A DNA stretch of 35,100 nt from Klebsiella phage 3LV2017. Location of the stretch: the sequence record KY271397.1. One strand, 5' to 3'. The notes beneath the pieces were generated by a model. That model was not told the DNA's origin, ran no database searches, and saw nothing but the letters and a program-made list of their open reading frames with translations. Both the position numbers and the translations under genes were made by a program. Of the stretch, positions 1-35,100 are shown piece after piece (positions within the stretch are counted from its first letter, which is position 1; each line of letters begins with the position of its first letter).

Positions 1-24
1 GTGATCAACGAGGCGGCGAAATAA
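1..24 (+). CDS. 3' end of a host chromosomal gene (partial; reads ...VINEAAK then TAA at 22-24), followed by its terminator hairpin
   Basis: Open frame runs to the window edge and ends at TAA 22-24. A hairpin follows immediately. The same hairpin with a T7 run is found at 35059-35085, outside the prophage. Confidence 0.3.
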   Translation: MINEAAK

Positions 25-28
25 CGAA

Positions 29-51
29 AAAAACCCGGAGCACTCCGGGTT
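29..51. repeat. attL: left copy of the prophage-flanking direct repeat (core AAACCCGGAGCACTCCGGGTT)
   Basis: The 21-nt string at 31-51 recurs exactly at 35059-35079. Identity extends imperfectly 2 nt upstream. The integrase gene lies directly beside it, as at P2 attL. Confidence 0.6.
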
Positions 52-120
52 GTTGTCCCCATGAACTACTTGGTAATTATTAATAGATCATGGGGTTAGC
101 TGATTGCAGGGGTATCAGCG

Positions 121-1128
121 TTAACCGCTATTCACCATTTTAGTGGATGGAATGTGGATGCCATTACTAAGCGGATTCAGGTGAATTGCGTCGCTAAGGT
201 GGTCGGGTGAAAAATGCGCATATGTCATAGTCTGCTCAATTTTCGAATGTCCCAATATTTTATTTAACGTCAAGATATTCCCCCCATTGATCATGAAGTG
301 CGCTGCAAAGGTATGACGCAAAACATGCGTAGCCTGGCCCTTGGGTAGATCTGGCTTTACCTCCTTTAGTACCTTGCGATATTCGACATAGTCAACGTCG
401 AAGAGTCTGCCGGTGGTTTTGGTTTTGACGTATTTCATGACCTCATCAGAAATGGGGACGGTGCGCGCCTTCCCGTTTTTGGTTTTGGTAAACGTCACTT
501 TTCCATGCATCATGTTCTGAGCCAGCATAAGCAGCGATTCCCCCCAGCGGCCGCCGGTGCTTAAACACAGAACAGTGAGGCGCCGGGCGTCACCACTTAA
601 AGCTGAAAGCAGCCTTTCAATCTCTTCAGTACTCAGATAGGACATTTCGGGCCTTTCCTGCTTGAGATCTGTGATCCCTTTTAGTGGGTTCTCTGCGTGG
701 AGATCTTCCGCTTCAGTCAATACACGGAATAGGCCTCGTAACGTACTCAAGTCGCGGTTAACAGTGGAAGCCTTAACCCCTTCATAAAGGCGCTGGCTTC
801 TGTACTCAGCAATAAACCCCTTATTGATTTTTGAAAGGCGAGGGTTGCCCATATCACTAATTACCCGCTTAAGTTCGCGCTGGCGCTTCTCACCGTACTT
901 ATGGCTTCGGCCGTGCAGCTCCCACCATCTATCAAGCAGCTCACTTAGCCGCCTGTGATCGGTTGGTTTATCCAGCCAGTCTTTGTCATGCATATTGCTG
1001 ATGACATATTTTTCAAAAGCAACAGCATCAGCTTTCTTTTTAAAAATCCGCTGTATACGACGTCCTGTCGCTCCACGCGGTCTAATATCCACTTTATAGC
1101 GTCCACCATCGAGCAGCTTAACGGTCAT
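121..1128 (-). CDS. int: P2-type tyrosine integrase (335 aa from the first ATG; the ORF track begins at an upstream GTG)
   Basis: N-terminus MTVKLLDGGRYKVDIRP parallels P2 Int MAIKKLDDGRYEVDIRP. The C-terminal catalytic region HxLRHT...GHxxxxxTxxYAH is conserved. SD GAGGTG lies 7 nt upstream of ATG 1128. Confidence 0.9.
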   Translation of the reverse strand: MTVKLLDGGRYKVDIRPRGATGRRIQRIFKKKADAVAFEKYVISNMHDKDWLDKPTDHRRLSELLDRWWELHGRSHKYGEKRQRELKRVISDMGNPRLSKINKGFIAEYRSQRLYEGVKASTVNRDLSTLRGLFRVLTEAEDLHAENPLKGITDLKQERPEMSYLSTEEIERLLSALSGDARRLTVLCLSTGGRWGESLLMLAQNMMHGKVTFTKTKNGKARTVPISDEVMKYVKTKTTGRLFDVDYVEYRKVLKEVKPDLPKGQATHVLRHTFAAHFMINGGNILTLNKILGHSKIEQTMTYAHFSPDHLSDAIHLNPLSNGIHIPSTKMVNSG

Positions 1129-1215
1129 AGCTGTCACCTCTGGTAAACACGTGATCTTGTGTCACGTAACAGATAGTTACGCGATGATTTTCATAGAGAT
1201 AAGCAAGAAAGATGC

Positions 1216-1518
1216 TCAGCCAATTTTCTGGTCTGAGGACTGAGACGTTGTTTCGTCTTGCCCAAAGTGTGCGAGAGCCGGCGCGATCTGACCGGATTCA
1301 GGGGCGATCTTTCCGGTCATGAACCACAGGGCATACTTTTCAAATCTCGGGGTATTTAAAATTTTCATCATTACGTCGCCTTTTGGTATTGATTCCCCAG
1401 TCTCATAACGCCAAAGCGCATTGTGAGGAATTCCAATAATTTCAGCAGCTTCGTTGCGGCTGGTAATGCGCTCGCTTTCCCTCATGAGCTTGAGGCGTTC
1501 ACTAATTGGCAAATTCAT
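1216..1518 (-). CDS. C: Immunity repressor C (100 aa from the first ATG; track start 1545 is TTG)
   Basis: Near-identical in its C-terminal half to the P2 C repressor as I recall it (WFMTGKIAPESGQIAPALAHFGQDETTS vs P2 WFMTNQIAPESGQIAPALAHFGQNETTS). It is divergent from cox. Confidence 0.85.
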   Translation of the reverse strand: MNLPISERLKLMRESERITSRNEAAEIIGIPHNALWRYETGESIPKGDVMMKILNTPRFEKYALWFMTGKIAPESGQIAPALAHFGQDETTSQSSDQKIG

Positions 1519-1612
1519 ATTGCGTTTTCCAAATGTATGATCCAAAATTCAAATGCAGATACCGTTTCAGGGGTAAAAAAAGCAGTAATACCCCAAACAT
1601 GGAGATTATCAC
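1519..1612. promoter_or_regulatory. C/cox intergenic region: expected divergent early promoters Pe/Pc and repressor operators; CAAATG recurs 20 bp apart (1530-1535, 1550-1555)
   Basis: Position is analogous to the P2 transcriptional switch. The direct-repeat spacing of about two helical turns resembles the P2 O1/O2 arrangement. Exact -10/-35 elements were not resolved. Confidence 0.35.
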
Positions 1613-1945
1613 ATGAAAGATGCAGTTTTGAGCGCGCTGTTTAAGATTCCAGATCCGATCACCGCTGATGAGTTTTCTCGTCGAACCGGCAAAACGGAGT
1701 CAGCCGTTCGTCACATGATGGATCGCCGCCTTTTACCTATGGTCACTGAGCGCGAAGTACTTGGCCCTGATGGCAGTACTCGCCGCCTCCTGATTCTGTG
1801 GAACGAATGGCTTGAGATGGTTCATGAAGCTACGTCAAAACTCCCCCCTGAGCGACAGGACTGGCGAGCAGGTTGGATCAAGAAAGCCAATAAGCTGGCG
1901 AATGATATGGGCGTAAACATGTTTGGTGGCGGGGCGGCAGCATGA
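1613..1945 (+). CDS. cox: Cox-like excisionase / early regulator (110 aa)
   Basis: First gene of the rightward early operon opposite C. It is small and basic. SD GGAG lies 8 nt upstream. Position and size match P2 cox, with weak motif resemblance (LPMV, LILWNEW). Confidence 0.65.
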   Translation: MKDAVLSALFKIPDPITADEFSRRTGKTESAVRHMMDRRLLPMVTEREVLGPDGSTRRLLILWNEWLEMVHEATSKLPPERQDWRAGWIKKANKLANDMGVNMFGGGAAA

Positions 1946-2058
1946 ATCGTTATTTGAAAGAAAGAATAGCAATGGGCGTCATAGGAATTAGCATCGCATG
2001 CATTAGTGCGATTGCATTCGCGGTAACCCTAAAACTTATCGACGTGTTTATTTATTAA
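1942..2058 (+). CDS. Small single-TM membrane protein (38 aa, MNRYLKERIAMGVIGISIACISAIAFAVTLKLIDVFIY)
   Basis: ATGA overlap with the cox stop and a hydrophobic core. It is analogous in position to the small P2 orf following cox. It is below the ORF-track length cut-off. Confidence 0.35.
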   Translation: MNRYLKERIAMGVIGISIACISAIAFAVTLKLIDVFIY

Positions 2059-2070
2059 GGACGATCGGTA

Positions 2071-2334
2071 ATGAATAAACGCTACTCACAGCATGGCAAG
2101 CACTCGGGGAGCATTTGCAGCACGCTACTTGATAACTTGCCGAAAGTTACATGGATTAATAAGCATGCTGGAATCTGTTGCGGCTTCACCATCCGCGTAT
2201 TACCGCGCAGGGTAGGGAAGAAGCGCTATCAAATTATGAAAGATGGTGATTCTTTCGGAATTGATTTTGCGTTATCTGAAGCACGCAAAACGATAGGTCG
2301 CATTATTAATAACAACCGCTTCACTATTCATTAA
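2071..2334 (+). CDS. Hypothetical early protein, 87 aa, AT-richer than its surroundings
   Basis: Open frame with ATG at 2071 and an AAGGA upstream. It looks AT-richer by eye. The motif LPRRVGKKRY...FGIDFALSEARK is faintly reminiscent of integrase Arm-type DNA-binding domains. Confidence 0.5.
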   Translation: MNKRYSQHGKHSGSICSTLLDNLPKVTWINKHAGICCGFTIRVLPRRVGKKRYQIMKDGDSFGIDFALSEARKTIGRIINNNRFTIH

Positions 2335-2350
2335 TTAGCCGAGGCAGAAA

Positions 2351-2737
2351 ATGAAAAGAGAATACGCAGACAAAATTAATTCGCTGCTGCAATGCTTCCA
2401 TTTCAACAAGGAGTTTCTGGAATGGAACCATGATTATTCCCATCAACTTTTACGCCACGGCGTATCCCACCTTTATCACTTCGCGATGCTCCAGGGCGAG
2501 AACGATGAGGCCACGCTGGAAGAACTGCGTAACATCATCATTTTGATCACTAATGGCGATATCCCGAAGCCATACGACCTGTCATCTATGGATGCTGAGC
2601 AACCGGAAGCAGCAAGCAAGACAGTGATGTTTTTTAAGCCGCTGGCGGTAACAGTGGAAGTTACACCAGAGATGCTTCAGCAACTGAAACAGTCGGCCAC
2701 GGTGTCAGCGCAGATGAAGCGCCCACGCCTCTATTAA
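2351..2737 (+). CDS. Hypothetical early-operon protein, 128 aa
   Basis: Clean ORF with SD GAGGCAG. It is tightly packed in the early operon. Confidence 0.6.
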   Translation: MKREYADKINSLLQCFHFNKEFLEWNHDYSHQLLRHGVSHLYHFAMLQGENDEATLEELRNIIILITNGDIPKPYDLSSMDAEQPEAASKTVMFFKPLAVTVEVTPEMLQQLKQSATVSAQMKRPRLY

Positions 2738-2752
2738 TCATTGGAGTCCGCC

Positions 2753-3025
2753 ATGTTTACCGAAGAGAAAACATCGTGGGAACGTGAAATGCTGATACGC
2801 GAAGCGGTGGAAAGCGCAGAGCAGGGCTTCACCGTTCACCTGAAGAACGGCGCTCGCGTCAATGTCACCGCTGACAGCCCGTCGATAGACTTAATTATTT
2901 ACGGTCTGGAGAAAACAATTCGCGGTAATCATGAGCGTGCGCGAATGACGTTTATCGACTTTTTGTATTACTGGCACGAAAGGTTATTTAAACAGGTTAA
3001 AAGAAAACCGCGCCCTAACCACTAA
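2753..3025 (+). CDS. Hypothetical early-operon protein, 90 aa from the first ATG (track start 2741 is TTG)
   Basis: GGAG lies 8 nt upstream of ATG 2753. There is a 4-nt gap after the previous gene. Confidence 0.55.
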   Translation: MFTEEKTSWEREMLIREAVESAEQGFTVHLKNGARVNVTADSPSIDLIIYGLEKTIRGNHERARMTFIDFLYYWHERLFKQVKRKPRPNH

Positions 3026-3093
3026 TTAACCAGCGTTAAAAATAACGGCATTCATTTTGCCGGGGCTTCGTTTTGCCTTTTTCAGGAGGTCGC

Positions 3094-3318
3094 ATGTCGA
3101 TTACGTCAATAAAACTGGATGGCGGAATAAGCGATCCAGAGTTTGTAGAAATAAGCGCCAACGCTCGAAAGCACGAACGCGCTCACCTTTTTGGCCTGCT
3201 GCGTATTTTTGTCGTCCAGCTGAAAAAGGAAAGCGCCACCCCGGAAGAGATTTATTCATCAATCGAACAGTGGGCCGATGCCCGCGAGTTAACCATCACT
3301 GAGGAAAGCAAACAATGA
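3094..3318 (+). CDS. Hypothetical early protein, 74 aa (MSITSIKLDGG...)
   Basis: Strong SD AGGAGG 6 nt upstream of ATG 3094. Its stop overlaps the next start (ATGA). The track ORF from 3073 is an upstream extension of the same frame. Confidence 0.6.
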   Translation: MSITSIKLDGGISDPEFVEISANARKHERAHLFGLLRIFVVQLKKESATPEEIYSSIEQWADARELTITEESKQ

Positions 3319-3893
3319 ACCACTTAATGATCGACATTGAAACGCTCAGCACCCAGCCGAATGCGGTAATTTGCGCGATTGGCGCGACCTTCTTCGAACC
3401 GTCAACCGGAAAAATCGGCCCTTCGTTCTATCAAACCATTGATCCGCGAACCTCGCAGAATCGCGGCGCGCATATCTCCGCCGACACGGTGATGTGGTGG
3501 CTCAGGCAGGATAAAGAACCAATCAGCGAGCTGGTAGGCGCGAAGTCGCATGAAATTGAGGTGATGCTGGATTTCGCCAAATTCATTGAAGGCGCATTCC
3601 CTGAAACCAAGAAAAAGAATCTGAAGGTGTGGTGCAAGGGCGGTTCGTTTGATTTCCCGATCCTCAAATCTGCATTTGAACGCTCATCGCTCGAAGGCGT
3701 TTCCATGCTGCCGTGGCTTTATTGGAATGAATGCTGCTTCCGCTCGCTGCTTACAGTGGCCGGAGCTATCGGTTACGCCCCCCATCCGCGCCGCTCAGTT
3801 GCACACAACGCCTTAACCGACGCCATCTATCAGGCCGAGCAGGTTTGCGAGATCTGGCAGCGCCTGACCTCCCCGCACCTCGAATCATTGTGA
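3315..3893 (+). CDS. DnaQ/DEDDh-type 3'-5' exonuclease (192 aa)
   Basis: Exo I motif DIETLS at the N-terminus and Exo III motif HNALTDA near the C-terminus, giving the DEDDh signature. Confidence 0.8.
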   Translation: MNHLMIDIETLSTQPNAVICAIGATFFEPSTGKIGPSFYQTIDPRTSQNRGAHISADTVMWWLRQDKEPISELVGAKSHEIEVMLDFAKFIEGAFPETKKKNLKVWCKGGSFDFPILKSAFERSSLEGVSMLPWLYWNECCFRSLLTVAGAIGYAPHPRRSVAHNALTDAIYQAEQVCEIWQRLTSPHLESL

Positions 3894-3901
3894 GGCGCGC
3901 A

Positions 3902-4870
3902 ATGACTAAATCACCTATCAAATGGGCTGGCGGCAAAACCCGCGTCATGCCGCAGCTGCTGATGCAACTGCCGAAAGCCGATTGTTTAATCGAGCCGTTC
4001 GTTGGCAGCGGTACCGTGTTTATGAACACGGAATACCGCCGTTACATCCTCTGCGATAGCAATCGCGCTCTGATCAATTTCTTTCGTGTGCTGACTTCCA
4101 ACACCGAGCGACTGATTGATACCGCTTGCGGAATGTTCCTGGATGGCAATAACGAAGAGCAATATTACAAGCGCCGTGCGCTATTTAACTCCATGCAGTG
4201 GAGCGATACGGGCAAGGCTGATACTGCTTTACTTTATGCCGCTTTGTTTCTGTATCTGAACCGACATTGCTTTAACGGGATATATCGCGTCAATCAGATG
4301 GGTGATCATAACGTCCCGTTCGGGAAATATGGCGCACCTTACTTACCGGCTGACGAGATGCGCCGCTTTGCCGAAAAGGCCAACGACACAAAAGCCGTTT
4401 TCATTGATGGCGATTTTCGTCACACCATCCCTTACGTTATGCAGCTGGCATATGACGCGGTTATTTACTGCGACCCCCCCTACATTCCAGCCAGCAAGAC
4501 AGCCAACTTCACTGCCTACGGCAAGCCATTTACCCTGGACGATCACCGCGACCTGGTTGCAACCCTGCTCGATGCTCATCGCCAGCACGGCACCCGCGCG
4601 GTGATATCCAACAGCGACACCCCGGAAACCCGCGAGATCTACTCCGCTTTCAATCTCCACGCCTTCAGCGTTCGCCGCTCTGTCAGCGCCAAAAGCCGCG
4701 ATATGGCCGGTGAAGTGATCGGCGTTCTTCGCGGCGATGTGGGTCGCAACTCTGGCGCATGTGGAGCTTGGACGAGCACCATTGAAAATCTGCGGCCGGC
4801 GGCGATATGGATCGGGTTTGACCTGGCCGCCGGATTCGATAACGGGGAGCCATCTGATGAACACGCTTGA
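3902..4870 (+). CDS. dam: Dam-type DNA N6-adenine methyltransferase (322 aa; true start ATG 3902, not the track's 3731)
   Basis: N-terminal SAM motif KWAGGK...EPFVGSGTVF and catalytic DPPY (CDPPYIP) are present. SD GAGGCG lies upstream. The track ORF is an artefactual upstream extension overlapping the exonuclease. Confidence 0.85.
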   Translation: MTKSPIKWAGGKTRVMPQLLMQLPKADCLIEPFVGSGTVFMNTEYRRYILCDSNRALINFFRVLTSNTERLIDTACGMFLDGNNEEQYYKRRALFNSMQWSDTGKADTALLYAALFLYLNRHCFNGIYRVNQMGDHNVPFGKYGAPYLPADEMRRFAEKANDTKAVFIDGDFRHTIPYVMQLAYDAVIYCDPPYIPASKTANFTAYGKPFTLDDHRDLVATLLDAHRQHGTRAVISNSDTPETREIYSAFNLHAFSVRRSVSAKSRDMAGEVIGVLRGDVGRNSGACGAWTSTIENLRPAAIWIGFDLAAGFDNGEPSDEHA

Positions 4871-5030
4871 TGCCGTTGTGACACGAGTTTTGGACGTTCG
4901 TCCATATCGCCATTTCTGGATCGTCGAGGTGGAGGTGTTGAGCTGGGGCAGATACAGCAACACAACCATCATCCGCGATAGCGAAAAAGAAGCCCGCCAG
5001 GTTCAACCCGGCGACACGGTAACGATCTGA
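4857..5030 (+). CDS. Hypothetical small protein, 57 aa (MNTLDAVVTRVLDV...)
   Basis: ATG overlaps the dam 3' end and GGGGAG lies upstream. The track ORF 4737-5030 is the same frame extended. Confidence 0.45.
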   Translation: MNTLDAVVTRVLDVRPYRHFWIVEVEVLSWGRYSNTTIIRDSEKEARQVQPGDTVTI

Positions 5031-5040
5031 GGATCCGCAA

Positions 5041-5193
5041 ATGAACGAAGAAACCAATTACCGCCGGTTCTGGCGAAACCTTGTGATCTGCTGTGCGCTT
5101 TGCTCGCTGTTGTTCTGGATCCCGATGGGCTATCTCGCCTTTCGTGTTGGCTCTGTGGTCTGGGATGCGCTGTGGTCTCTTATAAAAATGTAG
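5041..5193 (+). CDS. Small membrane protein, 50 aa (MNEETNYRRFWRNLVICCALCSLLFWIPMGYLAFRVGSVVWDALWSLIKM)
   Basis: SD GAGGA lies 8 nt upstream. One clear TM segment. It is below the ORF-track cut-off. Confidence 0.4.
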   Translation: MNEETNYRRFWRNLVICCALCSLLFWIPMGYLAFRVGSVVWDALWSLIKM

Positions 5194-5216
5194 TGAAATC
5201 AAAGGAGAAAACTAAA

Positions 5217-5378
5217 TGGCTTTGTACGAAGAGAAGTATCAACTCAAAGGAAATGAGCTAATGAATCGGCTGCTGGAACAGGTTGATGCATGGAAATATG
5301 TCAATAAATACAAGTCAAAAAAGCAACAAAAGGCGGCATTTTGCCGCCAGAGCTTATTGCTTGAAAACGAACAATGAA
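5217..5378 (+). CDS. Small basic protein, 53 aa (MALYEEKYQLKGNELMNRLLEQVDAWKYVNKYKSKKQQKAAFCRQSLLLENEQ)
   Basis: Strong SD AAAGGAGAAAA 7 nt upstream of ATG 5217. It looks AT-rich. Confidence 0.4.
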
Positions 5379-5629
5379 TCGTATTTTCCAGGATTAAGGT
5401 TATCTGCATGAAGATCAGTCAGCCCAAGCTTAGCAATGCCTTGAACGAGAGCCAGGTATGCGCCAAGACCATCAACAGTAATGACGCGGTAAATATCACC
5501 AGCTTCATTTTGAATCGCTGTCAGCATCGGCATGCCACCAAGTTCAGCATCCTTCGCTTTGCGGACTACTTCGGAGATTTTCTCATCAATGGAGGACTTC
5601 ACTTTTCCTTCTACATATTTATCTTTCAT
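5354..5629 (-). CDS. Hypothetical 91-aa protein transcribed antisense to the early operon (MKDKYVEGKVKSSIDEKISEVVRKAKDAELGG...)
   Basis: Internal ATG at 5629 with AAGGG SD. A candidate promoter TTGCCC-N17/18-TAGTAT lies on the minus strand at about 5650-5690. The track's longer 125-aa version lacks an RBS. Confidence 0.55.
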   Translation of the reverse strand: MKDKYVEGKVKSSIDEKISEVVRKAKDAELGGMPMLTAIQNEAGDIYRVITVDGLGAYLALVQGIAKLGLTDLHADNLNPGKYDSLFVFKQ

Positions 5630-5729
5630 TTTTATCCCTTTTTTGCTGTATGCGTTGGCAATACTAACCATCTGCTGCGTTTGAGGGCAAGAAAGTTTGC
5701 CGCACATGGCGAGCCAGAAAAGGCAGATC

Positions 5730-8336
5730 ATGTCTGACTATTCCTCCTTAGTTTGGGAATGGAACGCCAAACGGCAGGCTATCAACCCCAACCACGTCTC
5801 AGATCCTCAAATTGAGTATCTCACCCCGAAAGGCGAGCGGAAGACGCTCGCCTATGCGGATTTGGTCGATACCGTTTATCGCACCCCCATGCGCCCGCGC
5901 GAAGGTGCCGCGCGTGAAGCATTCGACCGCAAGGGACGCGCCCACTACCTGCGCCGCCGGGTTCAGACTCTACCGGCGTTTATCCGCAAGCGGTTCTCTC
6001 TGCGCCTGGAATCGCTGGAGCGTCACGACCCAAAAGAGGCCGTGCGCTGGCTGTTCAGTACGTTTGAACGCCATGTCTTACGCCGTGTCGATGCGGTAAA
6101 CGCACAATACCTACCGCAGGACGCGCTCCCGGCGATCCTTGCGCCCCTCCGTGATGATTTTCACCTGCTGCCTTGGGCGGACAAAAAACGCCTGAAACGA
6201 CTGGCTTATAAGTTCGCCAACCTGATGAAAAGTGAGTTTATGCGCGAGTTTGATTTTCAGTATGAGAAAACCGCTGATGTTGAGTTTTCCACGCTTTACG
6301 CATACGGATTTATCGCCAGTAAAGCGACAGCGCTCAATATCGCGATCCCTGGCTGGAGCCGGTATTGCGAAGAGAAGCTGGAGGCCGAAGAGGCGCTGCG
6401 TGCCGTTGCGCGCCTTCAGTCAGAAAAGTGGTGGTTAGGTAAAATCCGCCGGATCCATGACTGCTGGCGCGAGCACCTCATGATCGCCGCTGGCTATGTC
6501 AGTAAGGTAGCCTCGCCGTATTGTTCTGATCCGTGCTTCAAAGAGTGGATAGCCCAGAAAAAAGCGAATTTTGAATACCTTCAGGCGATGGAACTGGAAG
6601 ACCAGGACACCGGCGAGCGTACCTCGCTGCTTGATAAGGTCATGGGGAGTACGTCCAACCCTAAAAACGCCCGCGCCGAGCTGATGGTGCGCATGCGCGG
6701 TTTTGAGGATATGGCAAAAGAAATGGGCCTGGTTGGCATGTTCTACACGCTAACAGCACCGTCTCGCTATCACTCTTCACACGTAAAATCGGGCAAGCGC
6801 AATGACAAATATCGTGATGCCAGCCCGCGACAAACGCAGAAATACTTATGCAAAGTCTGGGCGCGCGTCCGTGCAAAATGGGGCCGCGAGGGGATCCGCG
6901 CATTCGGTTTTCGCGTTGCTGAACCGCACCATGACGGAACGCCACACTGGCATCTGTTGCTGTTTCTCCGCCCGGAAGAGGTGGAGTTTGCAACGGCTGT
7001 TTTCCGCAAGCATGCACTGAAAGAGGACGGCTACGAGCCGGGCGCGCAGGAGCACCGCTTTACCGTTACACCGATTGATGAAAAATTTGGCTCGGCAACG
7101 GGCTATATCGCGAAGTACATCTCTAAAAATATTGACGGTTACGGCATGGATGGCGAGTTAGACGACGAATCCGGCCAGCCCGTCAAAGAGATGGCGAAGC
7201 GCGTGCGCGCGTGGGCGTCGCGCTGGAATATCCGCCAGTTTCAACAGATCGGCGGCGCTCCAGTGACTACATGGCGCGAACTGCGCCGGTTAGGTAATCG
7301 CGAGCTGGTTCTGCATCCTGAGATCGAGGAGGCGCGCGCAGCCGCTGACGCGTCGGACTGGCCGGGGTACAATCACGCTCAGGGCGGCCCGTTGGTGTCC
7401 CGCGACTGCCTGCGCGTTCGCATCAGTTACGAATATACCGAAGAGGGCAACGATTATGGTGACACGGTCGCCAAAATAACCGGCGTCTATTGCCCTCTCA
7501 CCATCCGTGAGTCGGTCATTTTCACCCGCACCACCGATTACAAAATTGTGCCGAAGCGCAAGCCCGCGCCGGTGGAGGTTTTGACCTTAGAAGGCCGCGC
7601 AGCGGCCCCTCGGAGTTCTGTCAATAACTGTACGGGGCGCGCCGGATCGGACGAAAAACTACCGTCAGAAACGGCGGTGTCAGCTGATAAAACCGCGCCC
7701 GACGACAGTTCAGTGACAGAACTTCCGCTGAATATCGATGTTTTGAGGCGATATTCACGCCAGCAAAGACAGGAGATAACCAGCAGGCTAAGAAAATCCG
7801 CCCGGGAAAGCTCAGATCAAGCCTTCACGCGTACCGCGCGCGGCCTGCGCACGTCGATTGATGACGAAAGCGCGCTGACATGGGGGCCAAAAGTTACCGC
7901 CGCGAAAGATATGAACCTGACGCCGGAAGAGGCAGAGCAACGCTGGCGGGAACAGCTGCGGATCGAGGCCGAGCTGCGCGCGAATAACTACGCCGCAGCA
8001 GTTGCGGAATACCAGAGGAAAAAGGCCGAGGCCGCAATGCGCCAGGAGCAGCAAAAAGAAGCATCGCAGAAGAATTCTATCCCAGAAGAGGTGATCGACA
8101 GTATCGGCGCGCAGCTGCGTAGCTGCCGGATTTTCGTCAGCGATGACGTCGTACGGTCAATCGCCGACGGCGCACGCGTTCGCCACGGCGGCGGCCTGCT
8201 CGCGGCGGACAATGGCCGGTTGCGTGAGGTGAAGGTATGGCGCGCAGGCGAGAAAGATAAACCAACTTCCGAATACATGGCAGTGCGTGACCTGGTCACG
8301 CGCTGGAAGAAAGCAGCTAAACGGAACGGCCGCTGA
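5730..8336 (+). CDS. A: Rolling-circle replication initiator gpA (868 aa from ATG 5730; in-frame ATG also at 5706)
   Basis: Conserved P2 A blocks are present: GYIAKYISKNIDGYGMDG (active-site tyrosines), VAEPHHDGTPHWHLLLF, APRSSVNNC. The C-terminus is about 100 aa longer than P2 A. Confidence 0.9.
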   Translation: MSDYSSLVWEWNAKRQAINPNHVSDPQIEYLTPKGERKTLAYADLVDTVYRTPMRPREGAAREAFDRKGRAHYLRRRVQTLPAFIRKRFSLRLESLERHDPKEAVRWLFSTFERHVLRRVDAVNAQYLPQDALPAILAPLRDDFHLLPWADKKRLKRLAYKFANLMKSEFMREFDFQYEKTADVEFSTLYAYGFIASKATALNIAIPGWSRYCEEKLEAEEALRAVARLQSEKWWLGKIRRIHDCWREHLMIAAGYVSKVASPYCSDPCFKEWIAQKKANFEYLQAMELEDQDTGERTSLLDKVMGSTSNPKNARAELMVRMRGFEDMAKEMGLVGMFYTLTAPSRYHSSHVKSGKRNDKYRDASPRQTQKYLCKVWARVRAKWGREGIRAFGFRVAEPHHDGTPHWHLLLFLRPEEVEFATAVFRKHALKEDGYEPGAQEHRFTVTPIDEKFGSATGYIAKYISKNIDGYGMDGELDDESGQPVKEMAKRVRAWASRWNIRQFQQIGGAPVTTWRELRRLGNRELVLHPEIEEARAAADASDWPGYNHAQGGPLVSRDCLRVRISYEYTEEGNDYGDTVAKITGVYCPLTIRESVIFTRTTDYKIVPKRKPAPVEVLTLEGRAAAPRSSVNNCTGRAGSDEKLPSETAVSADKTAPDDSSVTELPLNIDVLRRYSRQQRQEITSRLRKSARESSDQAFTRTARGLRTSIDDESALTWGPKVTAAKDMNLTPEEAEQRWREQLRIEAELRANNYAAAVAEYQRKKAEAAMRQEQQKEASQKNSIPEEVIDSIGAQLRSCRIFVSDDVVRSIADGARVRHGGGLLAADNGRLREVKVWRAGEKDKPTSEYMAVRDLVTRWKKAAKRNGR

Positions 8337-8438
8337 TTATTCAGGAAGGCACGGTCACTTTTGACCGTGCTGGCCATTCTATCGAGCACCGTCATTTTTA
8401 GCGGTACTGCAGAACTATTTTTTAGGAGATTGGCGAGT

Positions 8439-9014
8439 ATGAGCTATCTGGGAAGCAAAGCGGCCAGCGGTGTTTATCAAAGAATCATCGCTGAAATGCC
8501 GCCGCATGATACCTACATTGAAACACACCTGGGCGGCGGCGCGGTGATGCTGCGCAAGCCCCCGGCGCGGCATAATTGGGGGATCGATATTGACCCGGAA
8601 ACCGTCGAGGCGTTTAACCAGGGCAACCCTGATTTTCTTGATAGACTGGCCGATACCCTGTTTATTGATGTTGGGGATGCCGTCGAATTCTTGCGTTGTT
8701 TCGATTACGCCTCTGCCGGCCGCGTCTTAATTTACTCTGATCCGCCTTATCTCCATGAAACCCGCTCCAGCTCCGCGCGATATCGCCATGAATACACTGT
8801 TGGCGATCATTACCGTCTGCTGGGCTTGCTCTGCTCGATGCCGGAAAACGTGAGCGTAATTGTGTCGGGATATCCCTCTTCCGTTTATGACAACGCCTTA
8901 CCGGGCTGGCGCAGCAAAGAGTTTCAGGCCATGACGCGTGGAGGTGTGCGCACGGAGAAAATTTGGATGAACTACCCAGAGGGGGGGCGCGTACTCGCAC
9001 GCGTTCGCCGGTAA
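8439..9014 (+). CDS. Small phage-type DNA N6-adenine methyltransferase (191 aa as written; see the G7 frameshift finding)
   Basis: Catalytic YSDPPY motif. SD TAGGAGAT lies 8 nt upstream of ATG 8439. It resembles the short phage Dam family, so I called it N6A. Confidence 0.75.
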   Translation: MSYLGSKAASGVYQRIIAEMPPHDTYIETHLGGGAVMLRKPPARHNWGIDIDPETVEAFNQGNPDFLDRLADTLFIDVGDAVEFLRCFDYASAGRVLIYSDPPYLHETRSSSARYRHEYTVGDHYRLLGLLCSMPENVSVIVSGYPSSVYDNALPGWRSKEFQAMTRGGVRTEKIWMNYPEGGRVLARVRR

Positions 9015-9135
9015 AGACTACAACGATCGTTATCGCATTAAGCGAAAAGCGCAGCGCTGGAAGGATAAATTTGCAGCATTACCGCCAGCCGAGCGACTGG
9101 CCATCTTGGTCGCTATTTCAGAAGTGGATTCTATA

Positions 9136-9166
9136 TAAAAAAGCCCCCTAAAAGGGGGCTATAAAA
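9136..9166 (-). terminator. Rho-independent terminator of the minus-strand TA operon (AGCCCCCT-AAA-AGGGGGCT plus T-run on the minus strand)
   Basis: 8-bp GC stem 9142-9149 pairs with 9153-9160. A T6 run follows on the minus strand, immediately after the antitoxin stop. It is weakly bidirectional. Confidence 0.65.
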
Positions 9167-9541
9167 CTATTCAAGGAGTAGTTGCTCTGGCGAGCAATCA
9201 TAGAGTTTTGCGAGTCGCTCTATGTTCTCCTTGCGGGGTTTTTCTGATTTTTCAAATTCTGAGACTGTTGATTGTTTTATACCTAGGGCATCGGCAACTT
9301 GTTTTTGTGTCATGCCTCTATAGATACGCCACGCAGCTTGCATAGAGCAATCTTTCTCAGAAAGAATATTAATGACTTCATTGGGATAATGAATGTCATC
9401 TGATGCGCCAGCGTCAATTGTGACAGGCTCATAAAATTCATCAAGATCGCTGCTGGATACCAGCTTCTCAAATAACTCGACAGGTACAACGACGGAGACC
9501 CTCTGGCCCCGGCTGTCTGTCATGTACTGTATGTTGGCCAT
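9167..9541 (-). CDS. HTH (XRE-family) antitoxin, 124 aa, downstream partner of the RelE/HigB-like toxin (HigA-like arrangement)
   Basis: C-terminal helix-turn-helix MTQKQVADALGIKQSTVSEFE. SD GAGGAG lies 5 nt upstream. It is co-oriented with and 85 bp downstream of the toxin gene. Confidence 0.75.
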   Translation of the reverse strand: MANIQYMTDSRGQRVSVVVPVELFEKLVSSSDLDEFYEPVTIDAGASDDIHYPNEVINILSEKDCSMQAAWRIYRGMTQKQVADALGIKQSTVSEFEKSEKPRKENIERLAKLYDCSPEQLLLE

Positions 9542-9626
9542 TATTACTCCTCATGATGTTAGGTCCTAAAAAATTAACAAATTTGCTTTTGGGGAAGTAG
9601 ACCAGGCGGGTTACCCCGCCGTCGCC

Positions 9627-9890
9627 TTAGTATGTTGATGATGTTCTGCGTAAGATCTGCTGGATTTCAATTATCACAGTCTTTCCTGATTTTATTTCGA
9701 AAAGAACGCGATAATTACCAACCCTTAACCTATACAATCCGTTCTGATCCGTTAGCTTCTTTACGTCCAGAGACTCTAGGTTTGGATAGGATTTCAGTGC
9801 GTTTGTTTTTTCACGCACTAAAACCTCATCTTGTTTTGGCAGCTTGCGGAGACCCTTGACGGCACGCCCATGCCAGATTAACTCAATCAT
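9627..9890 (-). CDS. RelE/ParE-superfamily toxin, 87 aa from ATG 9890 (track start 9905 is TTG)
   Basis: YRLRVGNYRVLFEI...IIEI motif typical of RelE/HigB mRNA interferases. The toxin-first gene order matches HigBA. Confidence 0.75.
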   Translation of the reverse strand: MIELIWHGRAVKGLRKLPKQDEVLVREKTNALKSYPNLESLDVKKLTDQNGLYRLRVGNYRVLFEIKSGKTVIIEIQQILRRTSSTY

Positions 9891-9923
9891 AAGTTTCCCT
9901 TTCAAACAAATTGTTAAAGAGCA

Positions 9924-9966
9924 ATCCCTATAAGGGATGTCAAAAATATAGGGTTAAACCCCTATG
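9924..9966. promoter_or_regulatory. TA promoter/operator: perfect 15-bp palindrome ATCCCTATAAGGGAT (9924-9938), second inverted repeat TATAGGG-N6-CCCTAT (9947-9966), minus-strand TTGACA at 9938-9943
   Basis: Palindromes lie directly upstream of the toxin start. The CCCTAT motif occurs 4-5 times in 9924-10030. A consensus -35 hexamer overlaps the palindrome. Confidence 0.5.
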
Positions 9967-10192
9967 TTGTCAACTTTTCATATCTTAAATCCCTATATTG
10001 TTGGCGCGGGGTGCTAAGGAGACCCCTAAATCTTGTCGCACTATCACCACCCCACCCAGAATGTGTTTTTATGCAAAAATGTGCACAAATTTGCACGATT
10101 TTTGAAACGTCGTTTTTACTACGCAGCGCCAGCACTGGCGGGGCCTGGGCGGTCTGCACAAAGCGCACAATAAGAGGTCGGTTTAGCGCGCA

Positions 10193-10211
10193 GGCGAGGC
10201 GGGGGAGCAAG
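10193..10211. other. cos site candidate (GGCGAGGCGGGGGAGCAAG; first 12 nt identical to the P2 cohesive end GGCGAGGCGGGG as I recall it)
   Basis: Located about 250 bp beyond the 3' end of portal gene Q in a GC-rich non-coding stretch, as in P2. Confidence 0.5.
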
Positions 10212-10443
10212 CGCGCGCTTTGGGGGTAGGGAAGGGGTCGGCATACCTCGCCAAAAGCCGCCTGCCGGGCGCGCACTTTCGCAGTGCATCCGGCGAGCGC
10301 GCAGGCAAAAGCCCGCCAGAATACCGCTGGCTGCGTCTGGTTAGGGATATGACGTTGAGGTTTTGCGGGTTGGCCGATATGGCCAGGAATGGTGGTGCTG
10401 CGGGTCGGTACCGCACCGCCGGGAATGGCGGTGCAGCCTGGTG

Positions 10444-11490
10444 TCACTGCGCGAGCAGGGCGTAAGGGTTGAAGCGGATCACCTCTTCGCCCAGCCAGTC
10501 GTTAACATGCTTCATCGCTTCCATGACCGGTGTCAGCTCATTAACAGCAAAGACTTTTGCTGCCTTCTCGACGTCGCCGAATGATCCGTTACCTTCAGGG
10601 ATGGCGCCCATCAGTTGGGGTGGCACGCGGTGAGCAGCCAGCATGTCATCGCGCGTAGAGGACTTCACGCCGACAAACTCATCCTTCGCCGATATCTGAC
10701 TGAAGGGCAGGATCTGCACCGAGTCCTTACCGCCACCTGGAGCATGCAGCAGGACGTTCTTGAATGCCCCGCCGCGACGGGTGTCAGTCAGTGTTTTCTT
10801 CAGGCTGTCAATGCTCTCCTGATCGGCCATCGCGCTGTTAACGTAAACAATGCAGCCTGCGTGCGACCCGTTGTCGTAGTAGAGCTTGCGGAACTTGTCG
10901 GCAGAGTGTGCCAGGTTGGCCGACAGCAGGCCGGCGAAATACTCCGGCATGCCGTAGATCTCCTGGTGGATGTCCGGGTTGAGCACATGACACACTGAAC
11001 CAGTCTCGAACTGGTGATCGGTAAGCCCGGACTGAATAAACCAGTAAGTGTCGAGGTCGGAACCGCGCCGGGTGTACTTCGCCAGTGAGTTACGAAAACC
11101 CATTGGCCCATGCAGGCGGTTGCGGCGCATCTCAAGGTACGCATTGCCGAACACAAACCAGTCAAGCGCGAACGAACTAAACGCCTGGCGCGATAGCAGT
11201 TTATGCGGGATAAAGCACCCGGCCAGTACGTTACGCTTGAAGAACAGCGCCGACTGGTGCCAGCTCGCATACCCGAACTGACGGGCGAGCCCGTACCAGC
11301 TAATCGGCGTCTCGTAGTACCGGCCATTGTCGGCACAGTACATGCTATCCAGCAGATCATGAGCACCGGTAACCGGCCAGGGGCCGTCGAACGTGAACGC
11401 ACTGAGGCCGGGCGCTGATTTCAATGCGTCGGCAAGATCGGCTTGCTCTCTGGCATACTGCCTGCCGCGCGGGGATTTTCGTCTGCTCAT
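10444..11490 (-). CDS. Q: Portal protein gpQ (348 aa)
   Basis: Size, position and orientation are as in P2 (leftward, co-transcribed with P). Its start overlaps the P stop (ATGA). Confidence 0.85.
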   Translation of the reverse strand: MSRRKSPRGRQYAREQADLADALKSAPGLSAFTFDGPWPVTGAHDLLDSMYCADNGRYYETPISWYGLARQFGYASWHQSALFFKRNVLAGCFIPHKLLSRQAFSSFALDWFVFGNAYLEMRRNRLHGPMGFRNSLAKYTRRGSDLDTYWFIQSGLTDHQFETGSVCHVLNPDIHQEIYGMPEYFAGLLSANLAHSADKFRKLYYDNGSHAGCIVYVNSAMADQESIDSLKKTLTDTRRGGAFKNVLLHAPGGGKDSVQILPFSQISAKDEFVGVKSSTRDDMLAAHRVPPQLMGAIPEGNGSFGDVEKAAKVFAVNELTPVMEAMKHVNDWLGEEVIRFNPYALLAQ

Positions 11491-13211
11491 CAGTACTCCA
11501 TAACAGTCATAGTGTTTCCGCCTTCCTGACCCAGCGGCTCGTTAACGGTGGCGAGCATCGTCGCCCAGGCGAGATCGCCGTGACTCACACCACGGGCGCG
11601 GTCGGTATCGTAGGTGATGACGCCGCCGGGCGTGACCACCTTACGCACAGCACTGAAAGCGGTGATCAGGTCATATTCGCCGCGGTCATACTCCCAGCGA
11701 CCGGCGCGAACCAGTTGCAGCATTTTTAGTACCAGCATGCGCTTACTGGCTGGCGAGAACTGGTAGCACACCGCCGCAGGGAATCGCTTCTTCACGAGCT
11801 GATACACCGCCTCGCCGATGCCGCTCCCGTCGATACCGATGTGCTGCACGTTGTAACGTGTGAGCATGTTAATAATCATGGCGGCCTGCGCCTCAAACTC
11901 CATGCCACGCACGCGAATGGTTTCAATCGTGCGGAACTTGCCGCCGGGGATCAGTGGCGCCGCGTTAACAGAGATGGCCCCGCTATCGCCTTTGCCGCTG
12001 GCCCCGTTAGGGTCGTAGCCAATCCACACCGGGCGATCGGCCATTGGCCGCATGGCGTAGGGCTTCCAGTCCGGCCACTCGTCGTAACCGTCTGCGCCGC
12101 AACTCAACAGCATGTTGTAGTCAAAGGCGGTTTCACCATTTTTGATGAAGGTGCAGGCGTAGAGGTTGTCGTACTCCTCAGGGCTGTTTTCGTCGCGGAT
12201 TTCGTCAATGTCAGTCAAATCCCAGCCGTTATCGACAGCATCCTGCAACGTGACAATCTGGCGCCAGATTTTGTCCGGACACATCAACCCGCTGTTAAGC
12301 GTCTTCCAGGACGTGTCGAACTCCACGCGCTTACCGTGGCTACGGCCCTTGTTGAAGGCTTCACCTGACCAGAAGGGGTAAGCCTCGTGACTTTCAGCCG
12401 ATGGTGTGGAGAAGTAGGTGCGCGTCAACCCCTTCAGGGTCGCCATCGCGCCGGCCACTTTCTTCAGGTTGGCAAACTGCCCGACCCAGAAAAATTCGTC
12501 AAAGTACAGGTTGCCGGTGTACGACTGCGCGGTTGCGGCTGACGTGCCGAGAAAGTGCAGCTCCGCGCCGTTGAACAGCTGGATCATGTCACCGCCCTTT
12601 AGCTCAACATCAACTTCAGCAGCTGCGGCACGAATAAAGCTGCGGAACTGGTACGCCTGGCGACGACTCGCCGACAGAAATATCTGGTTGAGCTGATGCT
12701 TGTACTTCACGTCATCAGACAGCGCGCGCAGCAGCGCTTCGCGGGCGAAATACCACGTCGCACCAATCTGACGGCTTTTCAGGATGGCCCGGTTGCGGTG
12801 GTGGTGATTCTCGTACCAGCCCTTCTGATGCCAGTGCAGCGAGTCGATGATGTTGGCCCGCAGCGTGGCGATCTGCGCCTCTGAAAAGAAGTTTTGTTTC
12901 TTGCGGATCTTTTTCTTTGGCTGCGTCGCTGGCGTCCCGTTATCCAGCTTCTTCAGCTGACGTGTAAGCAGGTCAATTTCCTTGAAGTCGCCGCCGGTCT
13001 TTTTATCTTTGGTGGTGAGCTGTATCAGGCGCGCATCAATGGACGTCGTGACGCGCTGTATCGGCGGCGTAGTGTCCCATTCATCACGCTTTTTCCATGA
13101 GTACACCGTGTTCGGGTTAATACCCATCAGGCGTGCGATCTCCGCTGGCGGGTATCCCTGCCAGTAGAGCTGCCGCGCACGCTGCATGATGAATGCTTCT
13201 TCAATCGCCAT
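11490..13211 (-). CDS. P: Terminase large (ATPase) subunit gpP (573 aa)
   Basis: Size, position and divergent orientation from O are as in P2. Confidence 0.85.
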   Translation of the reverse strand: MAIEEAFIMQRARQLYWQGYPPAEIARLMGINPNTVYSWKKRDEWDTTPPIQRVTTSIDARLIQLTTKDKKTGGDFKEIDLLTRQLKKLDNGTPATQPKKKIRKKQNFFSEAQIATLRANIIDSLHWHQKGWYENHHHRNRAILKSRQIGATWYFAREALLRALSDDVKYKHQLNQIFLSASRRQAYQFRSFIRAAAAEVDVELKGGDMIQLFNGAELHFLGTSAATAQSYTGNLYFDEFFWVGQFANLKKVAGAMATLKGLTRTYFSTPSAESHEAYPFWSGEAFNKGRSHGKRVEFDTSWKTLNSGLMCPDKIWRQIVTLQDAVDNGWDLTDIDEIRDENSPEEYDNLYACTFIKNGETAFDYNMLLSCGADGYDEWPDWKPYAMRPMADRPVWIGYDPNGASGKGDSGAISVNAAPLIPGGKFRTIETIRVRGMEFEAQAAMIINMLTRYNVQHIGIDGSGIGEAVYQLVKKRFPAAVCYQFSPASKRMLVLKMLQLVRAGRWEYDRGEYDLITAFSAVRKVVTPGGVITYDTDRARGVSHGDLAWATMLATVNEPLGQEGGNTMTVMEY

Positions 13212-13277
13212 TTGTCCTCCTCGCTTCCTGCCGGGGAGATTAACCCGCGCGCGCGTACCCTTTCGCCCGCTTTTGGT

Positions 13278-13295
13278 TGTGGCAATTCCCTCACA
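13278..13295. promoter_or_regulatory. Ogr/Delta-type late-promoter activator site TGT-N12-ACA (TGTGGCAATTCCCTCACA) between divergent P and O
   Basis: Exact match to the P2-family late-promoter dyad consensus. Its centre is about 55 bp from plausible transcription starts in both directions. Confidence 0.6.
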
Positions 13296-13371
13296 ACAAC
13301 AACGCGTTGAGCGCGTGCGTCGCCGCCTGCCATCATCTCCGGGAACTCAAAAAACCAGCGAGTAAACGAAC

Positions 13372-14205
13372 ATGGCAGGCACAGCTAAACCCCGTAAGAA
13401 GTTTCGCGTTGCCGTCTCCGGGAATACCGTCGATGGCCGCGAAATCCAGCCGCAGCACCTCCGCGACGCAGCGGCGAACTACAACCTTGAGGTGTACGCC
13501 GCACGCGTCAACATTGAGCATATTCTCTCCCCGTATCCCGGCAGCGATTTTGGCGCGATGGGGGATGTTGTGGCGCTGAGCGCCGAGGATATTACCGAAG
13601 GGCCGCTGGCCGGTCGCACTGGACTTTATGCGGAGATCGAACCCTCAGAGCGCATGAAGCAGATGACCGATAAAGGTCAAAAGGTCTACTCCAGTATTGA
13701 GCTGCATCCGCAGTTTGCCCTTAACGGCAAGGCTTACATGATGGGCCTGGCGATGACCGACACCCCGGCAAGCCTGGGTACTGAGCGCCTGAAGTTTGCG
13801 GCACAGCAACGCGCCTCGGTGATGGCCTTCAACAACCAGCAGGTGGAAGCGCCGATGATCACCGAGGCGATCGAGGCCGAAGTGATTGAACTGGCCGCCC
13901 AGCGCAGTGATGAGGGCAAGCAGTGGTTTAACCGCGTAATGGGCATTCTCGGTAAGGGCCAGAAAACCGACGATCAGCGCTTCGGTCAGGTGCATCAGGC
14001 TGTTGAAGCGGTGGCGCAGTCTCAGGTTGATCTTGGCGAGCAGTTCAGCGCTGCCGAACAGGAACGCCAGCAGGATAAGGCCACCGTCCAGAAGCTGACC
14101 ACTGACCTGGCCGCACTGCGCCAGCAGCTTGAAGGGACGGACGGCAACTTCAGCCAGCGCCCGCCAGCTGGCGGCGGCGACAGCGCGCAGCTCGCTGACT
14201 ACTGA
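13372..14205 (+). CDS. O: Capsid scaffolding protein gpO (277 aa)
   Basis: Position and size as in P2. Confidence 0.85.
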   Translation: MAGTAKPRKKFRVAVSGNTVDGREIQPQHLRDAAANYNLEVYAARVNIEHILSPYPGSDFGAMGDVVALSAEDITEGPLAGRTGLYAEIEPSERMKQMTDKGQKVYSSIELHPQFALNGKAYMMGLAMTDTPASLGTERLKFAAQQRASVMAFNNQQVEAPMITEAIEAEVIELAAQRSDEGKQWFNRVMGILGKGQKTDDQRFGQVHQAVEAVAQSQVDLGEQFSAAEQERQQDKATVQKLTTDLAALRQQLEGTDGNFSQRPPAGGGDSAQLADY

Positions 14206-14229
14206 TATCCATAACGAGAGAACCCGCAC

Positions 14230-15279
14230 ATGAGAAACTCCACCCGTAAGCTGTTTGACAGCTACGTTGCCCGTCAGGCGCAGCTTAACGGCGTCAGCAT
14301 CGCCGCCGTTACGGCGCAATTCAGTGTTGATCCAACCGTGCAGCAGCGCCTTGAGGCCGCCGCGCAGCAGGATGACGCTTTTCTGCGGCAGATTAACGTC
14401 TTTGGCGTTGATGAACAGATCGGCCAGAAAATCCTGATTGGCAGCAAAGGCCCACTGGCGGGCGTCAACAACAGCACCACCAACCGCCGCAACCCTGTCG
14501 CTAACGACAAAATGGACCCGTACAGCTATCTGTGCCGTAAGACCAACTACGACTACGCCATCAACTACGCGCAAATGGATGCGTGGGCCCATCAGCCGAA
14601 TTTCCAGCCACTGATTAGCTCGGCGATGGCCAGGCAGATGTCGCTTGACCGCATTATGATCGGCTTCAACGGCACTAAATATAGCGATCCGTCAGACCGC
14701 GCAGCGAATCCGCTGTTGCAGGACTGCGGCATCGGCTGGCTGGAGAAGATCCGCCTTGAAGCGGCGCATCGTCGAATTACCGGTGTCACGATCACGTCGC
14801 GCGATGAAGACAACAAAATCACTGCGAAAGGCACATACGGCAACATCGGCGCTGCGGTTTATGACGCGAAAAACAGCCTCATGGATGAATGGCACAAGCG
14901 TAACCCCGACAACGTGGTGATTTTGTCCGGCGATTTGCTGACAACCAGCAATTTCCCGACCATCAACGCGATGAGTCAGACCAACCCGAATACCGAGATG
15001 CTGGCCGGTCAGCTGATTGTGGCGCAGGAACGCGTTGGCAACATGCCGACCTTTATCGCGCCTTACATGCCGGGTAACGCCATCCTCATCACGCCGTTTA
15101 AAAACCTCTCGATCTACTACCAGCGTGGCGGCCTGCGCCGGACGATCAAAGAGGAGCCGGAATACAACCGCGTGGCAACGTACCAGTCCTCTAACGATGA
15201 CTTCATTGTTGAAGACTACGGCGCAGTGGCTTTTATCGACGGCATCACTTTTGCTGAAGCGCCGGCAGGCGGGCAGTAA
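14230..15279 (+). CDS. N: Major capsid protein gpN (349 aa)
   Basis: Position and size as in P2 (357 aa). Confidence 0.85.
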   Translation: MRNSTRKLFDSYVARQAQLNGVSIAAVTAQFSVDPTVQQRLEAAAQQDDAFLRQINVFGVDEQIGQKILIGSKGPLAGVNNSTTNRRNPVANDKMDPYSYLCRKTNYDYAINYAQMDAWAHQPNFQPLISSAMARQMSLDRIMIGFNGTKYSDPSDRAANPLLQDCGIGWLEKIRLEAAHRRITGVTITSRDEDNKITAKGTYGNIGAAVYDAKNSLMDEWHKRNPDNVVILSGDLLTTSNFPTINAMSQTNPNTEMLAGQLIVAQERVGNMPTFIAPYMPGNAILITPFKNLSIYYQRGGLRRTIKEEPEYNRVATYQSSNDDFIVEDYGAVAFIDGITFAEAPAGGQ

Positions 15280-15326
15280 TCACGCACAGGGCGGGCCACG
15301 GCCCGCTGTTATTCGGGGATGAGTCA

Positions 15327-16247
15327 ATGCTGACACCTGCACAACGACATTTTCAACGCGTCATGGCTGAACGTCATGGCAAAACCGACGAGCAGTCGGA
15401 TACCGCGCGGACAGCGCACGAGCAAATCATGCACCGGCTGCGCATGGATCAGAGTGCATTAAAGCGAGTGCAGTCTGACCAGGCGAAAGCGGCGATGAAA
15501 CGCCAGTTGCTACCCCATTACGAGGGCTGGATCGAGGGGACGCTCGACGGCGACAGTGGCCGACAGGATGAGGTGATTGTCACCCTGATGGTATGGGCGA
15601 TTGATGCCTGTGATTACGTCCTCGCCGCACGTATTGGCCGCTATGTCGTGGCACATGGTCTGCTGATGCCTGACCGCTTCAACCGCACCGCTGCAACCAT
15701 CCTGGTCGATGAAATCTGCGATCCGATTCTGGTGCAGGTCAAGGCCGACGATACCACCGACGTTACGCCATATCTGGCGGTGCTCGATGACGTCGCGGAC
15801 TTTACCGCCGGCAGCGATATGCCTGACGTAGTTCGCGCCAAGCTGTGCAAAGCGCGTGCCTTTGCGCTGCGTAACGGCACAACCGAAGAGCAGGCCATCG
15901 CGCTGGCGTTGCTGCGTCAGGCGCTGACCCTGGACGCGGGCGCCGGGGTGAAAAAAGAGATTGAACGCCTTGCCCGTGCGGTGAAAAAAGCCGCCGCAGA
16001 GGCGGGCGCAGGCGGGGGCGGTGATGATGATGGTACCGATAGCGGCGATGGTACTGAAGGCGCTGGCGATGCTGGCGGAGATACCGCAACGGACGGCGCA
16101 GGCGCAGGCACAGGCGAAACTGCAGCATCGTCAGATCCGGCAGTAGCGGCCAGCACCACAGCGACAAAGCCAGCCCGCACCCGCGCACCACGTAAACCGG
16201 CAGCGCGTAGAACAGCAGCGAAAAAGACGCCTGCCACAAAAAAATAA
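15327..16247 (+). CDS. M: Terminase small/endonuclease subunit gpM with an unusual ~85-aa low-complexity C-terminal tail (306 aa vs 247 in P2)
   Basis: Position matches P2 gpM. The C-terminus is a Gly/Asp/Thr-rich block followed by a basic Ala/Lys/Pro tail (AKKTPATKK). Confidence 0.8.
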   Translation: MLTPAQRHFQRVMAERHGKTDEQSDTARTAHEQIMHRLRMDQSALKRVQSDQAKAAMKRQLLPHYEGWIEGTLDGDSGRQDEVIVTLMVWAIDACDYVLAARIGRYVVAHGLLMPDRFNRTAATILVDEICDPILVQVKADDTTDVTPYLAVLDDVADFTAGSDMPDVVRAKLCKARAFALRNGTTEEQAIALALLRQALTLDAGAGVKKEIERLARAVKKAAAEAGAGGGGDDDGTDSGDGTEGAGDAGGDTATDGAGAGTGETAASSDPAVAASTTATKPARTRAPRKPAARRTAAKKTPATKK

Positions 16248-16349
16248 CCGACTTGCGCCCCGTGCGCTGGCGGCGCGGGCGGAGATCTGCAACGCATTGC
16301 GTTTACTTTTCTCCGTCCGCTCACCGCCACCTATTCAGGAGACGACGCG

Positions 16350-16847
16350 ATGAGCCTTGTAGCCGGTCGCACTGTTACCCCCTCTGCGGAGGATGTGCCG
16401 GACACTGACGACGGTGGCGAGAAAGTCACTGCGGGATCGTTCTGGCCGGAAATCGCCCTGAGCGATGTGCGCATGGAAATGCGCATCAATGGCGCCGTGA
16501 CGACCTCACGCCTGAAGCAAGCCGTTATCGAAGGGGTATCTCACACTCTCGACCAGCTCGCCGACTGGCAGGCCGTGCAGCTGGCCGCAGGCTACACCCA
16601 GCTCGATGATGTTCCGGCGGTAAAAGTTAACGGCGAAAGCGTGAAGGTACATCGCTACCGCCGCGCGGTGTTCAGCATCGCCCGCGCGCACATCCTCGGC
16701 ACAAACCGGGATGTGGACACCACTGGCGACGCAGGGGAGAAGCGCGCAGCTTCACTGGCTTTACAGGCCGATGATATGTGGCGCGATGCCCGCTGGGCGA
16801 TATCCGACATTCGCGGCACCGTGCGCAATTCTGCGGAGGCATTCTGA
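16350..16847 (+). CDS. L: Head completion/stabilisation protein gpL (165 aa)
   Basis: SD CAGGAGACG. Position and size as in P2. Confidence 0.8.
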   Translation: MSLVAGRTVTPSAEDVPDTDDGGEKVTAGSFWPEIALSDVRMEMRINGAVTTSRLKQAVIEGVSHTLDQLADWQAVQLAAGYTQLDDVPAVKVNGESVKVHRYRRAVFSIARAHILGTNRDVDTTGDAGEKRAASLALQADDMWRDARWAISDIRGTVRNSAEAF

Positions 16848-17047
16848 TGAAAGTGCAGGCATTGCAGGGCGATACCGTGGATTTGCTGTGTCAGCGCCAC
16901 TACGGCACCACGCAGGGCGTGACCGAGACAGTCCTCGCCGCGAACAAAGCGCTGGCCGGTCAGATCTTTCTCGACGCCGGCCAGGTCGTGGAGCTGCCGG
17001 AAATCAGTACTCCAGCGACACAGGAGACCGTGCAGCTATGGACTTAA
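16847..17047 (+). CDS. X: Tail protein gpX (66 aa)
   Basis: ATG 16847 overlaps the L stop by 1 nt. A small protein at the P2 gpX position. Confidence 0.7.
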   Translation: MKVQALQGDTVDLLCQRHYGTTQGVTETVLAANKALAGQIFLDAGQVVELPEISTPATQETVQLWT

Positions 17048-17319
17048 TCAACCGAATCTGGAATGGCGTGACGTACTCCTGGTCAACACTGCTGACCAGC
17101 ATCGGCGTCATGACGCAAAAGGACTGGCTGGCTGCCATTGGCGTGCTGATCGGTATTGCGGCCGCCCTGCTTGGTGAGCTGCATCGTCGCCGCATGGCGC
17201 GTATTCAGGAAACCAATAACTCATTGCTGAACGAACTGATCGACGCGATTCGTGACGACACCGAGAACCGCCAGGACGTTAAAGAGCTGATCCGCACCAT
17301 ACGGGAGGCGCCGCGATGA
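17038..17319 (+). CDS. Y: Holin gpY (93 aa, same length as P2 Y)
   Basis: Hydrophobic helices followed by a charged C-terminus. It overlaps the X stop and the K start. Confidence 0.75.
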   Translation: MDLINRIWNGVTYSWSTLLTSIGVMTQKDWLAAIGVLIGIAAALLGELHRRRMARIQETNNSLLNELIDAIRDDTENRQDVKELIRTIREAPR

Positions 17320-17867
17320 AAAAGGGAATTATTGCCTGTTCCATCGCCGCGATCATCTCGCTGGCCGCCACGCTGTGGCCGCAGGCGCTGCGAACCAGCC
17401 CGGAAGCACAGCTGAAGATGGCGAAATACGAGGACTGCCGTAAGACCCCGTACTACTGCCCGGCGGGTGTACTGACAGTGGGGATCGGCTCAACTTCGAA
17501 AGTAGAAAACCGCGAGCACACCAATAGCGAGATCGCCGAGCGCTGGGTTAACGATTTAATGCGTGCCGAAAAATGCACCAACCGTGAGTTTAACGGCGCC
17601 GCTGCACCGCAGAAGGTTTTTGAAAGCATGACCGACGCTAATTTTAACGTCGGCTGCACCGGGCTGGGCTGGTACACCACCAAAGATGGTCAGAAGGTGC
17701 GAACCACCCTCTGGCGCCACGCGCAGGCGGGCAACTGGAAAGGGGTATGCGAACGGCTGACGGACTTTGTCAATTCTGCCGGTAAACGCTCACAGGGGCT
17801 GGTTAACCGCCGGACAGATTTTCAGGCGTGGTGCCTGTCTGATCCGGCGCTGAAGGGGGCGAAATGA
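17316..17867 (+). CDS. K: Endolysin gpK, lysozyme type with an N-terminal signal-arrest-release (SAR) hydrophobic segment (183 aa)
   Basis: N-terminal MKKGIIACSIAAIISLAATLW followed by an E-x8-C-x5-T catalytic triad (YEDCRKTPYYCPAGVLT). SD GGGAGG. Confidence 0.8.
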   Translation: MKKGIIACSIAAIISLAATLWPQALRTSPEAQLKMAKYEDCRKTPYYCPAGVLTVGIGSTSKVENREHTNSEIAERWVNDLMRAEKCTNREFNGAAAPQKVFESMTDANFNVGCTGLGWYTTKDGQKVRTTLWRHAQAGNWKGVCERLTDFVNSAGKRSQGLVNRRTDFQAWCLSDPALKGAK

Positions 17868-18259
17868 AAGCGATAGCTATTCTCGCCATCGTGATGTTTG
17901 CCCTGCTGATTGCCGCCGTCAGTGGCCTTGCGTGGCAAAGCCATAAGCGCGAACAGGCAGAGCAATCACTGACCGGCACCCGGGAAGAACTGAAACAAAC
18001 CGGCGACGTGCTGACCGAGGTCAGGGCGTTACGCCATGACGTCAGCCAGGTGGAAGCCGGACTGAAGAAACTGAACCAGCAGCGCAACATAACAGGAGAG
18101 CACCGACGTGAAAACATCAAAACCGCACTGGCCGGTGACCCCTGCGCTGTTGGTCCTGTGCGCGCTGCTGTCGCTGACGGCCTGTACCAGCGCGCCGAAG
18201 AAGTCAGCACCGCAGATTATTCAGGAACCCTTACCCGAAAGCCTGACGGCAAAAACTGA
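17864..18259 (+). CDS. lysB: LysB, Rz-like inner-membrane spanin (131 aa)
   Basis: N-terminal TM segment followed by a coiled-coil charged domain. It overlaps the K stop. Confidence 0.75.
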   Translation: MKAIAILAIVMFALLIAAVSGLAWQSHKREQAEQSLTGTREELKQTGDVLTEVRALRHDVSQVEAGLKKLNQQRNITGEHRRENIKTALAGDPCAVGPVRAAVADGLYQRAEEVSTADYSGTLTRKPDGKN

Positions 18260-18407
18260 CGTCCCGCCGCCACCGGCCAGGCCGATGACGTGGGGCGGCC
18301 TGGCTGCCTGGACGGATTCATTACTCGACGCGCTGGATACCTGCAACGCCGATAAGGCGGGGATCCGTGAGCTGGAATTACGACGCATTACCAGGGGGAT
18401 AAGGTGA
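18108..18407 (+). CDS. lysC: LysC, Rz1-like outer-membrane lipoprotein spanin (99 aa), GTG start, nested +1 in lysB and extending beyond it
   Basis: Signal peptide with lipobox LTAC and a Pro-rich mature part. SD AGGAGA lies 8 nt upstream of GTG 18108. Same architecture as P2 lysB/lysC. Confidence 0.75.
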   Translation: MKTSKPHWPVTPALLVLCALLSLTACTSAPKKSAPQIIQEPLPESLTAKTDVPPPPARPMTWGGLAAWTDSLLDALDTCNADKAGIRELELRRITRGIR

Positions 18408-18862
18408 AAAAAGCTGAACTGCTGCGCGCTGCGCTGATAGCTGGTAACACCTGGTGCAAAGCCAACCCTGAACTGATCACCGTCTGGGTGGAGAAGGGGC
18501 ACATTCAGATTGAAGCGACCGGCGAAGCCTCGTTCATGTACCACTACACCATTCAGGTACTGGCGATGGATTTTCCCGGCCAGATTGACGATCTGATGCT
18601 GCCGTTGCTGGCGTGGGTATGGCAGCAACAGCCCGACCTGCTGCTGAACCCGGACAATAACCGCAAGGTGGAATTTGACGCCGATATCGTCAATGACGAC
18701 GTCGCCGACATTCTGTTTAAGGTACCGGTCTGGGAGCGCGTCATGGTGACAAACAGCAATGGCGCGCTGAAGGCGGAACATCTGGCCGAGCAGCGCCCGC
18801 GATTTAACGGCGGTGAGTGGGAAATGGTCTTTGATCCGGAATCCGGGGGATCGCTGGCATGA
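18404..18862 (+). CDS. R: Tail completion protein gpR (152 aa), GTG start overlapping the lysC stop
   Basis: SD AGGGGGAT. Position and size as in P2 (155 aa). Confidence 0.8.
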   Translation: MKKAELLRAALIAGNTWCKANPELITVWVEKGHIQIEATGEASFMYHYTIQVLAMDFPGQIDDLMLPLLAWVWQQQPDLLLNPDNNRKVEFDADIVNDDVADILFKVPVWERVMVTNSNGALKAEHLAEQRPRFNGGEWEMVFDPESGGSLA

Positions 18863-19500
18863 GCAATAACGACGCACTTTTCAGCCAGCTTGACGAGGTA
18901 TTTGCAGCCATCCTGTCGGGCATATCCCCGGCAGGGCGGCAGCGTACCGCCCGCAGCGTCGGCACGATGTTGCGCCGGAGTCAAAGCCAGCGCATCGGCA
19001 GACAGGAAGCGCCGGACGGGTCGAAGTTCCCGACCCGCCGTCGCCGCGTGCTGCGCTCGCAGGCCGGGATCAGTTTTGTCTGGCAGGGTGAAAACCGTCG
19101 CTTGCGTAACTGGCGGGCCACTCGCGGCCGCCATGGTCGCATGCTGACCGGATTTGACGAAGAACGTGGCGCGGTTCGCTCATTCTATCGCGAAGACATT
19201 GAACGGTATCTCGATATCAATTTTAACGAAACGCGCCGCAACACCACAAAAGCGGATCCGATGTTCCGCCGCCTGCGTACCGCTCGCTTTCTCAAAGCGA
19301 ACGCCACGCCTGAAGGCGCGGAAGTAGGCTTTTCCGGCGTGGCCGCACGTATCGCCCGCGTCCATCAATTCGGCCTGCGTGACAAAGTCAACAGCAGCGG
19401 CGCAATGGCGACCTATCCCCGCCGCGAGCTGCTGGGCCTGAGTAAGGCTGACCGCATGGCGATAGCTCGCCAGGTGATCGACTCGCTGGGGGTGCGCTGA
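18859..19500 (+). CDS. S: Tail completion protein gpS (213 aa)
   Basis: ATGA overlap with the R stop. Position as in P2. Confidence 0.8.
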   Translation: MSNNDALFSQLDEVFAAILSGISPAGRQRTARSVGTMLRRSQSQRIGRQEAPDGSKFPTRRRRVLRSQAGISFVWQGENRRLRNWRATRGRHGRMLTGFDEERGAVRSFYREDIERYLDINFNETRRNTTKADPMFRRLRTARFLKANATPEGAEVGFSGVAARIARVHQFGLRDKVNSSGAMATYPRRELLGLSKADRMAIARQVIDSLGVR

Positions 19501-20084
19501 TGGAAATTGCCGAGCTGATTCGCCTGCTGGAGAACGTCGCTCGTACCGGTACGGTGACGGAGATCGACGAGGAAAAATGGCGCGTTCGCGTGCAAAGCGG
19601 CGGACTAAGCCCCAACTGGATGCGCTGGACTGCGCAGCGCGCCGGGGCGTTTAAAGTCTGGGTGCCGCCATCCATCGGCGAGCAGGTCTGGTTCCTGTGC
19701 CTGGGCGGTAATACCGACGTCGCGTTTATCGGCGGGAGCCTGTACAGCGACGACAACCCGGCACCGGGCGCATCGCGTAATGAGATGGTGGTGACGGCGC
19801 CGGACGGTGCGACGTTCCGCTATGACGCGGAGGTGGGCGCATTGCAGGTGAAGGGTATTAAATCTGCCGTGGTTGAGGCGTCAGTCAAAATCACGCTGGA
19901 CACGCCGGAGGTGGACTGCACCAACCTGTTGCGCGCGAAAAATCTGGATATTTCCGAGGGTGGGGAGATGCGCGGCAATTTTAATCACACCGGCGGAGCG
20001 TTCAAGTCTAACGGCGTGCAGGTGGATGATCACGGTCACGGCGAGGTTGAGCGCGGTGGCGACTGGACGGTGGGCACAAAATGA
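19500..20084 (+). CDS. V: Baseplate spike protein gpV (194 aa)
   Basis: Position and size as in P2 (211 aa). Overlaps the S stop. Confidence 0.85.
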   Translation: MEIAELIRLLENVARTGTVTEIDEEKWRVRVQSGGLSPNWMRWTAQRAGAFKVWVPPSIGEQVWFLCLGGNTDVAFIGGSLYSDDNPAPGASRNEMVVTAPDGATFRYDAEVGALQVKGIKSAVVEASVKITLDTPEVDCTNLLRAKNLDISEGGEMRGNFNHTGGAFKSNGVQVDDHGHGEVERGGDWTVGTK

Positions 20085-20446
20085 CAGAACGCTATCGCGG
20101 TATGAATGCTGCAGGTACTGGCACCCTGACCGACGAGGATCATGTGTGGCAGTCAGTTAACGACATTCTGCTGACGCCGGTCGGAAGTCGCCTGATGCGC
20201 AGAAATTACGGCTCACTGTGCCCTGATCTTATCGACAGCCCGCAAAACGACGTCACACGGCTGCAACTGATGAGCGCAGCAGTCATCGCACTGGCCGCAT
20301 GGGAGCCGCGCATTGTGCTGGAGACCATCACCGTGACTTATTCAGCCAGCGGTGCGGTGACTGCCGCACTGTCCGGCATGCTGACGGAAACCATGGAAAA
20401 AAGCACCCGCGTGGTGACATTAAGGGGCGCCAATGCCAACGATTGA
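20081..20446 (+). CDS. W: Baseplate wedge protein gpW (gp25-like, 121 aa)
   Basis: Position and size as in P2 (115 aa). Confidence 0.85.
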   Translation: MTERYRGMNAAGTGTLTDEDHVWQSVNDILLTPVGSRLMRRNYGSLCPDLIDSPQNDVTRLQLMSAAVIALAAWEPRIVLETITVTYSASGAVTAALSGMLTETMEKSTRVVTLRGANAND

Positions 20447-21332
20447 CCTCTCACAGCTACCGAAACCGACCATTATCGAAGAACTCGACTTCGAGACGAT
20501 CCTGGTTGACGTCAAAGCGCTGATGGTGGCGGTATTTCCTGCTGATCAGCAGTCAGCCGTTGCCGCTGCGCTGGGTCTTGAGTCAGAGCCACTAAACATC
20601 ATCGCCCAGGCGATGGCGTACCGCGAGCTACTGTTACGTCAGCGCATCAACGAGGCGGTGGCGGCCTGCATGCTCAGTCATTCGACTGGCGACGATCTGG
20701 ACAATATTACGGCCAACCTGGACACAGAGCGCCTCACCATTACGTCGGCGACAGACACTACCGACGCAGTGACGGAAAGCGACGAAGCATTACGCCTGCG
20801 TGCGCAGGCGGCCTTTGAGGGGATGAGCGTCGCCGGGCCATCGGCGGCATATGAATATTTCGCGCGCAGTGCCAGCGGAAAGGTGGCGGATGTTAAAGCA
20901 TCCAGCCCGGCACCGGCGGAGGTGGTCATTGCCGTACTGTCTACAGAGGGTGACGGCACCGCATCGCCGGAGTTGCTGGCCGACGTCGCAGAAGCGGTAA
21001 ACGATGAGGAAGCGCGCCCCCTGGGGGATCGGGTCACGGTGCGCAGCGCCGAGATCGTCGATTACGAAATTAACGCCACGCTCTATCTGTACCCGGGGCC
21101 GGAGTCAGAGCCGATCATCAACGCCGCCGACGCATCACTGCAAAAATTCCTGAAACAGAACAACAAAAAAATCAGTCGCGACGTCGCGCGCTCCGCTATT
21201 TCGGCGGCGCTGCATGTCCAGGGGGTGCAGCGAGTGGTAATTAATTCGCCCGCGAACGATATCAAGATCAGCGACGTCCAGGCCGCCCGCAATATCGGTT
21301 ATCACCTGGAAAACGGCGGAACGGATGAATAG
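20433..21332 (+). CDS. J: Baseplate protein gpJ (299 aa)
   Basis: Position and size as in P2 (302 aa). Confidence 0.85.
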   Translation: MPTIDLSQLPKPTIIEELDFETILVDVKALMVAVFPADQQSAVAAALGLESEPLNIIAQAMAYRELLLRQRINEAVAACMLSHSTGDDLDNITANLDTERLTITSATDTTDAVTESDEALRLRAQAAFEGMSVAGPSAAYEYFARSASGKVADVKASSPAPAEVVIAVLSTEGDGTASPELLADVAEAVNDEEARPLGDRVTVRSAEIVDYEINATLYLYPGPESEPIINAADASLQKFLKQNNKKISRDVARSAISAALHVQGVQRVVINSPANDIKISDVQAARNIGYHLENGGTDE

Positions 21333-21927
21333 CACGTTACTGCCGCCGTCCTCCACTGCATGGATGCGCAGCACAGAGGCTGCCACGGCGAGGCTTTCCG
21401 GGATAACCGTCGCGATACGTACGCTATGGACGCCGACCGCCTGCCCGGTGGATTTGCTGCCGTATCTGGCATGGGCGCTGTCTGTCGATCGATGGGATAA
21501 GGACTGGCCGGCGGAGCGAAAAATAGCTGTTATACAGCGTTCGTACTGGCTGCACCGCCGTAAAGGCACCCGCGCAGCGGTGCGGCGCGTGATCGAGGAC
21601 ATGGGGTTCTCTGCCACGTTCGCCGAGTGGTTCGACGTCGGAGACCAGCCGGGAACCTTCCGGCTTGAGGTGGATGTTAACGAGATTGGACTGACGCCAA
21701 AAACGCTGGATGAATTAAACCGCCTGATTGGTGACGCAAAACCGGTCAGCCGCCATCTGGCGCAAATGACGATTGCCGTAAGCTCCAGAGGGGAAGCCTG
21801 GATCGGGGTGGCCGCTTGCGACGGGGAAGTTATAACGGTTTATCCGCCGGGGTATAAACCGGACGACAGTATTTATTACGACGGCATGACTTATTTTGAC
21901 GCTAATTATCGATATACGGAAAAATAA
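21325..21927 (+). CDS. I: Baseplate protein gpI (200 aa)
   Basis: Position as in P2 (176 aa). Confidence 0.8.
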   Translation: MNSTLLPPSSTAWMRSTEAATARLSGITVAIRTLWTPTACPVDLLPYLAWALSVDRWDKDWPAERKIAVIQRSYWLHRRKGTRAAVRRVIEDMGFSATFAEWFDVGDQPGTFRLEVDVNEIGLTPKTLDELNRLIGDAKPVSRHLAQMTIAVSSRGEAWIGVAACDGEVITVYPPGYKPDDSIYYDGMTYFDANYRYTEK

Positions 21928-21928
21928 A

Positions 21929-24208
21929 ATGACAAACATCAATGAAAGTATGCGCTGGGATGATGCGATCCCCATGATTATGCGTGGTGATAAGGTTGAA
22001 GGCGGACGCGCAGCAAAACCAAATTTGCAGGCAGGTGTATTAGCGAACCGTACACAATACTTGCGCAGCGAGCTTGAAAAATATTCGGGAACTCTACAGG
22101 CGGGTGAGCAACCATATTCCAGCGAGGAAGATGCGCAGCAGGCGATCAATAATGGAATGATAGCGGCTGGCGCTAAATTTTCGGTCCGTTCTCATGAGTC
22201 AGGTTCATGGGTGGATGAATATAAAAATGTTGACGGCATCGCCACGCCAACCGGCAAGAAACTGCCATCACTGGCGGCGGTAACAACATTGCAGGAAATG
22301 CTGTCCGAGAAATCATCGGAGCTAATGTTATTTCTTTTTTCTGATATGGATGATTTCCATATTGCTGATATTTCATTTGACGAAGAGACCGGAAAGCCGA
22401 AATTTAATATCGGACGAATGGCATTAAAGCGTAGTCAGGGGGCCGTATTTGAAGTAGTTGATTCTGACGGCTTTGGTATTTCTGGCGATGATATGATAAA
22501 TCGCCTTCGTTCGCTTGAGTCAGGGCGATATATTTATAATGGACTGAAAATTACACGCAGTGAAAATAATATATTAGAAGTGACTGACCCGGACGGATTT
22601 TCGCTTTCCATTGATGACATGCTGTCACGTCTGATGAGCATTGAAAAAGGCTCATTTAATTACAGCGGACAAAGTTTACAGAGAAGCCCTGACCATATTT
22701 TTGAGATTAAAGACCCTGACGGATTCGCATTAACGGCGGAAAGGCTGATTGAGCGCATTACCGCGCTGGAAAAGGCGACTGGTGACAGCGGTGACGTCTC
22801 GCGTAGTGGCGAAATTATTGCTCATATGGAAGGGGAGGCACAGGCAGCGCGAGCTGCTGCGACGGAGTGGGTTAGTCCGCCGGTTGCTCCGCTACGTAAA
22901 GGGCTGAATCTGTTTTTTATCTACGGGCAGTCGCTGGCTATCGGCGATGAAGCGTTTTCAGTCGTCACACGTCAGCCATCGCAGCTTGGAAACCTTATGC
23001 TGGGGAAATCACCTCGTGGCAGGTATTACGGGAGAACTAGCGACGCTGACTTTGGTGTTATTGGCGGCGAGAATATCTATTACCCTCTGACTGAGCACAG
23101 ACAAGATGGTCCAAATATTATTACAGATCCAGATATAAACACCCGCCTCGGTGAGACTGTCGCATCTGGTTTTATGGAAACCCTCAAGACTCTGCATAAC
23201 CGCTCGAAGGGGGTGAAAAACGATGAAGAAACAATCCTTGCCTGTTCCGTAACGGGATGCTCTGGCACCAATATTGCCACCCTGTTAAAAGGTGCTGGCG
23301 CGGCCACGCCATACTATGAACGCCTTATGTCGGCTTTACGCGGGCACATGGAAGCGGCGGCGAAAATGGGGATTACCGATGTACAGGTGTGCGGGATGCT
23401 GTTCCTCCAGGGAGAGAATGATTATGGCATCACAAACCGTGAAAATTACCTGAACATGCTGAATCAGCTGATTAATGATTTTAATGCTGATGCAAGAGCG
23501 ATAACCGGTCAGACGGATAATATCGGATTTTATCTGTATCAGACTGGGGGAACCTATGTCAGCCAGGCAGAGGGCAACACCCTGCCGATTGATATGGCTC
23601 AACTGGATATCACGTCACGCGTCGATGCCTTTATGGCCGCTCCCATGTTTCCGTATCCGCAGGCGTCAAATAATCGCACTCATAAGGCAGCAAACAGTTA
23701 TCGATGGTGGGGATGTGCGGCAGCGAATACTGTTTTTCGCGTGCTGAGTAATGAAAACAGAACGCCATTTCGCATGATAAAAGCGGTTTATGATGGCGAG
23801 GATATTTATGTTTCATTTATGACGCCCTGTCCGCCGCTGGCGACGCAGCCATATTACCGGATTGCCGCGGCGGTAATGAATACCGACATGGGATTTACTG
23901 TCATTGATGGCACAGGGAATCTGTATGGAACATCACTGGTGACGGAAATTATCTCCCCGTGCGTGATTAAAATATCACCACCAAGAAAGCTGAGCGGAAA
24001 TATCCGCCTCAATCTCGGCGACCAGCTTCATGGCGGAGGGCATAACGTTGCAGACTCCAGCCCTCAGCAGTCTTTTTTTAACTGGCAATATTACGGCGAT
24101 GATAATCAGTCAGTGAATGAAAATATTGATGCGTTAAACGATAAACCTTATCCGCTGTATAACTTCGCGGCGATTCAGACAATTAATGTTGATGGAGTGG
24201 AATTATGA
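21929..24208 (+). CDS. Tailspike-like protein (759 aa) with three tandem ~42-aa repeats and a C-terminal SGNH/SASA-type carbohydrate esterase domain
   Basis: Repeats at 22442-22816 (…FE[VI].D.DGF…RL.S[IL]E.G…). SGNH block I GQSL (Ser codon 22931-22933), block III GEND (23411-23422) and block V DQLH (24020-24031). The region looks AT-richer. ATG 21929 lies 1 nt after the I stop. Confidence 0.75.
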   Translation: MTNINESMRWDDAIPMIMRGDKVEGGRAAKPNLQAGVLANRTQYLRSELEKYSGTLQAGEQPYSSEEDAQQAINNGMIAAGAKFSVRSHESGSWVDEYKNVDGIATPTGKKLPSLAAVTTLQEMLSEKSSELMLFLFSDMDDFHIADISFDEETGKPKFNIGRMALKRSQGAVFEVVDSDGFGISGDDMINRLRSLESGRYIYNGLKITRSENNILEVTDPDGFSLSIDDMLSRLMSIEKGSFNYSGQSLQRSPDHIFEIKDPDGFALTAERLIERITALEKATGDSGDVSRSGEIIAHMEGEAQAARAAATEWVSPPVAPLRKGLNLFFIYGQSLAIGDEAFSVVTRQPSQLGNLMLGKSPRGRYYGRTSDADFGVIGGENIYYPLTEHRQDGPNIITDPDINTRLGETVASGFMETLKTLHNRSKGVKNDEETILACSVTGCSGTNIATLLKGAGAATPYYERLMSALRGHMEAAAKMGITDVQVCGMLFLQGENDYGITNRENYLNMLNQLINDFNADARAITGQTDNIGFYLYQTGGTYVSQAEGNTLPIDMAQLDITSRVDAFMAAPMFPYPQASNNRTHKAANSYRWWGCAAANTVFRVLSNENRTPFRMIKAVYDGEDIYVSFMTPCPPLATQPYYRIAAAVMNTDMGFTVIDGTGNLYGTSLVTEIISPCVIKISPPRKLSGNIRLNLGDQLHGGGHNVADSSPQQSFFNWQYYGDDNQSVNENIDALNDKPYPLYNFAAIQTINVDGVEL

Positions 24209-25008
24209 TTAATACCCGTTCAGGAACCCGTATTGCCGTCAGTGACACATCTATTCAGGATGGTGTTGACCGGGTTTATCCTCCAGTGCTGGTTGGTCTG
24301 GAGCAGGCGTTATTTTTTACCGCCGGTGGTGACGGAAAAAACTATGCACCAGACGGCGTTGTTCTGCCAACAATTACGGGAACCCCAACGCAAAATGCGT
24401 ATAGCAAGTCGTTCCCGACAATAAACGACTGCATTGATACCGGACTGGTAGACAATACCGATTACACGGTGCTGATTGTAAATAAGCCAACGGCGATGCC
24501 GCAAGGGAAGACATTCAGGCCATTTTTTGGGAACTGGAATGCTCAGACCGTTGAGCCTGGAAAAGGAGGCGGTCTGGGGAGTGCAATGGTGCAGGGTGCT
24601 AGCCAGCAACTTTCGCTGGTTATATCCTCCGTGCCGGTTGCTGATGCATCGAACCCGAACGCGGCTACCAGTATCAAGGAAAACGTTGATATCTTCGGGA
24701 TGGGATATAACGACGGGACATGGCGCTTTAGTGCGCTGCGTATTACAAGCGGTGAGTATTATTTTAAAGACTTCACAAAAGGAGTTACTAAAGAATCAAC
24801 GCCATTAACTGATGGATGCGTTAAAGACAATCGCCGGTTAACTCCACTGCGCGTCTGCGGGCAATACGGCCAGAGCGCGTCAGCCTGTGCTCCGGGTCCG
24901 GAAACCGCGCTTTGCCTTTTTTATCGTCGCGGGTTAAGCACTGACGAAATGGAAACCATGTACGCCTGGGCAAAAAAATACTGCGCACGTCGTGGGATGA
25001 TTATCTAA
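24205..25008 (+). CDS. Hypothetical tail-fibre-module protein, 267 aa
   Basis: ATGA overlap with the tailspike stop. AT-richer composition. No recognisable motif. Confidence 0.6.
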   Translation: MINTRSGTRIAVSDTSIQDGVDRVYPPVLVGLEQALFFTAGGDGKNYAPDGVVLPTITGTPTQNAYSKSFPTINDCIDTGLVDNTDYTVLIVNKPTAMPQGKTFRPFFGNWNAQTVEPGKGGGLGSAMVQGASQQLSLVISSVPVADASNPNAATSIKENVDIFGMGYNDGTWRFSALRITSGEYYFKDFTKGVTKESTPLTDGCVKDNRRLTPLRVCGQYGQSASACAPGPETALCLFYRRGLSTDEMETMYAWAKKYCARRGMII

Positions 25009-25023
25009 CCGGGTGATACGGCT

Positions 25024-26166
25024 ATGAATAAATACCGGGCAATACTGACTGAGGCGGGATTAAATAAACTGGCAGCAGCAACGCTGACGGGGGAGCCGGC
25101 AGGCTTCTCCAGTATGGGCGTTGGTGATGGCGGCGGAACGTTATACCAGCCCCACCCCAGGCAGACCGGCCTGATTAATGAGCTGTACCGCGCCCCGCTT
25201 AACAGGCTGGTTATCGCCGACCAGGGGGCAAATATTATCCGGGCAGAAATGGTGATGCTTCCCCAGGTCGGTGGCTTCTGGCTGCGCGAAGCTGCGCTCT
25301 ATGACGATGAGGGCGTGTGTCTTGCGGTGGCTAATTTGCCGGAATCCTATAAGCCACTTCTGGCCGAGGGGTCAGGCCGCCTGCAATCGGTAAATCTGTG
25401 GATAGCCGTCAGTAATACGGCAGATGTAGAGCTGAAAGCCGATCCTTCGGTAATTATGGCGACCGTGGAGGAGGTCACTCGCGCAAAAAACGAGGCGAAG
25501 GATTACGCGGATGAACTGATCGAAGGTCTGGAAAAAGACATTGGTCAGGACATGGAAGCCGCGAAGGACTATACCGATAAGGCTGTAAGCGAGCTGGATA
25601 AGAACACCAAAAAGGCCATCGCCGATGCTGTGAAAAAAGCGGTAGGTGACGCATGGGAGCAGGATAACCCTGTCGGCACAACCCGATTTTTCATTCAGAA
25701 CCTCAACCCCAACGAGCGCTGGCCGTGGTCGCAATGGGTTTACACGGGCGAGAATAAAACGATCCGCGTCGGTAAGGCTGACGGTTCGAACGTCGGGCAG
25801 ACCGGCGGTAGCGATAATGTCACGCTGCAGCGGGCTAATCTGCCAGTCGTTAAGATTGATGTGAGCGGCGAAACCAGCGAGTTACCTGCACATGAGCTGA
25901 CAACCAGGGGGGCTGGCAGGCACAAACATCAGGGGGGAATGGCGGCACCGGGTGAGGCATGGGACGGGAATTATATTGTCGGCTCCGATAATGACAGCCA
26001 CCGCACCCGTAATTACACCAGTGAAGATGGCGATCATACCCATGTTATTGACGCCCCGCCCCATAAACACAGCACCAGTGGCAAAACCGATAATCTCGGC
26101 GAGGGTAAATCGTTTAGCGTAATTGAAGCCCACACCCTGCTGATGTGCTGGTCGCGGGTGGCGTGA
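25024..26166 (+). CDS. H: Short tail fibre, gpH-like (380 aa): conserved H N-terminal domain plus a C-terminal His-rich (HxH) tip
   Basis: N-terminal ~130 aa parallel P2 H (…LAAAT…GDGGG…QTGLI…LYDDEG…AVANLPESYKPLLAEGSG…SVIMAT). The C-terminus has RHKHQGG / DHTHVID / PHKHSTSG motifs. No gpG-like chaperone gene follows. Confidence 0.75.
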   Translation: MNKYRAILTEAGLNKLAAATLTGEPAGFSSMGVGDGGGTLYQPHPRQTGLINELYRAPLNRLVIADQGANIIRAEMVMLPQVGGFWLREAALYDDEGVCLAVANLPESYKPLLAEGSGRLQSVNLWIAVSNTADVELKADPSVIMATVEEVTRAKNEAKDYADELIEGLEKDIGQDMEAAKDYTDKAVSELDKNTKKAIADAVKKAVGDAWEQDNPVGTTRFFIQNLNPNERWPWSQWVYTGENKTIRVGKADGSNVGQTGGSDNVTLQRANLPVVKIDVSGETSELPAHELTTRGAGRHKHQGGMAAPGEAWDGNYIVGSDNDSHRTRNYTSEDGDHTHVIDAPPHKHSTSGKTDNLGEGKSFSVIEAHTLLMCWSRVA

Positions 26167-26258
26167 GTATCGAGTACCGTCAAAATCAACAGTGCTGCAG
26201 TATGGTCAGAAGTGGCGGTGCGGTACCACCATAGTCAGAAATGGCGATATCTGCCGGT

Positions 26259-26289
26259 AGTGAAAGCCCCTTACTGAAGGGGCTTTTTT
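26259..26289 (+). terminator. Rho-independent terminator after the H-like gene (AGCCCCTT-ACTG-AAGGGGCT + T6), convergent with the end of the minus-strand tail operon
   Basis: 8-bp stem 26265-26272 pairs with 26277-26284, followed by TTTTTTG. The U stop at 26295 abuts it from the other side. Confidence 0.7.
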
Positions 26290-26294
26290 GTGGA

Positions 26295-26783
26295 TTAAAA
26301 CAGGCTCTTGATAGAAGTTGAAACAGAGTTAACCGCTTTTGTCGCGCTGGACTTCAGATCATCCAGCACATCACTGACAGACGACGTCTGTAGCTTCTCG
26401 CGAAAATCACCATCGGCGCGCGAAAGACTGATCGTAAACTCAATTTTTTTCGGGTTGCCGTAGCGGTCAAACTCCGTTTTTCCTCGCTCCAGCTGCGTCA
26501 TGAGGTACATCCCGTAAATCTGCCCGTCACCCTCAATCAGCGGCCAGGGGCGACCGGCAAAACCGATCGTCTCCAGCGCCGACAGCGACCACCGGCCGCC
26601 GGTGATTTCCGGGTAAAGCACGCCGTCGAGCGTGATTGTGTCGTCACCGGGGCCGATGTACTGCCAGGCCGCCGACTGGTTAACCCGGTCATTTTTAACG
26701 TGCCGCCACGCCTGGGAGTGTCGCAGCTGCTGATACGGCGCAGTGCGCAGCGTAAAAACAAACATCCCGTAAATCATCATCAT
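26295..26783 (-). CDS. U: Tail protein gpU (162 aa)
   Basis: Sequence parallels P2 gpU (MM..G.FVF.L.T.P.QQL.R...WRH…IEFT/Q). Strong SD AAGGAGG. Minus strand. Confidence 0.8.
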   Translation of the reverse strand: MMMIYGMFVFTLRTAPYQQLRHSQAWRHVKNDRVNQSAAWQYIGPGDDTITLDGVLYPEITGGRWSLSALETIGFAGRPWPLIEGDGQIYGMYLMTQLERGKTEFDRYGNPKKIEFTISLSRADGDFREKLQTSSVSDVLDDLKSSATKAVNSVSTSIKSLF

Positions 26784-26794
26784 AAAAAACCTCC

Positions 26795-29734
26795 TTACTC
26801 CCGATCGCGGAATGAACCACGGTTAGTTTTGCGGGTGCTGGCCATTGCATCGCGCACGGCGTTACGCACCATTTTTTCCAGCTCCTGATCCGAGCGTTTA
26901 CCGACGTCGTTAAAGACCAACTGGAAGAACGGCGCAGCACCAGACGACGCGGCGACCGGCGCAGACGTTGCCCCCTGCGTCGCCGTCGGCACCGACAGAA
27001 TGCCGCCGGCCGCAGCGGCGGACACACGCGGTACAGGCTGCGGAATAACACGCGCTTCCTGAAAGGGACCACGCAGCGCCAGCGCGCGCGGCAGGTTTTT
27101 AAAGACAATATCCCCGGGGCCGATTTTCTTTGTGTTATTCGCCGTCGCTTTTGTGTTATCCGCGATGTTGTTCAGGCGCCGAAGAGTGCCATTGTCGCCG
27201 GTAATAACCGGCGGCTTGCCGCCGCCAGCACCGGACACGGTGGCCTGACCAAGTGGCAACTGATGACCGGCCAGCGCGGCTGCTGATGCCTCCAGCGCAC
27301 TCTGTGCCTTATCGGCTTGCTGCCTGGCTCTTTCGATACCGTCGGGAATAAGATCCAGTTTTTCAAGCAACCAGCTGACGCCGTTCATTAACTGCTGGAG
27401 CGGCCATAACAGAACACTAAGCGCGGCACCCATTACACGCCCAAAGGTTTCACCCGCCGACGCACACTTATCCAGCGCGTCTTTACTAGTCTGCATCGGG
27501 GTCAGCAGGTTTTTGAACCACTCCCATACAGCCTTGATACCATTACCCAGCGCGGAGAAAACAGGCGCCAGTGCAGAAAAAGCAGCTCTGACAGGTGTTA
27601 ACGCCTGCCACACACCAGTAAAGAAACCAGAGAAAAAGGCTTTGATAGGCTCCCAATAGCGCCAGATGAGCAGCCCCGCCGCAACAAACGCCGCACCAAT
27701 TAGCCCGATCGGACTTAACAGGAAAGACAGTGCGCCACCCAGCACAGATACCGCACCGGTAATCATCCCCCACAACGCAGGGAGGCCGGTAAGCCTGAGC
27801 ATCAGCATGGCAAGGTTTTTACCCAGGGAGGTTAACGCAGCACCGGGCGCCAGAAACGCACCCATTAACCCAGCCCGAATCGCGGGCATGATGGCGGAAA
27901 TCCTCCCAAAACCGGATGCGATACCAGTTATAACGACGGGCCAGCCGCGCATGCTTGCCATCACCGGGCCAGCGGCAGTACCCAGGGTGCGGAATACGGC
28001 AATGGTGCCGAGAATGCCGCGACCACCGGTTAGCACCGCGAAGCCGAGTTGTAGTTTTGCCAGCGGCCCAATCAGAATACCGACAGCAAGCGAGAGAGCG
28101 CCAACAGCAACTGTCAGCGCCAGCGCGCCACCCGCAACAAGGAGGAGGGTTTGTGCAAGGCGCGGATTGGCTTTTACCCATTCACTCGCAGCTGTGATCG
28201 CATCACTTAAACCTTGTGTTAATTTGCGAAGAGGGCCATCAACGGTCTCTTCAATCTGAATGCGAAATCCCTCCCATGCGCTGTCGAGGTTTTTCAGATC
28301 GCCACTCAGGTTGTCAGCCATTTTTTTAGCGACAGCAGACGCCTCACCCCCTGCGCCTTTTAGCTCCCTTACGAGCTTCTGCAGTTCTCCACTTCCCGCA
28401 CCTGCAACCAGTGTTTGCAGCCCAACAAAAGCCTCTTCCCCGGCAATGTCTTTAAAGAATCCAACCTGATCAACTTGTCCGTATTTTTTAGTTGCCTTGT
28501 AGAGGTCGAGAAGAATAGTTTCAACTGGTCGCATTTTACCCCTGGCATCCGATACTGATACGCCAAGCTGTTTTAATGCTTTTGCCGCTCCGGCTGTAGG
28601 GGATGCAAGGCGAGCCAATGAAGCTCGCATAGCTGTGCCAGCATCGCTACCGCGAAGCCCGTTGTTAGCCAGAATACCCGCCATCCCGGCAGCCTCTTCA
28701 AGGCTGATACCCAACTTTGACGCCACGGGACCGGCGTATTTCATCGTGTCGCCAAGACTTCGCAGGTCAGTGTTGGTGCGGGTAAATGCAGCCGTCAGCA
28801 CGTCACTGACACGATCCATTTCACCGGCAGGGAGGGTAAATTGAGAAAGGATGTTTGATCCAATATCGGCACTTTCGCCCAGCTCCATCCCACCGGCCAG
28901 CGCCATATTCAGCACGCCAGGTAATGCCGCCTGGATTGATTGTGGAGTGAAGCCAGCCATTGCAAGGAACGCCTGACCACTTGCGGCGTCGCGGGTGGTA
29001 AATGCCGTTTCCGCGCCGAGCTTTTTCGCCTGCGCACGCAATGCCGCAAGTTGAGAGTCACCTTTATCAAGTCGTGTCAGTGCCTGAACGCGCGACATTT
29101 CCTCATCAAAGCCAACGGCAGGGGCCAGGAAGCGCCCGCCCGCATATCCGGCAGCGCCCGCGCCAGCAATTGCCATCGTGCCACCGCCGCGAAGTTTCGA
29201 GCCGGTTTCCTTCGCCCTCTCATAACTGGCCTGCGCGCGCGTGACTGCGGCCAGGCGCTGCCGTTCACGCTCAAGCGCCTGGCTGTATTGCTCTGTTCGC
29301 CGAATGGCCGACTGCACCGCACCGCTACCAGCATTGAGGTTAACGCCATGCTGGCGCACCGCTTGTCCGGCTGCACGTAGTTGGGTGGTCTGTTTGTTAT
29401 AGGTGTCTGTCAGGCGCGAGAGCTTATTCCGCAGCGTTTCAAGCCGCGCCGTCTGCGCCTCGGTAAGCTGCCCGCCTTCGCGCTGCTTCTGATTGAGACC
29501 ATCAAAGGCACGTTGGGTGCTTCTGAGTTTTTGCGCGGTATCGTTGGCCTGTGAGCGCAGCTTGTCGAAAGACGACGCGCTTTTTTCCAGGTCTTTGATT
29601 GAAGACTGTGTTTTTTTGAGGGAGTCAGAAAGGCCGCCAATAGCTTTACTGGCGGCGCTGACCGGGCGGGTAAGCTTGTCAATTGCACTGAACGCAACGC
29701 GAATACTAAGATCCATCGTCATCCTCCTGTTCAT
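26795..29734 (-). CDS. T: Tail tape-measure protein gpT (979 aa)
   Basis: Long Ala/Gly-rich protein with multiple TM-like segments in its central part, following E/E' as in P2. Minus strand. Confidence 0.85.
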   Translation of the reverse strand: MNRRMTMDLSIRVAFSAIDKLTRPVSAASKAIGGLSDSLKKTQSSIKDLEKSASSFDKLRSQANDTAQKLRSTQRAFDGLNQKQREGGQLTEAQTARLETLRNKLSRLTDTYNKQTTQLRAAGQAVRQHGVNLNAGSGAVQSAIRRTEQYSQALERERQRLAAVTRAQASYERAKETGSKLRGGGTMAIAGAGAAGYAGGRFLAPAVGFDEEMSRVQALTRLDKGDSQLAALRAQAKKLGAETAFTTRDAASGQAFLAMAGFTPQSIQAALPGVLNMALAGGMELGESADIGSNILSQFTLPAGEMDRVSDVLTAAFTRTNTDLRSLGDTMKYAGPVASKLGISLEEAAGMAGILANNGLRGSDAGTAMRASLARLASPTAGAAKALKQLGVSVSDARGKMRPVETILLDLYKATKKYGQVDQVGFFKDIAGEEAFVGLQTLVAGAGSGELQKLVRELKGAGGEASAVAKKMADNLSGDLKNLDSAWEGFRIQIEETVDGPLRKLTQGLSDAITAASEWVKANPRLAQTLLLVAGGALALTVAVGALSLAVGILIGPLAKLQLGFAVLTGGRGILGTIAVFRTLGTAAGPVMASMRGWPVVITGIASGFGRISAIMPAIRAGLMGAFLAPGAALTSLGKNLAMLMLRLTGLPALWGMITGAVSVLGGALSFLLSPIGLIGAAFVAAGLLIWRYWEPIKAFFSGFFTGVWQALTPVRAAFSALAPVFSALGNGIKAVWEWFKNLLTPMQTSKDALDKCASAGETFGRVMGAALSVLLWPLQQLMNGVSWLLEKLDLIPDGIERARQQADKAQSALEASAAALAGHQLPLGQATVSGAGGGKPPVITGDNGTLRRLNNIADNTKATANNTKKIGPGDIVFKNLPRALALRGPFQEARVIPQPVPRVSAAAAGGILSVPTATQGATSAPVAASSGAAPFFQLVFNDVGKRSDQELEKMVRNAVRDAMASTRKTNRGSFRDRE

Positions 29735-30175
29735 GGTTGCCGCTTCTGATGGCCGCCCTCTCGCGCCAGGCCATCAGCTCGCGCAGCTCCATGCCGTACA
29801 TCTCGGAGGGCGGCCAGTGAAAAATAACTGCAACGTCGGCGATAAGATCGTCGACGTCAGGAAATGCCGGCTCTCTTATTCGCTCTCCGTCTCCGCCGAA
29901 ATCGGTGCGGATGGCGCCGGCTTCGCCAAAAAAGGCGTGATCTCTTCACAGAGCGCAGTGAAGTCACCTGTAGCCAGCGCGGCAATTTCGGCGTTGGTCA
30001 GCTGCGGACTGGTGGTGCGCGTCAGCAGGGTGGAAACCGCATCAAAATCGAAGTTCAGCACATCAACAAGACGCAGTCCGCGCAGCGATCCAGCCTGTTT
30101 GATGGTGTCAGTGATAGTGATGGTGATAATTTCCTGATCGCCGCGCTTGACCGGCTTACTGAGAATAACGGACAT
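29706..30175 (-). CDS. E': gpE+E' -1 programmed-frameshift fusion (about 156 aa); slippery heptamer TTTTTTG at 29927-29933 (minus sense); E' ends at 29706, overlapping the T start
   Basis: In the E zero frame the heptamer reads T TTT TTG (X XXY YYZ). The -1 frame stays open for 73 codons to a TAG at 29706-29708, exactly spanning the E-T gap, as in P2 E/E'. Confidence 0.7.
29876..30175 (-). CDS. E: Tail assembly chaperone gpE (99 aa)
   Basis: Position between FII and T, matching size, and the slippery site near its 3' end. Confidence 0.85.
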   Translation of the reverse strand: MSVILSKPVKRGDQEIITITITDTIKQAGSLRGLRLVDVLNFDFDAVSTLLTRTTSPQLTNAEIAALATGDFTALCEEITPFLAKPAPSAPISAETESE

Positions 30176-30229
30176 AACAGTTTCTCCGGGCGGCCCGCAG
30201 GCCGCCTTAAAGGTGAGTTAAACGGGTTA

Positions 30230-30745
30230 TCAGCTGCCGAGGCCAAGCGCTGACATAATGCGATCTGGGTAGAGATTCCGCCCGTTACGCTTGTAGATAA
30301 AGTTCAGCAGGTCGATTTCCAGCAATGGCTTATCGTCCACCGACTCTTTGTAGTAAGTGTTTTTGATGGCGTAGGTGTGGTTGGTGTCATCACCCTGTTT
30401 TGCATCGCCAGGATCAATCTCAGTGATGCGCCCGCGCATCTCTACCTCCAGTAGTGAACTGGTGCCACCACTGTAAATCTCTCCCACAAAGCGCAGGCGT
30501 AATTCGTCGATATCACCGCCGTATTTCAGGATTAACTCTTCGACCACGCCGCCGACAATCATCGACGCGTCCAGCGCGCCGGAATCCAGGCCCAGATCTA
30601 CCGCCACCGAGCCGACCATGCCGCCGCCCTGATAATCCTCAGTCTTGCGGGTCAACTTCGGCAGCGTGACGCTCGGCACTTTCCCGATGAAGTTTTCGCC
30701 GTCAACAAAGAGGGTAAACAGTCGGAGTTTTTTAGGAATAGCCAC
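30230..30745 (-). CDS. FII: Tail tube protein gpFII (171 aa), GTG start overlapping the FI stop
   Basis: Size and position as P2 FII (172 aa). SD GGGGG lies 7 nt upstream of GTG (plus 30743-30745). Confidence 0.85.
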   Translation of the reverse strand: MAIPKKLRLFTLFVDGENFIGKVPSVTLPKLTRKTEDYQGGGMVGSVAVDLGLDSGALDASMIVGGVVEELILKYGGDIDELRLRFVGEIYSGGTSSLLEVEMRGRITEIDPGDAKQGDDTNHTYAIKNTYYKESVDDKPLLEIDLLNFIYKRNGRNLYPDRIMSALGLGS

Positions 30746-31926
30746 TATTCACCCCCAAGCGATGCAAAAGCGGGTTCGTAATACTGATCGGTGAACGTCT
30801 GGATCATCGTCAGGTCTTCCAGCGGCGGTACCGGGCTGTAGTTGTAGCGCACGATGGCTTTACCCTGACGAATGCCCGTTACCGGGTTATCAACGACGTC
30901 ATACCAGGTCGCCGCGCCAATCAGCTTGCCCGCCGTGACCAGCGCCTGTAGTTTGGCGTTGATGCCGCTCACCACGTCTTTCACGTTCGCCGGGGTCAGC
31001 GGGGTGTCCACTGTGGTGAACTGCGCTTCTGCGATACTGTCCGCCAGGATCTGCGCGGTTCGCGTGTACACCTCGAAAATAAATTTTTCTTTATCCGTCA
31101 CGCGGTTACCCCAGAAGCGGAAGCCGTCGCGTTTAATCAGCGTGGTGATTTCGTGGGCGTTCAGCTCGTTCGCGTCGGAGTCCTCCGCCTGCAAAGCCCA
31201 GAACACATCCTTAGAAATCCCCAGCACGTTTTTCACCGGCACGTTAGACAGTGATTTATGCCAGCCCTGCTCGTTATCGATCAGAGCGCGAAGACCCAGC
31301 GCATACGCCACGGCGGGAAACTCTTCATTGTCGCCGGTCGCCGGGTTATAGGCGATGAAGTTCGGCCAGATCAGCATGCCTTCACGCTCTGCAAACGTCT
31401 CGCGATAGGCTTTCGCCTCTGCAATTGTCTCGCAGCCGTGGCAGTAGCTGTATGAGAACGCCCGCAACTGCTTTGCGATAACCCGCAGTTGCGCGGTCAC
31501 TTCGGCAGTGTCGTAATCAGGCACGCCGAGAATGCGTGGCCGGTATCCGGTTTTTTGCTCCGCCGTCAGAAAAGCAAACATGCCGGTATAGCTGCCGTCT
31601 GCCTGCGTGCCACCGATAATCAGTTGTGACTGAGTGGGCTTGTTTTCGCCCGCCTCGGCTTTTGCCACACGCACAACGATCACGCGGGTACTGACCTGGT
31701 CGGAAATAGCTTTCAGCGATTTGTAAAGCGAACCGGTTTTGCCTGCTTTGCCGAGCACGCTGATAACCCGCGTCACAAGCACCGGAGTGTTAAGTGGAAA
31801 GGTGACAGGGTCGGCGTCTTCAGCTACCGCAACCAGACCAATGACCGTTGAATCAATGTCATTGATCGCGGCCTGGAGGTCGGTATCTTCCTTGACGCGC
31901 GCCCCGTGAAAAAAGTTGTCGGTCAT
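30745..31926 (-). CDS. FI: Contractile tail sheath protein gpFI (393 aa)
   Basis: Size and position as P2 FI (396 aa). It is the first gene of the minus-strand block. Confidence 0.9.
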   Translation of the reverse strand: MTDNFFHGARVKEDTDLQAAINDIDSTVIGLVAVAEDADPVTFPLNTPVLVTRVISVLGKAGKTGSLYKSLKAISDQVSTRVIVVRVAKAEAGENKPTQSQLIIGGTQADGSYTGMFAFLTAEQKTGYRPRILGVPDYDTAEVTAQLRVIAKQLRAFSYSYCHGCETIAEAKAYRETFAEREGMLIWPNFIAYNPATGDNEEFPAVAYALGLRALIDNEQGWHKSLSNVPVKNVLGISKDVFWALQAEDSDANELNAHEITTLIKRDGFRFWGNRVTDKEKFIFEVYTRTAQILADSIAEAQFTTVDTPLTPANVKDVVSGINAKLQALVTAGKLIGAATWYDVVDNPVTGIRQGKAIVRYNYSPVPPLEDLTMIQTFTDQYYEPAFASLGGE

Positions 31927-32002
31927 ACTCTACCGCCATCATGTTGAGTGAGTTCGCGGTCATCATCGCCGGACTGGTTGGCCGCTGTCGTGCCATCAGG
32001 GT

Positions 32003-32020
32003 TGTGACCGGCCTGCCACA
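32003..32020. promoter_or_regulatory. Second Ogr-type late-promoter dyad TGT-N12-ACA (TGTGACCGGCCTGCCACA) in the divergent FI/D intergenic region
   Basis: Exact consensus. Its centre is about 55 bp upstream of a plausible FI transcript start (minus) and about 55-70 bp upstream of D (plus). Confidence 0.55.
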
Positions 32021-32079
32021 ACAAAAAGCCATCGCCAGCATCGCGCGCGCATGAAACCATCAGCGGCGGAGGTATGCAC

Positions 32080-33234
32080 ATGGCACTCACGACGGACACT
32101 ATCGACAAAGCAAAAGCGCTACTGAGCGAAGGGGTGCAGCGATTCCAGGATTACCAGTCCGAGCTGTCGAGCGTGCCGGCATTCAGCATCATGATGGGCG
32201 GTAAGGCTCTGACGCAGCTGGATCCCCGCATTATTTCGCTGGAGCTGACCGACAATCGCGGTTTTGAAGCTGACGAACTGACCATTGCTATCGACGACAG
32301 CGACGGATTGATTGAGCTGCCGCCGCGCGGTGCCGAGCTGTCGGTGTCGCTGGGCTGGCAGGGTGAGCCGCTGGTTTACAAAGGGATTTACACTGTCGAC
32401 GAGGTTGCGCATTCAGGTCCGCCGGACAGACTGGAGATCACCGCCCGCAGTGCAGATTTTCGGGACGAGTTCAACGTCAAGCGCGAGGTGTCATGGCATG
32501 ACGTGACAGTTGAGCGCATCGTGTCGGCTATCGCCCGGCGCTACAAGCTGACGCCGGTAATTTCCGAGCAGCTGATGAGCGCTGAGATTGATCACGCCGA
32601 CCAGACCCAGGAAAGCGATATGTCATTTCTGACAAGGATGGCCGATCTGCTGGGGGCTATTGCCACCGTCAAAAACGGTAGCCTCCTGTTTATCCTGCCG
32701 GGTGGTGGCGTCAGCGCGAACGGCAAAGCCCTGCCGGAGTTTGCGATCACCCGATCCAGCGGTGATCGGCATTCGTTCCGTATCGCAGACCGTGACGCCT
32801 ATACCGGCGTGCAGGCGTACTGGCTGGATCTGGAGTTCGGCAAAAAGAAAAAAGTCACCGTTAAAGCCCGCAAGAAAAAAAACGAGAAGAAGCCGCGCAG
32901 CAGCAGCCGGGAAGGGGATTATATCGCGGGCGAAGACGGCAACGTATTTGTGCTGCGGACAACCTACAGCAGCGAGACCGCCGCTCAACGCGCCGCTGCG
33001 GCGAAGTGGCAACAGCTTAAACGCGGTGCTGCCGAATTTAATATGACGCTCGCTTATGGCCGCGCAGATCTGTACCCGGAAATGCACGGCACGGTGTCGG
33101 GCTTTAAAACGGATATTAACAATCAGGACTGGATAATTGCGAAGGCCACACACTCGATCGACGACGGCGGATTTAAAACACAACTGGAGCTTGAAGCGAA
33201 AATACCTGAATGGATTGCAGAAAGTGAGAGTTAA
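32080..33234 (+). CDS. D: Tail protein gpD (384 aa from ATG 32080; an alternative ATG lies at 32074)
   Basis: Size as in P2 D (387 aa). SD GGAGG lies 8 nt upstream of 32080. On the plus strand, unlike the preceding FI-U block. Confidence 0.85.
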   Translation: MALTTDTIDKAKALLSEGVQRFQDYQSELSSVPAFSIMMGGKALTQLDPRIISLELTDNRGFEADELTIAIDDSDGLIELPPRGAELSVSLGWQGEPLVYKGIYTVDEVAHSGPPDRLEITARSADFRDEFNVKREVSWHDVTVERIVSAIARRYKLTPVISEQLMSAEIDHADQTQESDMSFLTRMADLLGAIATVKNGSLLFILPGGGVSANGKALPEFAITRSSGDRHSFRIADRDAYTGVQAYWLDLEFGKKKKVTVKARKKKNEKKPRSSSREGDYIAGEDGNVFVLRTTYSSETAAQRAAAAKWQQLKRGAAEFNMTLAYGRADLYPEMHGTVSGFKTDINNQDWIIAKATHSIDDGGFKTQLELEAKIPEWIAESES

Positions 33235-33279
33235 CGGCCATAATATGAGCGAGTTCAACTCCCAGCCTGGGAGGCCATC

Positions 33280-33528
33280 ATGTTCAAGTGTCCCATTTGC
33301 GGTGCCGTTGCAAAAACGCGCACCAGTCGTCCATTGAGTAACACCACCGTTCGGCATTATCACCAGTGCCAGAACTTTGAGTGCAGCATTACATTTACCA
33401 CCCTGAATAGCGTTGAAAAACTGGTAACAAAGCGTGCGCCGCGTGAGACTCTACCGCCGGGCTTTATCCCCTCTGATGCCTTTCCTGCCTCACACTACGG
33501 TAGCGATCAACTAACCCTCCCAGTTTAA
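33280..33528 (+). CDS. ogr: Late-gene transcriptional activator Ogr (zinc-finger, 82 aa)
   Basis: MFKCPICGA...RHYHQCQNFECSITF parallels P2 Ogr MFHCPLCQHAAHARTSRY…RYHQCQNVNCSATF (Cys4 zinc finger). Confidence 0.9.
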   Translation: MFKCPICGAVAKTRTSRPLSNTTVRHYHQCQNFECSITFTTLNSVEKLVTKRAPRETLPPGFIPSDAFPASHYGSDQLTLPV

Positions 33529-33533
33529 AATAG

Positions 33534-33567
33534 CCCCCCCCCCCCCCGCAAACGCGGGGTTTCTTTC
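33534..33567 (+). terminator. ogr terminator: C14 homopolymer (33534-33547) whose last Cs form the stem CCCCGC-AAAC-GCGGGG, followed by TTTCTTTCTTG
   Basis: 6-bp GC stem 33544-33549 pairs with 33554-33559, followed by a T-rich run. Confidence 0.6.
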
Positions 33568-33595
33568 TTGTCAATGAAGAATTATCCGATAAAAT
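33568..33595 (+). promoter_or_regulatory. Sigma70-like promoter for the terminal moron cassette: TTGTCA (33568-33573) - 16 nt - TAAAAT (33590-33595)
   Basis: Near-consensus hexamers with 16-nt spacing, about 50 nt upstream of the first moron gene and immediately after the ogr terminator. Confidence 0.55.
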
Positions 33596-33647
33596 AAAAT
33601 TGTTTGTAACAAATGACAATTAATAAGTAACGATGGGGATGATTGCT

Positions 33648-33980
33648 ATGGCTTTGGTCAGCTGCCCGGAATGCCGGAAAGAAGTGAGCGATTCAGCATT
33701 GAGGTGTCCATCCTGCGGTAAACAATTAAGAAAGCCGCGTCGCTCAATTTTTGGGGTACTAATAAAATGGATCTTCATTTTATTTAACATCTTCATGATC
33801 TACGTCCTTTTTAAAGGGCTAGGCGGAACTGGTGAAGTTATAAGCCATGCTACATCTGAAGCGGAAAGGGCAGGAGCAGCTTTAGGCGCGGGTTTGGGAA
33901 TGATGGCCATTGGTACTATTTGGGTCATCGGCGACATAGTTATTGGAATACTGGTGTTTCTTACTAGACCAAAAGGATGA
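33648..33980 (+). CDS. Zinc-ribbon (CPxC…CPxCG) two-TM inner-membrane protein, 110 aa (in-frame ATGs also at 33633 and 33639)
   Basis: N-terminal CPECRKEVSDSALRCPSCG, then two strongly hydrophobic helices separated by a Gly/Ala-rich loop. AT-rich. GGGGA lies 8 nt upstream of ATG 33648. Confidence 0.65.
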   Translation: MALVSCPECRKEVSDSALRCPSCGKQLRKPRRSIFGVLIKWIFILFNIFMIYVLFKGLGGTGEVISHATSEAERAGAALGAGLGMMAIGTIWVIGDIVIGILVFLTRPKG

Positions 33981-33984
33981 CCCC

Positions 33985-34881
33985 ATGAAGAAAAGTTTTA
34001 TTTTCATTGCGACATTTTTAGCTGCTTCCGTTTCTTTAGCTACTCACGCTCAAGAGGAGTCAAGGGACTTTAAAGGGGTTCTTCAGTGCCGGTCGATTGA
34101 GGATAGCTCGCTGCGTCTTTCTTGTTACGACAATTCAATTCCTCCTTCGCGAACGAAGAGTGCTGAAAAATTTGAAAGTAGAGAGCAATGCCCCGATGAA
34201 AAAACGGACGAGAGACGTCTGACCTGCTATGACAGATTTTTCTCGCCAACTTTCAAACCGGCGAGTTCAGTCAAAAATGCACCTTTAGACGCTGAAGTTG
34301 CTAAAAACGAGGCAATCAGTAAAGAAAAGGTCCATGAGTGCCGCTCAGAATTAAATGGCACCAAGCGATTAGCATGTTATGACAAGCTTTTTCCGCAGGA
34401 TGCAGCAGAAGAGGATGAGCCTGCCGTAGCAGAAGCGACTCCGAACCCCGGAAAATGGCTGACTCATATAACAACATCTCCGGTTGATGATTCAAAAAAC
34501 GTGGTTTTAATGTTACCTAGCAATGATTCCATCAGAACCCCATTTGGCGAAACAGTCACACCAACGATTTTTGTGGCCTGTCGTGAAAAGAAAACTGAAG
34601 TTTTTATTAATTGGGATGTGTACTTAGGACTTGAGGAAACAAGTATGCTTTACCGGCTTGATAAGCAGAAAGCCGTGGAAAGAAGCTGGTCGATTTCTAC
34701 CGACACCAAAGCGGTCTTTTATAGTGGCAGAGATATAGATTTTGTTAAGGCTCTAGCTAAATCTGAAAAGATGTTTGCAAGGATAACCCCCTACAACGAA
34801 AGCCCCGTATCGGTCACATTTGAGTTAACTGGGTTGAACAATGCATTAAAGCCCCTGCAGCAGGCGTGTGGCTGGAAATAG
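33985..34881 (+). CDS. Secreted (Sec signal peptide, cleavage after THA) 298-aa protein with three C-x8/9-RL-x-CYD repeats and a ~170-aa C-terminal domain
   Basis: MKKSFIFIATFLAASVSLATHA signal. Repeats CRSIEDSSLRLSCYD, CPDEKTDERRLTCYD, CRSELNGTKRLACYD. SD AAGGA lies 7 nt upstream and overlaps the previous stop (operon). AT-rich. Confidence 0.7.
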   Translation: MKKSFIFIATFLAASVSLATHAQEESRDFKGVLQCRSIEDSSLRLSCYDNSIPPSRTKSAEKFESREQCPDEKTDERRLTCYDRFFSPTFKPASSVKNAPLDAEVAKNEAISKEKVHECRSELNGTKRLACYDKLFPQDAAEEDEPAVAEATPNPGKWLTHITTSPVDDSKNVVLMLPSNDSIRTPFGETVTPTIFVACREKKTEVFINWDVYLGLEETSMLYRLDKQKAVERSWSISTDTKAVFYSGRDIDFVKALAKSEKMFARITPYNESPVSVTFELTGLNNALKPLQQACGWK

Positions 34882-34902
34882 AGAATAGTTGAAGTCAAAT
34901 TG

Positions 34903-34930
34903 AGCCACGATTACTCGTGGCTTGTTTGTC
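34903..34930 (+). terminator. Rho-independent terminator of the moron cassette (AGCCACG-ATTACT-CGTGGCT + TGTTTGTC)
   Basis: 7-bp stem followed by a T-rich tail, 22 nt after the stop of the secreted-protein gene. Confidence 0.55.
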
Positions 34931-35056
34931 AACGCTGTCTACGTTTTAACGCAACGTCAACGATACATGAAAAACCCCGCACTAGACGGGGCTTGATGGA
35001 TGCTAAGTGGATGCGTTGAATTTTAATCCTTTAAGATTCAAAGTATTGCGCGGCAT

Positions 35057-35079
35057 ATAAACCCGGAGCACTCCGGGTT
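35057..35079. repeat. attR: right copy of the direct repeat, here forming the intact host terminator (hairpin + T7)
   Basis: Exact 21-nt identity with 31-51 and followed by TTTTTTT, which would complete the terminator of the host gene at 1-24 if the prophage were excised. Confidence 0.6.
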
Positions 35080-35100
35080 TTTTTAGCAGGTTAGGGTGAG

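Follow-up and report, generated by a model that had tools for sequence, protein, structure and literature searches.

Reversed FI-to-U tail genes in Klebsiella phage 3LV2017 as the inherited gene order of a large group of P2-like phages

In Klebsiella phage 3LV2017 (KY271397.1), ORFs and PHROG matches place the tail genes U, T, E/E', FII and FI on the minus strand (26295-31926), and this block has plus-strand genes on both sides, with V-W-J-I-H and the fibre genes on its left and D-ogr on its right. A large, already known group of P2 relatives has the inverted block as its ordinary, inherited arrangement. Taken together, the observations point to a complete prophage of the P88/SEN4/KSP20 type with one old, inherited inversion and two divergent late control regions, a joint reading to which we assign a probability of roughly 0.9. 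The arrangement is already visible in deposited annotations, and discussion of it was not found in the searchable literature; no explicit statement on the inversion was found there, including in work on P88, SEN4, Burkholderia-phage, kosakonicin, Smp131 and PP4.

The window, that is, the whole 35.1-kb stretch of DNA analyzed, is a complete P2-like temperate myovirus prophage (Peduoviridae). The P2-type structural and late genes are all present (Q, P, O, N, M, L, V, W, J, I, H, FI, FII, E/E', T, U, and D, from the ORF map and PHROG/Pfam matches), and so are a gpA rolling-circle initiator (PF05840 Phage_GPA) and an int-C-cox switch, the latter with a tyrosine integrase, an HTH repressor and Phage_Cox by Pfam. 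P88, SEN4 and P2 are collinear with the 3LV2017 genome by tblastn. No tRNA genes were found within the 35.1-kb window. Inside the block, the E/E' frameshift unit is intact, with a slippery TTTTTTG on the minus strand (29933->29927) and a -1 frame that stays open to 29706, and the E' product of this -1 frameshift overlaps the start of T by 11 nt. An earlier, sequence-only reading had described the block as reversed against the P2/186/PSP3/Fels-2 map, with V-W-J-I-H and D-ogr on the plus strand around it; ORFs, PHROG matches and map comparison confirm the first point, and the gene positions (Table 1) confirm the second.

Table 1. Positions of genes and of observed or predicted control elements in the 3LV2017 window.
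Feature	Position	Strand	Evidence or remarks
Second dyad copy, P-O divergent spacer (sister control region)	13276..13297	.	Sequence search of window
V/W/J/I/H	19500-24208	+	ORFs and PHROG; followed by two more fibre-region genes to 26166
380-aa tail-fibre/collar-fibre protein (end of rightward late operon, left flank of block)	25024..26166	+	phrog_4618, E 1e-163; PF12571 Phage_tail_fib in identical public loci
Hairpin terminator, fibre gene/U junction	26262..26289	both	11-bp stem; z about -3 on either strand
gpU tail protein	26295..26783	-	phrog_76, E 5e-67; PF06995 Phage_P2_GpU; P2 U identity 43%
gpT tape-measure protein	26795..29716	-	phrog_28, E 3e-180; PF10145; 973 aa in public records; longest ORF to 29734
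E' extension	29706..29933	-	Frame translations; PF06528 Phage_P2_GpE on same ORF in identical loci
gpE tail assembly chaperone	29876..30175	-	phrog_103, E 9e-30
gpFII tail tube protein	30230..30745	-	phrog_55, E 1e-54; PF04985 Phage_tube
gpFI tail sheath protein	30745..31926	-	phrog_23, E 3e-111; Phage_sheath Pfam domains
Predicted leftward FI promoter core	31949..31968	-	-10-like GATGAT (31968->31963); conserved start-region GAACTCAC (31956->31949)
Ogr/Delta-type activator dyad GTTGTG-N10-CACAAC (predicted site)	32001..32022	.	Center 32011.5; contains TGT-N12-ACA at 32003-32020
Predicted rightward D promoter, spacer and -10 region	32042..32060	+	CGCGCGCGC tract, then ATGAAACCAT; 80-99% conserved in 88 distinct spacers
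D ribosome-binding site GGAGG	32068-32072	+	D's own RBS
gpD (baseplate hub / 'late control D')	32080..33234	+	phrog_52, E 2e-155; PF05954, 384 aa in public records; P2 D identity 48%
Ogr-type zinc-finger late activator	33280..33528	+	phrog_603; PF04606 Ogr_Delta
Terminator past ogr	33544..33569	+	Folding

The inverted layout was observed in all 96 related loci retrieved (sheath identity 56-98%), and thus in every retrieved relative whose FI is at least 56% identical; these loci hold 85 distinct FI-D spacers. Enterobacterial genome loci from 16 species of Enterobacterales are inverted without exception (16/16) and cover Klebsiella, Raoultella, Pantoea, Kosakonia, Enterobacter, Serratia, Yokenella, Brenneria, Pectobacterium, Trabulsiella, and Chania. 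The closest species-level loci come from Klebsiella. Likewise, the best 80 IMG/VR relatives (FI 56-98% identical) are inverted wherever the contig includes the genes. The layout is also found in 33 phage records, including Serratia phage KSP20, P88 and SEN4, which span four ICTV genera (Xuanwuvirus P88, Senquatrovirus SEN4, Novemvirus, and Reipivirus), and the hosts of inverted-layout relatives belong to four families of Enterobacterales. For a public assembly collection, the index names 3113 blocks with the identical FI protein, and the places listed among these are inverted in 6 of 6 cases, the multi-megabase records CP106654.1 and OW849070.1 included. Members of this clade form particles or plaques, with P88, SEN4/5 and KSP20/PP4 as viable published phages. 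The canonical order was found only in P2, 186, PSP3, Fels-2, ENT90 and one Acinetobacter prophage, all with an FI that is at most 52% identical.

The sequence-only reading had taken the canonical order to hold for P2, 186 and the other relatives it knew of, which is right for P2, 186, PSP3 and Fels-2, but its set of relatives was incomplete, as phages of the P88, SEN4 and KSP20 type are inverted. A large P2-like clade sharing the inverted orientation was sought and found, and the orientation is therefore a lineage trait. The proposal that it is a rearrangement in need of PCR or read validation against mis-assembly is not supported, since the same layout is present in all 96 relatives and in the identical-FI assemblies listed.

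In neighbor-joining trees, which included a small sample of canonical phages, the sheath (FI) and tube (FII) proteins of 3LV2017 fall within the inverted clade. The inverted set is monophyletic with bootstrap values of 100/100 for FI, 97/100 for FII, 68/100 for U and 51/100 for D, so that the D and U trees support it poorly; in the J tree, which is mosaic, inverted and canonical phages are mixed. The monophyly of the inverted set in the FI and FII trees is explained most simply by one old inversion, and we infer such a single event from these protein trees. A different origin would be module replacement, in which an ancestor took up a foreign FI-U tail module that was inserted in the opposite orientation. 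P2-like genomes are indeed mosaic, as the J tree illustrates, tail-gene rearrangements have been reported for other P2-like phages such as Smp131, and the low values for D and U leave room for such an exchange. Nevertheless, proteins encoded in the block (FI, FII, and U) and outside it (D) agree in placing the inverted clade as sister to the canonical enterobacterial clade, and the FI promoter dyad has travelled with the block and now lies beside D, as a simple inversion predicts. Module replacement is thus improbable, though it fares better than the other alternatives.

Considerably less credible is phase variation, with the block flipped by an invertase of the Hin/Gin/Cin type in the manner of the tail-fibre segments in Mu, P1, Fels-2 and P88. 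Such enzymes do reside at the left junction: 15 inverted-layout relatives, P88 among them, carry the gene of a serine invertase at a distance of 35-100 bp from the U 3' end, and in the canonical Fels-2 and ENT90 the invertase is directly upstream of FI. The 3LV2017 window, however, contains no homologue of the P88 invertase (best tblastn E = 1.8), and a search of 25000-33400 found no inverted repeats bracketing the FI-U block, the best pairs (18-33 nt, 70-89%) being at chance level and inside coding sequence; the earlier statement that the junctions lack convincing inverted repeats was correct. Moreover, the block occurs in one orientation only across 97 loci, invertase carriers included, and in the identical-protein assemblies among the matches listed. 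The fibre-segment invertase was also considered as the maker of the inversion and rejected, as it lies outside the block and, whichever layout is present, points the same way with respect to H. Breakpoint scars were uninformative: the C-terminus of U and the N-terminus of D are of low complexity and variable in all phages, canonical ones included.

Two further explanations can be set aside almost entirely. A recent, strain-specific inversion in this prophage has the difference from P2 as its sole point in favor, against 85-88 distinct FI-D spacers with the same architecture in the four host families and four phage genera, the full bootstrap support for FI, and the conservation of the D ribosome-binding site and the block upstream of it. 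Mis-assembly, with the block joined the wrong way round in this one sequence, is a known hazard a priori for inversions flanked by intergenic DNA, and one phage-collection record (CP052639.1) is in fact scrambled with a split sheath gene, yet the same junctions recur in every retrieved relative, in independently sequenced phages and in the six listed identical-FI places with their multi-megabase records, and both junction spacers hold conserved, functional-looking elements.

The first of these junctions is convergent. The convergent terminator that had been noted at 26259-26289 is real, in that a hairpin at 26262-26287 folds with a U-tail on both strands. On the plus strand it has an energy of -19.1 kcal/mol and a U6 tail, and on the minus strand -14.8 kcal/mol and a UUU tail only; with its longer tail and lower energy on the plus strand, it is well suited to terminate the rightward operon and less so the leftward one. 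On the far side of the block, the D-ogr transcription unit likely ends at the terminator past ogr.

The second junction is the divergent FI-D spacer of 153 bp (31927-32079), which together with the opposite strands of the two genes shows D to be physically uncoupled from FI, in line with the earlier remark that D would be transcribed separately. The spacer was also said to carry a perfect Ogr dyad, and it does: the arms of GTTGTG-N10-CACAAC at 32001-32022 are 6 bp each and match perfectly. The consensus TGT-N12-ACA is given in PMC3931495, which also sets out the four late operons of P2. By itself, TGT-N12-ACA is not enriched in the window (4 found, 6 expected), and the case for the dyad was therefore built on its extended 12-base form and on conservation across species. 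In the whole 35.1 kb, this perfect 12-base form has just two copies, one in each of the divergent late spacers FI-D and P-O. Among the relatives, 45 of 85 distinct spacers contain an exact TGT-N12-ACA, centered 80.5-85.5 nt from the FI ATG (78.5 nt in one), and the right arm of the dyad, GACAACAAAAAG, shows 80-99% conservation across all 88 aligned distinct spacers. Several subclades (FI 72-77% and 68%, P88 included) have no exact TGT-N12-ACA in the spacer, and the site is thus degenerate there.

Across the 88 distinct spacers, the most conserved non-coding columns are the dyad arm, a CG tract and -10-like blocks. In most distinct spacers, a (CG)n tract begins about 30 nt D-ward of the dyad, and the columns of the predicted FI promoter core are 90-99% conserved. 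Much of this architecture is mirrored in the P-O spacer. A motif of the form xATxAT-N2-CCG-N-GAACTCA is found equally far from the dyad on the FI side of FI-D and on the O side of P-O, while CACAACnAAAAGC-N13-15-CGCGCGCGC is common to the D side of FI-D and the P side of P-O. When FI-D was aligned with the reverse complement of P-O, the score was 30, compared to 15.9 +/- 2.4 for shuffled sequences, none of which reached 30 (0/500). In the P2 record, a single activator site (3057-3087) is annotated for the divergent promoters pP (TSS 3016) and pO (TSS 3127), about 55 nt away in each direction. Since the dyad is unique to FI-D and P-O, the spacers are mirrored and the P2 annotation offers a precedent in pP/pO, D is probably transcribed from its own Ogr-dependent promoter, with a dyad shared with the FI promoter. 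D starts 68.5 nt from the dyad center, and transcription starts about 55 nt from that center would give leaders of about 30 nt for FI and about 13-15 nt for D, a spacing that suits FI and is marginal for D. The latter would begin at the Shine-Dalgarno sequence and would be unusually short, and the proposed D -10 (GAAACC/AACCAT) matches 3 of 6 consensus positions.

From these elements a history and a working layout can be proposed. The segment made up of the FI promoter, FI, FII, E/E', T and U would have been turned around in one ancient event, with end-points behind the fibre genes and at the boundary of U and D, and the order would have been inherited since. Late transcription would then proceed from two divergent control regions, each arranged around one predicted Ogr-binding dyad. 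From P-O, P-Q would be read leftward and one long unit, O...S-V-W-J-I-H-fibres, rightward; a separate pV appears to be absent, as the stop codon of S and the start of V overlap. From FI-D, FI-FII-E/E'-T-U would be read leftward and D(-ogr) rightward, and the two long late units would converge on the 26262-26287 hairpin. D, which in P2 is the final cistron of the F operon and translationally coupled to U, has its own ribosome-binding site here and would probably use its own promoter at the FI dyad. The predicted D-side promoter resembles the P-side one and the FI-side promoter the O-side one. Whether the late regulon of the whole clade is run by just two such mirror-image bidirectional regions, with one shared Ogr dyad each, the inversion having turned a unidirectional pF into a second unit like pP/pO, seems to us an evenly balanced question. 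If so, expression of the gpD baseplate hub, and late read-through into ogr, would be uncoupled from the sheath/tube operon. No description of a two-region bidirectional late architecture was found in the searchable literature.

The main practical consequence is to correct the view that the 'canonical P2 map' applies everywhere; annotators and prophage callers should not mark this layout as rearranged or misassembled. Divergent FI and D genes provide a simple synapomorphy for a large clade of Enterobacterales Peduoviridae that comprises at least four ICTV genera. The clade may also represent a natural experiment in how an operon inversion is accommodated, in which a symmetric activator site would let a stranded distal gene, D, gain a divergent late promoter. 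The understanding of P2 biology is not majorly changed.

The closest known systems are P88 (Xuanwuvirus, Escherichia, NC_026014), SEN4/SEN5 (Senquatrovirus, Salmonella), phiT5282H (Novemvirus, Enterobacter), and ST16-OXA48phi5.4 (Reipivirus, Klebsiella). Like 3LV2017, these P88-type relatives have the order int-C-cox...A...Q-P, then O-N-M-L...V-W-J-I-H-fibres, then U-T-E'-E-FII-FI on the opposite strand, then D. Their FI and D starts diverge and are 150-200 bp apart, with 59-76% identity to the FI and 61-73% to the D of 3LV2017. Adjacent, divergent FI and D genes and a U gene convergent with the fibre genes unite 3LV2017 with the P88/SEN4/KSP20-type clade. P88 differs from 3LV2017 in having an invertible fibre segment, a DNA invertase beside U and an FI-D spacer that lacks an exact TGT-N12-ACA, whereas 3LV2017 lacks an invertase and carries a pair of co-directional genes in the fibre region. 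Serratia phage KSP20 (AB452988) and the S. marcescens prophage PP4 are closer still in sequence (FI 87%, D 82% identity), and have T-E-FII-FI on one strand, D-ogr on the other and the conserved spacer in common with 3LV2017. KSP20 produces particles, and its deposit is partial, a 6-kb fragment only. The D ORF in this deposit is called too long and hence overlaps FI.

The canonical phages P2, 186, PSP3, Fels-2 and ENT90 (pF-FI-FII-E-E'-T-U-D-ogr) have the same internal order from FI to U as 3LV2017, and both kinds of phage have the E/E' -1 frameshift on TTTTTTG, ogr after D and an activator dyad of the same type that precedes the FI ATG by about 85 nt. Whereas the canonical phages read the block in the same direction as V-W-J-I-H and D, with a U stop that overlaps the start of D, 3LV2017 lacks both this single co-directional FI-D operon and the U-D overlap: its block points the other way, and D has a start of its own. 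The site and starts of P2 pP/pO are annotated in the reference record, whereas those of FI-D are predicted and include an unusually short D leader. Both systems nevertheless place one dyad midway between two divergent late genes, and within 3LV2017 itself the P-O and FI-D spacers have identical GTTGTG-N10-CACAAC arms and mirrored flanking motifs.

A complete P2-like prophage lies in the window, bounded by a 21-bp repeat that is likely the attL/attR core and puts its length at ~35.0 kb; no tRNA gene was found within the window. Gene identities in the inverted block are unambiguous by PHROG match, with E-values for the tail block and its neighbor of 5e-67 (U), 3e-180 (T), 9e-30 (E), 1e-54 (FII), 3e-111 (FI), and 2e-155 (D). 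The programmed frameshift of E/E', which has the same design as that of P2, is intact, featuring a slippery TTTTTTG at 29933->29927 on the minus strand and an E' -1 frame that is open as far as 29706 and overlaps the start of T (29716). The sequence-only reading had described the block from U to FI as inverted relative to the P2 map, and every feature that it described was found in the window. In P2, 186, PSP3, and Fels-2, V-W-J-I-H-G and FI-FII-E-E'-T-U-D-ogr lie on one strand, and ENT90 has this canonical layout too.

Features of the prophage, in window coordinates
Feature	Position	Strand	Remark
Direct repeat AAACCCGGAGCACTCCGGGTT, 21 bp	31-51 and 35059-35079		itself a hairpin; bounds the element
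Integrase	121-1137	-	followed by C-type repressor, cox, and early genes
gpA	5697-8336		after int, repressor, cox, and early genes
Q and P	10444-13211	-	
O, N, M, L, lysis genes, R, S, V, W, J, I, H, and two more fibre-region genes	13372-26166	+	
Convergent junction	26167-26294		contains 11-bp-stem hairpin, 26262-26287
U, T, E'/E, FII, FI	26295-31926	-	
Divergent FI/D spacer	31927-32079		contains activator-type dyad
D	32080-33234	+	
ogr	33280-33528	+	
Two cargo genes	between ogr and attR		

The inverted block is a lineage trait of the P88/SEN4/KSP20-type clade of Peduoviridae, to which this prophage belongs as an ordinary member. When one genome per species was scanned with the FI protein as query, all 16 enterobacterial loci (from Klebsiella, Raoultella, Pantoea, Kosakonia, Enterobacter, Serratia, Yokenella, Brenneria, Pectobacterium, Trabulsiella, and Chania) had the order ogr<-D, FI->FII->E->T->U, <-fibre<-I<-J<-W<-V, and canonical order was seen only in two Acinetobacter prophages, at 47% FI identity. 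Among the best 80 relatives kept from an IMG/VR scan (FI identity 56-98%), wherever the gene was on the contig, D lay on the opposite strand ~1.3 kb away, U on the same strand ~5 kb downstream, and the baseplate genes on the opposite strand. In total, the inverted layout was observed in 96 loci with 85 distinct FI/D spacers, and also in a phage collection, where 33 records have FI(-) and D(+) ~150-200 bp apart, including P88 (Xuanwuvirus), SEN4/SEN5 (Senquatrovirus), phiT5282H (Novemvirus), ST16-OXA48phi5.4 (Reipivirus), and a 6-kb fragment of KSP20. A large P2-like clade thus shares the orientation, and the earlier suggestion of a rearrangement of this genome does not hold. Nor does the suggestion of a mis-assembly: the exact FI protein is indexed in 3113 blocks of a public assembly collection, and all six of the places shown, including records CP106654.1 and OW849070.1 of 5.27-5.29 Mb, have the same neighbors in this orientation, which excludes mis-assembly for practical purposes.

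The inverted layout does not preclude viability. Serratia, E. coli, and Salmonella are the hosts of the described phages KSP20, P88, and SEN4, respectively, and P2-like particles are released by PP4, a KSP20-like prophage in S. marcescens (10.1101/850248). The Kosakonia inverted loci (L006, L007, L008, and L015) may be the kosakonicin cluster, a P2-derived R-type tailocin cluster (PMC6629978), and would then extend the layout to a headless tailocin. The inverted gene order is already visible in deposited, annotated phage genomes; no paper commenting on it was found in a literature search, and this silence does not amount to novelty. Two deposited records deserve mention. CP052639.1, a 32-kb entry of the phage collection named "Klebsiella pneumoniae plasmid unnamed," is a near-identical phage whose sheath gene lies in two pseudogene pieces at separate places; the record has the look of a contig that was mis-joined or permuted, not of a plasmid. 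In the KSP20 fragment (AB452988), the D-like orf2 (3783-5213) has an annotated start 276 bp too far upstream, overlapping FI, and its conserved D ATG aligns with the D start of the window at 32080.

In NJ trees rooted on an Acinetobacter prophage, all inverted-layout phages form one clade for FI, FII, and U, sister to the clade of P2, 186, PSP3, Fels-2, and ENT90, and D gives the same pattern except for one divergent sequence. The inverted set was monophyletic in 100/100 (FI), 97/100 (FII), 68/100 (U), and 51/100 (D) bootstrap replicates. The J tree is a mosaic, as expected for the baseplate and fibre genes of P2-like phages. One ancient inversion of the segment pF-FI...U would be the simplest history, with one end-point a short way upstream of the pF activator site and the other at the U/D overlap. 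That a foreign module was captured in reverse orientation is less parsimonious, given that the same sister relationship holds for D, a gene outside the block. An active invertible switch is unlikely, as the window has no invertase, crossover repeats are absent, and a single orientation is kept across 97 loci.

In 15 inverted-layout relatives (L021, 26977-27564, and 14 more, such as L010, L014, L067, and L083), a Hin/Gin-family DNA invertase gene converges on U, 35-100 bp from its 3' end; in the canonical Fels-2 and ENT90, a homologous invertase is found immediately upstream of FI. The left junction is thus where a fibre-inversion system usually resides. Since this invertase gene is outside the block and keeps its own orientation, an inversion of the block made by the invertase is unsupported. 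[quoted passage not shown] The fibre locus after H (24205-26166; compare L111, 12761-14356, and L008/L015) contains a 267-aa ORF without a Pfam match and another fibre gene, of 380 aa. In loci whose FI is identical to that of the window, this slot carries other genes, such as a 432-aa Phage_fiber_2 fibre, and in relatives the distance from U to the nearest match of the 380-aa protein is ~0.1 to 4.8 kb. Because the gene content and length of the fibre slot differ among loci, the convergent junction is a hot spot of variation.

Elsewhere in the window, a Dam-type D12 methyltransferase is encoded in the early operon (3731-4870). The gpA-Q slot, which in P2 holds tin/old, holds a weak second methyltransferase-like ORF (8361-9014), a leftward HTH protein (9167-9541, minus strand), and a 161-aa ORF without a family match (9962-10447, minus strand); the fall in GC content to 43% around 9000-10000 suggests acquired cargo. 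Between the ogr terminator and attR (33633-34881) are genes for a 115-aa zinc-ribbon protein and a VasI (T6SS VasI/EvfG) domain protein, the latter with a longest ORF of 312 aa, and 298 aa in public records. Both are preceded by a sigma-70-like promoter (33568-33595); a TGT-N12-ACA at 33601-33618 was rejected as a late-promoter site, being too close to the ATG. In public loci identical to the window, the cargo is followed by yccJ and a flavodoxin/WrbA-like gene, both of the host. A run of 13 C's (33535-33547) directly downstream of ogr abuts the terminator stem, and homopolymers of this length easily slip or are misread in sequencing.

Novelty may lie only in the late control, with two dyads in mirror image and a putative Ogr-dependent D promoter. 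The late-promoter consensus TGT-N12-ACA and the four late operons of P2 have been summarized (PMC3931495), and the P2 reference record has one activator-binding site (3057-3087) for the divergent pP and pO, which start at 3016 (-) and 3127 (+), ~55 nt either side of it. The dyad of Ogr type that had been claimed for the FI/D spacer is present, with TGT-N12-ACA at 32003-32020. Its perfect arms form the 12-base palindrome GTTGTG-N10-CACAAC, which has exactly two copies in the 35.1 kb, one in the P/O spacer (13276-13297) and one in the FI/D spacer (32001-32022), with no further copies even at two mismatches. The FI/D spacer aligns to the reverse complement of P/O with a score of 30 (shuffles 15.9 +/- 2.4, 0/500 reaching 30). 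The D and P sides share CACAACnAAAAGC-N13-15-CGCGCGCGC, the FI and O sides share xATxAT-NN-CCG-N-GAACTCA, and in SEN4 both the P side and the D side carry this (CG)n tract. Exact TGT-N12-ACA is present in 45 of the 85 distinct FI/D spacers and absent in some subclades, P88 included; in those 45 its center lies 78.5-85.5 nt from the FI ATG (80.5-85.5 in all but one). The (CG)n tract starts ~30 nt to the D side of the dyad in most distinct spacers. Among 88 aligned distinct spacers, conservation of non-coding columns is highest in the right dyad arm with AAAAAG, in the tract TCGCGCGCGCATGAA, and in the ATnATC and TGAGTTC blocks on the FI side.

Taken together, the mirror alignment, the dyad placement, and the conserved columns point to a pair of predicted promoters sharing one Ogr site, with a leftward FI promoter that would start near 31956 (leader ~30 nt) and a rightward D promoter that would start near 32062-32068 (leader ~13-15 nt). 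The predicted D-side -10 is weak, with 3/6 matches, and the D leader would be very short. In front of V (19497-19502) there is no spacer, dyad, or orf30-like gene, and the stop of S and the start of V overlap (GCTGATGG) at 19500; thus, in contrast to P2 and 186, a separate pV promoter seems to be missing, and a single transcription unit of ~12.8 kb may run from O through the fibre genes. The D unit would probably read through ogr to the terminator at 33544-33559, and in the P2 record read-through of ogr is annotated for the F operon.
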